Counted from the stretch's first letter, positions 1 to 62,154 are shown. The stretch: DNA of 62,154 nucleotides from an uncultured Bacteroidales bacterium (GCA_964451605.1 CAYVJA010000007.1:1-62154), one strand, 5' to 3'. Numbers and translations are program-made. The notes: generated from the letters alone by a model not told the origin.

Positions 1-433
1 CGATAATCAGCGAGATACCCCCCTTCCCTGTGACCTCCTCCTCGGCAGTGGCGGCATAGATGAGGTTAAAGGAGCCCTCCTTCTTTTCGGCAAAATGGAG
101 AAACACCATCAGAAGCGATACCAGCGAGGCGCCGGCATCGTTGCTGCCCAATCCGTAAAGGCGGTTGGCCTCAATCACGGGAGTAAAGGGATCACGGCTC
201 CAGGAGGAGGTGGGTTTAACGGTATCGTGATGTGAATTGAGCAGGATCGTGGGAAGCGCCGGGTCGATGAAATGGGTGGTCCACACATTGTTTCCCTTGC
301 GCGATACCTTGCACCCGTTATGTTGCAGAATCTCTGCCAGCAGATGCGCGGTTTTATCCTCATCGCGACTGACCGACGGAATCGCGACGAGTTGTTTCAG
401 GTATTCAATGGCGGTCTGTGCGTACTCGTTCAT
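1..433 (-). CDS. M20-family metallopeptidase (ArgE/DapE-like), N-terminal fragment cut by the window edge
   Basis: Not in the supplied track because it runs off the left edge. Manual minus-strand translation from ATG at 433: MNEYAQTAIEYLKQLVAIPSVSRDEDKTAHLLAEILQHNGCKVSRKGNNVWTTHFIDPALPTILLNSHHDTVKPTSSWSRDPFT... The LNSHxDTV block and overall N-terminus are typical of acetylornithine deacetylase / succinyl-DAP desuccinylase type M20 enzymes. Confidence 0.7.
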   Translation of the reverse strand, partial: MNEYAQTAIEYLKQLVAIPSVSRDEDKTAHLLAEILQHNGCKVSRKGNNVWTTHFIDPALPTILLNSHHDTVKPTSSWSRDPFTPVIEANRLYGLGSNDAGASLVSLLMVFLHFAEKKEGSFNLIYAATAEEEVTGKGGISLII

Positions 434-630
434 GCTGCAAAAGTCAATTTAAACCCCAGTCGGAAAGCCGGCCCGTTAATAGGGATGGTATCCGGGTACA
501 AACCTATAAAATATATTCGTTTGGCGTTGCTGCCGATATGTCCTTTTCGGATGAACTGCGGGAGGTGTACTGCCGTATTTTGACGGATAACCCTGATTTT
601 CTTGTTATCTTGCACCACAATTTATCTGCT

Positions 631-2970
631 ATGAATCGCCTTCCGTGTATGATGTGTAATTCCGGAAAACAGCTGTTTTCCAGAGTCGCCGGGCTGCTCT
701 TTATTCTTCTCATCTTCCACACAGCGCCTCTCTCTGCCCAGGAGAAGGTGGGGCTGGTGTTAAGCGGAGGAGGAGCAAAGGGGATCTCGCATATAGGGGT
801 GATTCAGGCGCTCGAAGAGAACAATATCCCCATCGATTATATTACCGGAACCTCTATGGGAGCCATCGTGGGCGCTCTCTACGCTATCGGCTATTCACCC
901 TCCGAAATGCTCGAACTGATCACATCGCCCGATTTTATGCGCTGGTCGAAGGGTGATGTCGAGGAAGATTACGGTTTTTTCGCCTATCGTCAGGATGCCC
1001 GGCCCAGCTTTCTTTCAGTGCGCTTTTCGGCCGACAGTGCCAAACTTCGGCCTGTGTTGCCCAATCATCTGGTCTCTACTTACCCCATGGATATGGCGCT
1101 CATCAGGATATTTGCCACCTCCACGGCATATTCCGGCACCAATTTCGACAGTCTCTTTGTGCCTTTCCGGTGTGTGGCTTCCGATATTAACGGGGGGAGA
1201 GCCTTTGTGTTCAGAAAGGGCGATCTGGGCACGGCCGTAAGGGCCTCCATGAGTTATCCGGCCTATTTTAAGCCTCTTGTGGCAGACTCTATGCTCCTTT
1301 TCGACGGGGGCATCTACGATAATTTCCCCGTGGGGGTGATGGAGTCCGATTTCTCGCCCCACTTTATTATCGGGAGCAACTGCTCGGGGAAGACCCCCAA
1401 CGCCGGTGAGGATGATATCTTCATTGCCCTGGAGAATATGATTATGCGCGAAACCCACTATGAGGTGCCCGCAGAAAAGGGCATTCTCGTTACCACTTCG
1501 CTGGAGGATGTGGGCATCATGGATTTTTCACGGGCAAAGGAAATATACAAGAGAGGATACGATGTCACCATGCAGATGATCGATTCCATCCGCTCCCGGG
1601 TTCCTTCCCGCCGTCTGCTCTACAATGTGAATCGCAGGCGAATTCTCTATCGGGCGGATTTGCCGCCATTGATCTTCCGGAGTGTTCAGGTTACAGAGGG
1701 GAATCTGTTACCCAAACAGAGCGCTTTTGTGGAGAAAACCATCAGCGATAATGAACGAAAGAACCTTACCTTTAATCAGCTGAAGGAGAAGTATTTTAAA
1801 CTCATCGGTACCGGAAATGTGAGTACCTGTTACCCGGTGGCAGTTTTCGATTCGGCAGACCACTCCTTCGATGTGCAGATCAGGGCCAACCGGGGCCATG
1901 TGGCCCGATTGAGCCTGGGAGGGAATATTTCCTCTTCGCTCGCCAATCAGGGCTACCTGGGTGCCGAGTTTAGAGGTTGGGGCAATGCCGCCACCCGCGT
2001 AAATGGCGATTTTTTTATTGGCCGCATCTACAACTCCATTCAGTTTTCTGTACGTCAGGATTACCCCTTCCGGCATCCCATTTTCTATGAAGCGTGGGGT
2101 ACTTTTACGCGGCGCGACTATTACACGTCGGGTAACCAATCGGTCTTTCTCGATATGGGGCTTCACAATCGACGGGAGGATGATGGTCATATCGGGCTGA
2201 AGGTGGGTTTCCCCTTTCTCAGAAATGGCTCTTTTAAGTTGGGCTCTACCATCGGACAGCTTTCTACGCGGGTAGAGTCGTCTCTCTTTGCCGATGCCGT
2301 TTCGGGCTTCGAAAAGTACCGGTTTACCTTTTTTACCTTTTCGGCCGGCTTCGAGAAAAATACCCTTAATTTCCCGCACTATGCCACACGGGGGCGTCAC
2401 CAAATAGTTGAGTTCTATTTTCTTGGAGGAAAAGAGCGCTATGAAGGCGGGGTGCAGATACCGGCTCCCCCTTCCATCTCGTTATCGCGTCCGGTGCTGA
2501 AACTTAAGCAGGAACTATACGCCAAGATGTCGAATCATTTTGTTCTGGGAACCCATTTCGAAGGGGCCTGGTCGGTCAGAAGCCGATTTTTGTCGTACTA
2601 TTCTGCGCTTGGGGTGTTGCCCACCTTTACCCCCTCTGCCCACAGTACCCTTCTGCTCCTGGAAGACTACCGAAGCCATAGTTGGCTGGCCGCGGGGGTG
2701 ATTCCGGTCTGGAAGTTTAACGACTATTTGTCGTTCAGGGTGGGCGCTTACTACTATCAGCCGGTAAGGTCGCCTCATCCCGGTGACGGGAATCTGATAG
2801 AATGGAGTGACCGCTGGCCCGACCCTGCCGTGATGGGGTACTCAGCGCTTTCGTTCCTTTCGCCGGTGGGCCCCATTACCTTCTCAGTCAACTATTATGA
2901 GAAGGGGCCGCAGCGTCTGGTCTTCCTGTTTAATGTGGGATACACCCTCTATAATCGAAAAGGCTTTTAA
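631..2970 (+). CDS. patatin-like phospholipase fused to a C-terminal outer-membrane beta-barrel (Omp85/surface-antigen-like) domain
   Basis: Track ORF 418..2970. I prefer ATG 631 (MNRLPC..., followed by the hydrophobic signal LLFILLIFHTAPLSAQ). Patatin motifs are GGGAKG, GTSMG (nucleophile elbow) and DGG in LLFDGGIYDN. The C-terminal half is rich in alternating aromatic strands and ends ...GYTLYNRKGF, with the terminal Phe typical of OM barrels. Confidence 0.8.
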   Translation: MNRLPCMMCNSGKQLFSRVAGLLFILLIFHTAPLSAQEKVGLVLSGGGAKGISHIGVIQALEENNIPIDYITGTSMGAIVGALYAIGYSPSEMLELITSPDFMRWSKGDVEEDYGFFAYRQDARPSFLSVRFSADSAKLRPVLPNHLVSTYPMDMALIRIFATSTAYSGTNFDSLFVPFRCVASDINGGRAFVFRKGDLGTAVRASMSYPAYFKPLVADSMLLFDGGIYDNFPVGVMESDFSPHFIIGSNCSGKTPNAGEDDIFIALENMIMRETHYEVPAEKGILVTTSLEDVGIMDFSRAKEIYKRGYDVTMQMIDSIRSRVPSRRLLYNVNRRRILYRADLPPLIFRSVQVTEGNLLPKQSAFVEKTISDNERKNLTFNQLKEKYFKLIGTGNVSTCYPVAVFDSADHSFDVQIRANRGHVARLSLGGNISSSLANQGYLGAEFRGWGNAATRVNGDFFIGRIYNSIQFSVRQDYPFRHPIFYEAWGTFTRRDYYTSGNQSVFLDMGLHNRREDDGHIGLKVGFPFLRNGSFKLGSTIGQLSTRVESSLFADAVSGFEKYRFTFFTFSAGFEKNTLNFPHYATRGRHQIVEFYFLGGKERYEGGVQIPAPPSISLSRPVLKLKQELYAKMSNHFVLGTHFEGAWSVRSRFLSYYSALGVLPTFTPSAHSTLLLLEDYRSHSWLAAGVIPVWKFNDYLSFRVGAYYYQPVRSPHPGDGNLIEWSDRWPDPAVMGYSALSFLSPVGPITFSVNYYEKGPQRLVFLFNVGYTLYNRKGF

Positions 2971-2972
2971 CG

Positions 2973-3665
2973 GTGATGAAGGCGATTGCACCGCTTCGCG
3001 ATCTGCTTCATCTCTTTTTTCCTCCGCTCTGCCCGGGATGCGGTTCTATGCTCACTAAGGGAGAGCCCTTCCTTTGTATGCAATGCACCTGCCGGTTGCC
3101 TCGTACCCATTTTCAGAATTGGCCCGATAATCCGGTGGCTTCTCTTTTTTGGGGCCGTGTTCGGGTAGAGCAGGCTACGGCCTGGTGTCTTTTTCAGAAG
3201 GAGAGTCTGTTTCGAGGTCTTATCCATACGTTGAAGTATGGCGATAACCCGGAGCTGGGAGTAGCATTGGGTCGGGCTTTTGCCCGCGACCTGGAGGGAT
3301 CGGGCTTTCAGCTTTGCGACGGTCTGGTTCCGGTACCTCTGCATGAAAAGAAACGCAGGGTCAGGGGCTATAACCAGAGTGAGAGGATAGCCGCGGGTAT
3401 GGCGAGTGTGCTCAGAATGCCGGTCATTTTCGATCTGTTGGAGCGACATGCCGGACAGGCTACCCAAACCCGCAGACATCGGTACGAACGATGGGAAAAT
3501 GTGGAAAGAAGTTTCTCATTACGCGAGGCAAAACGCGCCGAAGGAAAACACCTGTTGCTGGTGGATGATGTAGTTACCACGGGGGCCACACTCGAGGCCT
3601 GTGCGCAGTTGCTGCTCACTATTCCACAGGTGCGGGTGAGTATTGCGGTTCTGGGTGTGGCCTAA
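2973..3665 (+). CDS. comF: ComF-family protein (phosphoribosyltransferase-fold, ComFC-like)
   Basis: N-terminal double CxxC (CPGCGS...CMQC) and the C-terminal PRTase loop LLLVDDVVTTGATLEA. Starts 3 nt after the patatin gene stop. Confidence 0.8.
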   Translation: MMKAIAPLRDLLHLFFPPLCPGCGSMLTKGEPFLCMQCTCRLPRTHFQNWPDNPVASLFWGRVRVEQATAWCLFQKESLFRGLIHTLKYGDNPELGVALGRAFARDLEGSGFQLCDGLVPVPLHEKKRRVRGYNQSERIAAGMASVLRMPVIFDLLERHAGQATQTRRHRYERWENVERSFSLREAKRAEGKHLLLVDDVVTTGATLEACAQLLLTIPQVRVSIAVLGVA

Positions 3666-4315
3666 ACTTTATGGCTCAGGTATCGGTCGAGCCCCTGTTT
3701 GCGAAGTCTGCAGGCAGGACAGTGGCCGCATCCTTCGGCCGGGATTCCGTTGTAACAGGTAAGGGTCTCCTTCCGGATCAGGTCGAAGACGCCCAGCTCA
3801 TCGGCCAGAGCCCAGGTTTTCTCTTTGTCGAGCCACATGAGCGGGGTGTGAATGGTAAAGGGAAAGTCCATGGCACGGCTTAGGCTCTCCCGGGCAGAGA
3901 GGATAAAAGGTTCCCGGCAGTCGGGGTAACCGCTGTAGTCGGTCTGCGATACGCCGATGACCAGATTGTGAATACCCTTTTCGTAGGCAGACATTGCGGC
4001 TATGGTAAGAAACAACAGATTTCTGCCCGGAACAAAGGTGTTGGGCGGGGCTCCGGTTGTACTCTCCTGAATTTCGATATGATTTTTCGTCAGCGCGTTC
4101 TGTGAATCGGAGAAAATAGGGGAGAGCTCTTTAACGGTTACAGGAACTTCGGCAATTTGGGCCATACGCAAGGCAATCTCCGTTTCTTGCGCATGCCGTT
4201 GCCCGTAGCGAAAGGTGATAGCATACACCTGTTCGAATTGCTTTTTTGCCCAGAAGAGGCAGGTGGAGGAGTCTTGGCCGCCCGAAAGCAGCACCATGCA
4301 GGATGAAGAGGTCAT
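3662..4315 (-). CDS. queC: 7-cyano-7-deazaguanine synthase QueC
   Basis: PP-loop VLLSGGQDSSTC and C-terminal zinc motif CGHCPACRLR. Track ORF extends to 4345; ATG at 4315 (MTSSSCMVLLSGG...) fits usual QueC N-termini better, but the start is uncertain. Confidence 0.85.
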   Translation of the reverse strand: MTSSSCMVLLSGGQDSSTCLFWAKKQFEQVYAITFRYGQRHAQETEIALRMAQIAEVPVTVKELSPIFSDSQNALTKNHIEIQESTTGAPPNTFVPGRNLLFLTIAAMSAYEKGIHNLVIGVSQTDYSGYPDCREPFILSARESLSRAMDFPFTIHTPLMWLDKEKTWALADELGVFDLIRKETLTCYNGIPAEGCGHCPACRLRKQGLDRYLSHKV

Positions 4316-4434
4316 AGACTTGTTTTTTACGTGGTTTTCAAGCACACGGAGGGCCTGTTTACAGCCTGTTGTCTTGCGAAAATCGGGTACAAACGTAACA
4401 AAGTTTTTCCGAAAACCGCTACATTAGCACCCAT

Positions 4435-5142
4435 GTGATGAATCTCTGGCGTATGGAAGCTGTAAACCCCCGGATTGAGGCCACCTGGAAAGAGGCCTTG
4501 TTGGATGAATTTTCGGCCCCCTATTTTGCCCGGCTGAAATCCTTTCTGGTTGAGGAAAAAAGCCGGTATGCGGTGTATCCTCCCGGAAATCTGATATTTA
4601 ATGCCTTCAATCTCACTCCGCTTCCAAGGGTAAAGGTGGTTATTCTGGGACAGGATCCCTACCATGGCCCCGGACAGGCACACGGGCTCTGCTTTTCGGT
4701 TCCCCCGGGGGTTCAGCCGCCCCCTTCACTGAAGAATATTTACAAGGAGCTGGAATCGGATCTGGGATATCCGGTTCCATCGCACGGTACGCTTACAGCC
4801 TGGGCCGAACAAGGGGTCTTTTTGTTGAATGCTACCCTTACGGTTAGGGCAGCAAGCGCGGGCTCACACCAAAAAATGGGGTGGGAGCAGTTTACCGACA
4901 AGGTGATTTCAACCCTTTCACAGAGGCAGTCGCATCTTGTGTTTATGCTCTGGGGGCGCTACGCGCAGGCAAAGGTGTCGCTGATTGATACAACAAAACA
5001 TTGTGTGCTTACTGCCGCTCACCCCTCTCCGTTATCGGCCTACCAGGGCTTTTTGGGCTGCGGCCACTTCTCGGCTGCCAACCGTTACCTGAAGGCTCAC
5101 GGTATAGAGCCCGTCAACTGGCGTCTGCCCGATAATCCCTGA
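4435..5142 (+). CDS. ung: uracil-DNA glycosylase (family 1)
   Basis: Motifs [22 protein letters not shown] and AAHPSPLSA. Length about 230 aa. Confidence 0.9.
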
Positions 5143-5219
5143 TGAAGGCACGAAAAATGCCTCCCCTGTGGGGATAATCAGCTAACTGTCGGTAACGGTA
5201 CAATACCGGTGCGAGAAAG

Positions 5220-6248
5220 TTACTTTGTAACGGTGCTGTCTGCGGGCGATTGATCCGATTCGTCGGGAAACGAGAGCGAGTAGAGAATTGCCTCCAACTG
5301 ACGGACATAATTCCTTTTCTCTTCGGAGGGGGCAAATACAAAACCCTCGACGGTTACTATCCGATTCCGGCGGGTATCTACGGTAGAGAGCTGAACAAAG
5401 GGGCCGCCCATGATGTAGTTCTCCATTTTCCACAGTCCTCTTATCGTGGCAAAATAGCGATTGTTCACCGTCTCTTCCCTGAAAACAGGGATAGCGAAAG
5501 TGAGTTCGGTGGTCATATAAGAGTCTTTGTTGGGGCCGGGAACGTTTTGCTTAGCCACCTCATTTCGTTTGGCAATGAGCATGCCGGGCGAGAGTTGTAA
5601 CTCATCGGTATAGGGATACTCCCAGATGAGCAGGTGCATTTTGACTTTACGCCCCTCCGAGGTAAGCCAGGCGAATCCTTTTTCGCGCGAATCGAGTACA
5701 AACCCTCCAGGGATATCGAGCGAAATGTTGAACTGCGATAAGAGCTCACCAGCTATTTTCTGATCTTTAAGTTTCTTGTAAATGGCGGCCATCCGCGATT
5801 TTTCGCTCTCTGCCAGCAGGTCAAGCAGCGACTGTGCCTGCGTTCCAAGAACCTGCAACAACTCCTCGCTGCTTTTTGCCGAAGCCTGCAATACAATTTG
5901 TGGCTCGGCCCAAACATCTCTTCGTACGCGGATATCGTTGGTTGAAGCCGAATCAATTTTTACAATCAGGATGTTACGGTGCTGATAGTAGGAGCCTCTG
6001 AACCCTTCGACAGTTCTGTGTATCGGGTCGAACGAAGCTTCCGGTTGGGGAAGCCCCTCGACGGAGGTGTTCAGAATGGCTTTAACGGAGTCGCCTACGA
6101 TACCTTGCCACAGAGGATCATCACACACAACCAGCACCTCACCGGCTCTGCCCGAAACGGTAGGGAGCGATCCCTTCGGAGCGCTGTTGCATCCCCATAC
6201 TGAGAGCAGGGCCAGTATGCCGATAAGTAGTTGCTTTATCCGTATCAT
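5220..6248 (-). CDS. DUF4837-like lipoprotein, function unknown
   Basis: I use the internal ATG at 6248 (MIRIKQLLIGILALLSVWGCNS, lipobox-Cys). The longer track ORF to 6368 would overlap tatA. The family assignment is from memory of Bacteroidota DUF4837 proteins (GRAGEVLVVCDD..W, GLPQPE blocks). Confidence 0.5.
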   Translation of the reverse strand: MIRIKQLLIGILALLSVWGCNSAPKGSLPTVSGRAGEVLVVCDDPLWQGIVGDSVKAILNTSVEGLPQPEASFDPIHRTVEGFRGSYYQHRNILIVKIDSASTNDIRVRRDVWAEPQIVLQASAKSSEELLQVLGTQAQSLLDLLAESEKSRMAAIYKKLKDQKIAGELLSQFNISLDIPGGFVLDSREKGFAWLTSEGRKVKMHLLIWEYPYTDELQLSPGMLIAKRNEVAKQNVPGPNKDSYMTTELTFAIPVFREETVNNRYFATIRGLWKMENYIMGGPFVQLSTVDTRRNRIVTVEGFVFAPSEEKRNYVRQLEAILYSLSFPDESDQSPADSTVTK

Positions 6249-6273
6249 AGGCTTTTCCCCAATAGAAGAGCGA

Positions 6274-6483
6274 TTACTCCTTCTTATCCGATTCCAGGCT
6301 TTTATCTTTTTTTGCCTCACCTTCGGGGTTCTTCGAAGCCTCCTTGAACTCCTTAATACCCTGGCCAAGCCCCTTCATTAATTCGGGAATCTTCTTCCCT
6401 CCAAAGAGCAGCAACAGCGCTACAACAACAATTACGGCCTGCCAGGGGCCGACGATACCAAGCAAAACAGCTGAAAAATTCAT
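6274..6483 (-). CDS. tatA: twin-arginine translocase subunit TatA/E
   Basis: 69 aa with one N-terminal TM helix followed by FGGKKIPELMKGLGQGIKEFK and an acidic/lysine-rich tail. Confidence 0.85.
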   Translation of the reverse strand: MNFSAVLLGIVGPWQAVIVVVALLLLFGGKKIPELMKGLGQGIKEFKEASKNPEGEAKKDKSLESDKKE

Positions 6484-6531
6484 TGTGTGAAATTTTGGAT
6501 GTGAGGGTACAAACGTATAAAAAAAACAGAC

Positions 6532-7845
6532 TTAGCGGAATAGTTTCAGAACATCATTTCCATTGGCGAAGATAAGCAAAGCAAAGAGAATAATCATCCC
6601 TGTAATCTGCGCATATTCCATCACCTTGTCGCTGGGTTTGCGACCCGTAACGATTTCGAAGAAGAGGAACATAAGATGCCCTCCGTCGAGTGCAGGTATG
6701 GGCAGAATATTCATAATGGCCAGAATAATAGAGAGGAAGGCGGTCATGCTCCAGAACGCTTCCCAGTTCCACTGGGCCGGGAAGATGCTGCCAATGGTAA
6801 TGAACCCTCCCAGCGATTCATAGGCCTTGTATTCGGGCTGAAAGAAGAGTTTAAACTGTTTGAGGTAGTTCGAGGCAGTAGCCATCCCTCTTTTTATACC
6901 TGCAGGAATCGACTCGAGGATGCCGTATTCAACCGTTTTATAGGTGACAAACGACGCCGTGTCGCGAATTACCCCAATCTGCCCTTCGGGGGTGAGGGTG
7001 GCGGTCACCGAAAGGGTATCGGTTCCTCTCACCACGCTCAATTGGGCAGCCTGGCCTTTCAACCGGGCAAAGGCTCTCTGCACTTCGTGCGAGAAGAGGG
7101 CCGGAATGCCATTGACCCCAATGATACGGTCGCCGGGCTGAAGCCCCGCCTTTTCGGCAGGCGAATCCTTAACCACCTCAGCAATCTGAAAGGGGAGCCG
7201 GGGTGAGATAAATCCTTTGGCCTGAATCAGGCGGGCTACAAAATCGGCCGGGAGTTCTATCTCCTGGCGGTTTCCGTTCCGGAGAATCTGAATGGTTTTG
7301 GCCTCTTCAAGCAGCAAGGTGGTGGCTATGGCATTAAACCGCTCAACCGGTACATTGTCGATAGAGAGAATCTGATCGCCGTCCTGAAGTCCGGCATAGA
7401 GGGCAAGTGAATCGGCGGCAATGCCGTATTTGAGTTCGTTGGCAGGCAGATACGATTCTCCCCAATGGAAGAGAATTACCACATAGAGGAAGAGAGCCAG
7501 CAGAAAGTTTACAAAAACACCGGCAAACATAATCCAGAATCGCTGCCACACACTTTTCGACCGGAACTCCCAGGGTTGGGGAGGTTGGCTCATCTGCTCC
7601 TTGTCCATCGATTCATCTATCATCCCGGAGATTTTCACATATCCCCCCAGAGGAATCCAGCCCACTCCATACTCCGTTTCGCCCTTATTAAATTGGAACA
7701 ACGAGAACCAGGGGTCGAAAAAGAGGTAGAACTTCTCTACCCTGGTTTTGAAGAGCTTAGCAAAGAAAAAGTGGCCAAATTCGTGCGCCACAATGAGAAT
7801 GGAGAGGCTTAGGATAAACTGAAGGACTTTTACAAGGATTTCCAT
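6532..7845 (-). CDS. rseP: RIP metalloprotease RseP (site-2 protease, M50)
   Basis: HEFGHF zinc motif in the first TM segment, PDZ-like central region, LPIPALDGG motif near the C-terminus. Adjacent to dxr, as in many bacteria. Confidence 0.9.
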   Translation of the reverse strand: MEILVKVLQFILSLSILIVAHEFGHFFFAKLFKTRVEKFYLFFDPWFSLFQFNKGETEYGVGWIPLGGYVKISGMIDESMDKEQMSQPPQPWEFRSKSVWQRFWIMFAGVFVNFLLALFLYVVILFHWGESYLPANELKYGIAADSLALYAGLQDGDQILSIDNVPVERFNAIATTLLLEEAKTIQILRNGNRQEIELPADFVARLIQAKGFISPRLPFQIAEVVKDSPAEKAGLQPGDRIIGVNGIPALFSHEVQRAFARLKGQAAQLSVVRGTDTLSVTATLTPEGQIGVIRDTASFVTYKTVEYGILESIPAGIKRGMATASNYLKQFKLFFQPEYKAYESLGGFITIGSIFPAQWNWEAFWSMTAFLSIILAIMNILPIPALDGGHLMFLFFEIVTGRKPSDKVMEYAQITGMIILFALLIFANGNDVLKLFR

Positions 7846-7869
7846 GAAGTGGATATTTAGACAGATAAG

Positions 7870-9039
7870 TTAACGAGCCATCTTTTTGAGAAACGATTCC
7901 GCCAGGCGTCCCGCTTCAAGATGAGTCTCTTCGTAATCGGTAATAGAGGGCGAAGATATAAAGGAAAGTCGATCCATAACCCTTTCTATCAGTTCGGGCA
8001 TTTGTAGAAAGGCGATTTTCTCCTCCAAAAAGGCTCTAACCACTGTTTCGTTGGCCGAATTGAGTCCGCAGGGGCAGTTGCCTCCCTTTGCGAGGGCCTC
8101 CTCGGCGAGCCGAAGGTTGGGAAACCGTTCGCGATCGGGGAGCTCGAAGGTGAGAGGCGCACAGCGGGTAAAATCGAGGGCCGGCAATTCGGCCGATGGT
8201 CTGTGGGGGTAACTGAAGGCATGAAGGATGGGAAACCGCATATCGGGAAGCCCTATTTGAGCCTTCACCGAACCGTCGTGAAATTCCACCATCGAATGAA
8301 TAATGGACTGGGGGTGAATCACAACCTGAATCTTTTCGGGAACTATGTCGAAGAGCCATCGGGCTTCGATCATCTCTAATCCTTTATTCATCAGAGAGGC
8401 TGAATCGATGGTCACCTTTGCCCCCATATTCCAGTTAGGATGAGCCAGTGCTTCGCGACAGGTGACATACTGCAGTTGCTCTTTTGTCCTGGTACGGAAA
8501 GGTCCTCCGGATGCAGTAAGAATCAGCGATTTTACCGATGAGGGCTCCTCTCCCCGGAGGCACTGGAAGATGGCCGAATGCTCCGAATCAACCGGAAGAA
8601 TTCTCACCCCGTGTGCTCTGGCGGCCTCCATAATCAGTTCGCCCGCAACCACAAGCGTCTCTTTGTTGGCCAGTGCAATATCTTTTCCTGCTTTAATGGC
8701 GTGCAAAGTAGGGCGAAGTCCGGCGTAACCCACCATCGAGGTGAGTACCAGATTGACCTGCGGCAACGCTGCCACATCGAGTAGTGCCTCTTCACCTGCC
8801 AGCACCTCTGTCGGTTGCCCATCGAGTGCTCTTTTCAGTTGAGACGCCAGCGCTTTATTGGCAATGACCACCACCGAAGGCTTAAACCGCAGTGCCTGTT
8901 CAATGAGCAGTTCAATATTGTGATTTGCGGTTAAGACCTCTGCTTTAAAGAGATCGGGCCGCTTCGAGATAATGTCGAGCGCCTGAGTTCCGATTGAGCC
9001 GGTCGACCCCAGAATGGCAATACTTTTTCTGCTCTCCAT
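7870..9039 (-). CDS. dxr: 1-deoxy-D-xylulose-5-phosphate reductoisomerase
   Basis: ILGSTGSIGTQALD NADPH-binding N-terminus from ATG 9039 (MESRKSIAILGSTGS). Also the LANKE and HPNWNMG motifs. The track extension to 9141 overlaps the next gene. Confidence 0.9.
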   Translation of the reverse strand: MESRKSIAILGSTGSIGTQALDIISKRPDLFKAEVLTANHNIELLIEQALRFKPSVVVIANKALASQLKRALDGQPTEVLAGEEALLDVAALPQVNLVLTSMVGYAGLRPTLHAIKAGKDIALANKETLVVAGELIMEAARAHGVRILPVDSEHSAIFQCLRGEEPSSVKSLILTASGGPFRTRTKEQLQYVTCREALAHPNWNMGAKVTIDSASLMNKGLEMIEARWLFDIVPEKIQVVIHPQSIIHSMVEFHDGSVKAQIGLPDMRFPILHAFSYPHRPSAELPALDFTRCAPLTFELPDRERFPNLRLAEEALAKGGNCPCGLNSANETVVRAFLEEKIAFLQMPELIERVMDRLSFISSPSITDYEETHLEAGRLAESFLKKMAR

Positions 9040-9040
9040 C

Positions 9041-9901
9041 TTAAAATTGAATGTAATCTTCGGGATCGACAGCCACCCCGTTTTCCCAGAGTTCGAAGTG
9101 CAGATGAGGGCCGGTAGTCTCTTCGCCGGAGTTCCCCACAATGGCTATCACTTCGCCTGCACGTACCCGGTTCCCGATTCTCCCCAGCAGGCGTGCGTTG
9201 TGCTTGTATACCGTAAGTATATTATTGTTGTGCTGGATCATAATCACATACCCGGTGTCGAGCGTCCATGAAGCCATCACCACCGTGCCGTCGAGTACCG
9301 ATTTAACCATCTCGTTGGGAGCCGCTACGAGATCGACGCCCAAATGGCCCTGGGCCTTGTCGAATTTGTTAATTAACAGTCCCTTAATGGGTGGGAAAAA
9401 GTAGAGACGGCTCAAGTTCTCTCCCTCACCCGATGCTGAGAGGGCCACATTGAATCGTTCCTCCTCTTCTATCTGTTTCCTAAACAGCGAGTCTTCGGCA
9501 CTCTTACGGAATTCAATCTTCTTGTACACTAAACTGTCGCGGACCTGAGGCTGTGCGGTGGTTATGGTGTCTTCTTCGGAGATTACACGTAACAGGGCCG
9601 TCAGATAATCGTTTCGGTTTCTCACCTCCAGCTCGAGCGAGTCGAGTGTATACATCTGTGCGTAGATACTTCTTCGTGCCTCCTCATTGGGGTATCCCGG
9701 CAAGAATTCACGCAGCGGGGTGAAGAGCAGAACCACCAGAATCAGGGCTGTAGCCAGCAGACTCAGCGTGCCGATCAGCGACATCACGTTGAGGGGCGAC
9801 AATCTGAGATGCCATATCTCCTCAAAGGTCTGGTCGTTAAAAAAAACCAGCCGGTACTTATGGCTTAACGTCTTAAAAATTGTCTTCCTGATAGCAGGCA
9901 T
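9041..9901 (-). CDS. M23-family metallopeptidase (LytM domain) with N-terminal membrane anchor
   Basis: HLGVDL and GNSGEETTGPHLHFELW zinc-ligand motifs, with one TM helix (LIGTLSLLATALILVVLLF). Start at 9901 (MPAIRK) or 9937. Confidence 0.8.
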   Translation of the reverse strand: MPAIRKTIFKTLSHKYRLVFFNDQTFEEIWHLRLSPLNVMSLIGTLSLLATALILVVLLFTPLREFLPGYPNEEARRSIYAQMYTLDSLELEVRNRNDYLTALLRVISEEDTITTAQPQVRDSLVYKKIEFRKSAEDSLFRKQIEEEERFNVALSASGEGENLSRLYFFPPIKGLLINKFDKAQGHLGVDLVAAPNEMVKSVLDGTVVMASWTLDTGYVIMIQHNNNILTVYKHNARLLGRIGNRVRAGEVIAIVGNSGEETTGPHLHFELWENGVAVDPEDYIQF

Positions 9902-9946
9902 TGAGAAGGATTTATCGCACAAAAGTACACAAACCAACCGAAGATT

Positions 9947-10345
9947 TTATGTCGGGTCGTTTTCGTGCAACACTTTAACCGATTTCGGATGCGACGACCA
10001 CAATCCATGTTTGGTGCAGTAGCTGAGTGCCGTGAGTTTCATGCTCAGCCGGGCAACGAGGTAAAAATCGATCTCAACCTGCCCGGGTACAGTGCCGGTA
10101 AATCCGTGTCCTATTTGCACTGAGGCTACCAGCGTCTCAATGTTCCACAACTGAATAAAACCAATATGATGATCAGCTTCGTCGGGATGGAGATAGGCCT
10201 GGCCCACTTTTACCTTCACAGCAAATTTCTCGCCCTCCCTCACTGTATCGGGGCATTCAATCACAGGCGTATGACGGTCGAAATAGTCTTTACGGCACTC
10301 TTTTTCTTCGAGCGAAATGTCGACGGGCGAAATCATTTTTGGCAT
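9947..10345 (-). CDS. sor: 1Fe superoxide reductase (neelaredoxin / desulfoferrodoxin centre-II domain)
   Basis: DRHTPVIE (compare the canonical EKHVPVIE), HPDEADHHIGFIQLW (two His ligands) and CTKHGLW (Cys and His ligands). I use ATG 10345 (MPKMISP...). Confidence 0.8.
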   Translation of the reverse strand: MPKMISPVDISLEEKECRKDYFDRHTPVIECPDTVREGEKFAVKVKVGQAYLHPDEADHHIGFIQLWNIETLVASVQIGHGFTGTVPGQVEIDFYLVARLSMKLTALSYCTKHGLWSSHPKSVKVLHENDPT

Positions 10346-10405
10346 GGCAATCGGCTTTAATCGCAAATCGGAGCGGAACAAATGCTATCAAAAATAGGAT
10401 TAATT

Positions 10406-10435
10406 TTTGAAATGCCGAAAATAGTTGTACATTTG
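10406..10435 (+). promoter_or_regulatory. putative Bacteroidota sigma-A promoter for the tRNA-Met gene
   Basis: TTTG at 10406-10409 and TACATTTG (TAnnTTTG -7 consensus) at 10428-10435, with 18 nt between them. Confidence 0.4.
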
Positions 10436-10472
10436 TACCCGCAATCAAGAAACACACGTTGTACACACATAT

Positions 10473-10544
<72 letters not shown>

Positions 10545-10548
10545 CTTA

Positions 10549-10578
10549 GGCCGTCTCATCCGAGACGGCCTTTTTTTT
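10549..10578 (+). terminator. rho-independent terminator after tRNA-Met
   Basis: GGCCGTCTC-ATCC-GAGACGGCC followed by eight T. The T tract touches the gldN stop codon on the opposite strand. Confidence 0.75.
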
Positions 10579-11530
10579 AGTATTCCCACATATCCTGTTC
10601 CATGTTGAAGATGGCATTCTCAACCTGTTCGGATATGCGCTGGCGGTCGGTTTCGTTAAGAATTTGTGTGCCGTTTGCGGCCTGGAGGCGGTTCAACTCG
10701 GAGTAGATGTACCCGGTGAAGCGGTGCTGCAGAAAGAGGTCGTCGAACGAAAGTTGCTGGGCATTGTTCCCTCCTGAATAGACCGGATATTGTGCAAGTG
10801 ATTCGCGAATATGGGGGTAGTATACCCAAAAGGCCTGCTGTTTCAACATGTCACTCTCCGAAAGTTCCTCTTCCATTAACGAGTAGGTGTCGGTAATCAC
10901 TCCTTCTCGCTGATATTCACGGATTGGGCAAAGTCCAACCACTTTCACCTTGAGTTCGGATACCCGGCGGTCGAACCACCAGTACTCCATCACCATCAGG
11001 TAGGTAATCTCCGAAAGCTGACGGTCGCGCTTCTCGGTTTGCTGAACGATATTCCCCTGTTCGTCGGCCACGTCAATCACTTTGGTAGCCGCCCCCAAAC
11101 GGGTATTCAGCGCTTCGGGAGTCAGCACCTCGGCAAACTCACTTCCTTCGCCCAGATCGGGGTTGTAGGCCTTGAATTTGCCTGAATCAATCCCTTCCAG
11201 AAGAAGCGTAATCAGATTCTTTCTGTTGCGGGTGGGCGTTTCGGGGAGATAGAGCCCGCGGTTCATGCCCTCTTTCAGGTTCACCATCCGGTAAATGACG
11301 GTCGACCAGTGTTCGTCCTGTTCCTGATAATAGGGGAGCGGCAACGCCTTTTTGCCCATGAGCTTATTCGTCTGGCCGGGAAGAATCAGCGTGTCGATCC
11401 GAACAGGAGCCGGAGCAGGCTGTTGTACCCGGTTTATCGGCATCAGGTTAGCACTCTGTGCCTTTCCTTGCAGAGAGGCGAAGAGGAGTCCTGTCGAGAG
11501 CAGGCATATGTAAACAACGGTTCGGTTCAT
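10577..11530 (-). CDS. gldN: gliding motility / T9SS protein GldN (PorN)
   Basis: Signal peptide MNRTVVYICLLSTGLLFASLQGKAQ. Last gene of the porP-gldKLMN operon, 6 nt after gldM. Size about 317 aa. Confidence 0.8.
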   Translation of the reverse strand: MNRTVVYICLLSTGLLFASLQGKAQSANLMPINRVQQPAPAPVRIDTLILPGQTNKLMGKKALPLPYYQEQDEHWSTVIYRMVNLKEGMNRGLYLPETPTRNRKNLITLLLEGIDSGKFKAYNPDLGEGSEFAEVLTPEALNTRLGAATKVIDVADEQGNIVQQTEKRDRQLSEITYLMVMEYWWFDRRVSELKVKVVGLCPIREYQREGVITDTYSLMEEELSESDMLKQQAFWVYYPHIRESLAQYPVYSGGNNAQQLSFDDLFLQHRFTGYIYSELNRLQAANGTQILNETDRQRISEQVENAIFNMEQDMWEY

Positions 11531-11536
11531 GGTCTG

Positions 11537-13150
11537 TTAGTTGATTTTGAAAATAATAGGATTCAGTTCTACTTGTCGGTTGCCTGGCCCCACCGCAAGG
11601 ATGTTGTCGATGTAGACCTTTTGTCCCTTATTCAGCGAACGGATAATGGTTTTTTGCTCGTCAGTGAGTCGTGCAGAGGTCGATCGGGCCTCCTTAACAA
11701 ATTCGCCCTGTGAGACCGTGAGGGTGAAACCCTGAATCTGGAATTTCAGGTCGAAATCGAATCCCTCCATATCTGCCTGGATGGCTATTTGGGCCGCCAG
11801 GGTTGATTTGTCGATGAGGCCTCCCATCTTTCCGGCCAGTTTTGCCGAAGGGGTGGGCACCAGCTTTACCCGGAAGTTCATTTCGCCCATTTTTCGACGC
11901 TGGCCATTGCTGTTGGCAAAAACGGTAACAATGGCGGTCCCCTGGGTGGCAGGGCGTACAATATAGCCGTTTCCTTCCGGCACGATGGTGCCGTTGTTGA
12001 TGGTGGCGCTCATCTGTTCGCGGGGTACACCCGAGATAGAGATGTCAACCGGATTATCTACGCCCAGATAGAAGACGTTCATCTTAGTGGGTGAGATTAC
12101 TGCGCTGGCCTCTCCCACCTGATATTCGGCCCGGAAAGGTCGTTTGGTGGTACTGCCGTCTACATTCTTAATCTGGACTAATCCCTCCCAAATGTTGGTT
12201 CCGATGTTGCTCCCGATCCGGCTGAAGATGGCTTTTCCCTCTTTAACGGGCAATTGTTCGTAATTTCCCACCATTTTGTAGTCGAAGGTTCCATCTTCCA
12301 GGGGGATGGTTTCGTAGCGGCCTACCATCACCGTGGGGTCTTGTGTTGAGTCGGAGGCGGCAATAAAGACTTCTGCCGTATACTCGTTCCCTTTCAGAAT
12401 GAAGTTTGAGTTAGGAATCACAGTGGCTTCGAGACGGTCGAACTTAAAGGATCCCGCGTCGATTTGCGAGAAAAGGTAGGTAAGAATCTCCATTTCGGAG
12501 TTGCGCACATAACTTTGGTAGAGGGTGAGGTTGGTGAGAACAGCAATGAGAGGGAGGTTTTCGAAGTTTTTCGATTCCCAGCTCAAGTGTTCACCCTTCT
12601 CTTTCACATCGGGGGTGGAGAGCGATTTTATAATCGATTTGCGCAGATCTTCATCTTTATCGGCAACAAAGGTGAGGAGGAATTTCGAGTAGTCGTTAAT
12701 CTTTTCGCGAAGTACTCCTCCCTTTCCCTGACGGATCATCACTTGTGCAGGGTAGTCCATATTGTCGGTAACTTCGAGCGAGTCGTAGTAGATAACCCGC
12801 GGATCGCGCAGAGCAACTGCCTCTTCGCCATCGGGTTCGGAAATGGTTACAATCTCCCTTTTCAACGCTTCGATATGCTGATATATCTCGTCACTTTTCT
12901 GAGAAACCTCTTTGGCTTTCAGGTACCACGGCTCCACCTTAAGGGGGGCTATGGCCTGTTGGGCCTCGAACTGACTCAGCAGGTAGGCGTTCTTTACCTC
13001 AAAGTTGAGGTTGGTTTTGGTGATCCCCTCGTTTACGATAACAAAAGCATCCAGGACGTCTTTCGATACATTCAATGCCAAAAGGGCAGTGAGTACCAAG
13101 TACATCATACCGATCATCTTCTGTCGCGGGGTCTCTCTACGTAAGGCCAT
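11537..13150 (-). CDS. gldM: gliding motility / T9SS protein GldM (PorM)
   Basis: N-terminus TPRQKMIGMMYLVLTALLALNVSKDVLDAF is the hallmark GldM N-terminal block. 537 aa. Confidence 0.9.
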   Translation of the reverse strand: MALRRETPRQKMIGMMYLVLTALLALNVSKDVLDAFVIVNEGITKTNLNFEVKNAYLLSQFEAQQAIAPLKVEPWYLKAKEVSQKSDEIYQHIEALKREIVTISEPDGEEAVALRDPRVIYYDSLEVTDNMDYPAQVMIRQGKGGVLREKINDYSKFLLTFVADKDEDLRKSIIKSLSTPDVKEKGEHLSWESKNFENLPLIAVLTNLTLYQSYVRNSEMEILTYLFSQIDAGSFKFDRLEATVIPNSNFILKGNEYTAEVFIAASDSTQDPTVMVGRYETIPLEDGTFDYKMVGNYEQLPVKEGKAIFSRIGSNIGTNIWEGLVQIKNVDGSTTKRPFRAEYQVGEASAVISPTKMNVFYLGVDNPVDISISGVPREQMSATINNGTIVPEGNGYIVRPATQGTAIVTVFANSNGQRRKMGEMNFRVKLVPTPSAKLAGKMGGLIDKSTLAAQIAIQADMEGFDFDLKFQIQGFTLTVSQGEFVKEARSTSARLTDEQKTIIRSLNKGQKVYIDNILAVGPGNRQVELNPIIFKIN

Positions 13151-13165
13151 GATTCGGAGGAGGGT

Positions 13166-13984
13166 TTACTTCTGTACATTCATGGCAGCCAACATGTTGC
13201 CATATACTTTGTTGAGCGATGCCAGATTCTGGTTAAGGGTGTTCAGGTGGTTCTGGTACTGGGCAGTCGAACTGACCGAGGCTTCCAGATCGGCAGTCAT
13301 CTTGTTCAGGTTCCGGAAGGCCGACTTACTATCGAGCAGTTGCTGGTTGGTTTCGCGCAGTTGCAGTTCGTAAACGGTATTCAGCGCATTCAGATTCCGG
13401 TTCATGCTGTCGAGTTCGCCTGCATATTTTGATGCAAGGTTTTTGAGATTCTCTGTGTTGGCAAAGGGGTCGCCGGCCTGTTGCATCAGAGTTGCCATTT
13501 TTTCGGCCGACTCGGCAGCCGTTTCTATACTTTGTGAATAGCGCTTCGTTGCAGCTGCCAGGGTGGAGATGTCAACCAGCCCCTCGGCCGTTTTATTTAG
13601 TTGGGTCAGATTCTTTTCCAACTGTTTTATCATTTCCGGCTGTAATGCCAACATTGCCTGCGATGCCAGCGGATGGGCCTGCGCATTGTTCTGCGACTGA
13701 GTCGCAAGGGTTCTTACCGAGTCGGTAAGGGAAATTTTGTAATCGTCCGACAATCCTGCAAGTTCCGGAAAGACCAGCGTCCAGTCGACCTCCTGAGGCA
13801 ACGGTTCGAAGGCCGACAGGAAGAAGATGACAGCCTCGGTACAGAGTCCCACGGTGAGAAAAGTGCTGGCAATAGAGACGTGCTCCAGTTTAAACAGAGC
13901 CCCTAATACCACGATAGAGGCGCCGAAACTGTATAATTTATGAATGGTTTTTCTCCATTTCTGACTTTCAAAAAATCGGTTCAT
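13166..13984 (-). CDS. gldL: gliding motility / T9SS protein GldL (PorL)
   Basis: Two N-terminal TM helices (YSFGASIVVLGALFKLEH..., VGLCTEAVIFFLSAFEP) followed by a coiled-coil-like Q/N/L-rich tail. Positioned between gldK and gldM. Confidence 0.85.
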   Translation of the reverse strand: MNRFFESQKWRKTIHKLYSFGASIVVLGALFKLEHVSIASTFLTVGLCTEAVIFFLSAFEPLPQEVDWTLVFPELAGLSDDYKISLTDSVRTLATQSQNNAQAHPLASQAMLALQPEMIKQLEKNLTQLNKTAEGLVDISTLAAATKRYSQSIETAAESAEKMATLMQQAGDPFANTENLKNLASKYAGELDSMNRNLNALNTVYELQLRETNQQLLDSKSAFRNLNKMTADLEASVSSTAQYQNHLNTLNQNLASLNKVYGNMLAAMNVQK

Positions 13985-14010
13985 GGTTGCAGAGATTGAC
14001 AGGTGGCAGG

Positions 14011-15342
14011 TTAATTTCTATTCATTTCGGGGCCAAATGCTCTTCGTATACAGCGGAATCCTACAAAAGAACGGGCAGAGTCCTGATAGTCGTAGGTACG
14101 GATACCTACATTGAGATAGTATTTGGTATCTTTCCAGGAGCCGCCTCTCACCACTTTTCGCTTCATGGAGGCAGGATCGCCGGGAGCTGCATCGTAGGTG
14201 TAGTCGGGGTTCAGGTCGTGTGTGAGGACAGTCGACGATTCATCGAAGGCACTCTGGGTCCATTCGGCTACATTTCCCGACATATCATAGAGGCCAAATC
14301 CGTTTGGTTCGAACGAACCAACCGGAGCGGTAATCTGCCATCCGTCGGCAGCATAGTTGCCTCTTTGGGGCTTAAAGTTGGCCAGATAGCACCCCTTGGC
14401 ATTGGCCAGATAGGGGCCTCCCCAGGGATATGCGGTATTTTTTAGCCCGCCTCTTGCAGCATACTCCCATTCCGATTCCAGGGGAAGTGAAAATTCGCTC
14501 AGGCTCAGCACCCCTCTCGCGGCCATGGCCTGGTTGTAGTATTGGGTCCTCCAGCGGCAGAAGGCCTCGGCCTGTACCCAGCTGACGCCTACCACCGGAT
14601 ATTGGTCGTAGGCGGGATGCCAGAAGTAGGCCTTGGTGAGGGGCTCGTTGAATGAGTAGGTGAAATCGGTTAGAAAGCAGAGGGTGTCGGGATAAACCGG
14701 TACGGAAACCTGTTCTATGAAGGCATTCCGGTTGGGGGCACGCACCTCCTGGCCCTGGGCGTTAATAATGGTGCCTTTGGCTGCTTTACGCAAATTAAAG
14801 TAGGAGTAAGTGTATGCCAGTTTGCTGTAATCGTATTCTTTCTGTCCGAATATTCTGTCGGAGGGTTTTACGTAAAGTTCCTCTTCGTAAATCAGTTGTA
14901 CGTTTTCGTTTCGTTTTTCATCTATGCGCCGGGTCCAGTTAAGCCGCGGCGGGTCGATAGGATTGCCAAAGGCATCCTGATCTATCCGGTATTCCGGTTC
15001 CAGTTCGGCTAACTTGGTCCGGAGCAGAGAGTCTCTTACCCAGAAGATAAATTGACGATACTCGGCATTCGTTATTTCGGTGTCGTCCATCCAAAAACCG
15101 CCAAGGGTAACCGTTTTCGACACTGTACCCTGCCCTTCGGCCTGATCGCCTTCGAGCGGGCCCATCACAAAACTCCCCCCGGGAATCATTACCATGCCCA
15201 ACGGGGCCCCTTCGGTAAAGGTGGCTCTTTTCGAACCATAGCTGGCTCCCACCAGTTCGCCTGTAGGCGGTTGAAACATTCGACTACAACCTCCTATCGC
15301 GAATAATGTGCAGATAGACAAATATATAACTGAATTCTTCAT
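14011..15342 (-). CDS. gldK: gliding motility lipoprotein GldK (PorK), SUMF1/FGE-fold
   Basis: Lipobox LFAIGGCS and FGE-sulfatase-like blocks (GGSFVMG, GLYDMSGNVAEW, RGGSW, GFRC). Confidence 0.9.
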   Translation of the reverse strand: MKNSVIYLSICTLFAIGGCSRMFQPPTGELVGASYGSKRATFTEGAPLGMVMIPGGSFVMGPLEGDQAEGQGTVSKTVTLGGFWMDDTEITNAEYRQFIFWVRDSLLRTKLAELEPEYRIDQDAFGNPIDPPRLNWTRRIDEKRNENVQLIYEEELYVKPSDRIFGQKEYDYSKLAYTYSYFNLRKAAKGTIINAQGQEVRAPNRNAFIEQVSVPVYPDTLCFLTDFTYSFNEPLTKAYFWHPAYDQYPVVGVSWVQAEAFCRWRTQYYNQAMAARGVLSLSEFSLPLESEWEYAARGGLKNTAYPWGGPYLANAKGCYLANFKPQRGNYAADGWQITAPVGSFEPNGFGLYDMSGNVAEWTQSAFDESSTVLTHDLNPDYTYDAAPGDPASMKRKVVRGGSWKDTKYYLNVGIRTYDYQDSARSFVGFRCIRRAFGPEMNRN

Positions 15343-15361
15343 TCTTTTCTTTCTTTATAAT

Positions 15362-16336
15362 TTAGAGAAAACGAACGCTCTTATACTTTTGGGAATCTCT
15401 CTCTTGTTTAAACATGAAACGGTAACCTACCATGATTTCGTGTGCACCGCCGCCATATTTCGCGATTTTCGAGGTGGTTATGTCGTACGAGTAGCTAAAA
15501 CTCAGTCCGCTGATTAAATCGAACCCCCCCATCACTACTATGGCATCTTCGGTTCTATATGAAACGCCGCCCCATACGGTTTTATTGTACAGGGCCCGGA
15601 GATTTGCGTAGTATTGTGTAACCGCAAGATCGGAGTGAACAAGCAATGCGGGAGCCAATTCCCATTTGGGGTTGTTGAGAGGAAGCAGGGTGCCGGCCTG
15701 GAAGTAGAGGTTGGTTTTAATCTTATAGTTGGCGGTGGATACCTGTGTGCTTTCTACTGCAGATTTGGTGAGGTCGATGGAGGGGGAGTTAAGATGGGTG
15801 GCAGAGAGGCCGATATACCATGAGGGGGTGTGGTAGTAAAGCCCCATGCCCAGGTCGGCTACAATCGAGCTTTGGTCGCCAGCAGGAATGTCGGGGTCGT
15901 TGCCCGGGGCAGTGTACCCTTCGGCGTTTGGGATAAACCACTCCGGCCGGAGATTTTTCGAGAGCATACCCAGAGAGAGGCCCATTCCCAGGATTCCGCC
16001 TCCCCATTCAAGATGGTATGCATACGAAGCCGCAACGCTCATATCGTTGTCGAAGGCAAATTCATCCTGTTGTATCGATAATCCTACTCCGCTCGGTATT
16101 CCCCACAGCGAAACCGGCGCATGAATGGTAGCATTAAGGGTTTTGGGAGCCCCTTCAATACCCGGCCATTGGTTCCTGTACGCCAGCTGTGTAGCGATGG
16201 CCTCGACCGAACCCGCAGCACCGGGGTTGATCGAGAACAGGTTCAACATCTTTTGGCTGAAGGTTGGGTCTTGCTGTCCGTAGGCGGCAGAAACAAGAAA
16301 CAGGCAACACAGAAGCCCGGGTAATCGTATATTCAT
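15362..16336 (-). CDS. porP: PorP/SprF-family T9SS outer-membrane protein
   Basis: Signal peptide then QQDPTFSQKMLNLFSINPGAAG, the PorP/SprF N-terminal signature. Beta-barrel-like sequence ending ...YKSVRFL. Lies 19 nt upstream of gldK. Confidence 0.85.
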   Translation of the reverse strand: MNIRLPGLLCCLFLVSAAYGQQDPTFSQKMLNLFSINPGAAGSVEAIATQLAYRNQWPGIEGAPKTLNATIHAPVSLWGIPSGVGLSIQQDEFAFDNDMSVAASYAYHLEWGGGILGMGLSLGMLSKNLRPEWFIPNAEGYTAPGNDPDIPAGDQSSIVADLGMGLYYHTPSWYIGLSATHLNSPSIDLTKSAVESTQVSTANYKIKTNLYFQAGTLLPLNNPKWELAPALLVHSDLAVTQYYANLRALYNKTVWGGVSYRTEDAIVVMGGFDLISGLSFSYSYDITTSKIAKYGGGAHEIMVGYRFMFKQERDSQKYKSVRFL

Positions 16337-16423
16337 ATCCTCTCTTTAGCAGCACCCCAAAAGTAAGCAGGCCAAAGCTATGCAAAAGTTTCCAAAAAAG
16401 GAGAAGGCGATGGGCAAGTGGCG

Positions 16424-17554
16424 TTAATTCAATTTCTGGAAACAGCGCCACCAGCGGTCGGGTATCTCCTGTTTACATGCCATCTCGTAATCTCTGGGTG
16501 AGCAGGAGATGAACATGGGAGTCTCTTTCTTGTCGGACTTGATGCGGGGTACCTCCATCCACCATCGTTCGCTGTACATGCTTTTGTAGAAAACCAACTC
16601 CTGCGCCTCCTGGCTCAGATAGACCAGGTACTTTTTCATATTGACACTCTTCTTGCCCGGTTTTTCGTCGACCCGTTGTGCGAACCCCTCCAGAAAATAC
16701 CAGATAATCTGAGCTGCCAGTTGGCCCGAAATATGTCGGGTGTCGTGAGCGGGAAGAAGATCGAAAAGGCCAAACGATTTGAGCCGGGTGCCTATGCCGG
16801 CATAGAAGCTTAACTGACAAATCTCCTCGCCGGTAAATCCGTTGGGAACAGGATCGGCACTTCCCGGAGAATCGGCAAAACGAATGGCATTCATGCTGAT
16901 GCCGGTAAAGTCGGCGTCGCGAAACGAGGGCTCGGTTTCGGAAAGATCGAGCCGGCACTCCGAAAGGCGAAATACTTCGAAATATCGCGAACGCCAAAAT
17001 TTGGCCGGAGGGGAGGGGTAGTGTGCCTGAGCCCCTACAAGTGTAAAGTTGAAGATGCTTTTTTTGTCGTTTTTCAGCGCATTGTGCCATTCGGCCATGG
17101 TGCTGCCCCGCTGACATTTAGAGTCGATCCATACATAGTTGGCCGGCCATTGCTCCTCGGCCAGGGCCATATAGTGTCCGTAAAGCAGATCGGCACTTCC
17201 ACCCAAAATAACTGGAAGGCATTGTCGTGCTGCAAGCTCCGACAAGACAATCTTCATACCGTGGTAGGTGTCGGAAACCGTTCTGCCCAATTGCAGATTT
17301 CCGGCATCGACAATCACCGGTGCCGGCTGCATACAGTTGCATTGATATAGTTGATGCCGAATCTCTTCAACCGCCTTCGCAGTGCCATTTTCGCCAAAAC
17401 CTCTGTCTTCCGGAATGCCAATCAGTACGATGGCACCCGGGGCGAAGAGTTGGTCCTTTTGTTCGAGGGTCCTGATTTTGATTTGCGACCCCAGAGTTCC
17501 TTCCAGGAGGGCGGGCTGAGGCAACTCACTGAGATAGGGGTAAAGCTCGGTCAT
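16424..17554 (-). CDS. arginase/formimidoylglutamase-fold protein, probably non-catalytic
   Basis: Overall arginase-family layout (IVLIGIPEDRGFGENG..., VILGGSADLLYGHY, YVWIDSKCQ), but the canonical GGDHS, DAHxD and SxDxD metal-ligand blocks read GGSAD, DSKCQ and SMNAI. Its start overlaps the topA stop (ATGA at 17551-17554). Confidence 0.45.
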   Translation of the reverse strand: MTELYPYLSELPQPALLEGTLGSQIKIRTLEQKDQLFAPGAIVLIGIPEDRGFGENGTAKAVEEIRHQLYQCNCMQPAPVIVDAGNLQLGRTVSDTYHGMKIVLSELAARQCLPVILGGSADLLYGHYMALAEEQWPANYVWIDSKCQRGSTMAEWHNALKNDKKSIFNFTLVGAQAHYPSPPAKFWRSRYFEVFRLSECRLDLSETEPSFRDADFTGISMNAIRFADSPGSADPVPNGFTGEEICQLSFYAGIGTRLKSFGLFDLLPAHDTRHISGQLAAQIIWYFLEGFAQRVDEKPGKKSVNMKKYLVYLSQEAQELVFYKSMYSERWWMEVPRIKSDKKETPMFISCSPRDYEMACKQEIPDRWWRCFQKLN

Positions 17555-19920
17555 GGCTTCTGTTTGAGGCGTTTAGCAGCAGGTTTCGGGCTGGTCTTTT
17601 TTCTGACCCCCTTTTTCGTTCCTCCTGCCGGTACGCCCGAAGCCTGGATCAATTGTAAACAATCCCCGAGGGTTAATTCGGCAGGATTTTTCGATTTGGG
17701 AATCTTATAGTTGTTTTTCTCTTTCGCAATATAGGGCCCCCACCGGCCGTTCAGAATCTGCACAGAGGGATCTTCGGCAAAGGTTTTGATTACCTTGTTC
17801 CGGTCGGCTTCGCGTTTGGCTTCAATGATTTCGATGGCACGGGAGAGCTCAACTTCGAGGGGGTTGTCCTCCTTTACATTGATTGAGTAATACTTGCCGC
17901 TGTGGTAAAGATAGGGGCCAAAGCGCCCGGTACCCACGGTAATCTCCTTCTCTTCAAAGCTGCCTATTTTTCGCGGAAGCCGAAAGAGCTCCAATGCCTC
18001 TTCCAGGGTAATAGTCTCCAGATGTTGTCCCTTAAGAAGTCCCGCAAAACGGGGTTTCTCCTCATCGGAGGTCGATCCGATCTGGGCCATCGGGCCAAAG
18101 CGGCCAATCCGCACGATAACCGGTTTCCCGGAAGTCGGGTCGGTGCCGAGGAGTCGGTCGCCTCCCGCCTTTTCCGACCGTTCGACGGTGTCGGTTACCT
18201 GGGTATGAAAAGGTTTGTAAAAGATATCAATCATGGAGTGCCACTCCAGTTCGCCCTCTGCAATCTCGTCGAACTGTTTTTCGACTTCGGCGGTGAAGTG
18301 GTAATCCAGAATATCGGGGAAGTACTCAATGAGAAAATCGGTGACCACAATCCCAATGTCATCGGGAAAGAGTTTGTTTTTCTCGGTTCCCGCCATCTCC
18401 TGTTTTAGGGTCTCGCGAATGTTCTTTTTGGTCAGGGTGAGGAGGATGATGTCGCGGGGTTGCCCCTCGCGGCTCTCTTTTACTACATAACCTCTTTGTT
18501 GAATGGTCGAGATGGTAGGAGCGTAGGTAGAAGGGCGCCCGATGCCCAGCTCTTCCAGTTTTTTTACCAGACTGGCTTCGGTATAGCGCGGCGGGCTCTG
18601 TGTATACTTCTGGGTTGAGGTAATCTGACCGGCCAGGAGTGTGTCTTTGGCCTTGACAGGAGGCAGAAGTGCACTTTTTTCTTCATCGCCCTCATCGTCG
18701 GTCGATTCGGAGTAAACTTTCAGAAAGCCATCGAAGAGGATCACCTCGCCGGTTGCGACAAACTTTTCGTCACGGGTCGAGATATCAATGGTAATCGTGG
18801 TTTTCTCAACGGCAGCATCGCTCATCTGCGATGCAATGGTTCTTTTCCAGATGAGATCATACAGTCGCTTCTCCTGCGGAGTTCCGGTAATTTCGCGGGT
18901 TTCGAGATATGTGGGACGGATGGCTTCGTGTGCCTCCTGAGCCCCCTTGGTCTTGGTTTTGAATTTACGGGTGTGTGCGTACTCCTTTCCAAAGGCCGCT
19001 TCGATGGTCTTTCGTGCCATACCCAATGCCAGATCGGAGAGATTCACCGAGTCGGTTCGCATATAGGTAATCTTCCCCGCCTCGTACAGCTTCTGCGCTA
19101 CCGACATGGTTTGCGCCACCGAGAATCCCAGTTTACGGGCTGCCTCCTGCTGAAGGGTTGATGTGGTAAAAGGAGCAGCGGGCGACTTCTTGCCGGGCCG
19201 GGTAGTGACTCCGGAAACCTGAAAGGATGCATCGATACAGTGGTTCAGGAAGAGATGAGCCTCCTCTTTGGTCTCGAACCGACGGTCGAGATCGGCCTGA
19301 AATTCAACTCCGGGGTCATTTTCCGGAGCAAAAAATGCGGTAGTTTTAAACGAAGACTCCGCTTTAAACTGCCTGATTTCCCTCTCTCTGTCTACCAACA
19401 GCCTTACTGCTACCGATTGAACCCGGCCTGCCGAAAGAGAGGGTCGCACCTTTTTCCAAAGTACAGGCGAGAGTTCGAAACCCACCAGCCTGTCGAGAAC
19501 CCGGCGGGCCTGTTGGGCGTTAACTAACGCCTGATCGATATCCCTGGGGTTTTTAATTGCATGCAGAATGGCCTCTTTCGTGATTTCGTTGAACACAATC
19601 CGCCGTGTCTTCTCTCTGTTGAGCCCCAACTCCTCGAAAAGATGCCAGGCAATAGCCTCTCCCTCGCGGTCTTCATCGGAAGCCAGCCATACCACTTTTG
19701 CCTCTTTTGCCAGTTTTTTCAGTTCGGCGACTCTTTTCTTCTTATCTTCAGGAACAATATATTGCGGTTCGTACGAATTCGTAAGATCGATCCCCAGGTT
19801 TTTCTTATCCAGATCGCGGATATGTCCGAAACTGGAGGTGACATGAAAATCTTTGCCAAGAAATTTTTCAATCGTTTTAGCTTTAGCCGGAGATTCAACA
19901 ATTACGAGATTATCTTCCAT
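17551..19920 (-). CDS. topA: DNA topoisomerase I
   Basis: Toprim N-terminus MEDNLVIVESPAKAKTIEKFLG from ATG 19920, the active-site region ITYMRTDS, and a lysine-rich C-terminal tail. Confidence 0.9.
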   Translation of the reverse strand: MEDNLVIVESPAKAKTIEKFLGKDFHVTSSFGHIRDLDKKNLGIDLTNSYEPQYIVPEDKKKRVAELKKLAKEAKVVWLASDEDREGEAIAWHLFEELGLNREKTRRIVFNEITKEAILHAIKNPRDIDQALVNAQQARRVLDRLVGFELSPVLWKKVRPSLSAGRVQSVAVRLLVDREREIRQFKAESSFKTTAFFAPENDPGVEFQADLDRRFETKEEAHLFLNHCIDASFQVSGVTTRPGKKSPAAPFTTSTLQQEAARKLGFSVAQTMSVAQKLYEAGKITYMRTDSVNLSDLALGMARKTIEAAFGKEYAHTRKFKTKTKGAQEAHEAIRPTYLETREITGTPQEKRLYDLIWKRTIASQMSDAAVEKTTITIDISTRDEKFVATGEVILFDGFLKVYSESTDDEGDEEKSALLPPVKAKDTLLAGQITSTQKYTQSPPRYTEASLVKKLEELGIGRPSTYAPTISTIQQRGYVVKESREGQPRDIILLTLTKKNIRETLKQEMAGTEKNKLFPDDIGIVVTDFLIEYFPDILDYHFTAEVEKQFDEIAEGELEWHSMIDIFYKPFHTQVTDTVERSEKAGGDRLLGTDPTSGKPVIVRIGRFGPMAQIGSTSDEEKPRFAGLLKGQHLETITLEEALELFRLPRKIGSFEEKEITVGTGRFGPYLYHSGKYYSINVKEDNPLEVELSRAIEIIEAKREADRNKVIKTFAEDPSVQILNGRWGPYIAKEKNNYKIPKSKNPAELTLGDCLQLIQASGVPAGGTKKGVRKKTSPKPAAKRLKQKP

Positions 19921-20033
19921 TACAGGATTCTGAGTGAAACATTCAAAAAAGGTCTGCAAAGCTATATTATTCTTATGAGCTTCGCAATAAAGCAAATAAA
20001 AGTTGCTCCCTAATGCGCTCAGGCCAAAAAAAA

Positions 20034-20099
20034 AGTGCTCTAGTGCATTAGAGCTCTAGAGCACTCGCGCATTCGCGCGAAGCACTTGTGTGCAGCGCA
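20034..20099. repeat. rearranged palindromic copy of the RTGCTCTA / GCGCTTCGCGC intergenic repeat family
   Basis: AGTGCTCTAG (20034-20043) pairs with CTAGAGCACT (20056-20065). It is followed by CGCGCATTCGCGCGAAGCAC, whose reverse complement GTGCTTCGCGCGAAT matches the tail of the copy at 60638-60657. Confidence 0.7.
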
Positions 20100-20609
20100 T
20101 TACCCATTTGCGCGCAGCGCACCCAGTGCCTTCGCATAGTCCGGTTCCTGTGTAATTTCCGGAACTTGTTCGGTGTAGGTTACCGTTCCGGTTTCGTCTA
20201 AAACAATTACCGAACGGGAGAAGAGTCCGGCCAGGGGGCCGTCGGCAATGGTGACGTGATAATTCTTGCTGAAGCCGTTGTTTTTGTACTCGGAGAGGGT
20301 GATTACATCTTTTAGCCCTTCGGCGGCACAAAACCGGCCGGCTGCAAAGGGAAGATCCTTAGATATGCAAAGCACAACGGTGTTCTTGAGTGCCGAAGCT
20401 TCGGCATTAAACTTCCGGACCGATGTGGCACAAACGCCGGTATCGATGCTGGGAAAGATGTTTAAAATCACCTGTTTTCCGGCGTAATCGGCCAGGGTTA
20501 CATCTGCCAGTGCGGCCGATGTGAGTTGAAAATCGGGGGCCTTGGTGCCCACTTTGGGAAGGTTTCCTGCTGTTTTTACGGGCGAACCTTTAAAAGTAAT
20601 TTCTGCCAT
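20100..20609 (-). CDS. tpx: thiol peroxidase (atypical 2-Cys peroxiredoxin Tpx)
   Basis: GTKAPDFQLT..., FPSIDTGVCATSVRKFN (peroxidatic Cys) and a second Cys in VVLCISKDLPFA. 169 aa. Confidence 0.85.
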   Translation of the reverse strand: MAEITFKGSPVKTAGNLPKVGTKAPDFQLTSAALADVTLADYAGKQVILNIFPSIDTGVCATSVRKFNAEASALKNTVVLCISKDLPFAAGRFCAAEGLKDVITLSEYKNNGFSKNYHVTIADGPLAGLFSRSVIVLDETGTVTYTEQVPEITQEPDYAKALGALRANG

Positions 20610-20718
20610 ATCTGTAAAGAGTTAATCGGTTGAATGAGTTGATACAGGAGAAACAGAATTCAACGTTTATTGTTCATTGCCGGTCGGTGCTCAGGCCGAA
20701 TATTAGGAATACAATTGC

Positions 20719-20726
20719 TAAATTTG
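20719..20726 (+). promoter_or_regulatory. putative -7 box (TAAATTTG) for the dCMP deaminase gene
   Basis: Match to the Bacteroidota TAnnTTTG consensus, 29 nt upstream of ATG 20755. Confidence 0.3.
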
Positions 20727-20754
20727 CCGAAACACTTCTTAGCCCTTTCGCCGT

Positions 20755-21210
20755 ATGTGTGCCACCGAGAACTCCGATCAGCCGCTTAAACAGCTTCAAT
20801 TCGACAAACGTTATTTGGAAATGGCCAAAATCTGGGCCCAAAATTCCTACTGTAAGCGTCGTCAGGTGGGGGCGCTTTTGGTGAGCGGCAGGATGATCAT
20901 ATCAGACGGTTTTAATGGTACACCGGCCGGATTCGAGAATAATTGCGAGGACGAAAATTATGTAACAAGGCCTTATGTGCTTCATGCTGAAGCTAATGCT
21001 ATTACAAAAGTGGCAAAGTCGAATAATAGCAGTGAGGGGTCAACCCTCTATGTCACCACCTCTCCTTGTCTGGAGTGCGCAAAATTGATCATCCAGTCGG
21101 GTATCAGACGGGTTGTCTATTGCGATCGCTATCACAATACCGACGGACTGCAGTTGCTCGAAAAGGCCGGCGTTGAGACACAATTTCTCGACCTTTCTCC
21201 GGTAATCTGA
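20755..21210 (+). CDS. deoxycytidylate (dCMP) deaminase / ComEB family
   Basis: Zinc motifs HAEANAI and PCLECAKLI. 151 aa. Confidence 0.85.
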   Translation: MCATENSDQPLKQLQFDKRYLEMAKIWAQNSYCKRRQVGALLVSGRMIISDGFNGTPAGFENNCEDENYVTRPYVLHAEANAITKVAKSNNSSEGSTLYVTTSPCLECAKLIIQSGIRRVVYCDRYHNTDGLQLLEKAGVETQFLDLSPVI

Positions 21211-21239
21211 GGCCAAATCACTCCCGGTCGGGAGCCATA

Positions 21240-21842
21240 CTATTTCTCTGTTTTTGGATCGATGATTTCCGATTCTTCAATTTTGAAGACGCCACCCGAG
21301 ACGATAAACTTCATGGCTTCGCCCGAAGGAATTTCCAGCGGGGTGACCTGTTCGCGCGGTACCAAAAACAGCTCACCACTAAAATTATAGCTGTGAGGAA
21401 AGTAGACAGCCACTCTGCCCGGAAGGTGCAGACTTGTCATATCTTCCTGCGTGATGAAGCCCATCTTCTCGAGGTTCGAAATCATATTTACCTTTACCAC
21501 AACCGGGTATTCGAATTTGCGTTCCTTCCCCACAAAGGCCTCCATGAAGTCTTTGGTCATATTGTAAATACTTTTCAGGATAGGAGCCTTGTTCATCACA
21601 TTGTTGAAGAACCATTTAACCGGCAGAGCCAGCACCGTCTGCCCGAAGAACCCCAGCAAGGTTATACATAAAAAACTGACAATGATTCCCAGCCCCGGGA
21701 TGGAAATCCCCACCAGTTTTTCTATGGGCACCCGTAAAAATCCGTCGGCCATCAGGAATACCTGGTAGGTGAGATAGATAACCACCGAGAAGGGGAGCAA
21801 CCATAACAGGCCTTGTAAGAAGTAATCGAAAATCTTTTTCAT
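21240..21842 (-). CDS. DUF502-family membrane protein
   Basis: Two N-terminal TM helices, overall size, and the GxxxxFxxxP-type C-terminal region. Family call is from memory. Confidence 0.5.
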   Translation of the reverse strand: MKKIFDYFLQGLLWLLPFSVVIYLTYQVFLMADGFLRVPIEKLVGISIPGLGIIVSFLCITLLGFFGQTVLALPVKWFFNNVMNKAPILKSIYNMTKDFMEAFVGKERKFEYPVVVKVNMISNLEKMGFITQEDMTSLHLPGRVAVYFPHSYNFSGELFLVPREQVTPLEIPSGEAMKFIVSGGVFKIEESEIIDPKTEK

Positions 21843-21883
21843 AGGATAGGATTTGGATTGGCGTATAGGGAAGAGTTCTCTGT

Positions 21884-22261
21884 TTAAAATCGGGGTTGAA
21901 ATGCGTTGGGAATATGGATAATCTCTGTTTTCGAACCGTTTATAGATACTGAGATGATGTCGAACCTCACCTCAAGCGTCGACTTTTTTTGTCGGATATA
22001 GGCATTTGCAGCACGAATCAGGTTTCGCTGTTTGTTCAGGTCGACAGCCTGCCAGGGTTCAGTGATGCTTCCCGCCTGTCGGGTCTTCACCTCTGCAAAG
22101 ATAAGCGTTCCCGCATCGCAGGCTACAATATCTACCTCAAGATGTCGGTGTCGCCAGTTTCTTTCCAGAATCCGGTATCCTTTCTTAATCAGGAAGGCAC
22201 TGGCGTGTTGTTCGCCAACTCTTCCTTTTACTAAATGCGGTGAGGTTGATGCGGTTTCCAT
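21884..22261 (-). CDS. yraN: YraN-family (UPF0102) endonuclease-like protein
   Basis: GEQHASAFLIKKGYRILERNWRHRHLEVDIVA...LIFAEVKTR matches the YraN PD-(D/E)xK-like core. 125 aa. Confidence 0.75.
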   Translation of the reverse strand: METASTSPHLVKGRVGEQHASAFLIKKGYRILERNWRHRHLEVDIVACDAGTLIFAEVKTRQAGSITEPWQAVDLNKQRNLIRAANAYIRQKKSTLEVRFDIISVSINGSKTEIIHIPNAFQPRF

Positions 22262-22390
22262 TTCACAAAGGTGTAAAAAAAGAGTGGGAGCAAATCACAT
22301 TAGGCCGACGCCTGGTGATTTGCTCCCCTCTTAACACGGTTGTGATGCATCCGGATCCGCTCACGGGAAGCGTTCCGTGGCTCCAACGTT

Positions 22391-23332
22391 TTAAATCAGG
22401 TTCATCTCCTTCAGCACACTGTTCATGTTTCCAACGGCCTCTGCGCTCTTATTAAAGCTGGCCTGTTCGGTTTCAGTAAGCGAGAAATCGACAATTTTTT
22501 CCCATCCGTTTTTCCCTACAACTACAGGAACGCCAAGGCAGATATCTTTCTGGCCATATTCACCGTCGAGATATACACAGCAGGGGAAGATCTTTTTCTG
22601 GTCGCGGATAATGGCTTCGGCAAGGGTAGCACCTGCAGCTCCGGGAGCGTACCACGCCGAAGTACCCAGCAATTTGGTAAGGGTGGCACCACCCACCATG
22701 GTGTCGGCGGCAACCTTCTCGAGCACTTCGGCCGATAACAGTTGCGAAGCGGGTATCCCTTTATATGCGGCAAGACGGGTAAGGGGAATCATGGTGGTAT
22801 CGCCATGACCGCCAATAACCGTTGCTTCGATGTCGGATGCAGGGGCATTAAGAGCCTGGCTCAGGTAGCAGCTAAAACGCGAACTGTCGAGGATTCCACC
22901 CATGCCAATAATCCTGTTTTTGGGCAGACCCGACGTCTTGAGAGCAAGGTAAGTCATCGTATCCATGGGGTTGCTGATGATTACGACAACAGCATCGGGC
23001 GAATATTTCAAAATATTCTCAACTACGTTTTTTACGATTCCGGCGTTGGTCCCGATTAACTCTTCGCGCGTCATTCCGGGTTTTCTGGGAATACCGGAGG
23101 TGATAATTGCCACATCCGAACCGGCGGTAAGAGAATAGTCGCCTGAAGTACCGATTACACGGGTATCGAACTGGTTCAATACGGCTGTTTGCATAATATC
23201 AAGCGCTTTCCCTTCGGCAAATCCCGGCTTGATATCCAATAGTACAACTTCACTGGCAAGCTCTCTGCGAACAATCACATCAGCACAGGTGGCACCCACA
23301 TTTCCGGCTCCTACAACGGTAATTTTACTCAT
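22391..23332 (-). CDS. mdh: malate dehydrogenase (LDH-like family)
   Basis: MSKITVVGAGNVGATCA Rossmann N-terminus, GIPRKPGMTREEL, and the IGGHGD catalytic His block. Confidence 0.9.
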   Translation of the reverse strand: MSKITVVGAGNVGATCADVIVRRELASEVVLLDIKPGFAEGKALDIMQTAVLNQFDTRVIGTSGDYSLTAGSDVAIITSGIPRKPGMTREELIGTNAGIVKNVVENILKYSPDAVVVIISNPMDTMTYLALKTSGLPKNRIIGMGGILDSSRFSCYLSQALNAPASDIEATVIGGHGDTTMIPLTRLAAYKGIPASQLLSAEVLEKVAADTMVGGATLTKLLGTSAWYAPGAAGATLAEAIIRDQKKIFPCCVYLDGEYGQKDICLGVPVVVGKNGWEKIVDFSLTETEQASFNKSAEAVGNMNSVLKEMNLI

Positions 23333-23411
23333 ACGTTAATCGTTTTTTTAAATTGGTGATTTTTATCTATTTATATCCTAAGCAATTGCGTATATAACTC
23401 TTTTTTGGCCG

Positions 23412-25382
23412 TTATTCGGGTGATGAAAAACGGTCGAGCCCCTGTTCTAAAAAATCCCTGAAGGCCTTTTTGTCGGGGGAGTACCCTACTGGTCCTGCAA
23501 GAAGTGTGCCGTCAGGAGCCACTATTACATAGGCAGGTAATGCATTCGTCTTAAAAAGGCGCATTTGCAGATCGGCATTAATTTGACCCATACTCTTTTT
23601 TATTTTACCTCCTCCGGCCGGTCGAACCCATTCCGATTCGGGAAGCGTTGTGCGGTCGTCGGTATAGAGCCCCACAAAGACAAATTCGGTTGCAAGCATC
23701 GAGAGAATCTCAGGATCGGAGAGTACCTCGGCCTCCATTTTTTTGCAATTCGAGCAAAAATGGCCTTTAAAGTCAAGCAAAGCCGGTTTATTTTGGGCTT
23801 TGGCACATGCCAATCCCTCTTTGTAGTCAAAGTAGCCCTGCAGTCCGTGCGGCAACTGAAGGAAGTCGGCATATTTCGGGGTGCTGCAGAGTGCCAATCC
23901 TTCGCCTTGAGCGGGCGATATCTGTGCTGTCGGCGGAGCTGCATTCCATCCTTTTGCCGGAGGAATCAGCGACGAAACGGCCTGCAGGGGTGCGCCCCAA
24001 AGACCGGGTAACAGATATATGGCAAAAGCAAAAGCAAAAATGGCCATTACCAGCCTTCCGGGTGAAACGTAGTCGGAAGGGTCGTCATGCACGAACCGGA
24101 TCTTACCCAGCAGATAGCATCCCAAAATCACCGAGATGGCTATCCAGAGAGAGAGAAAGAGCTCGCGTGGCAATAGCCCCAGATGGTAAGCCTGATCGAC
24201 CGAAGCAATAAATTTGATACTGAAAGCCAGCAAAAGAAGACCCATCACTCCCTTTACGGTTACCATCCAGCCGCCCGATCGGGGTAATTTTCTCAGATAG
24301 GAGGGAAATATTGCCAATAGGGTAAAAGGGAGTGCAAAGGCAGCCGAAAATCCGAACATGCCCAGAATGGGTTTTGTGGCCAGACCGCTTGCCGACTCTA
24401 CCAGGATAGCGCCTACGATGGGACCTGTACAGGAAAAGGAGACAATTACCAGGGTCAATGCCATGAAGAATATGGCCGAATAGCCCCCTTTCCCGGCCTG
24501 TCGGTCAACCGAATTGGCTAAACCCGAGGGGAGGGTCATCTCGAAAAGCCCCAGAAATGACAATCCAAAAGTGACAAAAAGGGCAAAGAAGAGCAGGTTG
24601 GGAAGCCAGTGGGTACTCAATTGTCCGGCGACATCAGCACCTGACCGGGTGAGAGCAACCAACACGCCAATGCCTGTATAGATTACTATGATAGACAGTC
24701 CAAATAGCAGGCCCTTCAACACGGCTCGCTGTCTTGATTCTCCCCGCATAAAGAAGGAGACGGTCATGGGAATCATGGGGAAAACGCAGGGCGTTAACAC
24801 TCCGGCAAAACCGGCCAGTACAGCAATGAGGAAGAACGACCAGAGGGAGTCGCTGCTCTCCTGGCCGCCATCCGATTCAACAACAGGCGAAAGGGTCCCG
24901 GCGGTTTCAACATCCCCTTTGTCGGCCTCCCCGCCCAGAGTGGTTCGAAGCGTAACTTCGGTAGGAGGCATACAAGACTCATCATCGCAAACCATATACT
25001 CTACCACCCCTTCGACAGGGATCTTACCTTTGCCTTTGATGGCGATTTTCTGTCGGAACAGGACGGAGTCGGAATAGGTGGTTACCATCACATTGAAACC
25101 CTTATCGAGGGTTGTGTGAGGGATTCCCGACTCTTCCACCGCACCAACCGTCGAATAGAACTCAGAAGGCGAAAATCGAAAAGTGGTGGGTAGGGGCCCC
25201 TCTACTTTTTGCTGCGAGTAGAGGTGCCACGGAGGGGTAATTGTAGCCCGGATCTCAATGTATCCTTCGGTATCCGATATGGCCGTGGCCGTGGTTTTCC
25301 AGGTTACGGGATTTTCGGATTGGGCTGCCAGACCTACTGTGCTGAGAAGGGCAATGAAGAGAAAAAGAAAACGTTGCTTCAT
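23412..25382 (-). CDS. dsbD: DsbD-family protein-disulfide reductase (N-terminal domain + cytochrome c biogenesis TM core + thioredoxin-like domain)
   Basis: Signal peptide from ATG 25382 (MKQRFLFLFIALLSTVGLAAQ), polytopic core with LTPCVFPMIP and SFSCTGP cysteine motifs, and C-terminal thioredoxin-like FCSNC (CxxC). Confidence 0.8.
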   Translation of the reverse strand: MKQRFLFLFIALLSTVGLAAQSENPVTWKTTATAISDTEGYIEIRATITPPWHLYSQQKVEGPLPTTFRFSPSEFYSTVGAVEESGIPHTTLDKGFNVMVTTYSDSVLFRQKIAIKGKGKIPVEGVVEYMVCDDESCMPPTEVTLRTTLGGEADKGDVETAGTLSPVVESDGGQESSDSLWSFFLIAVLAGFAGVLTPCVFPMIPMTVSFFMRGESRQRAVLKGLLFGLSIIVIYTGIGVLVALTRSGADVAGQLSTHWLPNLLFFALFVTFGLSFLGLFEMTLPSGLANSVDRQAGKGGYSAIFFMALTLVIVSFSCTGPIVGAILVESASGLATKPILGMFGFSAAFALPFTLLAIFPSYLRKLPRSGGWMVTVKGVMGLLLLAFSIKFIASVDQAYHLGLLPRELFLSLWIAISVILGCYLLGKIRFVHDDPSDYVSPGRLVMAIFAFAFAIYLLPGLWGAPLQAVSSLIPPAKGWNAAPPTAQISPAQGEGLALCSTPKYADFLQLPHGLQGYFDYKEGLACAKAQNKPALLDFKGHFCSNCKKMEAEVLSDPEILSMLATEFVFVGLYTDDRTTLPESEWVRPAGGGKIKKSMGQINADLQMRLFKTNALPAYVIVAPDGTLLAGPVGYSPDKKAFRDFLEQGLDRFSSPE

Positions 25383-25438
25383 GCGGTATAATCTGTACGG
25401 GGTATCGCTCTTCGAAACAACCATCAGCTGCAAATTGT

Positions 25439-26989
25439 TCAATTCAGAATCTCTTCTCCCTCTTTTCCGAAGAACCGACTCTCGAGCAACGAGTAGGAGA
25501 CATCGGGACAGATGCGGATCCTACACTTCAGTTTCCAGCTCCACTTCCATCGCAGCGAGGGAAATCCGTGCAGCAAGTAGGCTGCTGTGATGGGATGAAG
25601 TTTCAGAGTAATGTTCTTTAGGTTGCTGGTAGAAATAATGTACGACAGGGTGTGATAGAGCTCATCGGCAAAGAGAATAGTAGGCGTTACCTCTCCGGTT
25701 CCTTTGCAGGCAGGGCACTTCTCTACATTGTCTATGTTGACTTCGGGACGTACCCGTTGACGGGTAATCTGCATCAGGCCGAACTTGCTTAAAGGCAATA
25801 TATTATGCTTTGCCCGGTCCTCCGACATAAAGTCTTTCATTTTGTCGTAAAGCACCTGCCGATGATCGTTATCGTACATGTCGATGAAGTCAATCACAAT
25901 GATTCCACCCATATCGCGAAGGCGTAACTGGCTGGCAATCTGTTCGGCAGCAGAAAGATTCACCTCGAGGGCGTTCACCTCCTGATTAGAGCCGGACTTC
26001 GAACGGTTTCCGCTGTTCACATCAATTACATGCAGTGCCTCGGTATGTTCTATAACCAGATAGGCTCCGTTTTTAATGGAGACAATCTTTCCAAACATTC
26101 CCTTAATCTGCTTCTGAATTCCCAATCGTTCGAAGATGGGAGGATCTCCGTTCAGCAGTTTTACAATTTTCTCTTTTTCGGGGGCTATTGTACTGATGTA
26201 CTCCTTAATCTCTTCACAGAGAGAGGCGTTATTCACGTAGATATTGTTGAAGCTTCCATTCAACATGTCACGCAGAATAGCTGAGGTGCGGCTTAGTTCG
26301 CTGATGAAGAGTTTGGGAGGGGATGCCCCTTTTATCTGATCGAAGGCATTTTCCCATTTCGAAACCAATCCTTTAAGCTCTTCATCGAGCACGGCAACCT
26401 TTTTCCCCTCGGCAACTGTCCGGACAATGACGCCGTAGTTTTTGGGCTTGATGCTGAGGATCAGTTTTTTCAGTCTGTTCCGTTCTTCGGCCGAAGTAAT
26501 TTTTTGTGATACAGAGACTTTGTCGGCAAAGGGGATGAGTACCAGATTGCGTCCGGCAATGGAAATTTCGGACGACAGACGGGGGCCTTTGGTTGATATA
26601 GGTTCTTTTGCAATCTGCACCAGAATAGTCTGTCCGGAGCTGAGGATATCCGAGATTTTTCCCTCTTTATCGATGTCCGGTTCGTTCCTGAATCGTTGAA
26701 GATTGGGTGTATTACCCTTCTTTGCAAGGGCGGTATCCAGAAACTTCAGCAGAGATTTAACTTGTGGACCCAGATCCAGATAGTGCAGAAAAGCATCCTT
26801 CTCGTAGCCGATGTCTACGAAAACGGCATTCAGGCCGGGCATAATCTTCTTGACCTTTCCAAGGTAGATGTCACCTACCGAAAACTGAACATTGCTCTTC
26901 TCTTTGGTAATTTCAACCAGTTTCTTGTCTTTGAGGAGTGCAATCGAAATTTCGGAAGCTGTAGCATCGATAACCAGTTCGTTGCTCAC
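25439..26989 (-). CDS. rng: Rne/Rng-family ribonuclease (RNase G-like)
   Basis: N-terminal S1 domain (VGDIYLGKVKKIMPGLNAVFVDIG), catalytic region HVIDVNSG and DFIDM, 516 aa. Confidence 0.85.
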   Translation of the reverse strand: MSNELVIDATASEISIALLKDKKLVEITKEKSNVQFSVGDIYLGKVKKIMPGLNAVFVDIGYEKDAFLHYLDLGPQVKSLLKFLDTALAKKGNTPNLQRFRNEPDIDKEGKISDILSSGQTILVQIAKEPISTKGPRLSSEISIAGRNLVLIPFADKVSVSQKITSAEERNRLKKLILSIKPKNYGVIVRTVAEGKKVAVLDEELKGLVSKWENAFDQIKGASPPKLFISELSRTSAILRDMLNGSFNNIYVNNASLCEEIKEYISTIAPEKEKIVKLLNGDPPIFERLGIQKQIKGMFGKIVSIKNGAYLVIEHTEALHVIDVNSGNRSKSGSNQEVNALEVNLSAAEQIASQLRLRDMGGIIVIDFIDMYDNDHRQVLYDKMKDFMSEDRAKHNILPLSKFGLMQITRQRVRPEVNIDNVEKCPACKGTGEVTPTILFADELYHTLSYIISTSNLKNITLKLHPITAAYLLHGFPSLRWKWSWKLKCRIRICPDVSYSLLESRFFGKEGEEILN

Positions 26990-27059
26990 TTCTTGTATTT
27001 TAAATAGATGCTTTTATGACGACAGGTAGCGCAAAATCGTGCCTACCCCTGGCATAATA

Positions 27060-27099
27060 GGAATAAACCTAAAATTCACACGAATTTTAGGTTTATTCC
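27060..27099 (-). terminator. perfect 17-bp hairpin downstream of the bS22-like ORF (candidate terminator, no clear U tract)
   Basis: GGAATAAACCTAAAATT-CACACG-AATTTTAGGTTTATTCC. Confidence 0.45.
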
Positions 27100-27115
27100 T
27101 CAAAGAAGGCAGGGG

Positions 27116-27208
27116 TTACTTTTTCTTTTTATGGCGATTCTTTCTCAAGCGTTTTTTACGCTTGTGCGTTGCCATTTTATGTCTTTTTCTCTTTTTACCG
27201 CTAGGCAT
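27116..27208 (-). CDS. 30-aa lysine/arginine-rich peptide, bS22-like small ribosomal protein
   Basis: Not in the supplied track. Manual translation: MPSGKKRKRHKMATHKRKKRLRKNRHKKKK-stop. Lies between the HU gene and rng on the same strand and is followed by a strong hairpin. Composition and the KRKRxKM..HKRKK pattern resemble the bS22 peptides described for mycobacterial and Bacteroidota ribosomes. Confidence 0.6.
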   Translation of the reverse strand: MPSGKKRKRHKMATHKRKKRLRKNRHKKKK

Positions 27209-27235
27209 AATGGTGAAATTTAAATAGGTTGCAAA

Positions 27236-27520
27236 TTATTTTACGCCAGCTTTAACTTTACCTACAAATGTTTTGGCAGGTTTGAAAGCGGGGATATTGT
27301 GTGCAGGGATGATAATGGTGGTATTCTTCGAAATATTTCTAGCAGTTTTCTGAGCTCTCTCCTTGATGATGAAGCTCCCGAATCCTCTGAGATACACGTT
27401 TTTGTTCTCAGACAATGCGTCAATAACGCTTTCCATGAAAGCCTCAACTGTTCTCTGAACCGTGATTTTCTCGATCCCCGTAGTTTTGGAAATCTCATTT
27501 ACGATGTCTGCCTTTGTCAT
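27236..27520 (-). CDS. hup: HU-family DNA-binding protein
   Basis: MTKADIVNEISKTTGIEKITVQRTVEAFMESV...LRGFGSF...RNISKNTTIIIPAHNIPAFKP from ATG 27520. About 94 aa. Confidence 0.85.
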   Translation of the reverse strand: MTKADIVNEISKTTGIEKITVQRTVEAFMESVIDALSENKNVYLRGFGSFIIKERAQKTARNISKNTTIIIPAHNIPAFKPAKTFVGKVKAGVK

Positions 27521-27587
27521 AGCTGAAAAAGTTATTAAGTTGTTCAATAATATTGGATTATGCTCGTTTCATATGCAAATTGGACTG

Positions 27588-27595
27588 CAAATATA
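27588..27595 (-). promoter_or_regulatory. putative -7 box (TATATTTG on the minus strand) for the HU gene
   Basis: Plus strand reads CAAATATA. Matches TAnnTTTG. Confidence 0.3.
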
Positions 27596-27752
27596 ATCGT
27601 TTTTACCGGATAGAAAATGTAAAGGGTTTCTTTTTTCAATTATTTTTCAGCAAATCAACAAATAACGATGGATTCCCTCTCTCTTTTTCCGCTTTTTGGT
27701 TTTGGGCGCAATTGATGTATTTTTGAGCTCTTTCCCATTTAGTGTACCTATA

Positions 27753-28823
27753 ATGTATGAGCTGAAAATCGCGTTGCGCGACTGGTATCGTCAATACCAC
27801 CGGGATTTGCCCTGGAGAAGCACTACCGATCCCTATCTGATTTGGATTTCGGAGGTTGTGCTTCAACAGACGCGTATCGCTCAGGGTACCCGCTATTATC
27901 TGGAATTTACCCGTCGATTTCCCGATGTGCACGCTTTGGCAATGGCCGAAGAGGATGAGGTGTTAAAGCAATGGCAGGGATTGGGTTATTACTCTCGCGC
28001 CAGGAATTTACATGCTGCCGCAAAGGAGATTTGGTTTAACCGTTCGGGTCGCCTTCCCTCCTCTTATAAGGAGTGGCTTCAGATTAAGGGTGTGGGGCAT
28101 TATACGGCTGCGGCCATCTCATCTATCTGTTTTGGCGAACCCGTGGCAGCCATCGACGGAAATGTGAATCGGGTTATTGCCCGGCTTTTTGGCATTGATC
28201 TTTTCCCGGGATCGAGCCGGGGGAAAGCGCTGATAGCTTCGGCTGCTGCGGAGTTGGTTGATGAATCCGATCCCGGCATGTCGAATCAGGCCTTAATTGA
28301 GCTGGGTGCACTTGTGTGCGGCAAGTCGCCTGATTGTCCGAATTGTCCGGTAGCTCTCTATTGCGCCGCCAGGGTCCGGCAGCAAACCCTGCTTCTGCCG
28401 GTTCGCAAGCCCAAGGCTACGGCCAGAATCCGCTACTTTCATTATTTGATTCCCATATTCGACGGAACCACGTGGATGCGCAAGCGTCCTTCGGGTGATA
28501 TTTGGGAGGGGCTCTACGATTTTCCGTTAATCGAAAAGCACCCCGATCTTTCGGAAGCACCCCATCAACTGAGGGTGTGCGATATTCCCAGTGCTGTTTA
28601 CGGTGGCGACTTCTCGGTAAAACCTCTTGCCGGAGAGTATACCCACCCTCTGACGCACCAGTCGCTTAAAATCCGTTTCTATGTACTGTTCACCAACCGG
28701 AAACCTCTGCTCGATTCTCCCTCCTTTGTTCCTGTTTCGACCGCCGAAATAGACAATTATCCTCTTCCAGGAATTATCGACAAGTTTTTGGCCGAAAATG
28801 GTTCTTTCGATTGCACCGGATAA
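27753..28823 (+). CDS. mutY: A/G-specific adenine DNA glycosylase MutY
   Basis: From ATG 27753: WYRQYHRDLPWR, HhH-GPD region GLGYYSRARNLH and KGVGHYTAAAI, the Fe-S cluster loop CGKSPDCPNCPVALYC, and a C-terminal NUDIX-like domain. Confidence 0.9.
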   Translation: MYELKIALRDWYRQYHRDLPWRSTTDPYLIWISEVVLQQTRIAQGTRYYLEFTRRFPDVHALAMAEEDEVLKQWQGLGYYSRARNLHAAAKEIWFNRSGRLPSSYKEWLQIKGVGHYTAAAISSICFGEPVAAIDGNVNRVIARLFGIDLFPGSSRGKALIASAAAELVDESDPGMSNQALIELGALVCGKSPDCPNCPVALYCAARVRQQTLLLPVRKPKATARIRYFHYLIPIFDGTTWMRKRPSGDIWEGLYDFPLIEKHPDLSEAPHQLRVCDIPSAVYGGDFSVKPLAGEYTHPLTHQSLKIRFYVLFTNRKPLLDSPSFVPVSTAEIDNYPLPGIIDKFLAENGSFDCTG

Positions 28824-28876
28824 TAATCCGGAGTTGTAGTTTTGTGGTATTGTTTAATTTATTAAAAACTGATAGT

Positions 28877-29338
28877 ATGGTTAATAAGGTTATTTTGGTG
28901 GGTCATGTCGGGAAAGATCCTGTTGTCCGCTATTTCGATTCGAATGTGGCGAATGCCACTTTTTCGCTTGCCACCTCCGAAGCCTACAAGGACAAAAAGG
29001 GCGAAACCGTTCGTACCACCGAGTGGCACAACATTGTCTTGTGGCGTCAGCAGGCGTTACTTGCCGAGAAATTCATCCGGAAGGGTTCGCTCATCTACCT
29101 CGAGGGAAGAATACGGAGCCGTTCGTACGACGATAAAGAGGGCAATAAGCGATATGTTACCGAAATTTACGGGGATGTAATCCAACTGCTCGATAAGAGA
29201 TCGGACGGTGAGGGCGACAGCCAGCACTCACCCCGCGAAGTTTCCGATTCGCACGAAAAAACATCTCAATCGCAAAGCGGCTATCAAGAGGCTCCCGATT
29301 CCGGGAATCAGGAGGGCCCCGACGATTTACCGTTCTGA
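28877..29338 (+). CDS. ssb: single-stranded DNA-binding protein
   Basis: MVNKVILVGHVGKDPVVRYF..TEWHNIVLW OB-fold, with a disordered acidic tail ending DDLPF. Confidence 0.9.
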   Translation: MVNKVILVGHVGKDPVVRYFDSNVANATFSLATSEAYKDKKGETVRTTEWHNIVLWRQQALLAEKFIRKGSLIYLEGRIRSRSYDDKEGNKRYVTEIYGDVIQLLDKRSDGEGDSQHSPREVSDSHEKTSQSQSGYQEAPDSGNQEGPDDLPF

Positions 29339-29371
29339 TCGGTTCAATCCCCCCTCATTTCAACTCCGCTT

Positions 29372-29959
29372 ATGGTATCTTCCCGCCTGTTGCTGCATCT
29401 CCTGTTTCTGTTACTCCTGTTTGCGGGAGTTGCAGCATGCAGTCGTGGCTATACGCCACGGCCGGAGGGTTATCTGCGCATCGACCTGCCGGAGAAGAGT
29501 TACCGAACTTACGACAGTCTCACCCCCTATGAGTGTGAAATACCCCGGTACGCGATAATGGAGAGAGTTAATTCATCCGATTCGGGCTTCACCTGGTGGA
29601 ACTTATCGTTTCCCGGCTACCATGCCACCATCTATCTTACTTACGCCCCAATACAGTCTAATCTCTCTTCATTTACCGCCGATTCCCGACGAATGACCTA
29701 TGCACATGCCCAGAAGGCCAATGCCATTGATGAGTATCCCTTTTCCTACCCGGACAGGGATGTCTATGGCATGATGTTCAAGGTGAAGGGGGATGTGGCA
29801 ACAGCCGTACAGTTTTATATCACCGACAGTGTACACCATTTTTTGCGGGGAGCGCTCTATTTTCCGGTTGCCCCGAACCAGGATTCCCTGGCTCCGGTTG
29901 TTGACTTCTTTTCGCAGGATATTGAGCGAATTGTACAAACACTTCGGTGGAGACCTTAA
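29372..29959 (+). CDS. gldD: gliding motility lipoprotein GldD
   Basis: Lipobox FAGVAACS followed by PRPEGYLRIDLPEKSYRTY, which resembles the GldD N-terminal block (PKPKGYLRLEYP). The location after mutY-ssb is as in flavobacterial gld loci. Confidence 0.65.
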   Translation: MVSSRLLLHLLFLLLLFAGVAACSRGYTPRPEGYLRIDLPEKSYRTYDSLTPYECEIPRYAIMERVNSSDSGFTWWNLSFPGYHATIYLTYAPIQSNLSSFTADSRRMTYAHAQKANAIDEYPFSYPDRDVYGMMFKVKGDVATAVQFYITDSVHHFLRGALYFPVAPNQDSLAPVVDFFSQDIERIVQTLRWRP

Positions 29960-29974
29960 ACACAAGAAATTACT

Positions 29975-30622
29975 ATGCCACTAATTGAAGATAAATTTCT
30001 CGACAACGACTGCAGGTTCGGTCTTTGGGAAATTACTGAAGATTTCGATACCCTCTTTTCGCAGGTGCAACTGGTTGAATCGGATATTCAGCGTCTCAAG
30101 GGGTTTAAAAATGATCAGCGGAAGCTGGAGTCTTTGAGTGTGCGGGCTCTCCTGGGCAAGATGACCTACCCGGGGGCTCGCATCGTTTACGATTCCACCC
30201 GAAAACCCTTTATGTTCGACGGCTCGCATCGTATAAGTATTTCGCATTCAAATAAATACACCTCTATATTGCTGAGTAAAGAGCGTCGTATAGGCATCGA
30301 TCTCGAATATATATCGCACGACATCGAGAAATTATCACGTCATTTTATCAATCCGCGTGAATACATCACCACCGATCTCAATTTGCGGCCTCTTCACTAT
30401 TATGTACATTGGTGTGCCAAGGAGGCCCTGTACAAGATTTGTGATAAAAAGAACATCCATTTCAGAAAGAACCTTACCATTCTCCCTTTTGCACCTAATC
30501 CCTCAGGCGAGACTGTGGGCGTCCATCACGGTCCGGGTATATACGAAACCTTTATTTTGCGATACTGGGTGCAGAACAATTATGTAATAGCTTACTGTCT
30601 TACCAACGAAGATCCTAAATGA
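29975..30622 (+). CDS. 4'-phosphopantetheinyl transferase superfamily protein
   Basis: GIDLEYI and WCAKEALYK motifs. 215 aa. A 4-nt overlap with thiL. Confidence 0.7.
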   Translation: MPLIEDKFLDNDCRFGLWEITEDFDTLFSQVQLVESDIQRLKGFKNDQRKLESLSVRALLGKMTYPGARIVYDSTRKPFMFDGSHRISISHSNKYTSILLSKERRIGIDLEYISHDIEKLSRHFINPREYITTDLNLRPLHYYVHWCAKEALYKICDKKNIHFRKNLTILPFAPNPSGETVGVHHGPGIYETFILRYWVQNNYVIAYCLTNEDPK

Positions 30623-31623
30623 GCGAATCCTCCTCTTCCTCTATCCCGTTTCAACGCGACCGTTTTTTGTCGGAGCTCCGTAGAAAGGCTCCTTTTTCGA
30701 ACCCGTCTACACTGTCGGGTATTGGCGACGATACTGCCGTGGTTCAGTATGGTGAACATCTTCAGTTGTTAACCACTGAGACATTGATTGAGGGTATCCA
30801 TTTTGATCTCACCTATTTCCCGGTTAAACATTTGGGGTATAAGGCTGCAGTGGTCAGTTTTTCGGACGTTTACGCCATGAATGGTTATCCCGGACAACTG
30901 ATGGTTTCCCTGGCTCTTTCGTCCAAGATGACCTCCGAATGGCTGGATCTCTTTTTCGAGGGGGTTCTGGCTGCCTGTACTGAGCATGGTGTCGATCTGG
31001 CAGGAAGCAATCTTACCCCCTCTCTCACCGGATTTTGTATCAATATGTCGGTTGTGGGTGAGGCAGAAAAGTCCCGTCTGGTATATCGAAACGGGATGAA
31101 AGAGGGTGACCTTCTGTGTGTAACTGGCGATTTGGGCGCTGCATACCTGGGGCTTCAGGTACTGGAGCGTGAAAAACGGCTTTTCGAACGGGACAACTCC
31201 TTTACCCCTGTGCTCGAAGGATATGATTATGTGATAGGGCGTCAGCTTAAGCCCTCTGCAAGAAAAGATATCATCGATTATTTCGCCGCCGAAAAGTTGG
31301 TTCCCACTGCAATGACCCAACTCTCCTCCGGCCTTGCCCATGGTGTTCAATCGCTCTGTCTTGCCTCGGGTGTGGGCTGCCGGCTCTATGAACACAAAAT
31401 CCCAATTGCCGGGGAGAGCCTCCGGGTTGCGTCCGAATTACATCAGTCGCCCCAGGTGGCTGCTCTCCACGGCGGTCAGGATTTTGAATTGCTTTTTTCG
31501 GTTCGCCCCGACTGTTACGAGCCTCTGCTCAGGCAAGGCGATATCTCGATTCTGGGACACGCCGTTGCTGAAAAGGAGGGAGTCACGCTATTTGCCGAGA
31601 GCGGCGAACAGATTTCTTTATAA
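30619..31623 (+). CDS. thiL: thiamine-monophosphate kinase
   Basis: [19 protein letters not shown] and AIR-synthase-like fold blocks. 334 aa. Confidence 0.8.
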
Positions 31624-32955
31624 CCGGGCCTTGAGTTGGGCCGATGCCTCTTCGTAACCCGGTTTGTCGAGAAGAGCGAACATGTTCTTCTTGTAGGCCT
31701 CAACACCCGGCTGATCGAAGGGGTTGACTCCCAAAAGTGCTCCGCTGATCCCACAGGCAATTTCGAAGAAGTAGAAGAGTTGCCCCAGATAGTAAGCGTT
31801 CAGTGAGGGAAGTTCAATCCGCAGATTGGGTACCCCTCCGTCGACATGGGCTAACATGGTTCCCAGTTCGGCCATTTTATTTACATGGTCTATACGTTTC
31901 CCGGAGAGGAAGTTCAGGGTGTCCAGGTTTTCGGGGTCATTGGGAATCAAAATGTTACGATCGGGATTCTGTATCGAGATAACAGTCTCGAACAGATTTC
32001 TCAGACCCTCCTGAATATACTGACCCATAGAGTGGAGATCGGCAGTGAAGGTAACGCTGGCAGGAAATATTCCTTTCTGCTCTTTTCCTTCGCTCTCTCC
32101 ATAGAGCTGTTTCCACCATTCAGCCACATAAACCAGTTTGGGGTTGTAGCCTGCCAGAATCTCAACGGTCTTCCCTGCTTTGTAGAGTTCGAACCGGGCC
32201 GAGGCGTATTGTGCGGCAATATTCTGTTCGAAGGGTACTTCGGGGGCAGTGGCCTTTTCCATATCGACAGCTCCCTGTAACATCTCACGGATGTTGTAGC
32301 CTGCTGCTGCAATGGGAAGGAGCCCGACAGGGGTTAACACGGAGAAACGGCCTCCTACATCGTCGGGAATCACAAAGGTTTTATACCCTTCGCGTGTGGC
32401 CAGCTGTTTCATGGCTCCTCTTTTGGCATCGGTTACGGCCACAATAAGCTCTTTGGCTTTTGCCTTACCCACTTTCGATTCAAGATGGTTTTTCAAAATC
32501 CGGAAGGCAACAGCCGGTTCGGTGGTTGTGCCCGATTTAGAGATAACCACAATACCGTACTGTTTGGTGTTCAGTAAGTCGAGCAATTCGGCCATATAAT
32601 CTTCGCTCAGATTTTGTCCGGCAAAGATGATGGCAGGTGCACCGGGGGTTGGTTTCCACGCAGAAAAGTTGCCCGAGAGGGCTTCAATGGCTGCTTTTGC
32701 ACCCAGGTAACTGCCGCCGATACCCACGACAACCACTACCTCTACATTTTTCCTGAAGAAGGCAGCACTCTCTTCAATCGAGGCAAGTTCACTTTCCGAG
32801 ACCTGTCCGGGAAGGTTAACCCAACCCATAAAATCGTTCCCTTTGCCCTTTTTTGCATAGAGATTGCCGAGGGCTTCGGCAACAGCGGTCTTGTTTTGGG
32901 ACACTTTTGCATAGGCATCGGTTCCAAAAGCTTTTTCAATGTTTAAGCGAATCAT
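31618..32955 (-). CDS. pgi: glucose-6-phosphate isomerase
   Basis: 445 aa with [22 protein letters not shown] and GESEGK type PGI blocks. Confidence 0.9.
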
Positions 32956-32982
32956 TGTACAGAAATTTACGGGAATGTGATG

Positions 32983-33978
32983 TTATTTTAGCTTGTCTAT
33001 CAGGTTCTTGGCTTCGACTACCGGCGAAGCGCCATTGTACAGCATATTGTAGACGGCATCCATGATGGGCATATCGATTCCGTGAGCCTGATTGATTTTT
33101 TTCATACCTGAAACGGCGTAGTAGCCTTCGGCAATCTGCGAGATTTCTAAAAGCGCCGAACGAACCGAGTAACCTTTACCAATCATGGTGCCAAAAGTCC
33201 TGTTCCTGCTGAATTGCGAATAGCCGGTAACCAGCAAATCGCCCAAAAAGGCCGATTGTGCCAGATCTCTCTCTTTGGGATAGGAGTTGTTGATAAAGCG
33301 CTTCATTTCAATGAAGGCGTTGGCCATCAATACCGACTGGAAGTTGTCGCCATATCCCAGTCCGTAGAAGATGCCCCCCGCGATGGCATAAATATTCTTC
33401 AGAACACCTGCATATTCAATGCCGTAGATATCTTCCGAGAGAATAGTGCGCAGATAGCGGCACTGTAAAAAGCCGGCAAGCGTTCGCCCGTCTTCGAAAT
33501 GTTTGGTGGCAATGGTGAGGTAGGAGAGGCGCTCCAGAGCTACCTCCTCTGCGTGACAAGGGCCCGAAATGACGCCAATCTGGTCGAAAGGCAGTTTGTA
33601 TTTGCTATGGAAATATTCTGCAACTGTACCGTCTTCGCCGGGAATAATCCCTTTAATGGCCGACACAATGTATTTGTTTTCGAGTGAGAGGGTAAGCGGG
33701 CTTAGCCATTCGGTGAGAAAGGCAGTAGGTACGGCAAAGATGAGTACTTCACTCTGTTCTACCGCTTCGTCGAGCGTATCGCAGTAGATAATTTTCTCGG
33801 GATCGAACCTTACCGAACCGAGATACCTCGGGTTGCGGTTAAAACTCTTCATCACTTTCCGGTTTTCCGGATTCCGGATATACCAGCAAATGCGATTTCC
33901 TGCATCGGTTATAATCTTTGCAAGGGCCGTTGCCCAGCTGCCACTACCGATGATGGCAATTTGGGAGGACTCGGTCAT
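32983..33978 (-). CDS. gpsA: NAD(P)H-dependent glycerol-3-phosphate dehydrogenase
   Basis: From ATG 33978: [14 protein letters not shown] Rossmann motif. ATGA overlap with the lysS stop. The track extension to 34059 lies inside lysS. Confidence 0.85.
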
Positions 33979-35699
33979 GATGCGGATTCTATCCAGTTTT
34001 TTACCTCTTCGGGGGTAGGAAGGGGAAGCCCCATTTTGTGTTTTTTGTTCATCCCGCAAAGGTCGTTGAAGAGTTTACCCGACGATAGCTTTTGGAGCGA
34101 TGCAACGGTGAGATAGCCCATCTTCTGCATCACAGGCACCCATACTTCGGGAATTCCCAGAGCAGTAAAGGCTTCGACAGAGTCGGCAACCGCACGTTTT
34201 TCGGGTTTCATCTGAGGGAAAAGAAGCACATCCTGAATGGAAGCGGCATTGGTCATTATCATGGTAAGACGGTCTATGCCAATGCCTAAACCGGCAGTGG
34301 GAGGCATGCCGTATTCAATGGCTCTGAGAAAATCTTCGTCGAGCATCATTGCCTCCTCGTCTCCCCGTTTTGCCAGAAGAAGCTGTTCTTCAAAGCGGTC
34401 GCGCTGATCGACAGGATCGTTCAGCTCGGAGTAGGCGTTACAAATCTCTTTTGCATTACAGATGGCTTCGAACCGTTCGACCAGTCCCGGCTTAGTGCGG
34501 TGCTTCTTAGCCAGAGGCGACATTTCGATGGGGTAGTCGGTAATGAAGGTGGGCTGTATCAGGTTGCCTTCGCAGCACTCCCCGAATATCTCATCTATCA
34601 GTTTCCCCTTTCCCATCGACTCGTCGATTTTCACACCCAGCGAAAGTGCTGTTTTGCGCAGCTCTGCCTCCGACATGTCCGAAACGTTGATACCGGTAAA
34701 ATGTTCAATGGCCTCAAACATAGTGTATCTTTTCCAGGGGCGCTTAAAGTCGATCCGGTTTTCGCCTACCTGAACTTCGGTGGTGCCGTGAAGTGCCAGG
34801 GCAATTCGTTCGACCATCTCTTCGACTGTATCCATCATCCAGAGGTAGTCTTTGTATGCCACATAGAGCTCCATCTGGGTAAACTCGGGATTGTGGAAAC
34901 GGTCCATTCCTTCGTTGCGGAAGTCCTTCGAAAATTCGTAGACCCCATCGAATCCGCCTACGATAAGCCGTTTCAAATAGAGTTCGTTGGCAATCCGAAG
35001 ATAGAGATCAGTATTCAGCGTGTTGTGAAAGGTTTTGAACGGTCGAGCAGCAGCCCCCCCGTAGAGCGGTTGCAGAATAGGTGTTTCTACCTCGAGATAC
35101 CCCTTTTCGTTCAGGAAATCGCGCATGGTATTAACCAGCCGGGTCCTTTTAACGAAAGTGTCACGAACAGAAGGATTAACAATCAAATCGACATATCGCT
35201 GGCGATACCTCTGTTCCGGGTCGGAAAAGGCATCGAACAGTTTCCCCTCTTTCTCCTTAACTACCGGAAGAACCCGAAGCGATTTGCTGAGCACGGAAAG
35301 CGACCGTACGTGGATGGAGGTTTCGCCCATCTGGGTGACAAATACGAACCCCTCAACCCCGATGATATCGCCAATATCAAGCAGCTTTTTGAAAACCGTA
35401 TTATAAAGGGTCTTGTCCTCTTCGGGGCAGAGTTCATCGCGTTTAATATAGAGTTGAATCCGTCCGGTTGCATCCTGAATTTCGGCAAACGAGGCGCTTC
35501 CCATGATTCTTCGGCTCATGATACGACCGGCCAGAGTGACATGGGTAAATTCGCCGGATTCGGGGGTGAAGCGATCGAGAATTTCTGCACAGGAGGTATT
35601 CACCGCAAAGGCGTGAGCCGGATAGGGCTCTATTCCCAGTTTTCGGAGCTCTTCCAGGGAGTTTCTTCTGAAAAGCTCTTGTTCGTTAAATTCTGTCAT
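33975..35699 (-). CDS. lysS: lysine--tRNA ligase (class II)
   Basis: N-terminal OB anticodon-binding domain and class II motifs ([14 protein letters not shown]). About 70 extra C-terminal residues follow the catalytic core. Confidence 0.9.
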
Positions 35700-35768
35700 A
35701 TTTCTTTATGTATAGCAGAGAGGTTGGGCGGCAAAGATAACGCTTTGGCCGCGAAAATGAAACAACTG

Positions 35769-36683
35769 TTATAAGGGGCCGGTGAGGCTGCGGCCGATGC
35801 GGAACGCTATAGGACTTTGCCCTGTTTTCTTTTTGAAGAGGGTCGAAAAGTGCTCGGGCGATTCGTATTGCAGCCGGAATGCAATCTCTTTTACCGATTT
35901 TGATGTGCCCAGCAACAGTTCTTTGGCCCGTTCTATCCGGAGTTGCTGCTGGTATTGAGCCGGCGAGAACCCTGTATGCTCTTTAAACATTCGCCTGAAC
36001 CACGAGTAACTGACGCATACTGAGTGAGCCAATTCTTCGGGCGAAAGGGCGGTTTCGATATTTTCGATCATCAATACCTTGGCTTTCGAGATGACCTGTT
36101 GAATGCCCGGTTTGCCGGTTCCGGCCGATTTAATGCCCGATAAGAGGCTTCCCAGCAGCAGGGTAACAATTCCTGCCAGGAGTTGCTGATAGCCCGGCTT
36201 CTGCTCATTTGCAATGCGCTGAGCCTTCATATAGAGGGTTATTATGTCGTCGGTTAATCCTACCGGGAATTTGGGGTTTTGCTTTTTGAAAAACTCCCTG
36301 GCAATCAGATTTTCCATGAAGGGGCCCTCCATCCCGATCCAGTACTCATGCCAGCCTGTTTCTCTGTTGGGCGCGTACGAATGCCACTCTCCGGGAAAGA
36401 GCAGGAAGGCGGTGCCTTCGGCAATGGGTGAGAGCGGCTGGCTGGCCGACCTGAACCACCCTCCTCCGTGTGTGATGTAGAGGAGCTGATAGGTGTGCAG
36501 CACCCTTCCCTCGTCAGGTCGGAAAAGGTATTCGGCAGGATGATCGGTATGAGGATAGAGTGAACGGGGCTCTATCTTTTGGCATCCAACGGAGGTTACG
36601 GTTAATCCCCAGTCGTGATCTCGTTTGTTGGCAATCAGGTAATTTCTGCTTTCCGGCGCGGTTGGTGGTTCCATCAGGATCAT
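35769..36683 (-). CDS. AraC-family transcriptional regulator (cupin sensor + HTH)
   Basis: The C-terminal double HTH (SPEELAHSVCVSYSWFRRMFKEHTGFSPAQY... KEIAFRLQYESPEHFSTLFKKKTG) is classic AraC/XylS. Confidence 0.8.
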   Translation of the reverse strand: MILMEPPTAPESRNYLIANKRDHDWGLTVTSVGCQKIEPRSLYPHTDHPAEYLFRPDEGRVLHTYQLLYITHGGGWFRSASQPLSPIAEGTAFLLFPGEWHSYAPNRETGWHEYWIGMEGPFMENLIAREFFKKQNPKFPVGLTDDIITLYMKAQRIANEQKPGYQQLLAGIVTLLLGSLLSGIKSAGTGKPGIQQVISKAKVLMIENIETALSPEELAHSVCVSYSWFRRMFKEHTGFSPAQYQQQLRIERAKELLLGTSKSVKEIAFRLQYESPEHFSTLFKKKTGQSPIAFRIGRSLTGPL

Positions 36684-36888
36684 GGCAAAGTGGGCGTTAA
36701 AACGGGATAGCCCGGTCAGGGGTTGCAGAGGAATGTCCCATCAATGTCAAAGGTACCATTATTGTCCGAAAATCGCGCCGGGAGTGACATTGATTCAAAT
36801 TGCGCGATTTTATTATTTATATCGCCGAATTGGGCGGAAAGTTCCTTTGAAATTTGATAAATTTGCACGGAATTTTTTTATGTTGATA

Positions 36889-38415
36889 ATGAATAATTTG
36901 AAGAAGATTAAATCGGCTCTCATATCGGTTTACCATAAGGATCACCTTGCCGATATTGTGCAGGCACTTCACGCACAAGATGTCAAAATTTATTCAACAG
37001 GAGGAACCCGCGATTTTGTGGCATCGTTGGGTATTCCGGTTACCGCTGTTGAAGATGTAACCAGTTATCCTTCCATTTTTGGAGGTCGGGTGAAGACCTT
37101 GCATCCGAAAATTTTTGGCGGCATTCTGTATAGAAGAGAAGAACCTCAGCATTGTGAAGAGGCTGCCCGGTACCAGATTCCCGATATAGATCTGGTGATT
37201 GTCGATCTTTATCCTTTTGCCGAGACACTCGCTTCAGGTGCTCCGGATGAGGCCATTATCGAGAAGATCGATATCGGCGGGATCTCACTGATTCGTGCGG
37301 CTGCCAAAAATTTCCGCGATGTGGTGATTGTTCCCTCCAAACGGGAGTACCTTAGTCTGCTCAACCTGTTGCATGAGAAGAACGGATTTACCTCAATCGA
37401 GGATCGTCGTTGGTTCGCCTCCAGAGCCTTTGCGGTTTCGTCCGATTACGATACTGCCATTCACGGCTATTTTAATCGCGAGTCGGGCGAAGTTTGTTTA
37501 AAGGCCAGTTATAATGAGGGTACGGCACTGCGTTACGGCGAAAATCCTCATCAGAAGGGCTATTTTTTCGGGCAGTTGGGTGATATGTTTACGCAATTGC
37601 ACGGGAAGGAGATCTCTTACAATAACCTGCTCGACATGGATGCGGCAGTTAATCTGATCTCTGAGTTTTCCGATACCACCTTTGCCATTCTGAAACACAA
37701 CAATGCCTGCGGAATTGCTTCGGCCGAAACACTTTGTGAGGCCTATAAAAAAGCGTTCGACGGTGATCCCGTTTCGGCATTCGGCGGGGTTCTTATTACC
37801 AACAGAGTTATCGATAAGGCCACAGCAGAAGCCATGAACACGCTCTTCTTCGAGCTGATAATGGCTCCCGGCTACGAACCGGAAGCGCTGGAGTTGCTCA
37901 AGAGTAAGAAGAACCGGATGATTTTGGAGATGAAGGGGGTTGCCCTTCCTTCGGTTCAGTATCGTACGCTGTTGAACGGAGTGGTGTTACAGGATAAGGA
38001 TTTGAGTATTCAGTCGGTGGCCGATATGAAGGTGGTGAGCAAAAAGGCACCTGTGCAATCGGAACTTCTCGATCTGGTTTTTGCCAATAAGATTGTTAAA
38101 CACTCCAAGTCGAATGCCATTGTTTTGGCAAGAGGAAATCAGCTGCTGGCAAGCGGTGTGGGGCAAACCTCGCGGGTTGATGCTCTGAATCAGGCCATCG
38201 AAAAGGCAGGCACCTTCGGTTTCGATCTTCACGGAGCTGTAATGGCCAGTGATGCGTTCTTTCCTTTCCCCGACTGCGTGGAGATTGCCGGGAAGGCCGG
38301 TATTACTGCTATAGTTCACCCGGGTGGTTCGGTACGTGATGCCGAGTCGGTGAACTACTGCGATGAGAATGGTCTGGCAATGGCCATGACAGGTGTCCGC
38401 CATTTTAAACATTAA
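36889..38415 (+). CDS. purH: bifunctional AICAR transformylase / IMP cyclohydrolase
   Basis: From ATG 36889 (MNNLKKIKSALISVYHKD), STGGT, GRVKTLHP, and a C-terminal formyltransferase domain ending MTGVRHFKH. Confidence 0.9.
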   Translation: MNNLKKIKSALISVYHKDHLADIVQALHAQDVKIYSTGGTRDFVASLGIPVTAVEDVTSYPSIFGGRVKTLHPKIFGGILYRREEPQHCEEAARYQIPDIDLVIVDLYPFAETLASGAPDEAIIEKIDIGGISLIRAAAKNFRDVVIVPSKREYLSLLNLLHEKNGFTSIEDRRWFASRAFAVSSDYDTAIHGYFNRESGEVCLKASYNEGTALRYGENPHQKGYFFGQLGDMFTQLHGKEISYNNLLDMDAAVNLISEFSDTTFAILKHNNACGIASAETLCEAYKKAFDGDPVSAFGGVLITNRVIDKATAEAMNTLFFELIMAPGYEPEALELLKSKKNRMILEMKGVALPSVQYRTLLNGVVLQDKDLSIQSVADMKVVSKKAPVQSELLDLVFANKIVKHSKSNAIVLARGNQLLASGVGQTSRVDALNQAIEKAGTFGFDLHGAVMASDAFFPFPDCVEIAGKAGITAIVHPGGSVRDAESVNYCDENGLAMAMTGVRHFKH

Positions 38416-38430
38416 GAAGAGCCGACTATT

Positions 38431-39450
38431 ATGGGGATTTTTTCTTTCACACAGGAAATCGCGATGGACTTGGGAACCGCCAATACCATCATTATCTATA
38501 ATGACAAAGTGGTTGTTGACGAGCCCTCGATTGTTGCGGTTGACACTGCCTCCGGTAAGGTTATTGCCGTGGGCGAGAAGGCTCGCCAGATGCACGGGAA
38601 AACTCCCGATAACATCCGGACCATCAGACCTCTTCGCGACGGGGTAATTGCCGACTTCAATGCGGCTGAAATCATGATCAGGGGAATGATCAAGATGATC
38701 AGTTCCAAGAACAAGTTCTTCTCTCCTTCTCTCCGGATTGTGGTTTGTATCCCCTCGGGATCTACCGAAGTGGAGGTACGTGCGGTGCGCGACTCCTCAG
38801 AGCATGCCGGAGGGCGCGATGTCTATATGATTTTCGAACCTATGGCTGCTGCTGTGGGTATCGGTATAGACGTTGAGGCACCTGAAGGGTGTATGGTGGT
38901 GGATATAGGCGGTGGAACCACCGAGGTGGCAGTGATTGCTTTGGGGGGTATTGTCTGCAATAAGTCGATCCGCGTTGCCGGTGACGGTTTTACGGCAGAT
39001 ATTCAGGCCTATATGCGTCATCAGCACAACATCAAGATTGGCGAAAGGACAGCCGAAGAGATTAAAATTCAGGTAGGTGCAGCCATTCCGGATTTGGATA
39101 ATCCTCCTACCGATTTTACTGTCAGGGGTCCCAATCTGATGACTGCCCTTCCCATCGAGGTTCCAGTGAGCTATCAGGAAATTGCCCACTGTCTCGACAA
39201 ATCACTTTCGAAGATAGAGACCGCTATTCTGGGTGTTCTCGAACAGACACCTCCCGAACTCTATTCCGACATTGTACGGAAGGGAATCTATCTTACGGGT
39301 GGAGGAGCCCTTTTACGTGGTCTCGACAAGCGTCTCACCGATAAAATTAATATTCCGTTCTATGTGGCTGAAGATCCTTTACGGGCTGTAGCCAGAGGTA
39401 CGGGGGTAGCCTTGAAGAATGTAGATAAATTCTCGTTTTTATTGAGGTAA
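38431..39450 (+). CDS. mreB: rod shape-determining protein MreB
   Basis: MGIFSFTQEIAMDLGTANT..., DIGGGTTEVA. 339 aa. Confidence 0.95.
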   Translation: MGIFSFTQEIAMDLGTANTIIIYNDKVVVDEPSIVAVDTASGKVIAVGEKARQMHGKTPDNIRTIRPLRDGVIADFNAAEIMIRGMIKMISSKNKFFSPSLRIVVCIPSGSTEVEVRAVRDSSEHAGGRDVYMIFEPMAAAVGIGIDVEAPEGCMVVDIGGGTTEVAVIALGGIVCNKSIRVAGDGFTADIQAYMRHQHNIKIGERTAEEIKIQVGAAIPDLDNPPTDFTVRGPNLMTALPIEVPVSYQEIAHCLDKSLSKIETAILGVLEQTPPELYSDIVRKGIYLTGGGALLRGLDKRLTDKINIPFYVAEDPLRAVARGTGVALKNVDKFSFLLR

Positions 39451-39544
39451 TCGTTTTTTGTCGCAGCTAACCTCCGACTTTTTCGCTGTCTCTCCGTGAG
39501 CAGAGTGAGGGCCGGAGGTTTTTGTAAGGGTATATCAATAGGGT

Positions 39545-40369
39545 ATGGGTGCTTTTTTTCGGTTTCTCTATAAGTTTCATGTAGTAGGGCTTTTTATCCT
39601 GCTGGAGCTTTTTGCTTTCTCGCTGATGATCAGGCAAAATGCATTTCACCAGGCAGCTTTTACCAACTACGTCCGAAATGTATCGGGGCAACTGTACGAA
39701 AAACTGAATTCCATATCGTCGTACATGGCACTGCGAGAGACCAATCAGAAACTTCTTGTCGAAAACGCCATGTTGCGCAGCCGGTTGCCGGAAGCCATGT
39801 GGAGCGACGAGGTGGAGCTGATGCATGTAACCGACTCTCTTCACCAACAGCAATACGATTACATGGCTGCCGATGTGGTGAATAATACGGTGAATAAACA
39901 GTACAATTATATTACGTTGAACCGTGGCCGTATACATGGGGTAGAACCCGATATGGCCGTGGTCTCGACGGAGGGAATTGTGGGGATTGTGAATGGGGTT
40001 TCCGATCATTATGCTACGGTCATTTCTTTGTTAAACAGAGACTTCAGGGTGAGCGCCCGGCTAAAATCAAGCGACCATTTCGGCGCTTTGAAATGGGATG
40101 AGGTGAGTTTTTCGCATGCCGATCTGAACGACATTCCTCATCATGCCAAACTGCAGCAGGGTGACACTGTAGTTACCAGCGGCCTTTCGCCGATATTCCC
40201 CGAAGGAATTCTGATTGGTACCGTCTCTTCTTTCCAGATTAAAGACGGAAACTTCTTCTCCATTAAGGTCGATCTTTCTACCGATTTCAAGAAGCTGAAG
40301 CATGTAACGCTCATTAAGAACTATTTCCGCGAGGAGCAATTGAACCTGGAAAAACTTACCGAACGATGA
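39545..40369 (+). CDS. mreC: rod shape-determining protein MreC
   Basis: N-terminal TM helix, coiled-coil (ENAMLRSRL), and beta-rich C-terminal domain with GIVGIV and VVTSGLSPIFPEGILIG. Confidence 0.85.
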   Translation: MGAFFRFLYKFHVVGLFILLELFAFSLMIRQNAFHQAAFTNYVRNVSGQLYEKLNSISSYMALRETNQKLLVENAMLRSRLPEAMWSDEVELMHVTDSLHQQQYDYMAADVVNNTVNKQYNYITLNRGRIHGVEPDMAVVSTEGIVGIVNGVSDHYATVISLLNRDFRVSARLKSSDHFGALKWDEVSFSHADLNDIPHHAKLQQGDTVVTSGLSPIFPEGILIGTVSSFQIKDGNFFSIKVDLSTDFKKLKHVTLIKNYFREEQLNLEKLTER

Positions 40370-40881
40370 TCAGAGATTTTGTGTTCGATGTGATTCGCTT
40401 TGTGGTGCTGATTGTTCTGCAGATCTTGGCGCTGAATCACATTCAGTTTAGCGGGTTCGTGAACCCCTATCCCTATATTCTCTTCATTCTGCTTCTTCCT
40501 TTTCAGATTCATCCCTCGCTGCTGCTGCTTCTATCGGCCGCGATGGGCCTGTGTATCGATCTCTTTTCGTTTACCCCCGGAATGCATACAGCTGCCGCTG
40601 TTTTCCTGGGCTTTCTCCGTCCCTATATTCTGCAGTTTCTGGCTCCTCACGACGGATACGAGGGGCTCCGGATTCCGGGAATCCGTTCGCTGGGTTTTCG
40701 CTGGTTTCTTCGATATGCGTTAATGGCAACTTTCTTCCATCATCTGGTTCTCTTTTTTGTGGAAGCTTTCGAATTTTCCAATTTTTTTCATACCCTTTTC
40801 CGTATCTTGCTAAGCACAGTTTTTACTGTGCTGATTGTTATACTTGCCGAATACCTGATATCGGGCCCCAAGCGAAGCTAA
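40366..40881 (+). CDS. mreD: rod shape-determining protein MreD
   Basis: 171-aa polytopic membrane protein. A 4-nt overlap with mreC, immediately upstream of PBP2. Confidence 0.65.
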   Translation: MIRDFVFDVIRFVVLIVLQILALNHIQFSGFVNPYPYILFILLLPFQIHPSLLLLLSAAMGLCIDLFSFTPGMHTAAAVFLGFLRPYILQFLAPHDGYEGLRIPGIRSLGFRWFLRYALMATFFHHLVLFFVEAFEFSNFFHTLFRILLSTVFTVLIVILAEYLISGPKRS

Positions 40882-40884
40882 ACT

Positions 40885-42675
40885 ATGAAGGATCCGTTCC
40901 GTAACAGGAGGTATGTGATTACTGCCATCTTTTCGCTGATGGCCGTAGTATTTGTGTTGCGCCTTTTTTATCTGCAGGTAATCGACAAATCGCTGAAATA
41001 TTCGTCCGAAAACAACTCCCGAAGATACGTCACCCAATATCCTGCCCGAGGTCTGGTTTTAGACCGAAACGGGAAGACACTGGTTTTTAATGAGGCCTCG
41101 TACGATCTGATGGTGACGCCCCGGCTGGTGACGCCCTTCGATACTGCCGATTTTTGCCGCATTTTGGGCATCACCCCCGAGACGACCCGCGAAAGTCTCA
41201 GGCAGGCTCGTGCCTATTCGCGCTATAAACCCTCCGTTTTTTTGCGTCAGATCTCTGCGCGTACCTATGCCGTGTTGCAGGAAAAGCTCCATAAGTTTGG
41301 AGGGTTTTATGTGCAACCCCGTACCAGCCGTTTATATACCCGGCCCATTGCACCCCATTTGCTGGGTTATGTAGGCGAGGTGAATGACAAAATCATTGCC
41401 TCCGATCCGTACTATAAAATGGGTGATTATATCGGGGTAAGTGGAATTGAGAAGGCTTACGAAGAGACATTGCGGGGGAAGAAAGGAGTAAAAATTTTGC
41501 TGGTCGACGTGCACAATGTGGAGAAAGGTTCCTTTCAGGAGGGGGCTTACGATACCACTGCAGTTGTGGGGCGCGACATTATCTGTACTATCGACGGCGA
41601 TCTTCAGGAGTACGGCGAGTACCTGATGCAAAATATGCGAGGCAGCGTAGTGGCTATCGAACCCTCGACCGGTGAAATTCTTGCATTGGTTTCGATGCCC
41701 AAGTACGATCCCAATTTGTTGGTGGGGAGGCAGCGGTCGGCCAACTATCTGATGCTGGAGCGCAGCGAGCAGAAAGTGTTGCTGAACAGGGCCGTAAATG
41801 CCCGATATTCACCCGGTTCCACCTATAAGCCGGCTCAGGCGTTAGTCTGTCTGGAGATGGGGGGTATCACCGAGTCGTCCATGTTCCCGTGCAACGGGAA
41901 GGCCTCTTCGCCCATGGCCTGCTCGCATTCGCACGGGTCGCCCGTTTCCTTGCTCAACGGGATAGAACAGAGCTGTAATCCCTATTTCTGGCATGCTTTC
42001 CGCGAAACCCTCGAAATGGGGGGGACACAACAGTTTCGGAAAAATTATAACGATTGGCGCGATCATATGCTCAAGTTTGGGTTCGGTCGAAAACTTGAAA
42101 CCGACATTCCGGGTGTTGCCGAAGGGAATCTGCCTACTCAGGCCTACTTCGACCACTGGTTCGGGGTGAACCGCTGGCGGCCGATGACCATCCGTTCGCT
42201 TGCCATCGGGCAGGGTGAAGTTCTGGTGACTCCTCTCCAACAGGCAAATTATATGGCTGTTCTCGCTAATCGGGGGTTCTACTATCCTCCTCATACAGTT
42301 AGAACCGACAGCTATTCGGAGCGGATAAATGTGGATATTGCTTCCCGTTATTTTGATCTGGTTGTGGAAGGGATGCAAAGAGTGAATGAGTCGGGAACCG
42401 GTCGGGCAAGTTTCAGCCCGGCATTGATGCAGGGGATTACTTCGTGCGGAAAAACCGGCACGGTCGAGAATCCTCCGCATAAAGACCACTCGCTTTTTGT
42501 GGGGGTTGCCCCGGTTGAGAATCCAAAGATTGCAATTGCAGTTGTGGTAGAGAATGCCGGGTTTGGTGCCACCTGGGCTGCTCCGGTGGCCAGTTTGATG
42601 ATTGAGAAGTATCTGGCCGGAACGGTTAAGCGGCCCGACCTGGAGGAGAGGGTTCTGAATTTTTCCATCTATTAG
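40885..42675 (+). CDS. mrdA: penicillin-binding protein 2 (elongasome transpeptidase)
   Basis: SxxK (STYK), SxN (SCN) and KTGT motifs, with an N-terminal TM anchor. Confidence 0.9.
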   Translation: MKDPFRNRRYVITAIFSLMAVVFVLRLFYLQVIDKSLKYSSENNSRRYVTQYPARGLVLDRNGKTLVFNEASYDLMVTPRLVTPFDTADFCRILGITPETTRESLRQARAYSRYKPSVFLRQISARTYAVLQEKLHKFGGFYVQPRTSRLYTRPIAPHLLGYVGEVNDKIIASDPYYKMGDYIGVSGIEKAYEETLRGKKGVKILLVDVHNVEKGSFQEGAYDTTAVVGRDIICTIDGDLQEYGEYLMQNMRGSVVAIEPSTGEILALVSMPKYDPNLLVGRQRSANYLMLERSEQKVLLNRAVNARYSPGSTYKPAQALVCLEMGGITESSMFPCNGKASSPMACSHSHGSPVSLLNGIEQSCNPYFWHAFRETLEMGGTQQFRKNYNDWRDHMLKFGFGRKLETDIPGVAEGNLPTQAYFDHWFGVNRWRPMTIRSLAIGQGEVLVTPLQQANYMAVLANRGFYYPPHTVRTDSYSERINVDIASRYFDLVVEGMQRVNESGTGRASFSPALMQGITSCGKTGTVENPPHKDHSLFVGVAPVENPKIAIAVVVENAGFGATWAAPVASLMIEKYLAGTVKRPDLEERVLNFSIY

Positions 42676-42690
42676 TTGTTGTGCTAATCT

Positions 42691-44124
42691 TTGCCCATCA
42701 TGATCAGAAAGGTAAATCTGCTTGAAAATTTCGACTGGATTACGGTTGGGCTCTTTTTGCTTATGGTGCTGATGGGATGGCTGAATATCTATGCTGCCGT
42801 CTATGATGAGGAGCATAAGAGTATCCTCTCTTTTTCGCAACGGTATGGAAAACAGCTTATCTGGATAGGCGCGGCTACCGGACTAGCCCTTTTTGCCTTT
42901 CTGCTCGATTCGAAATTCTATATCAATTTTTCGTATGTCTTCTATAGCCTTACGGTACTGCTATTGATGGCCGTTTTGGTGATAGGGACTGAGATTAACG
43001 GTGCAAAATCATGGATTGTGCTTGGGGGTATCCAACTGCAACCCACCGAGTTTGCTAAGGTAGGAACCTGCCTGGCTCTGGCCAGGTGGCTCTCAACCGA
43101 AAACCGTAAGCTCATGGAGTGGAGTACCTTGTCGGTGTGTGGAGCCGTTATCCTCTTGCCCATGGTGTTAATCATGCTGCAGCCGGATACCGGATCGGCT
43201 CTTGTTTATCTCTCTTTTGCCATCATGTTTTACCGCGAAGGGTTGCCGGGTTCGATTCTCTTTTTCGGCTTCCTGACAGGGTTACTTTTTGTGTTGAGCC
43301 TGATGATGGATAAAACGGTTCTCTTTTTGATTATGACGGGATTGGGCTTTTTGTATGCGGTCTTTCTCTCTCTTCGAATCCGGGAACTCATCACAGGGTT
43401 TCTGATTTTCGGTCTCCTCCTGGCGTTGGCGCATCTGCTTTTTTCCCACTTTCTCCCCGAACTCGATTTCTCGTTTACACTGGCTGCTGCTGCTCTTTTG
43501 TCGGCAGTGGTTTTCGGTTTGTGGAGTTTTCTTCATCATATACCCAGGCTCTCTACCCTGGTTTGGATTGTGGCCGGGGCTATTCTCTTTTGTCTTTCGG
43601 TCGATTTTGTCTTCGATACCTTGCTGGAACCTCATCATCAGCAGCGTGTGAGAATCTTGCTGGGCATGGAGTCGGATCCGCTGGGCTATGGGTATAATGT
43701 GAACCAGTCGAAAATTGCCATCGGATCAGGAGGCTGGTTTGGAAAGGGATTTTTGCAGGGAACCCAGACCAAATACAATTTTGTTCCCGAACAGAGTACC
43801 GATTTTATTTTTTGTACCGTGGGCGAGGAGTGGGGCTGGTTTGGTTCTGTGGTGGTAGTGGGGCTTTTTCTGCTTTTGCTGTTGCGGATTCTGCATTTGG
43901 CCGAGCGTCAACGCTCCTCTTTCAGCCGTATCTATGCCTATTGCGTAGCCTCCATTCTCTTTTTTCATGTGCTTATCAATGTAGGAATGGCACTGGCTCT
44001 ACTTCCCGTGATCGGCATTCCCCTTCCCTTCTTTAGTTATGGGGGCTCTTCGCTCTGGACATTTACTCTGTTGCTTTTTATTTTGCTCCGGCTCGATGCC
44101 AGCCGGATGGAGTTCCTTCGTTGA
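42691..44124 (+). CDS. rodA: rod shape-determining protein RodA (SEDS / FtsW-RodA-SpoVE family)
   Basis: Polytopic, with QPTEFAKV, PEQSTDFIF and PFFSYGGSS blocks. It follows mrdA. Confidence 0.85.
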   Translation: MPIMIRKVNLLENFDWITVGLFLLMVLMGWLNIYAAVYDEEHKSILSFSQRYGKQLIWIGAATGLALFAFLLDSKFYINFSYVFYSLTVLLLMAVLVIGTEINGAKSWIVLGGIQLQPTEFAKVGTCLALARWLSTENRKLMEWSTLSVCGAVILLPMVLIMLQPDTGSALVYLSFAIMFYREGLPGSILFFGFLTGLLFVLSLMMDKTVLFLIMTGLGFLYAVFLSLRIRELITGFLIFGLLLALAHLLFSHFLPELDFSFTLAAAALLSAVVFGLWSFLHHIPRLSTLVWIVAGAILFCLSVDFVFDTLLEPHHQQRVRILLGMESDPLGYGYNVNQSKIAIGSGGWFGKGFLQGTQTKYNFVPEQSTDFIFCTVGEEWGWFGSVVVVGLFLLLLLRILHLAERQRSSFSRIYAYCVASILFFHVLINVGMALALLPVIGIPLPFFSYGGSSLWTFTLLLFILLRLDASRMEFLR

Positions 44125-44160
44125 CAACGCCGATAATCTTCGCCCAACGACGGCAACTCT

Positions 44161-44757
44161 CTACTCGCGCGAAATAGAGAGTTGGAATTTGCCTTGTACA
44201 AATTCGGTGAGTTGCGGAAAGAATTCGTAAAACTGCTCTTTCAGCAACTCATAGTTTTGTTCGAAGACTTCAATTGCCCAGTCGGTTTCCGGGGGCAGAG
44301 AGGTGGTTCTGGCCATGCCGTTTAAGACTTTACGTATTCCTTCTACGGTGGTATACTCTTCTATCCAACGGTTGGCAAAAAAGCCGGGAAGGTATTTCTG
44401 AACTCCGGTCGGGAGTATTTTAAAGTGTTCCAGAAGTATTTCGTAAACCCACTCGGTGTACTCATTCAGGGGGGTGGAGTGGAAGAGAGGCCAGTCGTGA
44501 GCCAGATAGTGATCGTAGAGGATGTCGGTTATCACGCCGGAGTAATGGCGGTACCGGTCGTTAAAGAGCAGTTTGCTCTCTTTGGTAATTTCGTGGCTGT
44601 CGGTAAACCAATCGATGTTGCGGTGAATCATGATCCCCTGTTGAACCTCTTCGGGGAATTCCAGATAATCGGCGCCCTTTACCCAATCGGCAATGAAGTT
44701 GCCGACCATGATGTATTCATTCCCTCCGGAAAGGTATATATGCGCCAGAAAATTCAT
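44161..44757 (-). CDS. acpH: acyl carrier protein phosphodiesterase
   Basis: From ATG 44757: MNFLAHIYLSGGNEYIMVGNFIADWVKG, the hallmark AcpH N-terminus. Confidence 0.75.
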   Translation of the reverse strand: MNFLAHIYLSGGNEYIMVGNFIADWVKGADYLEFPEEVQQGIMIHRNIDWFTDSHEITKESKLLFNDRYRHYSGVITDILYDHYLAHDWPLFHSTPLNEYTEWVYEILLEHFKILPTGVQKYLPGFFANRWIEEYTTVEGIRKVLNGMARTTSLPPETDWAIEVFEQNYELLKEQFYEFFPQLTEFVQGKFQLSISRE

Positions 44758-44847
44758 CCTCCAGTTTTGGGGGTTTTGCCGTTGCTTTTTGCTTTGCACT
44801 TTCGGCTACGAAAAATAGGCAAAAAATCACGTTATCGCAAATAAGAA

Positions 44848-44889
44848 ATCCCCCTGACAAGTCGTGTTTTTGTGCTTGTCAGGGGGATT
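44848..44889 (-). terminator. rho-independent terminator after tRNA-Cys
   Basis: On the minus strand: AATCCCCCTGACAAG-loop-CTTGTCAGGGGGATT followed by TCTTATTT. Confidence 0.7.
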
Positions 44890-44896
44890 CGGAGGG

Positions 44897-44967
44897 AGGT
44901 CTCTGGCGGATTCGAACCGCCGTACACGGTTTTGCAGACCGGCGCCTAGCCACTCGGCCAAGAGACC
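44897..44967 (-). tRNA. tRNA-Cys (GCA)
   Basis: Minus strand: GGTCTCT-TG-GCC..GGC...CTGCAAA anticodon loop...GGCGG-TTCGAAT-CCGCC-AGAGACC-T. Perfect 7-bp acceptor stem. Confidence 0.85.
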
Positions 44968-44982
44968 CTGAATTGGTGACCG

Positions 44983-44990
44983 CAAAGGTA
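44983..44990 (-). promoter_or_regulatory. putative -7 box (TACCTTTG on the minus strand) for tRNA-Cys
   Basis: Plus strand reads CAAAGGTA, 15 nt upstream of the tRNA 5' end. Confidence 0.4.
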
Positions 44991-45020
44991 AAAAAAAAGC
45001 TGAATGAAAAAAATCGATTT

Positions 45021-45341
45021 TTAGAGCATGCCCAGTTCCATCAATGCCTCTTCCGACATCCGGTCTCTGCTCCAAAGGGGCTCGAAAACCAGGTTGACCT
45101 CTACCTTATTTACCCCCTCAACCGCTTCGGTCTTCTCCTGGGTTTCCCAAACCAATACATCGGCCATGGGGCAGTTAGGGGCAGTAAGTGTCATGGTAAT
45201 TTTTACATTGGCATCATCGTCGACATCGAGGTTGTATATCAGTCCCAGATCATAAATATTTACAGGAATTTCAGGGTCGTATACAGTTTTAAGCGCAGCA
45301 ATAATCTTGCTTTCCAGATTGAGTATATGTGAAGGATCCAT
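45021..45341 (-). CDS. sufT: SUF-associated Fe-S assembly protein (DUF59 / SufT-like)
   Basis: VYDPEIPVNIYDLGLIY...TLTAPNCPMA motif. Last gene of the suf operon. Confidence 0.8.
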   Translation of the reverse strand: MDPSHILNLESKIIAALKTVYDPEIPVNIYDLGLIYNLDVDDDANVKITMTLTAPNCPMADVLVWETQEKTEAVEGVNKVEVNLVFEPLWSRDRMSEEALMELGML

Positions 45342-45352
45342 ATATTACATTC

Positions 45353-45781
45353 TCAAGAGTTCAACATTTTGGCTTTATAGGCCATTGCATAGAGTTTCAT
45401 CTGTTTTACCATCTGCATGAGTCCGTTCGAGCGGGTTGGCGACAGGTTCTGCTTCAGACCGATTGTATCGATGAAGTGGAGATCGGCCTCCAGAATTTCA
45501 TCGGGTGTGCGATCGGAAAGCACCTTTAGGAGCAAAGAGACAATCCCTTTTGGAATTTCGGCATCGCTGTCGGCTCTGAAGGTTACCCGGCCATTTTGGA
45601 GTTCAGGATAGAGCCAGACTCTGCTCTGGCACCCTTCAATCAGGTATTCGTTGGTCTTGCAGCGAGCTTCGAGCGGAGGCAGTTCTCCGCCCAGTCCTAT
45701 CAGATATTCGTAGCGATCGAGCCAGTCGTCGAATATCGCAAACGATTCAATGATCTCTTCCTGTGCCTCCTGAATAGTCAT
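45353..45781 (-). CDS. sufE: SufE-family sulfur acceptor
   Basis: 142 aa with the LIEGCQSRVW active-site Cys block. Confidence 0.85.
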   Translation of the reverse strand: MTIQEAQEEIIESFAIFDDWLDRYEYLIGLGGELPPLEARCKTNEYLIEGCQSRVWLYPELQNGRVTFRADSDAEIPKGIVSLLLKVLSDRTPDEILEADLHFIDTIGLKQNLSPTRSNGLMQMVKQMKLYAMAYKAKMLNS

Positions 45782-45821
45782 GTTTGATCTTTTGTAGAAA
45801 CGTGCGCAAAGATACCAATGT

Positions 45822-47039
45822 TTAGCTCAACATACGTTTGGCACGCAGAATTCCTTCGTACAGACGATCAACTTCGTCGAAGGTGTTGTATAGACCGAAC
45901 GATGCCCTCACTGTCCCGTCTATGCCCAAACGCTTCATGAGCGGCTGGGTACAATGGGTTCCTGTACGCACGGCAATACCCAGTTTGTCCAGAATCATCC
46001 CGACATCGTAGGGATGGCTCCTGCCCACAAGGAAGGAGAGAACCCCTGCCTTTTCGGCTGCATTCCCGTAGATTTTTACCCCCTCAATCGATCCGATTTT
46101 TTGGGTGGCGTATTGGAGCAGAGCCTTTTCGTGTTGGCCGATGGCCTCTAAACCTATCGATTTTACATATTCGAGGGCTGTCTGTAAGGCTGCGGCTTCC
46201 AGGTAATTGGCTGTTCCTGCTTCGAACTTAAAGGGGAGTTCATTATAGGTGGTTCGTTCGAAAGTAACACAATCTACCATATCACCTCCGCCCTGGTAAG
46301 GAGGCATCTCATCGAGCCACTGTTTCTTGCCGTACAATACCCCAATCCCGGTGGGGCCGTAAATCTTATGACCTGAGAAGAGGAAAAAGTCACAGTCGAG
46401 GTGCTGTACATCAATTGGGAAATGCTGAACCGACTGTGCTCCGTCGATAAGCACCGGGATATCGTGCTTGTGTGCTTTCCCGATAATCTCTTTTACCGGG
46501 TTTACAGTGCCCAGTGTATTCGATACATGGCAAACGGCCACGATTCGGGTTTTATCGGTAAGGAGATTCTCATAGGCCTCCATATCCAGCTCCCCATTGT
46601 CCGACATGGGGATGACCCGAAGTATAGCCCCTTTCCTGTCGCATAGCATCTGCCAGGGAACAATATTTGCGTGATGTTCCATGGCAGAGATGAGAATCTC
46701 GTCGCCCGCCGATACGTAACGTTCGCCAAACGAAAAGGCCACGGCATTAATTCCGGCGGTAGTTCCGGCTGTAAATATGATCTCCTGCGATAGGGCAGCA
46801 TGAATAAATTGTTGTACCTCTATGCGGGCCTCTTCGTATCTTTCGGTCATTACCCCGCTCAGATAGTGCACTCCGCGATGAATGTTACTGTTGGAGTGAG
46901 AATAGAGATCGACCAGGGTATCAATAACCTGTTTCGGTTTCTGGGTGGTAGCCCCATTATCGAGATAGGCCAATGGTTTACCGTAGGGTCGCTCTTCAAG
47001 GATGGGGAAGTGGCTTCTGATGGTACTAATCGGATACAT
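45822..47039 (-). CDS. sufS: cysteine desulfurase SufS (group II)
   Basis: From ATG 47039: PLP-lysine block FSGHKIYGPTGIG and catalytic Cys block RTGTHCTQP. Confidence 0.9.
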   Translation of the reverse strand: MYPISTIRSHFPILEERPYGKPLAYLDNGATTQKPKQVIDTLVDLYSHSNSNIHRGVHYLSGVMTERYEEARIEVQQFIHAALSQEIIFTAGTTAGINAVAFSFGERYVSAGDEILISAMEHHANIVPWQMLCDRKGAILRVIPMSDNGELDMEAYENLLTDKTRIVAVCHVSNTLGTVNPVKEIIGKAHKHDIPVLIDGAQSVQHFPIDVQHLDCDFFLFSGHKIYGPTGIGVLYGKKQWLDEMPPYQGGGDMVDCVTFERTTYNELPFKFEAGTANYLEAAALQTALEYVKSIGLEAIGQHEKALLQYATQKIGSIEGVKIYGNAAEKAGVLSFLVGRSHPYDVGMILDKLGIAVRTGTHCTQPLMKRLGIDGTVRASFGLYNTFDEVDRLYEGILRAKRMLS

Positions 47040-47043
47040 GGTA

Positions 47044-48204
47044 TCAGGGATTGGGCAGGAATAGTTCCTCAAGCGCTGCTATAGCCTCTTTTTGAGAACC
47101 TTCCTGCGATGATGCCGAAATGACCTCCTGTGCGAAGGCTACTGTCAGCATATGTCGCGCCTCTTCGCGGCCAATACCCCGCGAACGCAGGTAGAACAGC
47201 GCCTCTTCGCGCAGTTCGCCTGTAGTGGCACCATGGCTGCACTTTACATTATCGGCATAGATCTCCAGTTGTGGACGGCTCCTCATTAATGCAGTGTCTG
47301 AGATGAGCAGGTTGCGGTTTTGCTGATAGGCTTCGGTCTCCTGTGCGCCGGGTGCCACCAGGATTCTTCCGCAGAAAGTTCCGGTTGATTTATCGGCCAA
47401 AATTGATTTAAACAGTTGTAAGCTATGGCATTTTGGCGCCATATGACACATGTTTATGTGGTTGTCGGAATGCTGCTCGTCTTGCCCCAGCGATAGTCCG
47501 AAGGCTTCGTGCGATCCCCTCTCACCGGCGAGAATCACCTTGAGGTTGTTTCGGAGTTTCTTTGCATTCAGCGAGAACCCGACAGTTTTAACCTGACTGT
47601 TTGCAGCCTGATGGATGATGGTGTGCGATAACACCCACTCTTTCGGATTGTTAAACTTCCATGCAATCTCCAGATTGGCATCCTCTTCCACATAAATCTC
47701 GGTGAAGAGGTGTTTGCTGTGTGTGTAATCGACCATAATCCTGCAATCGGCAGCACGTCCCACAAAAATCTGACGGTAGGCTACTTCGGGATTCTCTTTC
47801 CCGGCGCCGATATGCAGAGCCGAATCACCATTGAACCCCGACGGAATCTCGATCCAGCTTCCCTGATTTACCTGTTGCCAAAAGAGATTCTGGTATCCAT
47901 CTTCTGTTTCGGCCAATGCTCCGGCCGGCCGGCTGTTCGGTCCGGGTTGCCGGCTTACACTCACCGACGGAGGGGCACTGATGATATCCATTCGCATGAG
48001 GCGGGATACCGGTTGCGGATCGGAGGCAAATTCAGAAAGCAGGTTGGTTTCACGATAGAACTCCTCATCGGGAGAGGGGAGTCCGTTCGCAAGAAGTATG
48101 GCCCGGCTCTTTTGCCGGATTTCTATAAACGGGTCGCCGGAATGCTCTGTCTGCAATCTCTTCAAAATCCATTCCGGCAGAAGGGGTTGGCTTTCAGGCT
48201 TCAT
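47044..48204 (-). CDS. sufD: Fe-S cluster assembly protein SufD
   Basis: Positioned between sufC and sufS, with a C-terminal beta-helix region typical of SufB/D (LISDTALMRSRPQLEIYADNVKCSHGATTG). Confidence 0.85.
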   Translation of the reverse strand: MKPESQPLLPEWILKRLQTEHSGDPFIEIRQKSRAILLANGLPSPDEEFYRETNLLSEFASDPQPVSRLMRMDIISAPPSVSVSRQPGPNSRPAGALAETEDGYQNLFWQQVNQGSWIEIPSGFNGDSALHIGAGKENPEVAYRQIFVGRAADCRIMVDYTHSKHLFTEIYVEEDANLEIAWKFNNPKEWVLSHTIIHQAANSQVKTVGFSLNAKKLRNNLKVILAGERGSHEAFGLSLGQDEQHSDNHINMCHMAPKCHSLQLFKSILADKSTGTFCGRILVAPGAQETEAYQQNRNLLISDTALMRSRPQLEIYADNVKCSHGATTGELREEALFYLRSRGIGREEARHMLTVAFAQEVISASSQEGSQKEAIAALEELFLPNP

Positions 48205-48952
48205 AATCGTTGTTCTTTATCCAGTCGTATCCTTGTTCTTCGAGCTTGAGAGCCAAATCTTTATCTCCGCTGATGGCAATTTTTCCGTCTATCAGCACAT
48301 GAACAAAATCGGGAACAATGTAATCGAGGAGTCTTTGGTAGTGCGTGATAACAATGGTGCTGGTTGTGGCCGATTTCAACCGGTTAACCCCTCCGGCAAC
48401 AATCCGGAGCGCATCAATGTCGAGACCGCTGTCGGTTTCATCAAGAATCGAGAGCCGGGGTTCCAGCATAGCCATCTGAAAAATTTCGTTCTTTTTCTTT
48501 TCTCCTCCCGAGAAACCTTCATTGACAGCACGATTGATCAGTTTTTGATCGATTTCGACAAATTTCATCTTTTCGCGCATCATTTTCAGAAAGTCGCCTG
48601 CCGAGAGGGCCTCAAGACCTTGGTAGGTACGACGTTCATTTACGGCTGCCCGCATAAAGTTGGCCATGCTCACTCCGGGAATTTCGACCGGGTATTGAAA
48701 ACTGAGAAAAATACCCATGCGGGCTCTCTCTTCGGGAGCCAACTCCAACAGATCCCTTCCTTCGAATTGTACCTCTCCCTGTGTTACCTGATACATCTCC
48801 CTTCCCGTAAGAATGGAGGCAAGGGTGCTTTTTCCCGATCCGTTCGGGCCCATTATGGCGTGTACTTCGCCGGGTTTTATGGTAAGATTGATACCCTTCA
48901 GAATGGGCTTGTCGTTGATCTGCGCATGCAGATTCTTAATGGTCAATAACAT
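48194..48952 (-). CDS. sufC: Fe-S cluster assembly ATPase SufC
   Basis: Walker A GPNGSGKST, signature FSGGEKK, Walker B LSILDETDSGLD. Confidence 0.95.
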   Translation of the reverse strand: MLLTIKNLHAQINDKPILKGINLTIKPGEVHAIMGPNGSGKSTLASILTGREMYQVTQGEVQFEGRDLLELAPEERARMGIFLSFQYPVEIPGVSMANFMRAAVNERRTYQGLEALSAGDFLKMMREKMKFVEIDQKLINRAVNEGFSGGEKKKNEIFQMAMLEPRLSILDETDSGLDIDALRIVAGGVNRLKSATTSTIVITHYQRLLDYIVPDFVHVLIDGKIAISGDKDLALKLEEQGYDWIKNNDYEA

Positions 48953-48970
48953 GTTCGATAATTTAACGGT

Positions 48971-50434
48971 TTAACCCACACTTCCTTCAAGGCTGATCTG
49001 TAATAGTTTTTGCGCTTCTATGGCAAATTCCATGGGCAGTTGGTTCAACACTTCACGGGCATACCCGTTAACTATCAAACCAACGGCATTTTCGGTATCG
49101 ATTCCTCTCTGGTTGCAATAAAAAATCTGGTCTTCACCAATCTTCGATGTGGTGGCTTCGTGTTCTACCACGGCCGAGGAGTTGGCAATATCTATATAGG
49201 GAAAGGTATGTGCGCCACACTTGTCGCCCAGGAGAAGGCTGTCGCATTGCGAATAGTTTCGCGCATTTTCGGCCCCCTTCATGATTTTTACCATACCCCG
49301 GTAGCTGTTTTGGCTGTTGCCTGCCGAGATTCCCTTCGAGACAATCCGGCTTCGGGTGTTTTTCCCCAGGTGAATCATCTTGGTTCCGGTATCGGCCTGC
49401 TGATGATGACGAGTCAGCGCCACTGAGTAAAATTCGCTCGAAGAGTTGTCGCCCTTAAGAATGGTGCTGGGATATTTCCATGTGATGGCTGACCCGGTTT
49501 CTACCTGTGTCCAGGAGATTTTCGAATCGTTTCCCTTACAGATGCCCCTTTTGGTTACAAAGTTATAGATGCCTCCTTTCCCCTCTTTATCACCCGGATA
49601 CCAATTCTGAACGGTGGAGTATTTTACCTCTGCCCGGGCCATGGCCACTATCTCTACTACGGCTGCATGAAGCTGATTTTCGTCACGACGTGGGGCTGTG
49701 CATCCCTCCAGATAACTCACATAGCTTCCCTCTTCGGCAATAATAAGGGTTCGTTCGAACTGGCCCGTTCCTGCTGCATTGATTCGGAAATAGGTAGAGA
49801 GTTCCATGGGACATCTTACCCCTTTGGGAATATAGCAGAACGATCCGTCGCTGAATACTGCCGAGTTCAGGGCAGCAAAGAAGTTATCACCATGAGGGAC
49901 CACCGAACCCAGATAGGTTTTTATCAAATCGGGGTAGTCGCGGATGGCTTCACTCATGGAGCAGAAGATAATACCCTTCTCGGCAAGTGTTTCACGGAAA
50001 GTGGTTTTCACCGACGAACTATCCATTACGGCGTCTATGGCAACCCCTTTTACCCCTGCCAGCAATTTCTGCTCTTCGAGGGGTATCCCCAACTTATCGA
50101 AAGTGGCTTTTAACTCCGGATCAACCTCGTTCAGATCCTGATATTTGGGGTCTCTTTTGGGCGCTGAATAGTATATGATATCCTGAAAGTCGATTTCGGG
50201 CAATTGGAGATGTGCCCATTTGGGCATCTTCATGGTTTGCCATTTCCGGAAGGCGCGCAACCGGTATTCCAGCATATATTCCGGTTCCTGTTTTATCGAA
50301 GAGATGAGGCGCACAGTCTCTTCGCTCAATCCTTTGGGTATCGATTCGTTTTCGACATTTGTGGTAAACCCGAATTCGTACTCTTTGTTTGTCAGATTGT
50401 CGAGGAGCTCGTCTTGTGTATAGGACTCTTTCAT
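48971..50434 (-). CDS. sufB: Fe-S cluster assembly scaffold SufB
   Basis: 487 aa with a highly conserved SufB core ([31 protein letters not shown]). Confidence 0.95.
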
Positions 50435-50480
50435 GTGTCAGGTCAAAATAGAGGCTGCGGCACTGGTGCTTGCCGCGGCA

Positions 50481-50488
50481 CAAAAGTA
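50481..50488 (-). promoter_or_regulatory. putative -7 box (TACTTTTG on the minus strand) for sufB
   Basis: Plus strand reads CAAAAGTA, 46 nt upstream of sufB ATG 50434. Confidence 0.3.
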
Positions 50489-50499
50489 TATAAATCGTA

Positions 50500-51417
50500 C
50501 TATCCCCCCGAATTTTCGGGTTCGTGATCTAGCAACAGCGGGTCGATATTCGTCATATTCCTAAAACAGAATTTGTCTTCAACCAGTTTTACCTGCCGAG
50601 GAAACTCCAGTTTCCGTATTCTGATTGTTCTTGCGTTCAGGTAGATGGGTTTGTCTGTAATCCCCTCGCACACCACTTTGAAATATTTTACGATATCCTG
50701 TGTACAAAAGGCAGTCACGCTGGTAAAATAGGCATCTACCTGACACTGTTTCGAGAAGGCCACCAACTCCTCGGCCGGAATGGCTTTACCTAAGTAGATA
50801 GGACGTTGTCCACACTTGGTAATCAGGAATTTAAAGAAAAGTCCGCCCATCTCACGATACTCTCCTTCAGGAAGAAATATGGCTATTTTCTTTGCGTCGG
50901 GCTGTGTTGATACGGGGAGCCCGTCGATAGCCACGCACAGCCGCTGCCGTATGAGATTGGAGATAAACTGTTCGTGTGGAGTCAGAATGGATCCGGTTTG
51001 CCAAAGCACCCCTATTTTATCGACCAGAGGGAGTATGATACGAATCATTGCATCGACCAGTCCGTACTGAAGAAGTGCTTTCGAGAAGATTCTGTCGAAA
51101 TGGGCTTCATCAAACTGCAACATCGCGTCCATAAACTGATCCATCTGGATTTGAATATCAGAGTGGAGCTCAATGAGATTCATCACATGTTCGCTCAACT
51201 CGTCTTCATTCATGGCTGCAATCTTCGAGATTTTGTAGCCGTTTTTATAGAGCATGGCCACCCGCATCAATTTTTTCAGATCATTTCCTGAATAGATCCG
51301 GATATTCGAATCGGAACGCGCCGGTTCGAGGAGGTTGTATCGCTGCTCCCACATGCGTAGGGTATGTGCCATAATCCCCGACAGGTCGGACAGATTTTTT
51401 ATGGAGTATTCGGCCAT
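50500..51417 (-). CDS. MerR-family regulator with CarH/LitR-like B12-binding-type C-terminal domains (His ligand not evident)
   Basis: N-terminal MerR HTH (YSIKNLSDLSGIMAHTLRMWEQRYNLLEPARSDSNIRIYS). The middle helical module has VLWQTGSILTPHEQF. The C-terminal Rossmann-like module KKIAIFLPEGEYREMGG has Arg where the DxHxxG His would sit. Confidence 0.65.
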   Translation of the reverse strand: MAEYSIKNLSDLSGIMAHTLRMWEQRYNLLEPARSDSNIRIYSGNDLKKLMRVAMLYKNGYKISKIAAMNEDELSEHVMNLIELHSDIQIQMDQFMDAMLQFDEAHFDRIFSKALLQYGLVDAMIRIILPLVDKIGVLWQTGSILTPHEQFISNLIRQRLCVAIDGLPVSTQPDAKKIAIFLPEGEYREMGGLFFKFLITKCGQRPIYLGKAIPAEELVAFSKQCQVDAYFTSVTAFCTQDIVKYFKVVCEGITDKPIYLNARTIRIRKLEFPRQVKLVEDKFCFRNMTNIDPLLLDHEPENSGG

Positions 51418-51476
51418 GAATAGATTCTCAATTCGTAACTAAACTGACTAACAATCAAAGAAGGGGATTTGTTTAA

Positions 51477-51516
51477 ATGCTCTAGTGCTCTAATGCTCTA
51501 ATGCTGCGCTTCGCGC
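51477..51516 (+). repeat. copy of the RTGCTCTA octamer / GCGCTTCGCGC intergenic repeat
   Basis: ATGCTCTA GTGCTCTA ATGCTCTA ATGCT GCGCTTCGCGC. Near-identical to 60606-60654 but with one octamer fewer. Ends 2 nt before the methyltransferase stop codon. Confidence 0.8.
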
Positions 51517-51518
51517 TT

Positions 51519-52184
51519 CTAAACTGAATTATTCATTTGTTTTCTTATTAGGTAGATTCCGTCGCGAAGAGGCAGCATCAACTTCTCCACCCGGTTATCG
51601 GATCGGACTCTCTCATTGAACCGGGCGATTCCTTGTGAGGAGCGGTCGGCCGCAGGTTTGCCCTTGTAAGCACCATGCCACAGCACATTGTCGGCAATAA
51701 TAAGACCTCCCGGCTCTAATTTTTCCATAATTGCCTCATAGTAATCGCAATAGAGGCTTTTGTCGGCGTCAATAAAGGCTAGATTAACCCGGCAGGTCAG
51801 TTCGGGCAACCGCTTTAGGGCATCGCCCGTGAAGACTGTAATCTGTTTGGCAAGAGGGCTTTTGGCAATCTCTTCGCGCGCCATCAGCGCATTCTCGGGA
51901 TTCACCTCGAAGGTGTATAGCATGCCGTCGGGAGCCAATCCTTCTGCCAGGCAGAGGGCTGAGTATCCGGTAAAGGTGCCTATTTCAATTACATTGCGGG
52001 GGCGGATTAGTTTACTCAACATGCTGAGGAATCGTCCCTGCAGGTGACCGGAGACCATTTCCGGCTGGGGTCGTTGAAGATGGGTAATCCGGTAGAGGTT
52101 GTACAGTACTTCCGGTTCGGGATCGCTCTGTTGCAGCAGGAACTCCTCAAGTTCGCGGGTTGTACTGTGGGAAAAATCGGCCAT
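51519..52184 (-). CDS. class I SAM-dependent O-methyltransferase (caffeoyl-CoA OMT / YrrM-like)
   Basis: VIEIGTFTGYSALCLA SAM motif, FIDADK, and ADNVLW blocks. Confidence 0.75.
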   Translation of the reverse strand: MADFSHSTTRELEEFLLQQSDPEPEVLYNLYRITHLQRPQPEMVSGHLQGRFLSMLSKLIRPRNVIEIGTFTGYSALCLAEGLAPDGMLYTFEVNPENALMAREEIAKSPLAKQITVFTGDALKRLPELTCRVNLAFIDADKSLYCDYYEAIMEKLEPGGLIIADNVLWHGAYKGKPAADRSSQGIARFNERVRSDNRVEKLMLPLRDGIYLIRKQMNNSV

Positions 52185-52196
52185 GATGGCAAAATA

Positions 52197-53417
52197 TCAG
52201 GAGTAGGTTAACATAAACAGACGAGCGGGCGAGATAATCTCGTTGGCAATTTCGCGCAACTCGGTGGCCGATACAAGTTCTATTTTTTTGAATACCTCTT
52301 CAAGAGGTTCTACCCTATCGTAAAGCAAAAAGCTTTTGCCATAGCTCATCATGCGGGCTTCATCGCTTTCGGAAGCAATTGCCATTTGGCCTATGAGCTG
52401 CATTTTGGCTTTATGCAGTTGTAGCGTTCCCAGCGGCTTTTCGCACAAGGCAGTCAGCTCTTTTTGTGTAAGGGTAAGGCTTTTGTCAAGCGTGCTTCGA
52501 TCGGTTCCAAAGTATATGGTAAATATTCCGGTATCGACAAAGGGGGTGTAGGAGGCCTCAACATTGTAGGCGAGTCCTCTCTTTTCGCGCAGAATCATAT
52601 TGAGCCTTGCCGTCATACCGTTTCCGCCCAATAAATTAGTAAGGAGGAAAAGACCTGACCTTTGCGGGTTATTCAGGCTGTAGGCAGTGTTTCCCAGGAT
52701 GGTATGGGTTTGGTGCGTTTTTTTCGAAATGACTTGTTGAACGGCAGACCCGGCTGAAAAGGGGAGCCGTTGTGAAGTTCCGGTTGTGGAGGGGAAATGC
52801 CCCAAATACTTTGCGGCCCAGTGACAGATACGCGAAAAGGGAAGCGCGCCTGCGGTAGCTATCACCATCCGGTTGGTGGTGTAGTGTGCTTCCATGAATC
52901 GGAGAATATCTTTTCGTTGCAGACGAAGCAAGCTTTTTCGGGTCCCCAGGATATTTCGCCCCAGCGGATGTCCGGAAAATACCAGATCCTCAAAATCGTC
53001 GAAAATGCGTTCGGAGGGGGTGTCTTTGTAAGAGTTTATCTCTTCCAGAATAACCTCTCTCTCACTTTGCAGCGCTTTCTCCGAGAAGGTCGATTGAAAC
53101 ATCAGATCACTGAGTAACTCAATGGCTCTCTCGCAGTGTGCCTTCAGAAAAGAGCAGTGGATACAGGTTTCTTCTTTAGTGGTAAAGGCGTTTATCTCGC
53201 CTCCCACATCCTCCATCCGGCTGAGTATATGGAATGCTTTCCGTTTATGGGTTCCTTTAAATAGGAGATGCTCAATGAAATGAGCTATGCCTGCCTCGTT
53301 CTCGGTCTCATCGCGCGACCCGGTGTTAATATAAAAGGCACAATGAGCCACGGGCGATTGTGTCTCCTGATGAATGAGCCGGATGCCGTTTGGAAGGGTA
53401 AAAGTCTGAAAGGTCAT
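52197..53417 (-). CDS. M16-family (pitrilysin/insulinase) zinc peptidase
   Basis: Inverted zinc motif HFIEHLLFKG (HxxEH), from ATG 53417. Confidence 0.85.
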   Translation of the reverse strand: MTFQTFTLPNGIRLIHQETQSPVAHCAFYINTGSRDETENEAGIAHFIEHLLFKGTHKRKAFHILSRMEDVGGEINAFTTKEETCIHCSFLKAHCERAIELLSDLMFQSTFSEKALQSEREVILEEINSYKDTPSERIFDDFEDLVFSGHPLGRNILGTRKSLLRLQRKDILRFMEAHYTTNRMVIATAGALPFSRICHWAAKYLGHFPSTTGTSQRLPFSAGSAVQQVISKKTHQTHTILGNTAYSLNNPQRSGLFLLTNLLGGNGMTARLNMILREKRGLAYNVEASYTPFVDTGIFTIYFGTDRSTLDKSLTLTQKELTALCEKPLGTLQLHKAKMQLIGQMAIASESDEARMMSYGKSFLLYDRVEPLEEVFKKIELVSATELREIANEIISPARLFMLTYS

Positions 53418-53473
53418 GAGAACTGAATGTTCGGGCAAATTTACTCAATTTTCGCCCGAAAATCACAAAACCG

Positions 53474-53504
53474 TTTGGGGGAACCGAGAAAACCTCTATA
53501 TTTG
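53474..53504 (+). promoter_or_regulatory. putative Bacteroidota sigma-A promoter for tRNA-Phe
   Basis: TTTG at 53474-53477 and TATATTTG at 53497-53504, with 19 nt between them. The tRNA starts 16 nt downstream. Confidence 0.5.
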
Positions 53505-53519
53505 CACCTCGAAAATGAG

Positions 53520-53592
<73 letters not shown>

Positions 53593-53616
53593 CCTTCAAA
53601 GGGCCTGAAAACCCGC

Positions 53617-53650
53617 AAGATCCCCGAGCAGACGATGTCTCGGGGATCTT
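53617..53650. terminator. hairpin terminator between tRNA-Phe and the convergent Hdr-like operon
   Basis: AAGATCCCCGAG-CAGACGATGT-CTCGGGGATCTT followed by TGTTT on the plus strand. Confidence 0.65.
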
Positions 53651-53665
53651 TGTTTATCTCCGGAT

Positions 53666-54733
53666 TTATAAACATTTCAGATGCAGTGGGGCTGTCGGGC
53701 GACCCAAATCTAAGCCGTAGGCATCGCAGTATTTCTCTTCGGGATTATAGGAGATTCCCAGCTGATTCAGCAGAGATTCTACCGAAACCTGATGGACTTG
53801 CAGACCTATATCCCAGGGATTATATCCCAGCAATAAGCCGGCCAGCTCTTCGAAAGTGAGAACAGGAATTCCATATCCGTCGCGGCCATAGGTTTTCTGC
53901 TCCATTTCGGCAATGGTATATTGCCATCTGTCCAGAAAGAAGGCGCATCCGGGACAGTTGGCAATAATCAAGTCGGGATGAAAGGGCTCCATTGAGTCGA
54001 ACTTTAATTTGGAGTTTCCCACGGAATAGCCCCTGTTAGATTTCAGCAGATATTGTCGAAACCCAAAGCCACAACAGTGGCGTCGTTCGGGATAATCTAT
54101 CTGTTTCCCGCCCCACGTGTCAACCAGTCCGCTTAAAACCGACGGATACTCGGCACCCCCAATCCCCTCTTCAGGGAAAATTTTTGCATAATGGCATCCC
54201 ACATGGTCGACCACACCCAGGGGCTCGCCTCTGTTTTTGTCGATTAGCCTGAATTGGGCTTTTTCTGCAATCTCTTTCCTGAATTTGTAGATCAAATCGC
54301 TACTGTGCACCAGGTTATCCGGGATTTCAAAGGTCATGCCTGTTGCTCTCTTCAAGCTTTGGCGCGTCTTCTCCTCCAGTTCGGGAAAATGCTTCCAGGT
54401 TTCCAGAATCTCTTTATAGATCCCGAAGGAGGTGACGCAGGAGCAGACAAAATTTTTGCAGCCTGCCTGATTCATTAGGGCAAACTGTCTGGCCACTACT
54501 GTCATAGTGGTTTCGAAGGGGATGATTCCGGAATGGTAGGCTATTCCGGTACATGAGGTCTGGCGCTCATCATCGAAAATATCCTTTCCCAGATTATCCC
54601 GCATAATTTTCAGAAAGAGCTCCTCTGCTGCAGGGAAGAAGTTCTGCCGTATACAACTTCGGGCAAAGTAGAAGTGGTTATCGGCTATCTCTTTCTGGTA
54701 CGCTTTCCACTTAGGGTTCTCGGTAAGCTTCAT
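53666..54733 (-). CDS. HdrB-like CCG-domain (cysteine-rich) protein
   Basis: Two cysteine-rich CCG-type repeats. The second carries the canonical RRHCCGFG plus NCPGC, while the first reads TSCTG. 355 aa. It follows an HdrC-like gene. Confidence 0.65.
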   Translation of the reverse strand: MKLTENPKWKAYQKEIADNHFYFARSCIRQNFFPAAEELFLKIMRDNLGKDIFDDERQTSCTGIAYHSGIIPFETTMTVVARQFALMNQAGCKNFVCSCVTSFGIYKEILETWKHFPELEEKTRQSLKRATGMTFEIPDNLVHSSDLIYKFRKEIAEKAQFRLIDKNRGEPLGVVDHVGCHYAKIFPEEGIGGAEYPSVLSGLVDTWGGKQIDYPERRHCCGFGFRQYLLKSNRGYSVGNSKLKFDSMEPFHPDLIIANCPGCAFFLDRWQYTIAEMEQKTYGRDGYGIPVLTFEELAGLLLGYNPWDIGLQVHQVSVESLLNQLGISYNPEEKYCDAYGLDLGRPTAPLHLKCL

Positions 54734-54758
54734 GGATACACATGGATTTATAGCACTC

Positions 54759-55430
54759 CTAACTGTTTTCTAACTGATCCAGATAGGCCTCAACTGAGAG
54801 ACCTGACTCCTTTGCCTTTTGGGCAGTGAGTCGTTCCATCTCTCTGAAGCGTTCGGCCGCACCCGTCTCCTCGAAGATTCGCTTCAAATCGGATAACGAA
54901 CGCTCGGGAATCTGTCGAAGCCCTCCTTTTTCCTCTTGTTTGTAGTGCGATCCCAACCGACTCAGCAGTTTTTGGCGGTTTTCCCGCATCCAATCCCAGA
55001 CAGGCCCTTGTTCCGGGTATCGTGACGTATCAATCTCATCGATATAGACACAATAACCGTATTCCAGGATATGTTTGCCTATGGTACTCCTAAGAGCCAG
55101 TTGCTTCCGTCCCTGCGGGCTCTCCATGAAGTAACCTGTCTCCATGGATAAATTGCGGAGTGCCTGCACAATATAGCCGGGTGTATTTCCTCTGGGACAA
55201 CGTGTTTTGCACGAAAGACACTCTCCGCAGAACCATATAGTATCGCCCTTCAGCAATTGCTCAATCTCTTTTTCGTTCCCCTGTTGAACCGTGTCGATAA
55301 TCTGGCGTGGGTCGTAGTCGCACATGGCCGCAGCAGGGCAGATGGCAGTACACACTCCGCAGTTAATACAGGCTTTAAGCCCTTCAACTACCCTGACATC
55401 GTTGTGTAACATTTCTACTAAGGATTTCAT
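54759..55430 (-). CDS. HdrC-like 2x[4Fe-4S] ferredoxin-domain protein
   Basis: CINCGVCTAICP and CGECLSCKTRCP motifs. 223 aa. Confidence 0.7.
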   Translation of the reverse strand: MKSLVEMLHNDVRVVEGLKACINCGVCTAICPAAAMCDYDPRQIIDTVQQGNEKEIEQLLKGDTIWFCGECLSCKTRCPRGNTPGYIVQALRNLSMETGYFMESPQGRKQLALRSTIGKHILEYGYCVYIDEIDTSRYPEQGPVWDWMRENRQKLLSRLGSHYKQEEKGGLRQIPERSLSDLKRIFEETGAAERFREMERLTAQKAKESGLSVEAYLDQLENS

Positions 55431-55453
55431 GACTTCCTTATTTCAACTTCCCT

Positions 55454-55894
55454 TTATTCATGAATCAGGTCGTATACCCATCCGGCTGTGTCGCCAACTA
55501 TCTGCCTGCAGATGATTTTATGGTGTTTCCGTTCGGATACATCCGCTTCGGAAGCAAACTTTTTCAATAGTTCGCCGCAATTAGTTGTGCCGTGTTGTAA
55601 CTCGACTATCCCATTTAACTCTCTGACTTTTTTATAGGCATAGAGTTTTTTCTCCATCTCTTCGGGAAGAGTGTTCCCGTATTTTAGCCCCAATACCATA
55701 AAACCTCCGGTAACAGCCCCGCACTTTTCTCGTAGCCGTCCCATCCCGCCACCAAAGGTCGAAGCAACTCGCTTCGCCAGGGTTTCGTCGAGATCAAGCT
55801 GTTTTGCAAAGGTGAGCAGTACCGATTGTGAGCAGGCATATCCCTGGTCGAAAAATGCCTGAGCCTTCTCTATGGCCTCGTCTCTTGTCATCAT
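55454..55894 (-). CDS. C_GCAxxG_C_C-family putative redox-active protein
   Basis: GYACSQSVLLTFA, KCGAVTGG, and later Cys residues in NCGELL and ICRQ. 146 aa. ATGA overlap with the upstream ATPase gene. Confidence 0.75.
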   Translation of the reverse strand: MMTRDEAIEKAQAFFDQGYACSQSVLLTFAKQLDLDETLAKRVASTFGGGMGRLREKCGAVTGGFMVLGLKYGNTLPEEMEKKLYAYKKVRELNGIVELQHGTTNCGELLKKFASEADVSERKHHKIICRQIVGDTAGWVYDLIHE

Positions 55895-56808
55895 GATTTT
55901 CTATTTTTTATTGTTTTCTCTAACAGCGTTTTCCATATGCTTTTGGTCACGTGGGCGGGTTCTGATTCCGGATCCCATTCTACGATACTTTGGCAGTGAA
56001 TCATCGCCTCTACAATCTTCTCACTAAAGGGAATTTTTCCAAGCACTTCAATGCCTTTATCGAAGCACCATGCCTCGATTTGTCTGCTTACTGCCGGATT
56101 CAGATCGTATTTATTAATTACCAGATAGCTTGGTATGTTAAAGTTTTCAGTCAGTTCCAGCATCCTTTTTACATCATGCAGGCCCGATTGGGAAGGTTCT
56201 GTTACGGCCACAACCACTGTAGTTCCGGCAATCGACGCTATGGCCGGACATCCTGTCCCCGGAGGTCCATCGATTAGGATGATCTCGCTGTCGGATTCTG
56301 CTGCTACTTTTCGAGCCACTTCTCTTACTACGCTAACCAATCGGCCGGAATTTTCCTCGCCCGGAGCCAGTCTGGCATGGACAAGTGTCCCATTCCGATA
56401 ATTTCCTATATACCACCGACTTTTCTGGTTAGGAAGCATGGCTATTGCTTGTTCGGGGCAGATTCTTGCACAGAGTTTGCATCCATCGCAAACAATCTCA
56501 TCAATCCAAACCCGCTCTTCTTTCACCGAAATGGCGTCGAATCGGCAATAGGTGGTACAGAGTTGACAATGGGTACATAACGTATAATCAATTTCTGCTC
56601 TGTGACCTGATATAAATGGCTCTGCAATATAGTTTTCCGGTTGAAGAATCAGGTGAAGGTTGGCTGCATCGACATCGCAGTCTGCGACTGTCCGTTTCGG
56701 CCCGATTGTTGAAAAGGCTGCGCTGAGACTGGTTTTTCCTGTCCCTCCCTTTCCGCTCATAATGGCGATTTCCACTGCTTTGTGTTTCTCCTGTTTGCTT
56801 GCCATCAT
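55891..56808 (-). CDS. MinD/ParA-superfamily P-loop ATPase with an inserted double 4Fe-4S ferredoxin module (copy 2)
   Basis: Deviant Walker A SGKGGTGKTS, CTHCQLCTTYC and CDGCKLCARIC motifs. Its start abuts the stop of copy 1. Confidence 0.75.
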   Translation of the reverse strand: MMASKQEKHKAVEIAIMSGKGGTGKTSLSAAFSTIGPKRTVADCDVDAANLHLILQPENYIAEPFISGHRAEIDYTLCTHCQLCTTYCRFDAISVKEERVWIDEIVCDGCKLCARICPEQAIAMLPNQKSRWYIGNYRNGTLVHARLAPGEENSGRLVSVVREVARKVAAESDSEIILIDGPPGTGCPAIASIAGTTVVVAVTEPSQSGLHDVKRMLELTENFNIPSYLVINKYDLNPAVSRQIEAWCFDKGIEVLGKIPFSEKIVEAMIHCQSIVEWDPESEPAHVTKSIWKTLLEKTIKNRKS

Positions 56809-57681
56809 TCAACAGTCATTATCAATCTGATTGTATGTTTCGCAGATTTTTTGGTAGAGTTGAAGGAATGTGCTGCGATACTTCCGATTTTTCTCTGCTA
56901 CGACTCCTCCTTCCGCATAGATGCGGGCAATTTCCCGATCCATGGGAATCTCCGCCAGAAGCGTAATCTGTTCGGTTTCCAGATATTGGTAAACATCCCT
57001 GTTCCCCAGGCCGGCCCGGTTGATAATCACGCCAAAGGGTTTGCCAAGTTCTTTTAAGGTATCGACCGATAACTTCAGGTCGTGAAGACCAAATGGTGTA
57101 GGTTCGGTTACCAAAACTACATAGTCGGACTTACTAACCGTGGCAATAAAAGGACAAGAGATCCCCGGTGGAGAATCAAGCAGGGTAAACTCCTTTCCTT
57201 CCGCTTCTCGAATGGCTCTTTTGATAACCGAAACGGGCGAAGCAACGCCCACTTCTGTGCAACCGGTAACCACCAACGCATGACTATTCATCCAGTTGTG
57301 GCTAACAGTTCCAACCTTTTTCTCTTTTTCGGTAATCGCGTCGGATGTACAAACTGTAACACAAGCTCCGCAATCGTGGCATAAACTCTCTACTACTTGT
57401 ATGTATTGATTGTCGGGCAAATAGAAAATGGCGTTGTAGTTGCAGTATTCGAAACATTTTCCACACCAGATGCATTTGTCCGGATCAATATGCGGGACAT
57501 GTTGTGTTACTTCTATCGTATCGGAGGGTTCACCCGACAAGAACTCCCCCACATTGGGCTCTTCTGCATCGCAATCGACCAGGGTAACCGGAATTTGCCT
57601 GTTCTGGAGTGTCCAAAACAGATTGGTGGCAACCAGGGTCTTGCCGGTACCTCCTTTCCCGCTGGCAATAGCAATAATCAT
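56809..57681 (-). CDS. MinD/ParA-superfamily P-loop ATPase with an inserted double 4Fe-4S ferredoxin module (copy 1)
   Basis: MIIAIASGKGGTGKT, CIWCGKCFEYC and CHDCGACVTVC motifs. Confidence 0.75.
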   Translation of the reverse strand: MIIAIASGKGGTGKTLVATNLFWTLQNRQIPVTLVDCDAEEPNVGEFLSGEPSDTIEVTQHVPHIDPDKCIWCGKCFEYCNYNAIFYLPDNQYIQVVESLCHDCGACVTVCTSDAITEKEKKVGTVSHNWMNSHALVVTGCTEVGVASPVSVIKRAIREAEGKEFTLLDSPPGISCPFIATVSKSDYVVLVTEPTPFGLHDLKLSVDTLKELGKPFGVIINRAGLGNRDVYQYLETEQITLLAEIPMDREIARIYAEGGVVAEKNRKYRSTFLQLYQKICETYNQIDNDC

Positions 57682-57694
57682 GAGGGAATCTGGC

Positions 57695-58030
57695 TTAATG
57701 GTCGCACAGGTTGTTTCCTGTTTCTAATTTTTGGTTCAGAAAGTCGGCCACCAGCTCTTCGGCCGGTTTGGGTCTGGCGCCGATTGATACCTCAATCTTT
57801 TGGGCCGAGAAGAGATCGAGAGCACGCTGACCTATTCCACCGGCAATGATGTGCGTAATTCCCTTTTCTGCCAACCATCCGGGCAACAACCCCGGTTCGT
57901 GAGGCGGCGGAGTAAGTAATGTGGTTCCGGTAATTTTTTCATTATCTACCTCAATCACTGCAAATTGTTCGCAGTGACCAAAGTGTGAACAGAGTCGTCC
58001 TCCTTCTAAGGGAATGGCAATTTTTTTCAT
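57695..58030 (-). CDS. NifX/NifB-C-terminal-type (dinitrogenase FeMo-cofactor-binding fold) small protein, copy 2
   Basis: From ATG 58030: MKKIAIPLEGGRLCSHFGHCEQFAVIEVD...GITHIIAGGIGQRALDLF. The track extension to 58174 overlaps copy 1. Confidence 0.65.
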   Translation of the reverse strand: MKKIAIPLEGGRLCSHFGHCEQFAVIEVDNEKITGTTLLTPPPHEPGLLPGWLAEKGITHIIAGGIGQRALDLFSAQKIEVSIGARPKPAEELVADFLNQKLETGNNLCDH

Positions 58031-58058
58031 TCGGTTAAGTTTTGGTTTAGCGGGAAAA

Positions 58059-58385
58059 TTATCGGGAATGATGATCCAGCATGGCAATGATCTGTTCAAT
58101 TCGCTTTTCCGGGTCGTGTAACATAACCATCTGGATTTGCAGGCTATCGAAGAGTGCCTTGATCTTTGCTCCAAACTCGCAGGAGATAACCTTCTTTACC
58201 TCTTTCGAGGCCACCAGTTGTACCGATGCCGGACCTGCGCCTTCCATACTCTCTTTATTGGGGTTGGGCACGAATTCCATGGCCCGGCTCTCGGTGTCGT
58301 AAATCACAAAGAAGTTGCAGCGTCCAAATCTGCAATCCAATTGTGCCTCGGGGCTATTCCCCGTCGATGTGATAGCTACTTTCAT
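58059..58385 (-). CDS. NifX/NifB-C-terminal-type small protein, copy 1
   Basis: MKVAITSTGNSPEAQLDCRFGRCNFFVIYDTES...VKKVISCEFGAKIKALF. 108 aa. Confidence 0.65.
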   Translation of the reverse strand: MKVAITSTGNSPEAQLDCRFGRCNFFVIYDTESRAMEFVPNPNKESMEGAGPASVQLVASKEVKKVISCEFGAKIKALFDSLQIQMVMLHDPEKRIEQIIAMLDHHSR

Positions 58386-58465
58386 GGAGTTTTATTTTAT
58401 TGTAACTGTGATGTTCGTTGCTTCGCTGTTTTTTTAAACGGGTTTATTCTGCCATAATACGACCA

Positions 58466-58897
58466 TTACAATGTGGGATGTTGCGTTGTGGCCTCCGATT
58501 GATATCGGACCACATTCGACGATCCGCACAATGCGCATGAGCTCACCTCGGTGGTTCGCTCCGGATGGTTGAACCAACATCCGCAGTGGTTGCAGGCGTA
58601 CCACTCGCTGTCGAAGTATACTTTTCCGCCCTCAAACAGTAGCGGCTTTCCTATTACCATTGCCTGAGCCAATTTTCGTCTGGCACTTTCGTAGATTCGT
58701 GTGTAGGTGGGCCTGGATACCTCCATCACAGCAGCAGCCTCTACCTGCCCCAACAATTCATAATCACTCAGCCGGATCGATTCGTACTCTTCGAAGTTCA
58801 TGACCACTGGAGAGTGTGGTTGATCCATTCCAATAGGATTGAATCCTCTGTAATGGGGAGGATTCTTCACTTTTCTGATGCGTTTGGGTCGAGCCAT
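58466..58897 (-). CDS. DUF134 (UPF0251) putative DNA-binding protein with a C-terminal CxxC...CxxC zinc-ribbon-like tail
   Basis: From ATG 58897: MARPKRIRKVKNPPHYRGFNPIG...EEYESIRLSDYELLGQVEAAAVMEVSRPTYTRIYESARRKLAQAM (sigma-70 region-4-like HTH), then CNHCGC...CALCGS. Confidence 0.75.
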   Translation of the reverse strand: MARPKRIRKVKNPPHYRGFNPIGMDQPHSPVVMNFEEYESIRLSDYELLGQVEAAAVMEVSRPTYTRIYESARRKLAQAMVIGKPLLFEGGKVYFDSEWYACNHCGCWFNHPERTTEVSSCALCGSSNVVRYQSEATTQHPTL

Positions 58898-58924
58898 AGC
58901 TGTGTTATGATCAAATGTTCGATA

Positions 58925-58932
58925 CAAAGGTA
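58925..58932 (-). promoter_or_regulatory. putative -7 box (TACCTTTG on the minus strand) for the DUF134-led operon
   Basis: Plus strand reads CAAAGGTA, 27 nt upstream of ATG 58897. Confidence 0.35.
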
Positions 58933-58974
58933 ATGAACATATGATAAAGTTTGAAGTTTTTTCCTATTTTTGTA

Positions 58975-58982
58975 AGGAATCT
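58975..58982 (+). promoter_or_regulatory. putative -7 box (TATTTTTG) for the divergent lipoprotein gene
   Basis: TAnnTTTG match 47 nt upstream of ATG 59030. Confidence 0.3.
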
Positions 58983-59029
58983 CCGGGCTTCTCCGGGGAG
59001 GTCTGCTTCTCTCACACACACATTTCCTG

Positions 59030-59665
59030 ATGAAACAGCTCCTTTTGCTCCTTTTTACCCTTTGTATTGGCGCCTGCACTTCGCCCAAGACCCCTGTGAA
59101 TGAGCTTCCGAAAGGCGCATTGTTCGATGGGAACTCCTTTGGCTCCTGGCGCCCTGTTCCCTTCGGGGGAGAGGCTACCCCTTATATTGACAGCGGCTGT
59201 ATGGTGTTGCCCATGGCTACGGCCGGTACGCTTACCGGTGTGCGGTATGAGGGGCCGGATACCTTGCCTGATAAGGATTACGAATTGCGCTTCGAAGCAA
59301 GGAGAATCAACGGACATGACTTTTTTGCCGGAGCCACTTTTCCCGTCGGGGGTTCGCATCTTACGCTTATCATGGGTGGATGGGGCGGCAGCGTCTGTGG
59401 GTTATCGAATATCGACGATTTGGATGCAGCTCAGAATGAGACACGATTTGTCTTTCCTTTTGCCAACCAGGTATGGTATGCTGTCAGGATCAGGGTTACT
59501 GCCCAAAAGGTAGAGGCCTGGTTCGATGATAAACAGGTGGTCGATTTTGTTACTACAGATCGCAAGCTCAACTTACGCCAGGAGGTGGTTCAAACGGCCC
59601 CCTGGGGTTTTTGTACCTTTCTTACAACGGGGGCAATTCGGAATATCGTGCTTTCACCCCTCTGA
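59030..59665 (+). CDS. secreted lipoprotein with concanavalin/LamG-like (DUF1080-like) jelly-roll domain
   Basis: Lipobox LFTLCIGAC, beta-rich sequence with the DYELRFEARRING..., WYAVRIRV..VEAWFDDKQV pattern. The family call is tentative. Confidence 0.45.
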   Translation: MKQLLLLLFTLCIGACTSPKTPVNELPKGALFDGNSFGSWRPVPFGGEATPYIDSGCMVLPMATAGTLTGVRYEGPDTLPDKDYELRFEARRINGHDFFAGATFPVGGSHLTLIMGGWGGSVCGLSNIDDLDAAQNETRFVFPFANQVWYAVRIRVTAQKVEAWFDDKQVVDFVTTDRKLNLRQEVVQTAPWGFCTFLTTGAIRNIVLSPL

Positions 59666-59673
59666 TTTTTGCC

Positions 59674-60552
59674 TTATTTTTGTTCCTGCAACGGTTTAAA
59701 GCCATCGCCCAATACTTCGGTTGCCTCCATAATTGATACAAAGGCCTCCGGATCGATCTCTCTTATATAGGTGTGTAAGATGGGTAATTCGCGTCTTGAG
59801 ATGTTGGTGAAGATCACCTTGCTCGGTTCGCCCTTGTACATCCCTTCGCCATGCAGGTAGGTGCCTCCTCTTCCCATATCGTGCAGGATACGCTCCCGGA
59901 TTTCCCCATGTTTCTTCGATATGATAAACACTGCCTTTTGATACTCCATACCCTCCAGTACCCCATCGATCACCTTTCCTGTTATGAAGATTACTATCCA
60001 GGAGTAGAGGGGTATCTTCCAGTCGCCAAACGCTGCCAGTCCAATTAGAACAATGGTAGAATCCACATAAACCAGAAGTTTACCCACCGATATCCGGGTA
60101 TACTTAGCCAGAATCATGGCTACAATATCGGTTCCGCCGGAGGTGCCTTTGGCCCTGAATACAATGCCCAGCCCCAACCCTATCAGAAAACCGCCGAAGA
60201 TAGCCGACAATAGCGCATCGCCCGGAACCAAAGGCGCATCGCCCCAAAGTGCCGAAAGCATATCGACAAAGATGGCTGTTGAGACGAATCCCACAATGGT
60301 TTTAGCCCCAAAGCGGGGTCCAAGGATTTTTATGCCCAGAATAGCCAAAGGAATGTCCATACATAACGAAACCAACCCGATGGGTGTTCCCAGCAGGTGA
60401 TGCAACACGATGGATATCCCGTAGACTCCTCCCGGAGCAAATTTGTAGGGCGAGATAAAAAATACCAGTGCAACAGCCACAATAAAGGTGCCTGCCAGCA
60501 CTCCGGCATAGTTAAGGATACCGGTTTTAGAGAAGAATTTTTCGGTGCGCAT
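59674..60552 (-). CDS. YitT-family membrane protein (with C-terminal DUF2179-like domain)
   Basis: Five or six TM helices with GGVYGISI and GTSGGTDI blocks, and a soluble C-terminal domain. Confidence 0.65.
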   Translation of the reverse strand: MRTEKFFSKTGILNYAGVLAGTFIVAVALVFFISPYKFAPGGVYGISIVLHHLLGTPIGLVSLCMDIPLAILGIKILGPRFGAKTIVGFVSTAIFVDMLSALWGDAPLVPGDALLSAIFGGFLIGLGLGIVFRAKGTSGGTDIVAMILAKYTRISVGKLLVYVDSTIVLIGLAAFGDWKIPLYSWIVIFITGKVIDGVLEGMEYQKAVFIISKKHGEIRERILHDMGRGGTYLHGEGMYKGEPSKVIFTNISRRELPILHTYIREIDPEAFVSIMEATEVLGDGFKPLQEQK

Positions 60553-60589
60553 AATCCAAACAATTAGGTATTGGGCATCTGGAGCGATG

Positions 60590-60597
60590 CAAAGGTA
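60590..60597 (-). promoter_or_regulatory. putative -7 box (TACCTTTG on the minus strand) for the YitT-family gene
   Basis: Plus strand reads CAAAGGTA, 37 nt upstream of ATG 60552. Confidence 0.3.
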
Positions 60598-60605
60598 CGG
60601 TTTTA

Positions 60606-60654
60606 ATGCTCTAGTGCTCTAATGCTCTAGTGCTCTAGTGCTGCGCTTCGCGCG
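60606..60654 (+). repeat. longest copy of the RTGCTCTA octamer / GCGCTTCGCGC intergenic repeat
   Basis: ATGCTCTA GTGCTCTA ATGCTCTA GTGCTCTA GTGCT GCGCTTCGCGCG. Confidence 0.85.
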
Positions 60655-60707
60655 AATAAAAAATGGGTCGACAAACTTATTTTGTCGAAGAGGCAGTTAT
60701 CTCCAAG

Positions 60708-62102
60708 TAGGGAGCCTGTACAAAATTTTGTGTAAACGGATAGCTGCTGTTTATTGAACGTCTCCACATCGGTCACCGAATTTAATCAAAAATTGATTCA
60801 TAAGCAGGCCCCAATGCTGGAGGGGTCTGGACCATTTCTTTTCTATGTTTTTAATTGCCAGGTATACAGCTTTTTGTGCTGACAAGTCATCCGGGAATAC
60901 TGTTTTTACTTTGGTATATTTTCGGATGGTAGCGTTCATGCTTTCGATCGCATTGGTGGTGTAAATGAGTTTTCGTATCTCCAGCGGAAAGTCATAATAG
61001 GCTGTAAGTTCTGCCCAGTTATTCTGCCAGGATTTAACCGCATATCCGTATTTGTCGCCCCATTTATTGGCAAAGGTCTCTAAGGCATCGTGAGCTGCTT
61101 GCTCATTAACCGCCCCATAAACGCTCTTTAAATCCGCGATGAATGCTCTGCGATCTTTCCACACTACATATCGGGAACAGTTTCGTATTTGATGCACTAT
61201 ACATAATTGGGCTGTGGTCTGAGGGAATGAAGCCTGGATGGCCTGTTGGATGCCGGTAAGGTTGTCTGTGCAGGTTATCAGAATATCCTTGACGCCACGA
61301 GCCTTGATGTCCGTCAACACATTCAGCCAGAAGGAGGCACTTTCAGTCTCATGAATCCACATACCTAACACCTCCTTATATCCCTCATTACTCAAGCCAA
61401 TCATCAAATAGATGGTCTTGTTGAGTATCCGCCCATTTTGGCGGATCTTAAAAACAATCCCATCCATCCAAACTACAAAATATACCGGATCCAGAGGCCG
61501 CTGTTGCCATTCTTTGATATCTTCCAGTACCGCATTAGTGATGTTGGATATAGAGCCTTCACTCACATCAATACCATACATCTCCCGAATGGTCTCCTCT
61601 ATATCCCGAACGGTCATACCTCGGGAATACATGGTGATAATAGCCTGTTCTATCTTGGCTGACATCCGTTGATGTTTGGGTACAATCACCGGTTCGAACG
61701 TGGCATTACGGTCTCTGGGAACATCAAGCGGTATCTCTCCCAAATTGGTCTTGAGCGTCTTTTCGCTGTAGCCATTGCGGCTATTTCCGCTGTTTTTGCC
61801 CGATGGATCATACTTGGAATAACCCAAATGTTCGTCAATTTCTGCCTTCAAAAAGGTCTGAATACCATGCTTGTAGAGTTCCTGAAAATAATCATCGAAC
61901 TCCTTGTGGGTTTTGATCTTACGGAGAGCTTCCTCCGGGATCTTGAAAAGTTCGTCATCTTTCATAATGCTGTTAATGAAGTTAAATGTAAATAAATTAC
62001 TACATTCATTCGCCCCCTGAGCCCTTTAGTGGCTCCAGGGCGAATGATAACCAGAGTTAACAGCTATCTGATCATTTACACAAAATTCTTTACACCCCCT
62101 TA
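60708..62102 (-). mobile_element. IS256-family insertion sequence, apparently intact (about 1.4 kb)
   Basis: A single transposase ORF flanked by imperfect terminal inverted repeats. TGTACAAAATTTTGTGTAAA (60717-60736) matches the reverse complement of 62075-62094 (TGTAAAGAATTTTGTGTAAA) at 18 of 20 positions, and GATAGCTG is shared further in. The outer boundaries are approximate. The element is visibly more AT-rich than its flanks. Confidence 0.8.
60751..61965 (-). CDS. IS256-family (MULE/Transposase_mut) DDE transposase
   Basis: 404 aa with VVWMDG, ITCTDNLTG and TTNAIESMNATIRKYTK blocks characteristic of IS256 transposases. Confidence 0.9.
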   Translation of the reverse strand: MKDDELFKIPEEALRKIKTHKEFDDYFQELYKHGIQTFLKAEIDEHLGYSKYDPSGKNSGNSRNGYSEKTLKTNLGEIPLDVPRDRNATFEPVIVPKHQRMSAKIEQAIITMYSRGMTVRDIEETIREMYGIDVSEGSISNITNAVLEDIKEWQQRPLDPVYFVVWMDGIVFKIRQNGRILNKTIYLMIGLSNEGYKEVLGMWIHETESASFWLNVLTDIKARGVKDILITCTDNLTGIQQAIQASFPQTTAQLCIVHQIRNCSRYVVWKDRRAFIADLKSVYGAVNEQAAHDALETFANKWGDKYGYAVKSWQNNWAELTAYYDFPLEIRKLIYTTNAIESMNATIRKYTKVKTVFPDDLSAQKAVYLAIKNIEKKWSRPLQHWGLLMNQFLIKFGDRCGDVQ

Positions 62103-62143
62103 GAGCACTTGAAGCGCCCTGGCGCTTCGAAGCATTAGAGCAC
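62101..62143 (-). repeat. inverted, diverged copy of the intergenic repeat abutting the IS256 right end
   Basis: TAGAGCAC-TTGAAGCGCC-CT-GGCGCTTCGAAG-CATTAGAGCAC. The reverse complement begins GTGCTCTAATGCT, as in the plus-orientation copies, and the centre forms a GAAGCGCC/GGCGCTTC hairpin. Confidence 0.7.
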
Positions 62144-62154
62144 CAGAGTAAAAG

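Follow-up and report, generated by a model that had tools for sequence, protein, structure and literature searches.

The locus described here raises the question of what brings together a small DUF134 protein, two NifX-like proteins, two MinD-type ferredoxin ATPases, a C_GCAxxG_C_C protein and an HdrC/HdrB-like pair in one row of genes. The window, as the term is used below, is the whole 62,154-nt stretch of DNA that was analysed, from an uncultured Bacteroidales bacterium. The original prediction saw in these genes a self-regulated module in which the ATPases load or repair metalloclusters carried by the NifX-like proteins, to the benefit of an HdrBC-like disulfide reductase, and this overall interpretation was partly supported. 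We consider it likely that the operon is a compact Bacteroidales ORP (orange protein) cluster combined with a lineage-specific thiol/disulfide redox module.

Organization of the locus

Eight genes (g1-g8) were read from the window as ORFs, all located on the minus strand and spanning 53666-58897. They are listed below with the features at their downstream end.

58466-58897, minus strand: g1, DUF134 protein, 143 aa (Pfam DUF134, 76 bits against a cut-off of 27)
58059-58385, minus strand: g2, single-domain NifX-like (Nitro_FeMo-Co) protein of the orange-protein/IssA type, 108 aa (Pfam, 48 bits)
57695-58030, minus strand: g3, single-domain NifX-like (Nitro_FeMo-Co) protein, 111 aa (Pfam, 63.5 bits)
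56809-57681, minus strand: g4, MinD/ParA-type P-loop ATPase with an inserted 2x[4Fe-4S] ferredoxin domain, 290 aa (CbiA, ParA, Fer4)
55891-56808, minus strand: g5, MinD/ParA-type ATPase with an inserted 2x[4Fe-4S] domain, 305 aa, or 304 from the second Met (CbiA/ParA and Fer4)
55454-55894, minus strand: g6, C_GCAxxG_C_C protein, 146 aa (PF09719, 107 bits against 27; TIGR01909, 67 against 47)
54759-55430, minus strand: g7, HdrC-like 2x[4Fe-4S] protein, 223 aa (Pfam Fer4 dicluster; best PDB match HdrC, 5odc_C, E = 7e-14)
53666-54733, minus strand: g8, HdrB-like CCG-domain protein, 355 aa (Pfam CCG, 31 bits; PDB HdrB, 9sfi_C, E = 3e-26)
53617-53650, no strand: probable terminator hairpin with a G+C-rich stem of 12-14 bp, between the g8 stop and the convergent tRNA-Phe
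53520-53594: tRNA-Phe, convergent with g8

The Pfam families assigned from the DNA alone proved right, every match in the profile search lying above the curated cut-off, and independent gene calls on a second contig of the same species (L001) yielded an identical gene set. The g1 ATG start lies at 58897; the ORF listing prolongs the gene to a TTG at 58927. The predicted gaps of 80, 28, 13, 0, -4, 23 and 25 nt were reproduced from the ORF coordinates, with g6 overlapping g5 by 4 nt, and a scan for the TAnnTTTG pattern found no promoter boxes in the gaps between g1 and g8. It is plausible, as had been proposed, that g1-g8 form a single compact transcription unit: one promoter-like box precedes g1, neighbouring genes are tightly spaced or overlap, and a hairpin closes the 3' end. 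The strong hairpin expected next to the tRNA-Phe was present, folding gave it an energy of -28.2 kcal/mol (z = -3.24), and it is probably a bidirectional terminator. The flanking genes had been described as ordinary housekeeping genes, which is not purely the case: a SUF Fe-S assembly operon is among them, on the same strand and downstream, beginning ~3.2 kb below g8.

Probable correspondence of g1-g5 to the Desulfovibrio ORP cluster

The ORP cluster of Desulfovibrio vulgaris Hildenborough comprises orp5-orp4-orp3 and orp7-orp8-orp9 (Pardoux 2019, PMC6345978; Fievet 2021, PMC8359166). Orp3, Orp4, Orp5, Orp8 and Orp9 were purified as one complex; Orp3, Orp4 and Orp8 co-purify, and MrpORP hands them Fe-S clusters in vitro (PMC6345978). 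As published, Orp3 and Orp4 have two [4Fe-4S] ferredoxin motifs each, are mutually similar and are MinD-like at their C-termini. The C-terminal domain of MrpORP is marked by the motifs CxHFGHCE and CDH (PMC6345978), and expression of the orp genes is confined to very low redox potentials (PMC8359166).

We infer that g1-g5 correspond to this cluster, the orthology of g1, g4 and g5 being drawn from architecture and the MrpORP model. Both systems encode two paralogous MinD-type ATPases with two CxxCxxCxxxC [4Fe-4S] motifs each (Orp3/Orp4; g4/g5), small single-domain Nitro_FeMo-Co proteins (Orp8/Orp5; g2 and g3) and an MrpORP-type domain with CxHFGHCE and CDH, and both belong to strictly anaerobic host lineages. 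The lead gene is likewise small and outside the complex, and DVU2107 (Orp7) is presumably a DUF134 protein. The cluster and complex of D. vulgaris Hildenborough are reportedly also described in Fievet 2011. The two systems differ in layout, as the window genes form one operon whereas those of Desulfovibrio form two divergent operons. They also differ in that the Desulfovibrio MrpORP is an Mrp/NBP35 ATPase fused to the NifX-like domain, whereas g3 is free-standing; no Mrp homologue was found anywhere in the 62-kb window. The set had been called uncharacterised, which is partly right but does not hold for g1-g5, which match the studied D. vulgaris cluster. The further claim that such a set has no experimentally defined role is not supported, in view of the purification of the ORP products as a complex and of Fe-S transfer in vitro (PMC6345978).

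The PDB matches of g2 included 1rdu, MTH1175 (1eo1, second-best) and the D. gigas ORP 2wfb (E = 3.9e-5). Its single conserved cysteine, C23, is present in 57/57 homologues, and the statement that every product carries a cysteine-cluster or redox signature has to be corrected for this protein. The match of g3 to the NCBIfam MrpORP model covered positions 265-365 (126.8 bits, E = 1e-36). This protein carries both MrpORP motifs, as CSHFGHCE (residues 14-21) and as CDH at the terminus (109-111), with C14, H16, H19, C20, H44, C109 and H111 conserved in 56-60 of 60 homologues. Judged by the model match and these residues, g3 is the stand-alone equivalent of the Fe-S-binding C-terminal domain of MrpORP.

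A NifX-like domain (IPR003731) is common to g2 and IssA, the thioferrate storage protein of Pyrococcus furiosus; NifX-like domains of this kind are able to store and donate Fe and S, and MTH1175 has been termed IssA-type (PMC5524996). Unlike IssA, g2 and g3 have no cationic Gly-rich tail. The link to nifHDK/nifEN that nitrogenase cofactor maturation (NifX/NafY/NifB) would lead one to expect was not seen: nif structural genes were absent from the 16-kb annotated region that holds the cluster and from every Pfam-annotated related locus. As a side observation, the two NifX-like genes of related loci are separated by a gene for a Gly/Arg-rich DUF5320 protein, which is absent from the window.

The ATPases g4 and g5 are paralogues with ~30% identity. 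The translation of g4 contains GKGGTGKT, CIWCGKCFEYC and CHDCGACVTVC, and all of the predicted CxxCxxCxxxC motifs, four in g4/g5 and two in g7, were seen in the translations. Wherever a locus extended 3 kb or more downstream of its g4 orthologue, the g5 orthologue was adjacent to it (38/38), and g4 and g5 are probable heterodimer partners. In the PDB search, MinD structures matched the ATPase core and no solved structure covered the whole architecture.

The C_GCAxxG_C_C protein and the Hdr-like pair

To our knowledge, the C_GCAxxG_C_C, HdrC-like and HdrB-like genes are no part of the Desulfovibrio cluster. Residues C21, C58, C106 and C129 of g6 were invariant among 33 homologues; the AlphaFold2 model is all-alpha (pLDDT 94), and a fold search with it gave no match in the PDB. 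The HdrC-like g7 gene lies directly 5' of g8. Against the NCBIfam HdrC models g7 scored 69-94 bits, every one under the cut-off, and g8 fell far below the HdrB equivalog cut-offs (137 bits against 450 for NF041780; 106 against 345 for TIGR03288). HdrB proper has two CCG motifs (C...CC...CxxC), and each of them binds a non-cubane [4Fe-4S] cluster. In g8 all five cysteines of the C-terminal site are in place (C180, C220, C221, C260, C263). Where CCG repeats had been predicted, g8 has one true CCG tripeptide (C220-C221-G222), and the N-terminal counterpart (C27, C61, C97/C99) is degenerate, with one Cys for CC and CVTS for CxxC.

Compared with the HdrABC of methanogens (PDB 5odc, 9sfi, 8rvu), g7 aligned end to end with HdrC and g8 with HdrB, and both HdrC ferredoxin motifs and the HdrB C-terminal five-Cys CCG site are retained. 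The window proteins differ by ~60 extra residues, by their scores far under the equivalog cut-offs and by the degenerate N-terminal site of g8. The methanogen enzyme includes the flavoprotein HdrA; no HdrA or other flavoprotein was found in the cluster or its annotated flanks. Since the window organism is no methanogen, CoM-S-S-CoB is excluded as a substrate.

The C_GCAxxG_C_C protein had been proposed as the partner of the Hdr-like reductase. In relatives it turned out to be an occasional member rather than an obligatory one, and instead of adjoining HdrC it is usually flanked by a 4HBT thioesterase gene on one side and a CoA-disulfide-reductase-like gene on the other. The latter gene is often found beside C_GCAxxG_C_C and HdrC, which points to persulfide/disulfide chemistry. 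CoA persulfide reductase/Npsr, a CoA-disulfide reductase with a rhodanese domain (PMC9405070, PMC7969121), is a frequent neighbour in the extended Bacteroidales locus; CoA-disulfide-reductase-like queries gave no match in the window, and its relevance is by association.

Conservation of the gene neighbourhood

Neighbourhoods were compared from several anchors. HdrB-like sequences (n = 90) were placed in a neighbour-joining tree, and one or more of the genes g2-g5 lay within 10 kb in 36/49 members of the window's clade versus 0/41 of the sister clade; an alternative split at 70% identity gave 27/34 versus 5/48 (Fisher p = 2e-10). Among the g4-anchored loci with at least 6 kb downstream (n = 29), Mrp was present in 22, a CoA-disulfide-reductase-like gene in 14, HdrC and HdrB in 7 and C_GCAxxG_C_C in 5, the separate Mrp gene following g5 in 22/29. 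Anchoring on g6 orthologues reached the same extended locus in 3/3 cases, 2/3 with HdrC and HdrB. The ATPase- and C_GCAxxG_C_C-anchored searches converged on one locus of 15-20 genes, which includes Mrp and a CoA-disulfide/persulfide-reductase-like gene. The functional coupling that had been predicted is supported by this agreement between three independent anchors. A recurrence of the exact order of all eight genes was not supported: among 170 fetched loci it was confined to the window's own species. Elsewhere the orders vary (12345MR78, 1237845M, 12378R45M, R12345M78, 2345M6R78 and others), and because the ORP-HdrCB gene order differs among loci, the linkage is more than inherited synteny. 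The neighbourhood comparison showed that the g6-g8 orthologous groups of Bacteroidales lie almost exclusively inside or beside ORP loci, and these genes appear to be a Bacteroidales-specific add-on. HdrCB is found in merely about a quarter of the Bacteroidales ORP loci (7/29) and is therefore dispensable for the core ORP function.

The same asymmetry can be read in another way, which we regard as rather unlikely and which is essentially the model of the original prediction: the ORP proteins would be a dedicated maturation machine for an HdrCB-like enzyme whose CCG site requires an unusual non-cubane [4Fe-4S] cluster, and the C_GCAxxG_C_C protein would be the disulfide substrate of that enzyme. 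An HdrB-like clade that sits beside ORP genes in 36/49 cases, when 7/29 ORP loci have HdrCB, is the pattern expected of an optional client. The in vitro transfer of clusters from MrpORP to ORP proteins and the intact C-terminal five-Cys site of g8 also fit such a role. However, the same CCG site occurs in the sister HdrCB clade of these genomes, which has no ORP neighbours, and many organisms without ORP genes mature CCG-domain proteins. The C_GCAxxG_C_C gene, moreover, adjoins the CoA-disulfide-reductase-like gene more consistently than HdrC, and the present data fit a supplier of electrons or sulfur equally well.

We find it highly improbable that an ORP cluster and an Hdr-like pair without shared function became adjacent and co-transcribed by chance. 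The restriction of the exact order to one species, flanking genes that vary from locus to locus and the absence of HdrCB from most ORP loci would agree with this. It is disfavoured by a linkage that recurs, rearranged in order, in dozens of species-level genomes and metagenome contigs, by the absence of ORP neighbours from the paralogous HdrB-like clade (0/41) and by the arrival of three independent anchors at one locus. Equally hard to sustain is a role in cell division, the first proposal made for the ORP complex of Desulfovibrio, with MinD-like ATPases placing the septum and the redox proteins merely modulating them. In its favour, g4/g5 match MinD structures across the ATPase core, inactivation of the orp activator in D. 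vulgaris reportedly alters cell shape, the genes are annotated 'cell division' and MrpORP is found at one cell pole. In Bacteroidales, however, the genes are accompanied by Mrp, NifX-like proteins, thiol reductases and proteins resembling persulfide reductases, the Pfam-annotated loci showed no division genes, and later Desulfovibrio papers treat ORP as Fe-S biology.

For an ORP cluster with an added thiol/disulfide module, we propose that g4/g5 would act as an ATP-driven Fe-S heterodimer. Where conditions are strongly reducing, this heterodimer may, together with g2 and g3, assemble, hold or hand on clusters of Fe-S or of a related metal sulfide. Electrons would run via the two cubane clusters of the HdrC-like g7 to the CCG site that g8 has kept intact, where a disulfide or persulfide would be reduced; its carrier could be either the C_GCAxxG_C_C protein or a thiol of the CoA type. 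The ORP machinery could thereby be supplied with reduced sulfur or thiols, or have them recycled.

Promoter region and candidate regulation by the DUF134 protein

The following features were located upstream of g1.

58925-58932, minus strand: Bacteroidetes-type -7 box, TAccTTTG, 27 nt 5' of the g1 ATG
58933-58948, no strand: distal palindrome, minus-strand TTTATCATATGTTCAT, candidate operator abutting the -7 box upstream (PWM 13.6 bits)
58907-58922, no strand: proximal palindrome, minus-strand TCGAACATTTGATCAT, between the -7 box and the g1 start (PWM 18.4 bits)

The predicted TAnnTTTG-type box was thus present at the head of g1. By itself the pattern does not exceed chance, with 42 matches counted in the window versus 33.6 expected; its position, directly after a TGTTCAT half-site, is kept in most of 13 aligned orthologous upstream regions. 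This half-site belongs to a conserved 16-bp palindrome, ATGAACAwwTGTTCAT, of which one copy lies on each side of the box. The copies are 26 bp apart from centre to centre, a spacing shared by many orthologous loci. Regulation differs in this respect from that of Desulfovibrio, where sigma-54 and OrpR take the place of a TAnnTTTG promoter and a candidate palindromic operator. OrpR is confined to Deltaproteobacteria according to the Desulfovibrio ORP authors; no sigma-54 -24/-12 match was found 5' of g1 and no OrpR-type activator gene in the annotated flanks.

The lead protein g1 has a putative helix-turn-helix region at its N-terminus, with sub-threshold matches to Sigma70_r4 and Zn_ribbon and a poor single-sequence structure model. 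Its C-terminal Cys4-5 ribbon (C102, C105, C107, C121, C124) is conserved among 43 homologues. We regard g1 as a candidate autoregulator, and the self-regulation originally proposed gains indirect support from the conserved palindrome at DUF134 promoters. In such a scheme the TAccTTTG promoter would drive g1-g8 as one unit, and the DUF134 protein would repress it by binding the two flanking palindromes, with its conserved C-terminal cysteines possibly serving as a metal or redox sensor.

The palindrome PWM gave 4 matches in the window versus 0.3 expected, the two non-promoter ones lying inside ORFs. At 18 bits or more, 88 matches were found in 2.2 Mb versus ~0.6 in shuffles. The palindrome stood at the gene start of 40/60 DUF134 genes versus 0 for g3, g4, g5, g8 and Mrp, which makes it a candidate DUF134 operator through guilt by association. 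In two loci, L025 and L026, the ORP genes and HdrC are arranged divergently, with the palindromes in the intergenic spacer that they share.

Organization of the eight-gene operon

The operon, whose genes are numbered here g1 to g8, was located together with its promoter, its terminator and the neighbouring features as follows:

53666-58897, minus strand: open reading frames of g1-g8, from ORF translation
58925-58932, minus strand: -7 box TAccTTTG upstream of g1, from a pattern match
53617-53650: terminal hairpin (-28.2 kcal/mol, z = -3.2), from folding
53520-53594: tRNA-Phe, convergent to the operon and faced by the terminal hairpin
~45074-51417 (minus strand) and 44894-44968: complete SUF Fe-S assembly operon and tRNA-Cys, respectively, with coordinates converted from L001 (another contig of the same species)

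Gene calling done independently on L001 gave the same eight genes, and the inter-gene gaps of 80, 28, 13, 0, -4, 23 and 25 nt matched those of the original prediction exactly. The families that it had named were all recovered above the curated Pfam cut-offs, namely DUF134 (g1), Nitro_FeMo-Co (the NifX-like g2 and g3), CbiA/ParA with Fer4 (the MinD-ferredoxin ATPases g4 and g5), C_GCAxxG_C_C (g6), Fer4 dicluster (the HdrC-like g7) and CCG (the HdrB-like g8). Of the cysteine signatures claimed for every product, the six CxxCxxCxxxC motifs were readable in the translations, but the CCG "repeats" were not borne out, as g8 has one real CCG tripeptide; g2 has one conserved cysteine.

The bare -7 pattern showed no enrichment across the window, with 42 matches where 33.6 were expected, and its further minus-strand copies within the cluster were confined to the interiors of g4 and g8, leaving the intergenic gaps free of it. 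A scan for sigma-70 promoters and terminators, using a model ill-suited to Bacteroidetes promoters, yielded no more hits than chance. An Rfam scan of 52000-61000 at a permissive threshold matched the tRNA-Phe alone and revealed neither a riboswitch nor a leader RNA. A low-GC stretch at 26-28 kb of the window was set aside, as it holds ordinary genes.

The flanks had been described as ordinary housekeeping genes, which fails on the downstream side, where the SUF operon starts ~3.2 kb from g8 on the same strand. It encodes, in order, a MerR-type regulator with a B12-binding domain, SufB, SufC, SufD, SufS, a 76-aa ORF and an FeS_assembly_P protein, followed by the tRNA-Cys. This proximity suits the Fe-S theme of the operon.

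Correspondence of genes 1-5 to the ORP system

The lead to the ORP ("orange protein") system came from g3, which in an NCBIfam scan scored 126.8 bits against the model "iron-sulfur cluster carrier protein MrpORP", in its C-terminal domain. MrpORP is Orp9, a member of the Desulfovibrio vulgaris ORP system (PMC6345978). This system is encoded by two operons, orp5-orp4-orp3 and orp7-orp8-orp9, and the purified complex consists of Orp3, Orp4, Orp5, Orp8 and Orp9 (PMC6345978, PMC8359166). Orp3 resembles Orp4, and both carry a MinD-like C-terminal helix as well as two [4Fe-4S] ferredoxin motifs; Orp8 is the orange protein itself, with one NifX-like domain (PMC6345978, PMC8359166). Fe-S clusters are transferred in vitro from MrpORP to Orp3-Orp4-Orp8 (PMC6345978), and orp expression is restricted to very low redox potential (PMC8359166). 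NifX-like domains are able to hold [3Fe-4S] clusters, a Mo-Cu-S cluster or thioferrate (PMC6345978, PMC5524996).

The C-terminal domain of MrpORP is defined by its authors through the motifs CxHFGHCE and a terminal CDH (PMC6345978). Both are present in g3, as CSHFGHCE at 14-21 and CDH at 109-111, and their Cys and His residues are kept in 56-60 of 60 homologues. The PDB matches of g2 included MTH1175, which is IssA-type, and the crystal structure of D. gigas ORP (2wfb, E = 3.9e-5); g4 and g5, with ~30% mutual identity, have the Orp3/Orp4 architecture. Because of the g3 motifs, the match of g2 to an ORP structure and the architecture of g4 and g5, we read g1-g5 as an ORP cluster, a correspondence that family, motif and architecture show for g2-g5. 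Orp7 is presumably a DUF134 protein. ORP clusters were reportedly found in 2011 to be specific to strict anaerobes; the Bacteroidales include gut and sediment anaerobes.

In contrast to the D. vulgaris ORP genes, which have the regulator OrpR and sigma-54 promoters, the window operon showed neither in its annotated flanks or in the region upstream of g1. A role in nitrogenase cofactor synthesis was rejected, there being no nif gene in the cluster or its annotated flanks.

The extended locus in Bacteroidales

Searches anchored on g4 yielded 80 metagenome contigs, in which the core g2-g3-g4-g5 was almost invariant. Among loci with at least 4 kb upstream, g2 was present in 38/38 and g3 in 37/38, and g5 was found in all 38 of the loci with at least 3 kb downstream. 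The downstream content of the 29 g4-anchored loci with at least 6 kb included Mrp (22), a CoA-disulfide-reductase-like gene, often with a rhodanese domain (14), HdrC and HdrB (7) and a C_GCAxxG_C_C homologue (5). CoA-disulfide reductases with a rhodanese domain reduce CoA persulfide (PMC9405070, PMC7969121). The close homologues of g6 share 68-83% identity, and all three long-contig look-ups made from them arrived at the same extended locus.

The order of this locus is DUF134, NifX-like, DUF5320 (two to three copies), NifX-like, optional ARMT1-like and CGGC genes, and the two MinD-ferredoxin ATPases. These are followed by optional radical SAM and deformylase-like genes, Mrp, 4HBT, C_GCAxxG_C_C, the CoA-disulfide reductase with or without rhodanese, an optional thioredoxin-like gene, HdrC, HdrB and a metallo-beta-lactamase-fold gene. 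Three anchors (g4, g6 and the HdrB-like gene) lead to this locus of 15-20 genes, and the window operon is, judged by gene content, its stripped-down form. With eight genes it is the smallest of its kind among the loci examined, and Mrp, reductase, 4HBT, DUF5320 and beta-lactamase-fold genes were all absent from the window's 62 kb. The exact eight-gene order, whose recurrence the original prediction had proposed to look for, was found in the window's own species only.

The C_GCAxxG_C_C gene is an occasional member of the locus, and in relatives it adjoins the CoA reductase more often than HdrC. The AlphaFold2 model of g6 (55454-55894) was confident (pLDDT 94, pTM 0.89) and all-alpha. Neither a fold search with this model against 350,542 PDB chains (best E = 1.3, TM <= 0.36) nor a PDB sequence search returned a significant match, and on this predicted fold the family appears to have no solved relative in the PDB.

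In most related loci, one to three small Gly/Arg/aromatic-rich DUF5320 genes lie between the two NifX-like genes (for example L005 1688-1909, L168 1623-2299 and L169 4258-4680); the window has none. P. furiosus IssA binds thioferrate via a cationic tail (PMC5524996), which the DUF5320 proteins resemble in composition only. A TonB-dependent receptor gene was also observed between HdrC and HdrB in L004 (7742-9949) and, in L169 (11648-13852), in the place of HdrC-HdrB just before the beta-lactamase-fold gene; such an insertion may recur at this site.

Linkage of the HdrCB-like pair to the ORP genes

Both g7 and g8 aligned end to end with methanogen HdrC and HdrB. The C-terminal five-cysteine site of g8 is intact (C180, C220, C221, C260 and C263), and the N-terminal site has lost two of its five cysteines. 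A methanogen-type energy-conserving Hdr was rejected, as scores fell far below the equivalog cut-offs and the cluster and its annotated flanks hold no HdrA.

The HdrB-like family is narrow, with 632 representative clusters at E <= 0.001 among 1.84 billion proteins, and identity to g8 among full-length representatives dropped from 64% to 46% and then to below 40%. Relatives were sought in one genome per species with the closer of two HdrB alignments (A2) as the query. At least 592 stretches encode a relative, and the best 80 loci were all from Bacteroidia. All ORFs of the HdrB-anchored loci were translated and searched with the window proteins and with accessory proteins from two annotated loci.

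Two groups separate in a neighbour-joining tree built from 90 HdrB-like sequences. One or more of g2-g5 lay within 10 kb in 36/49 loci of the window's group (28/41 when only loci found through HdrB are counted), whereas none of the 41 loci of the sister group had such a neighbour. Splitting the loci at 70% identity instead of by the tree gave 27/34 against 5/48 ORP-linked loci (Fisher p = 2e-10). Gene order varied among the linked loci, for example 12345-Mrp-reductase-78, 123-78-45-Mrp and reductase-12345-Mrp-78 (digits denote g1-g8), and the association of HdrCB with ORP is kept through this rearrangement. The ORP-linked and sister types occur together in one genome (L008 and L065).

The 41 sister-group loci, in the upper clade of the tree, represent a paralogue cluster that is widespread in Bacteroidales. 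It comprises HdrC-like and HdrB-like genes, a Pyr_redox_2 flavoprotein, a small ferredoxin and an HdrD-like protein with Fer4 and two CCG domains (L065 9246-14285, L087 5028-9376).

The nearest relatives of g8 outside Bacteroidales are cyanobacterial orphan genes, ~46% identical, without HdrC or ORP neighbours, so the analysis could not extend the ORP link beyond Bacteroidales. These genes occur in the filamentous Phormidium and Planktothrix, and in L086 (8001-9047) the gene adjoins a Photo_RC (psbA-like) gene.

Functional interpretation

In the most likely mechanism, g4 and g5 would form a heterodimeric ATPase that acts, together with g2 and g3, on clusters of the Fe-S or a related kind. The role of the HdrCB-like pair would be to reduce a disulfide or persulfide, on the C_GCAxxG_C_C protein or on a CoA-type thiol, and so support the cluster process. 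In the chief alternative, ORP would mature HdrCB as its client, much as the original prediction had clusters passing onto an HdrBC-like reductase. The asymmetry of the linkage fits HdrCB both as such a client and as a supporter.

A broader reading, which we regard as improbable, would make the extended locus a self-contained, anaerobe-specific route for the assembly or repair of Fe-S or metal-sulfide clusters. Its sulfur would come from sulfide or persulfide and not from a cysteine desulfurase, with the Hdr-like and CoA-reductase-like enzymes liberating or recycling it and the ATPases powering assembly, for which the NifX-like proteins would be the carriers; the window would hold a minimal eight-gene core beside SUF. 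The members counted here are DUF134, two NifX-like proteins, DUF5320, two MinD-ferredoxin ATPases, Mrp, C_GCAxxG_C_C, the CoA persulfide-reductase-like enzyme and HdrCB. If true, this would at last assign ORP systems a function.

The ORP core is already known. The literature searched described no extended Bacteroidales locus, no dedicated HdrCB-like clade with a tied C_GCAxxG_C_C orthologous group and no palindromic operator, and full-text searches brought up nothing functional on DUF134, on C_GCAxxG_C_C or on NifX-like proteins with Hdr in Bacteroidetes. The Bacteroidales ORP core is repeatedly tied to an HdrCB-like disulfide reductase, C_GCAxxG_C_C, an Mrp carrier and a CoA persulfide-reductase-like enzyme, which provides a first genomic context for DUF134 and C_GCAxxG_C_C, families without known function. 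The operon overturns nothing; it gives a minimal, tractable way into the ~15-year question of the role of ORP in the cell.

A conserved palindrome and the DUF134 gene

The upstream regions of 14 g1 orthologues, the window's own and 13 others, were aligned. The conserved block around the -7 box resolved into a 16-bp palindrome, ATGAACAwwTGTTCAT, present in two copies with a usual spacing of 26 bp, one on each side of TAnnTTTG. In the window the copies are:

58933-58948: palindrome copy
58907-58922: palindrome copy, with the -7 box lying between the two

Two further window palindromes (12246 and 42059) were dismissed as chance matches, both lying within ORFs. Across 2.2 Mb of related loci, a position weight matrix gave 149 matches at 13 bits or more, against ~20 in shuffles, and 88 at 18 bits or more, against ~0.6. 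At 15 bits, a site was found at the gene start for 40/60 DUF134 genes (counting paralogues located elsewhere in these loci), 19/67 g2 genes (those leading a unit or near the g1 promoter) and 11/32 beta-lactamase-fold genes, and at none of the g3, g4, g5, g8 and Mrp gene starts in these loci. Where HdrC-HdrB and the ORP genes are divergent (L025 and L026), the palindromes lie in the common intergenic region.

A -7 box flanked by palindromes fits promoter occlusion by a repressor, and association of the sites with DUF134 genes makes the DUF134 protein the obvious candidate for this role. Its putative DNA binding is supported here solely by a sub-threshold similarity to Sigma70_r4; its C-terminal cysteines C102, C105, C121 and C124 are conserved in the homologue alignment. 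A PDB sequence search with g1 gave no significant match, and its single-sequence AlphaFold2 model (pLDDT 44) was too poor for use. The eight genes would form a single transcript repressed by the DUF134 protein. In Bacteroidales, the ORP core with its associated redox genes lies behind a conserved palindromic candidate operator tied to DUF134 genes. The testable handles are this candidate regulator-operator pair, the candidate redox partners and a minimal operon fit for heterologous expression.

Perfect or near-perfect palindromes were also found upstream of DUF5320 paralogues, TrmO-like genes, a Cys/Met-metabolism PLP enzyme, a 259-aa metallo-beta-lactamase-fold gene and the gene of a 292-aa 'MISDYRCVYC' protein; an ARMT1-like-sized gene likewise has a strong site in front of it. 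Their presence before several other genes suggests a regulon larger than the ORP operon. The positions of the extra palindromes include L012 4524, L014 5460/6658, L016 18447/19310, L026 11511, L027 876, L028 201 and L037 3863.
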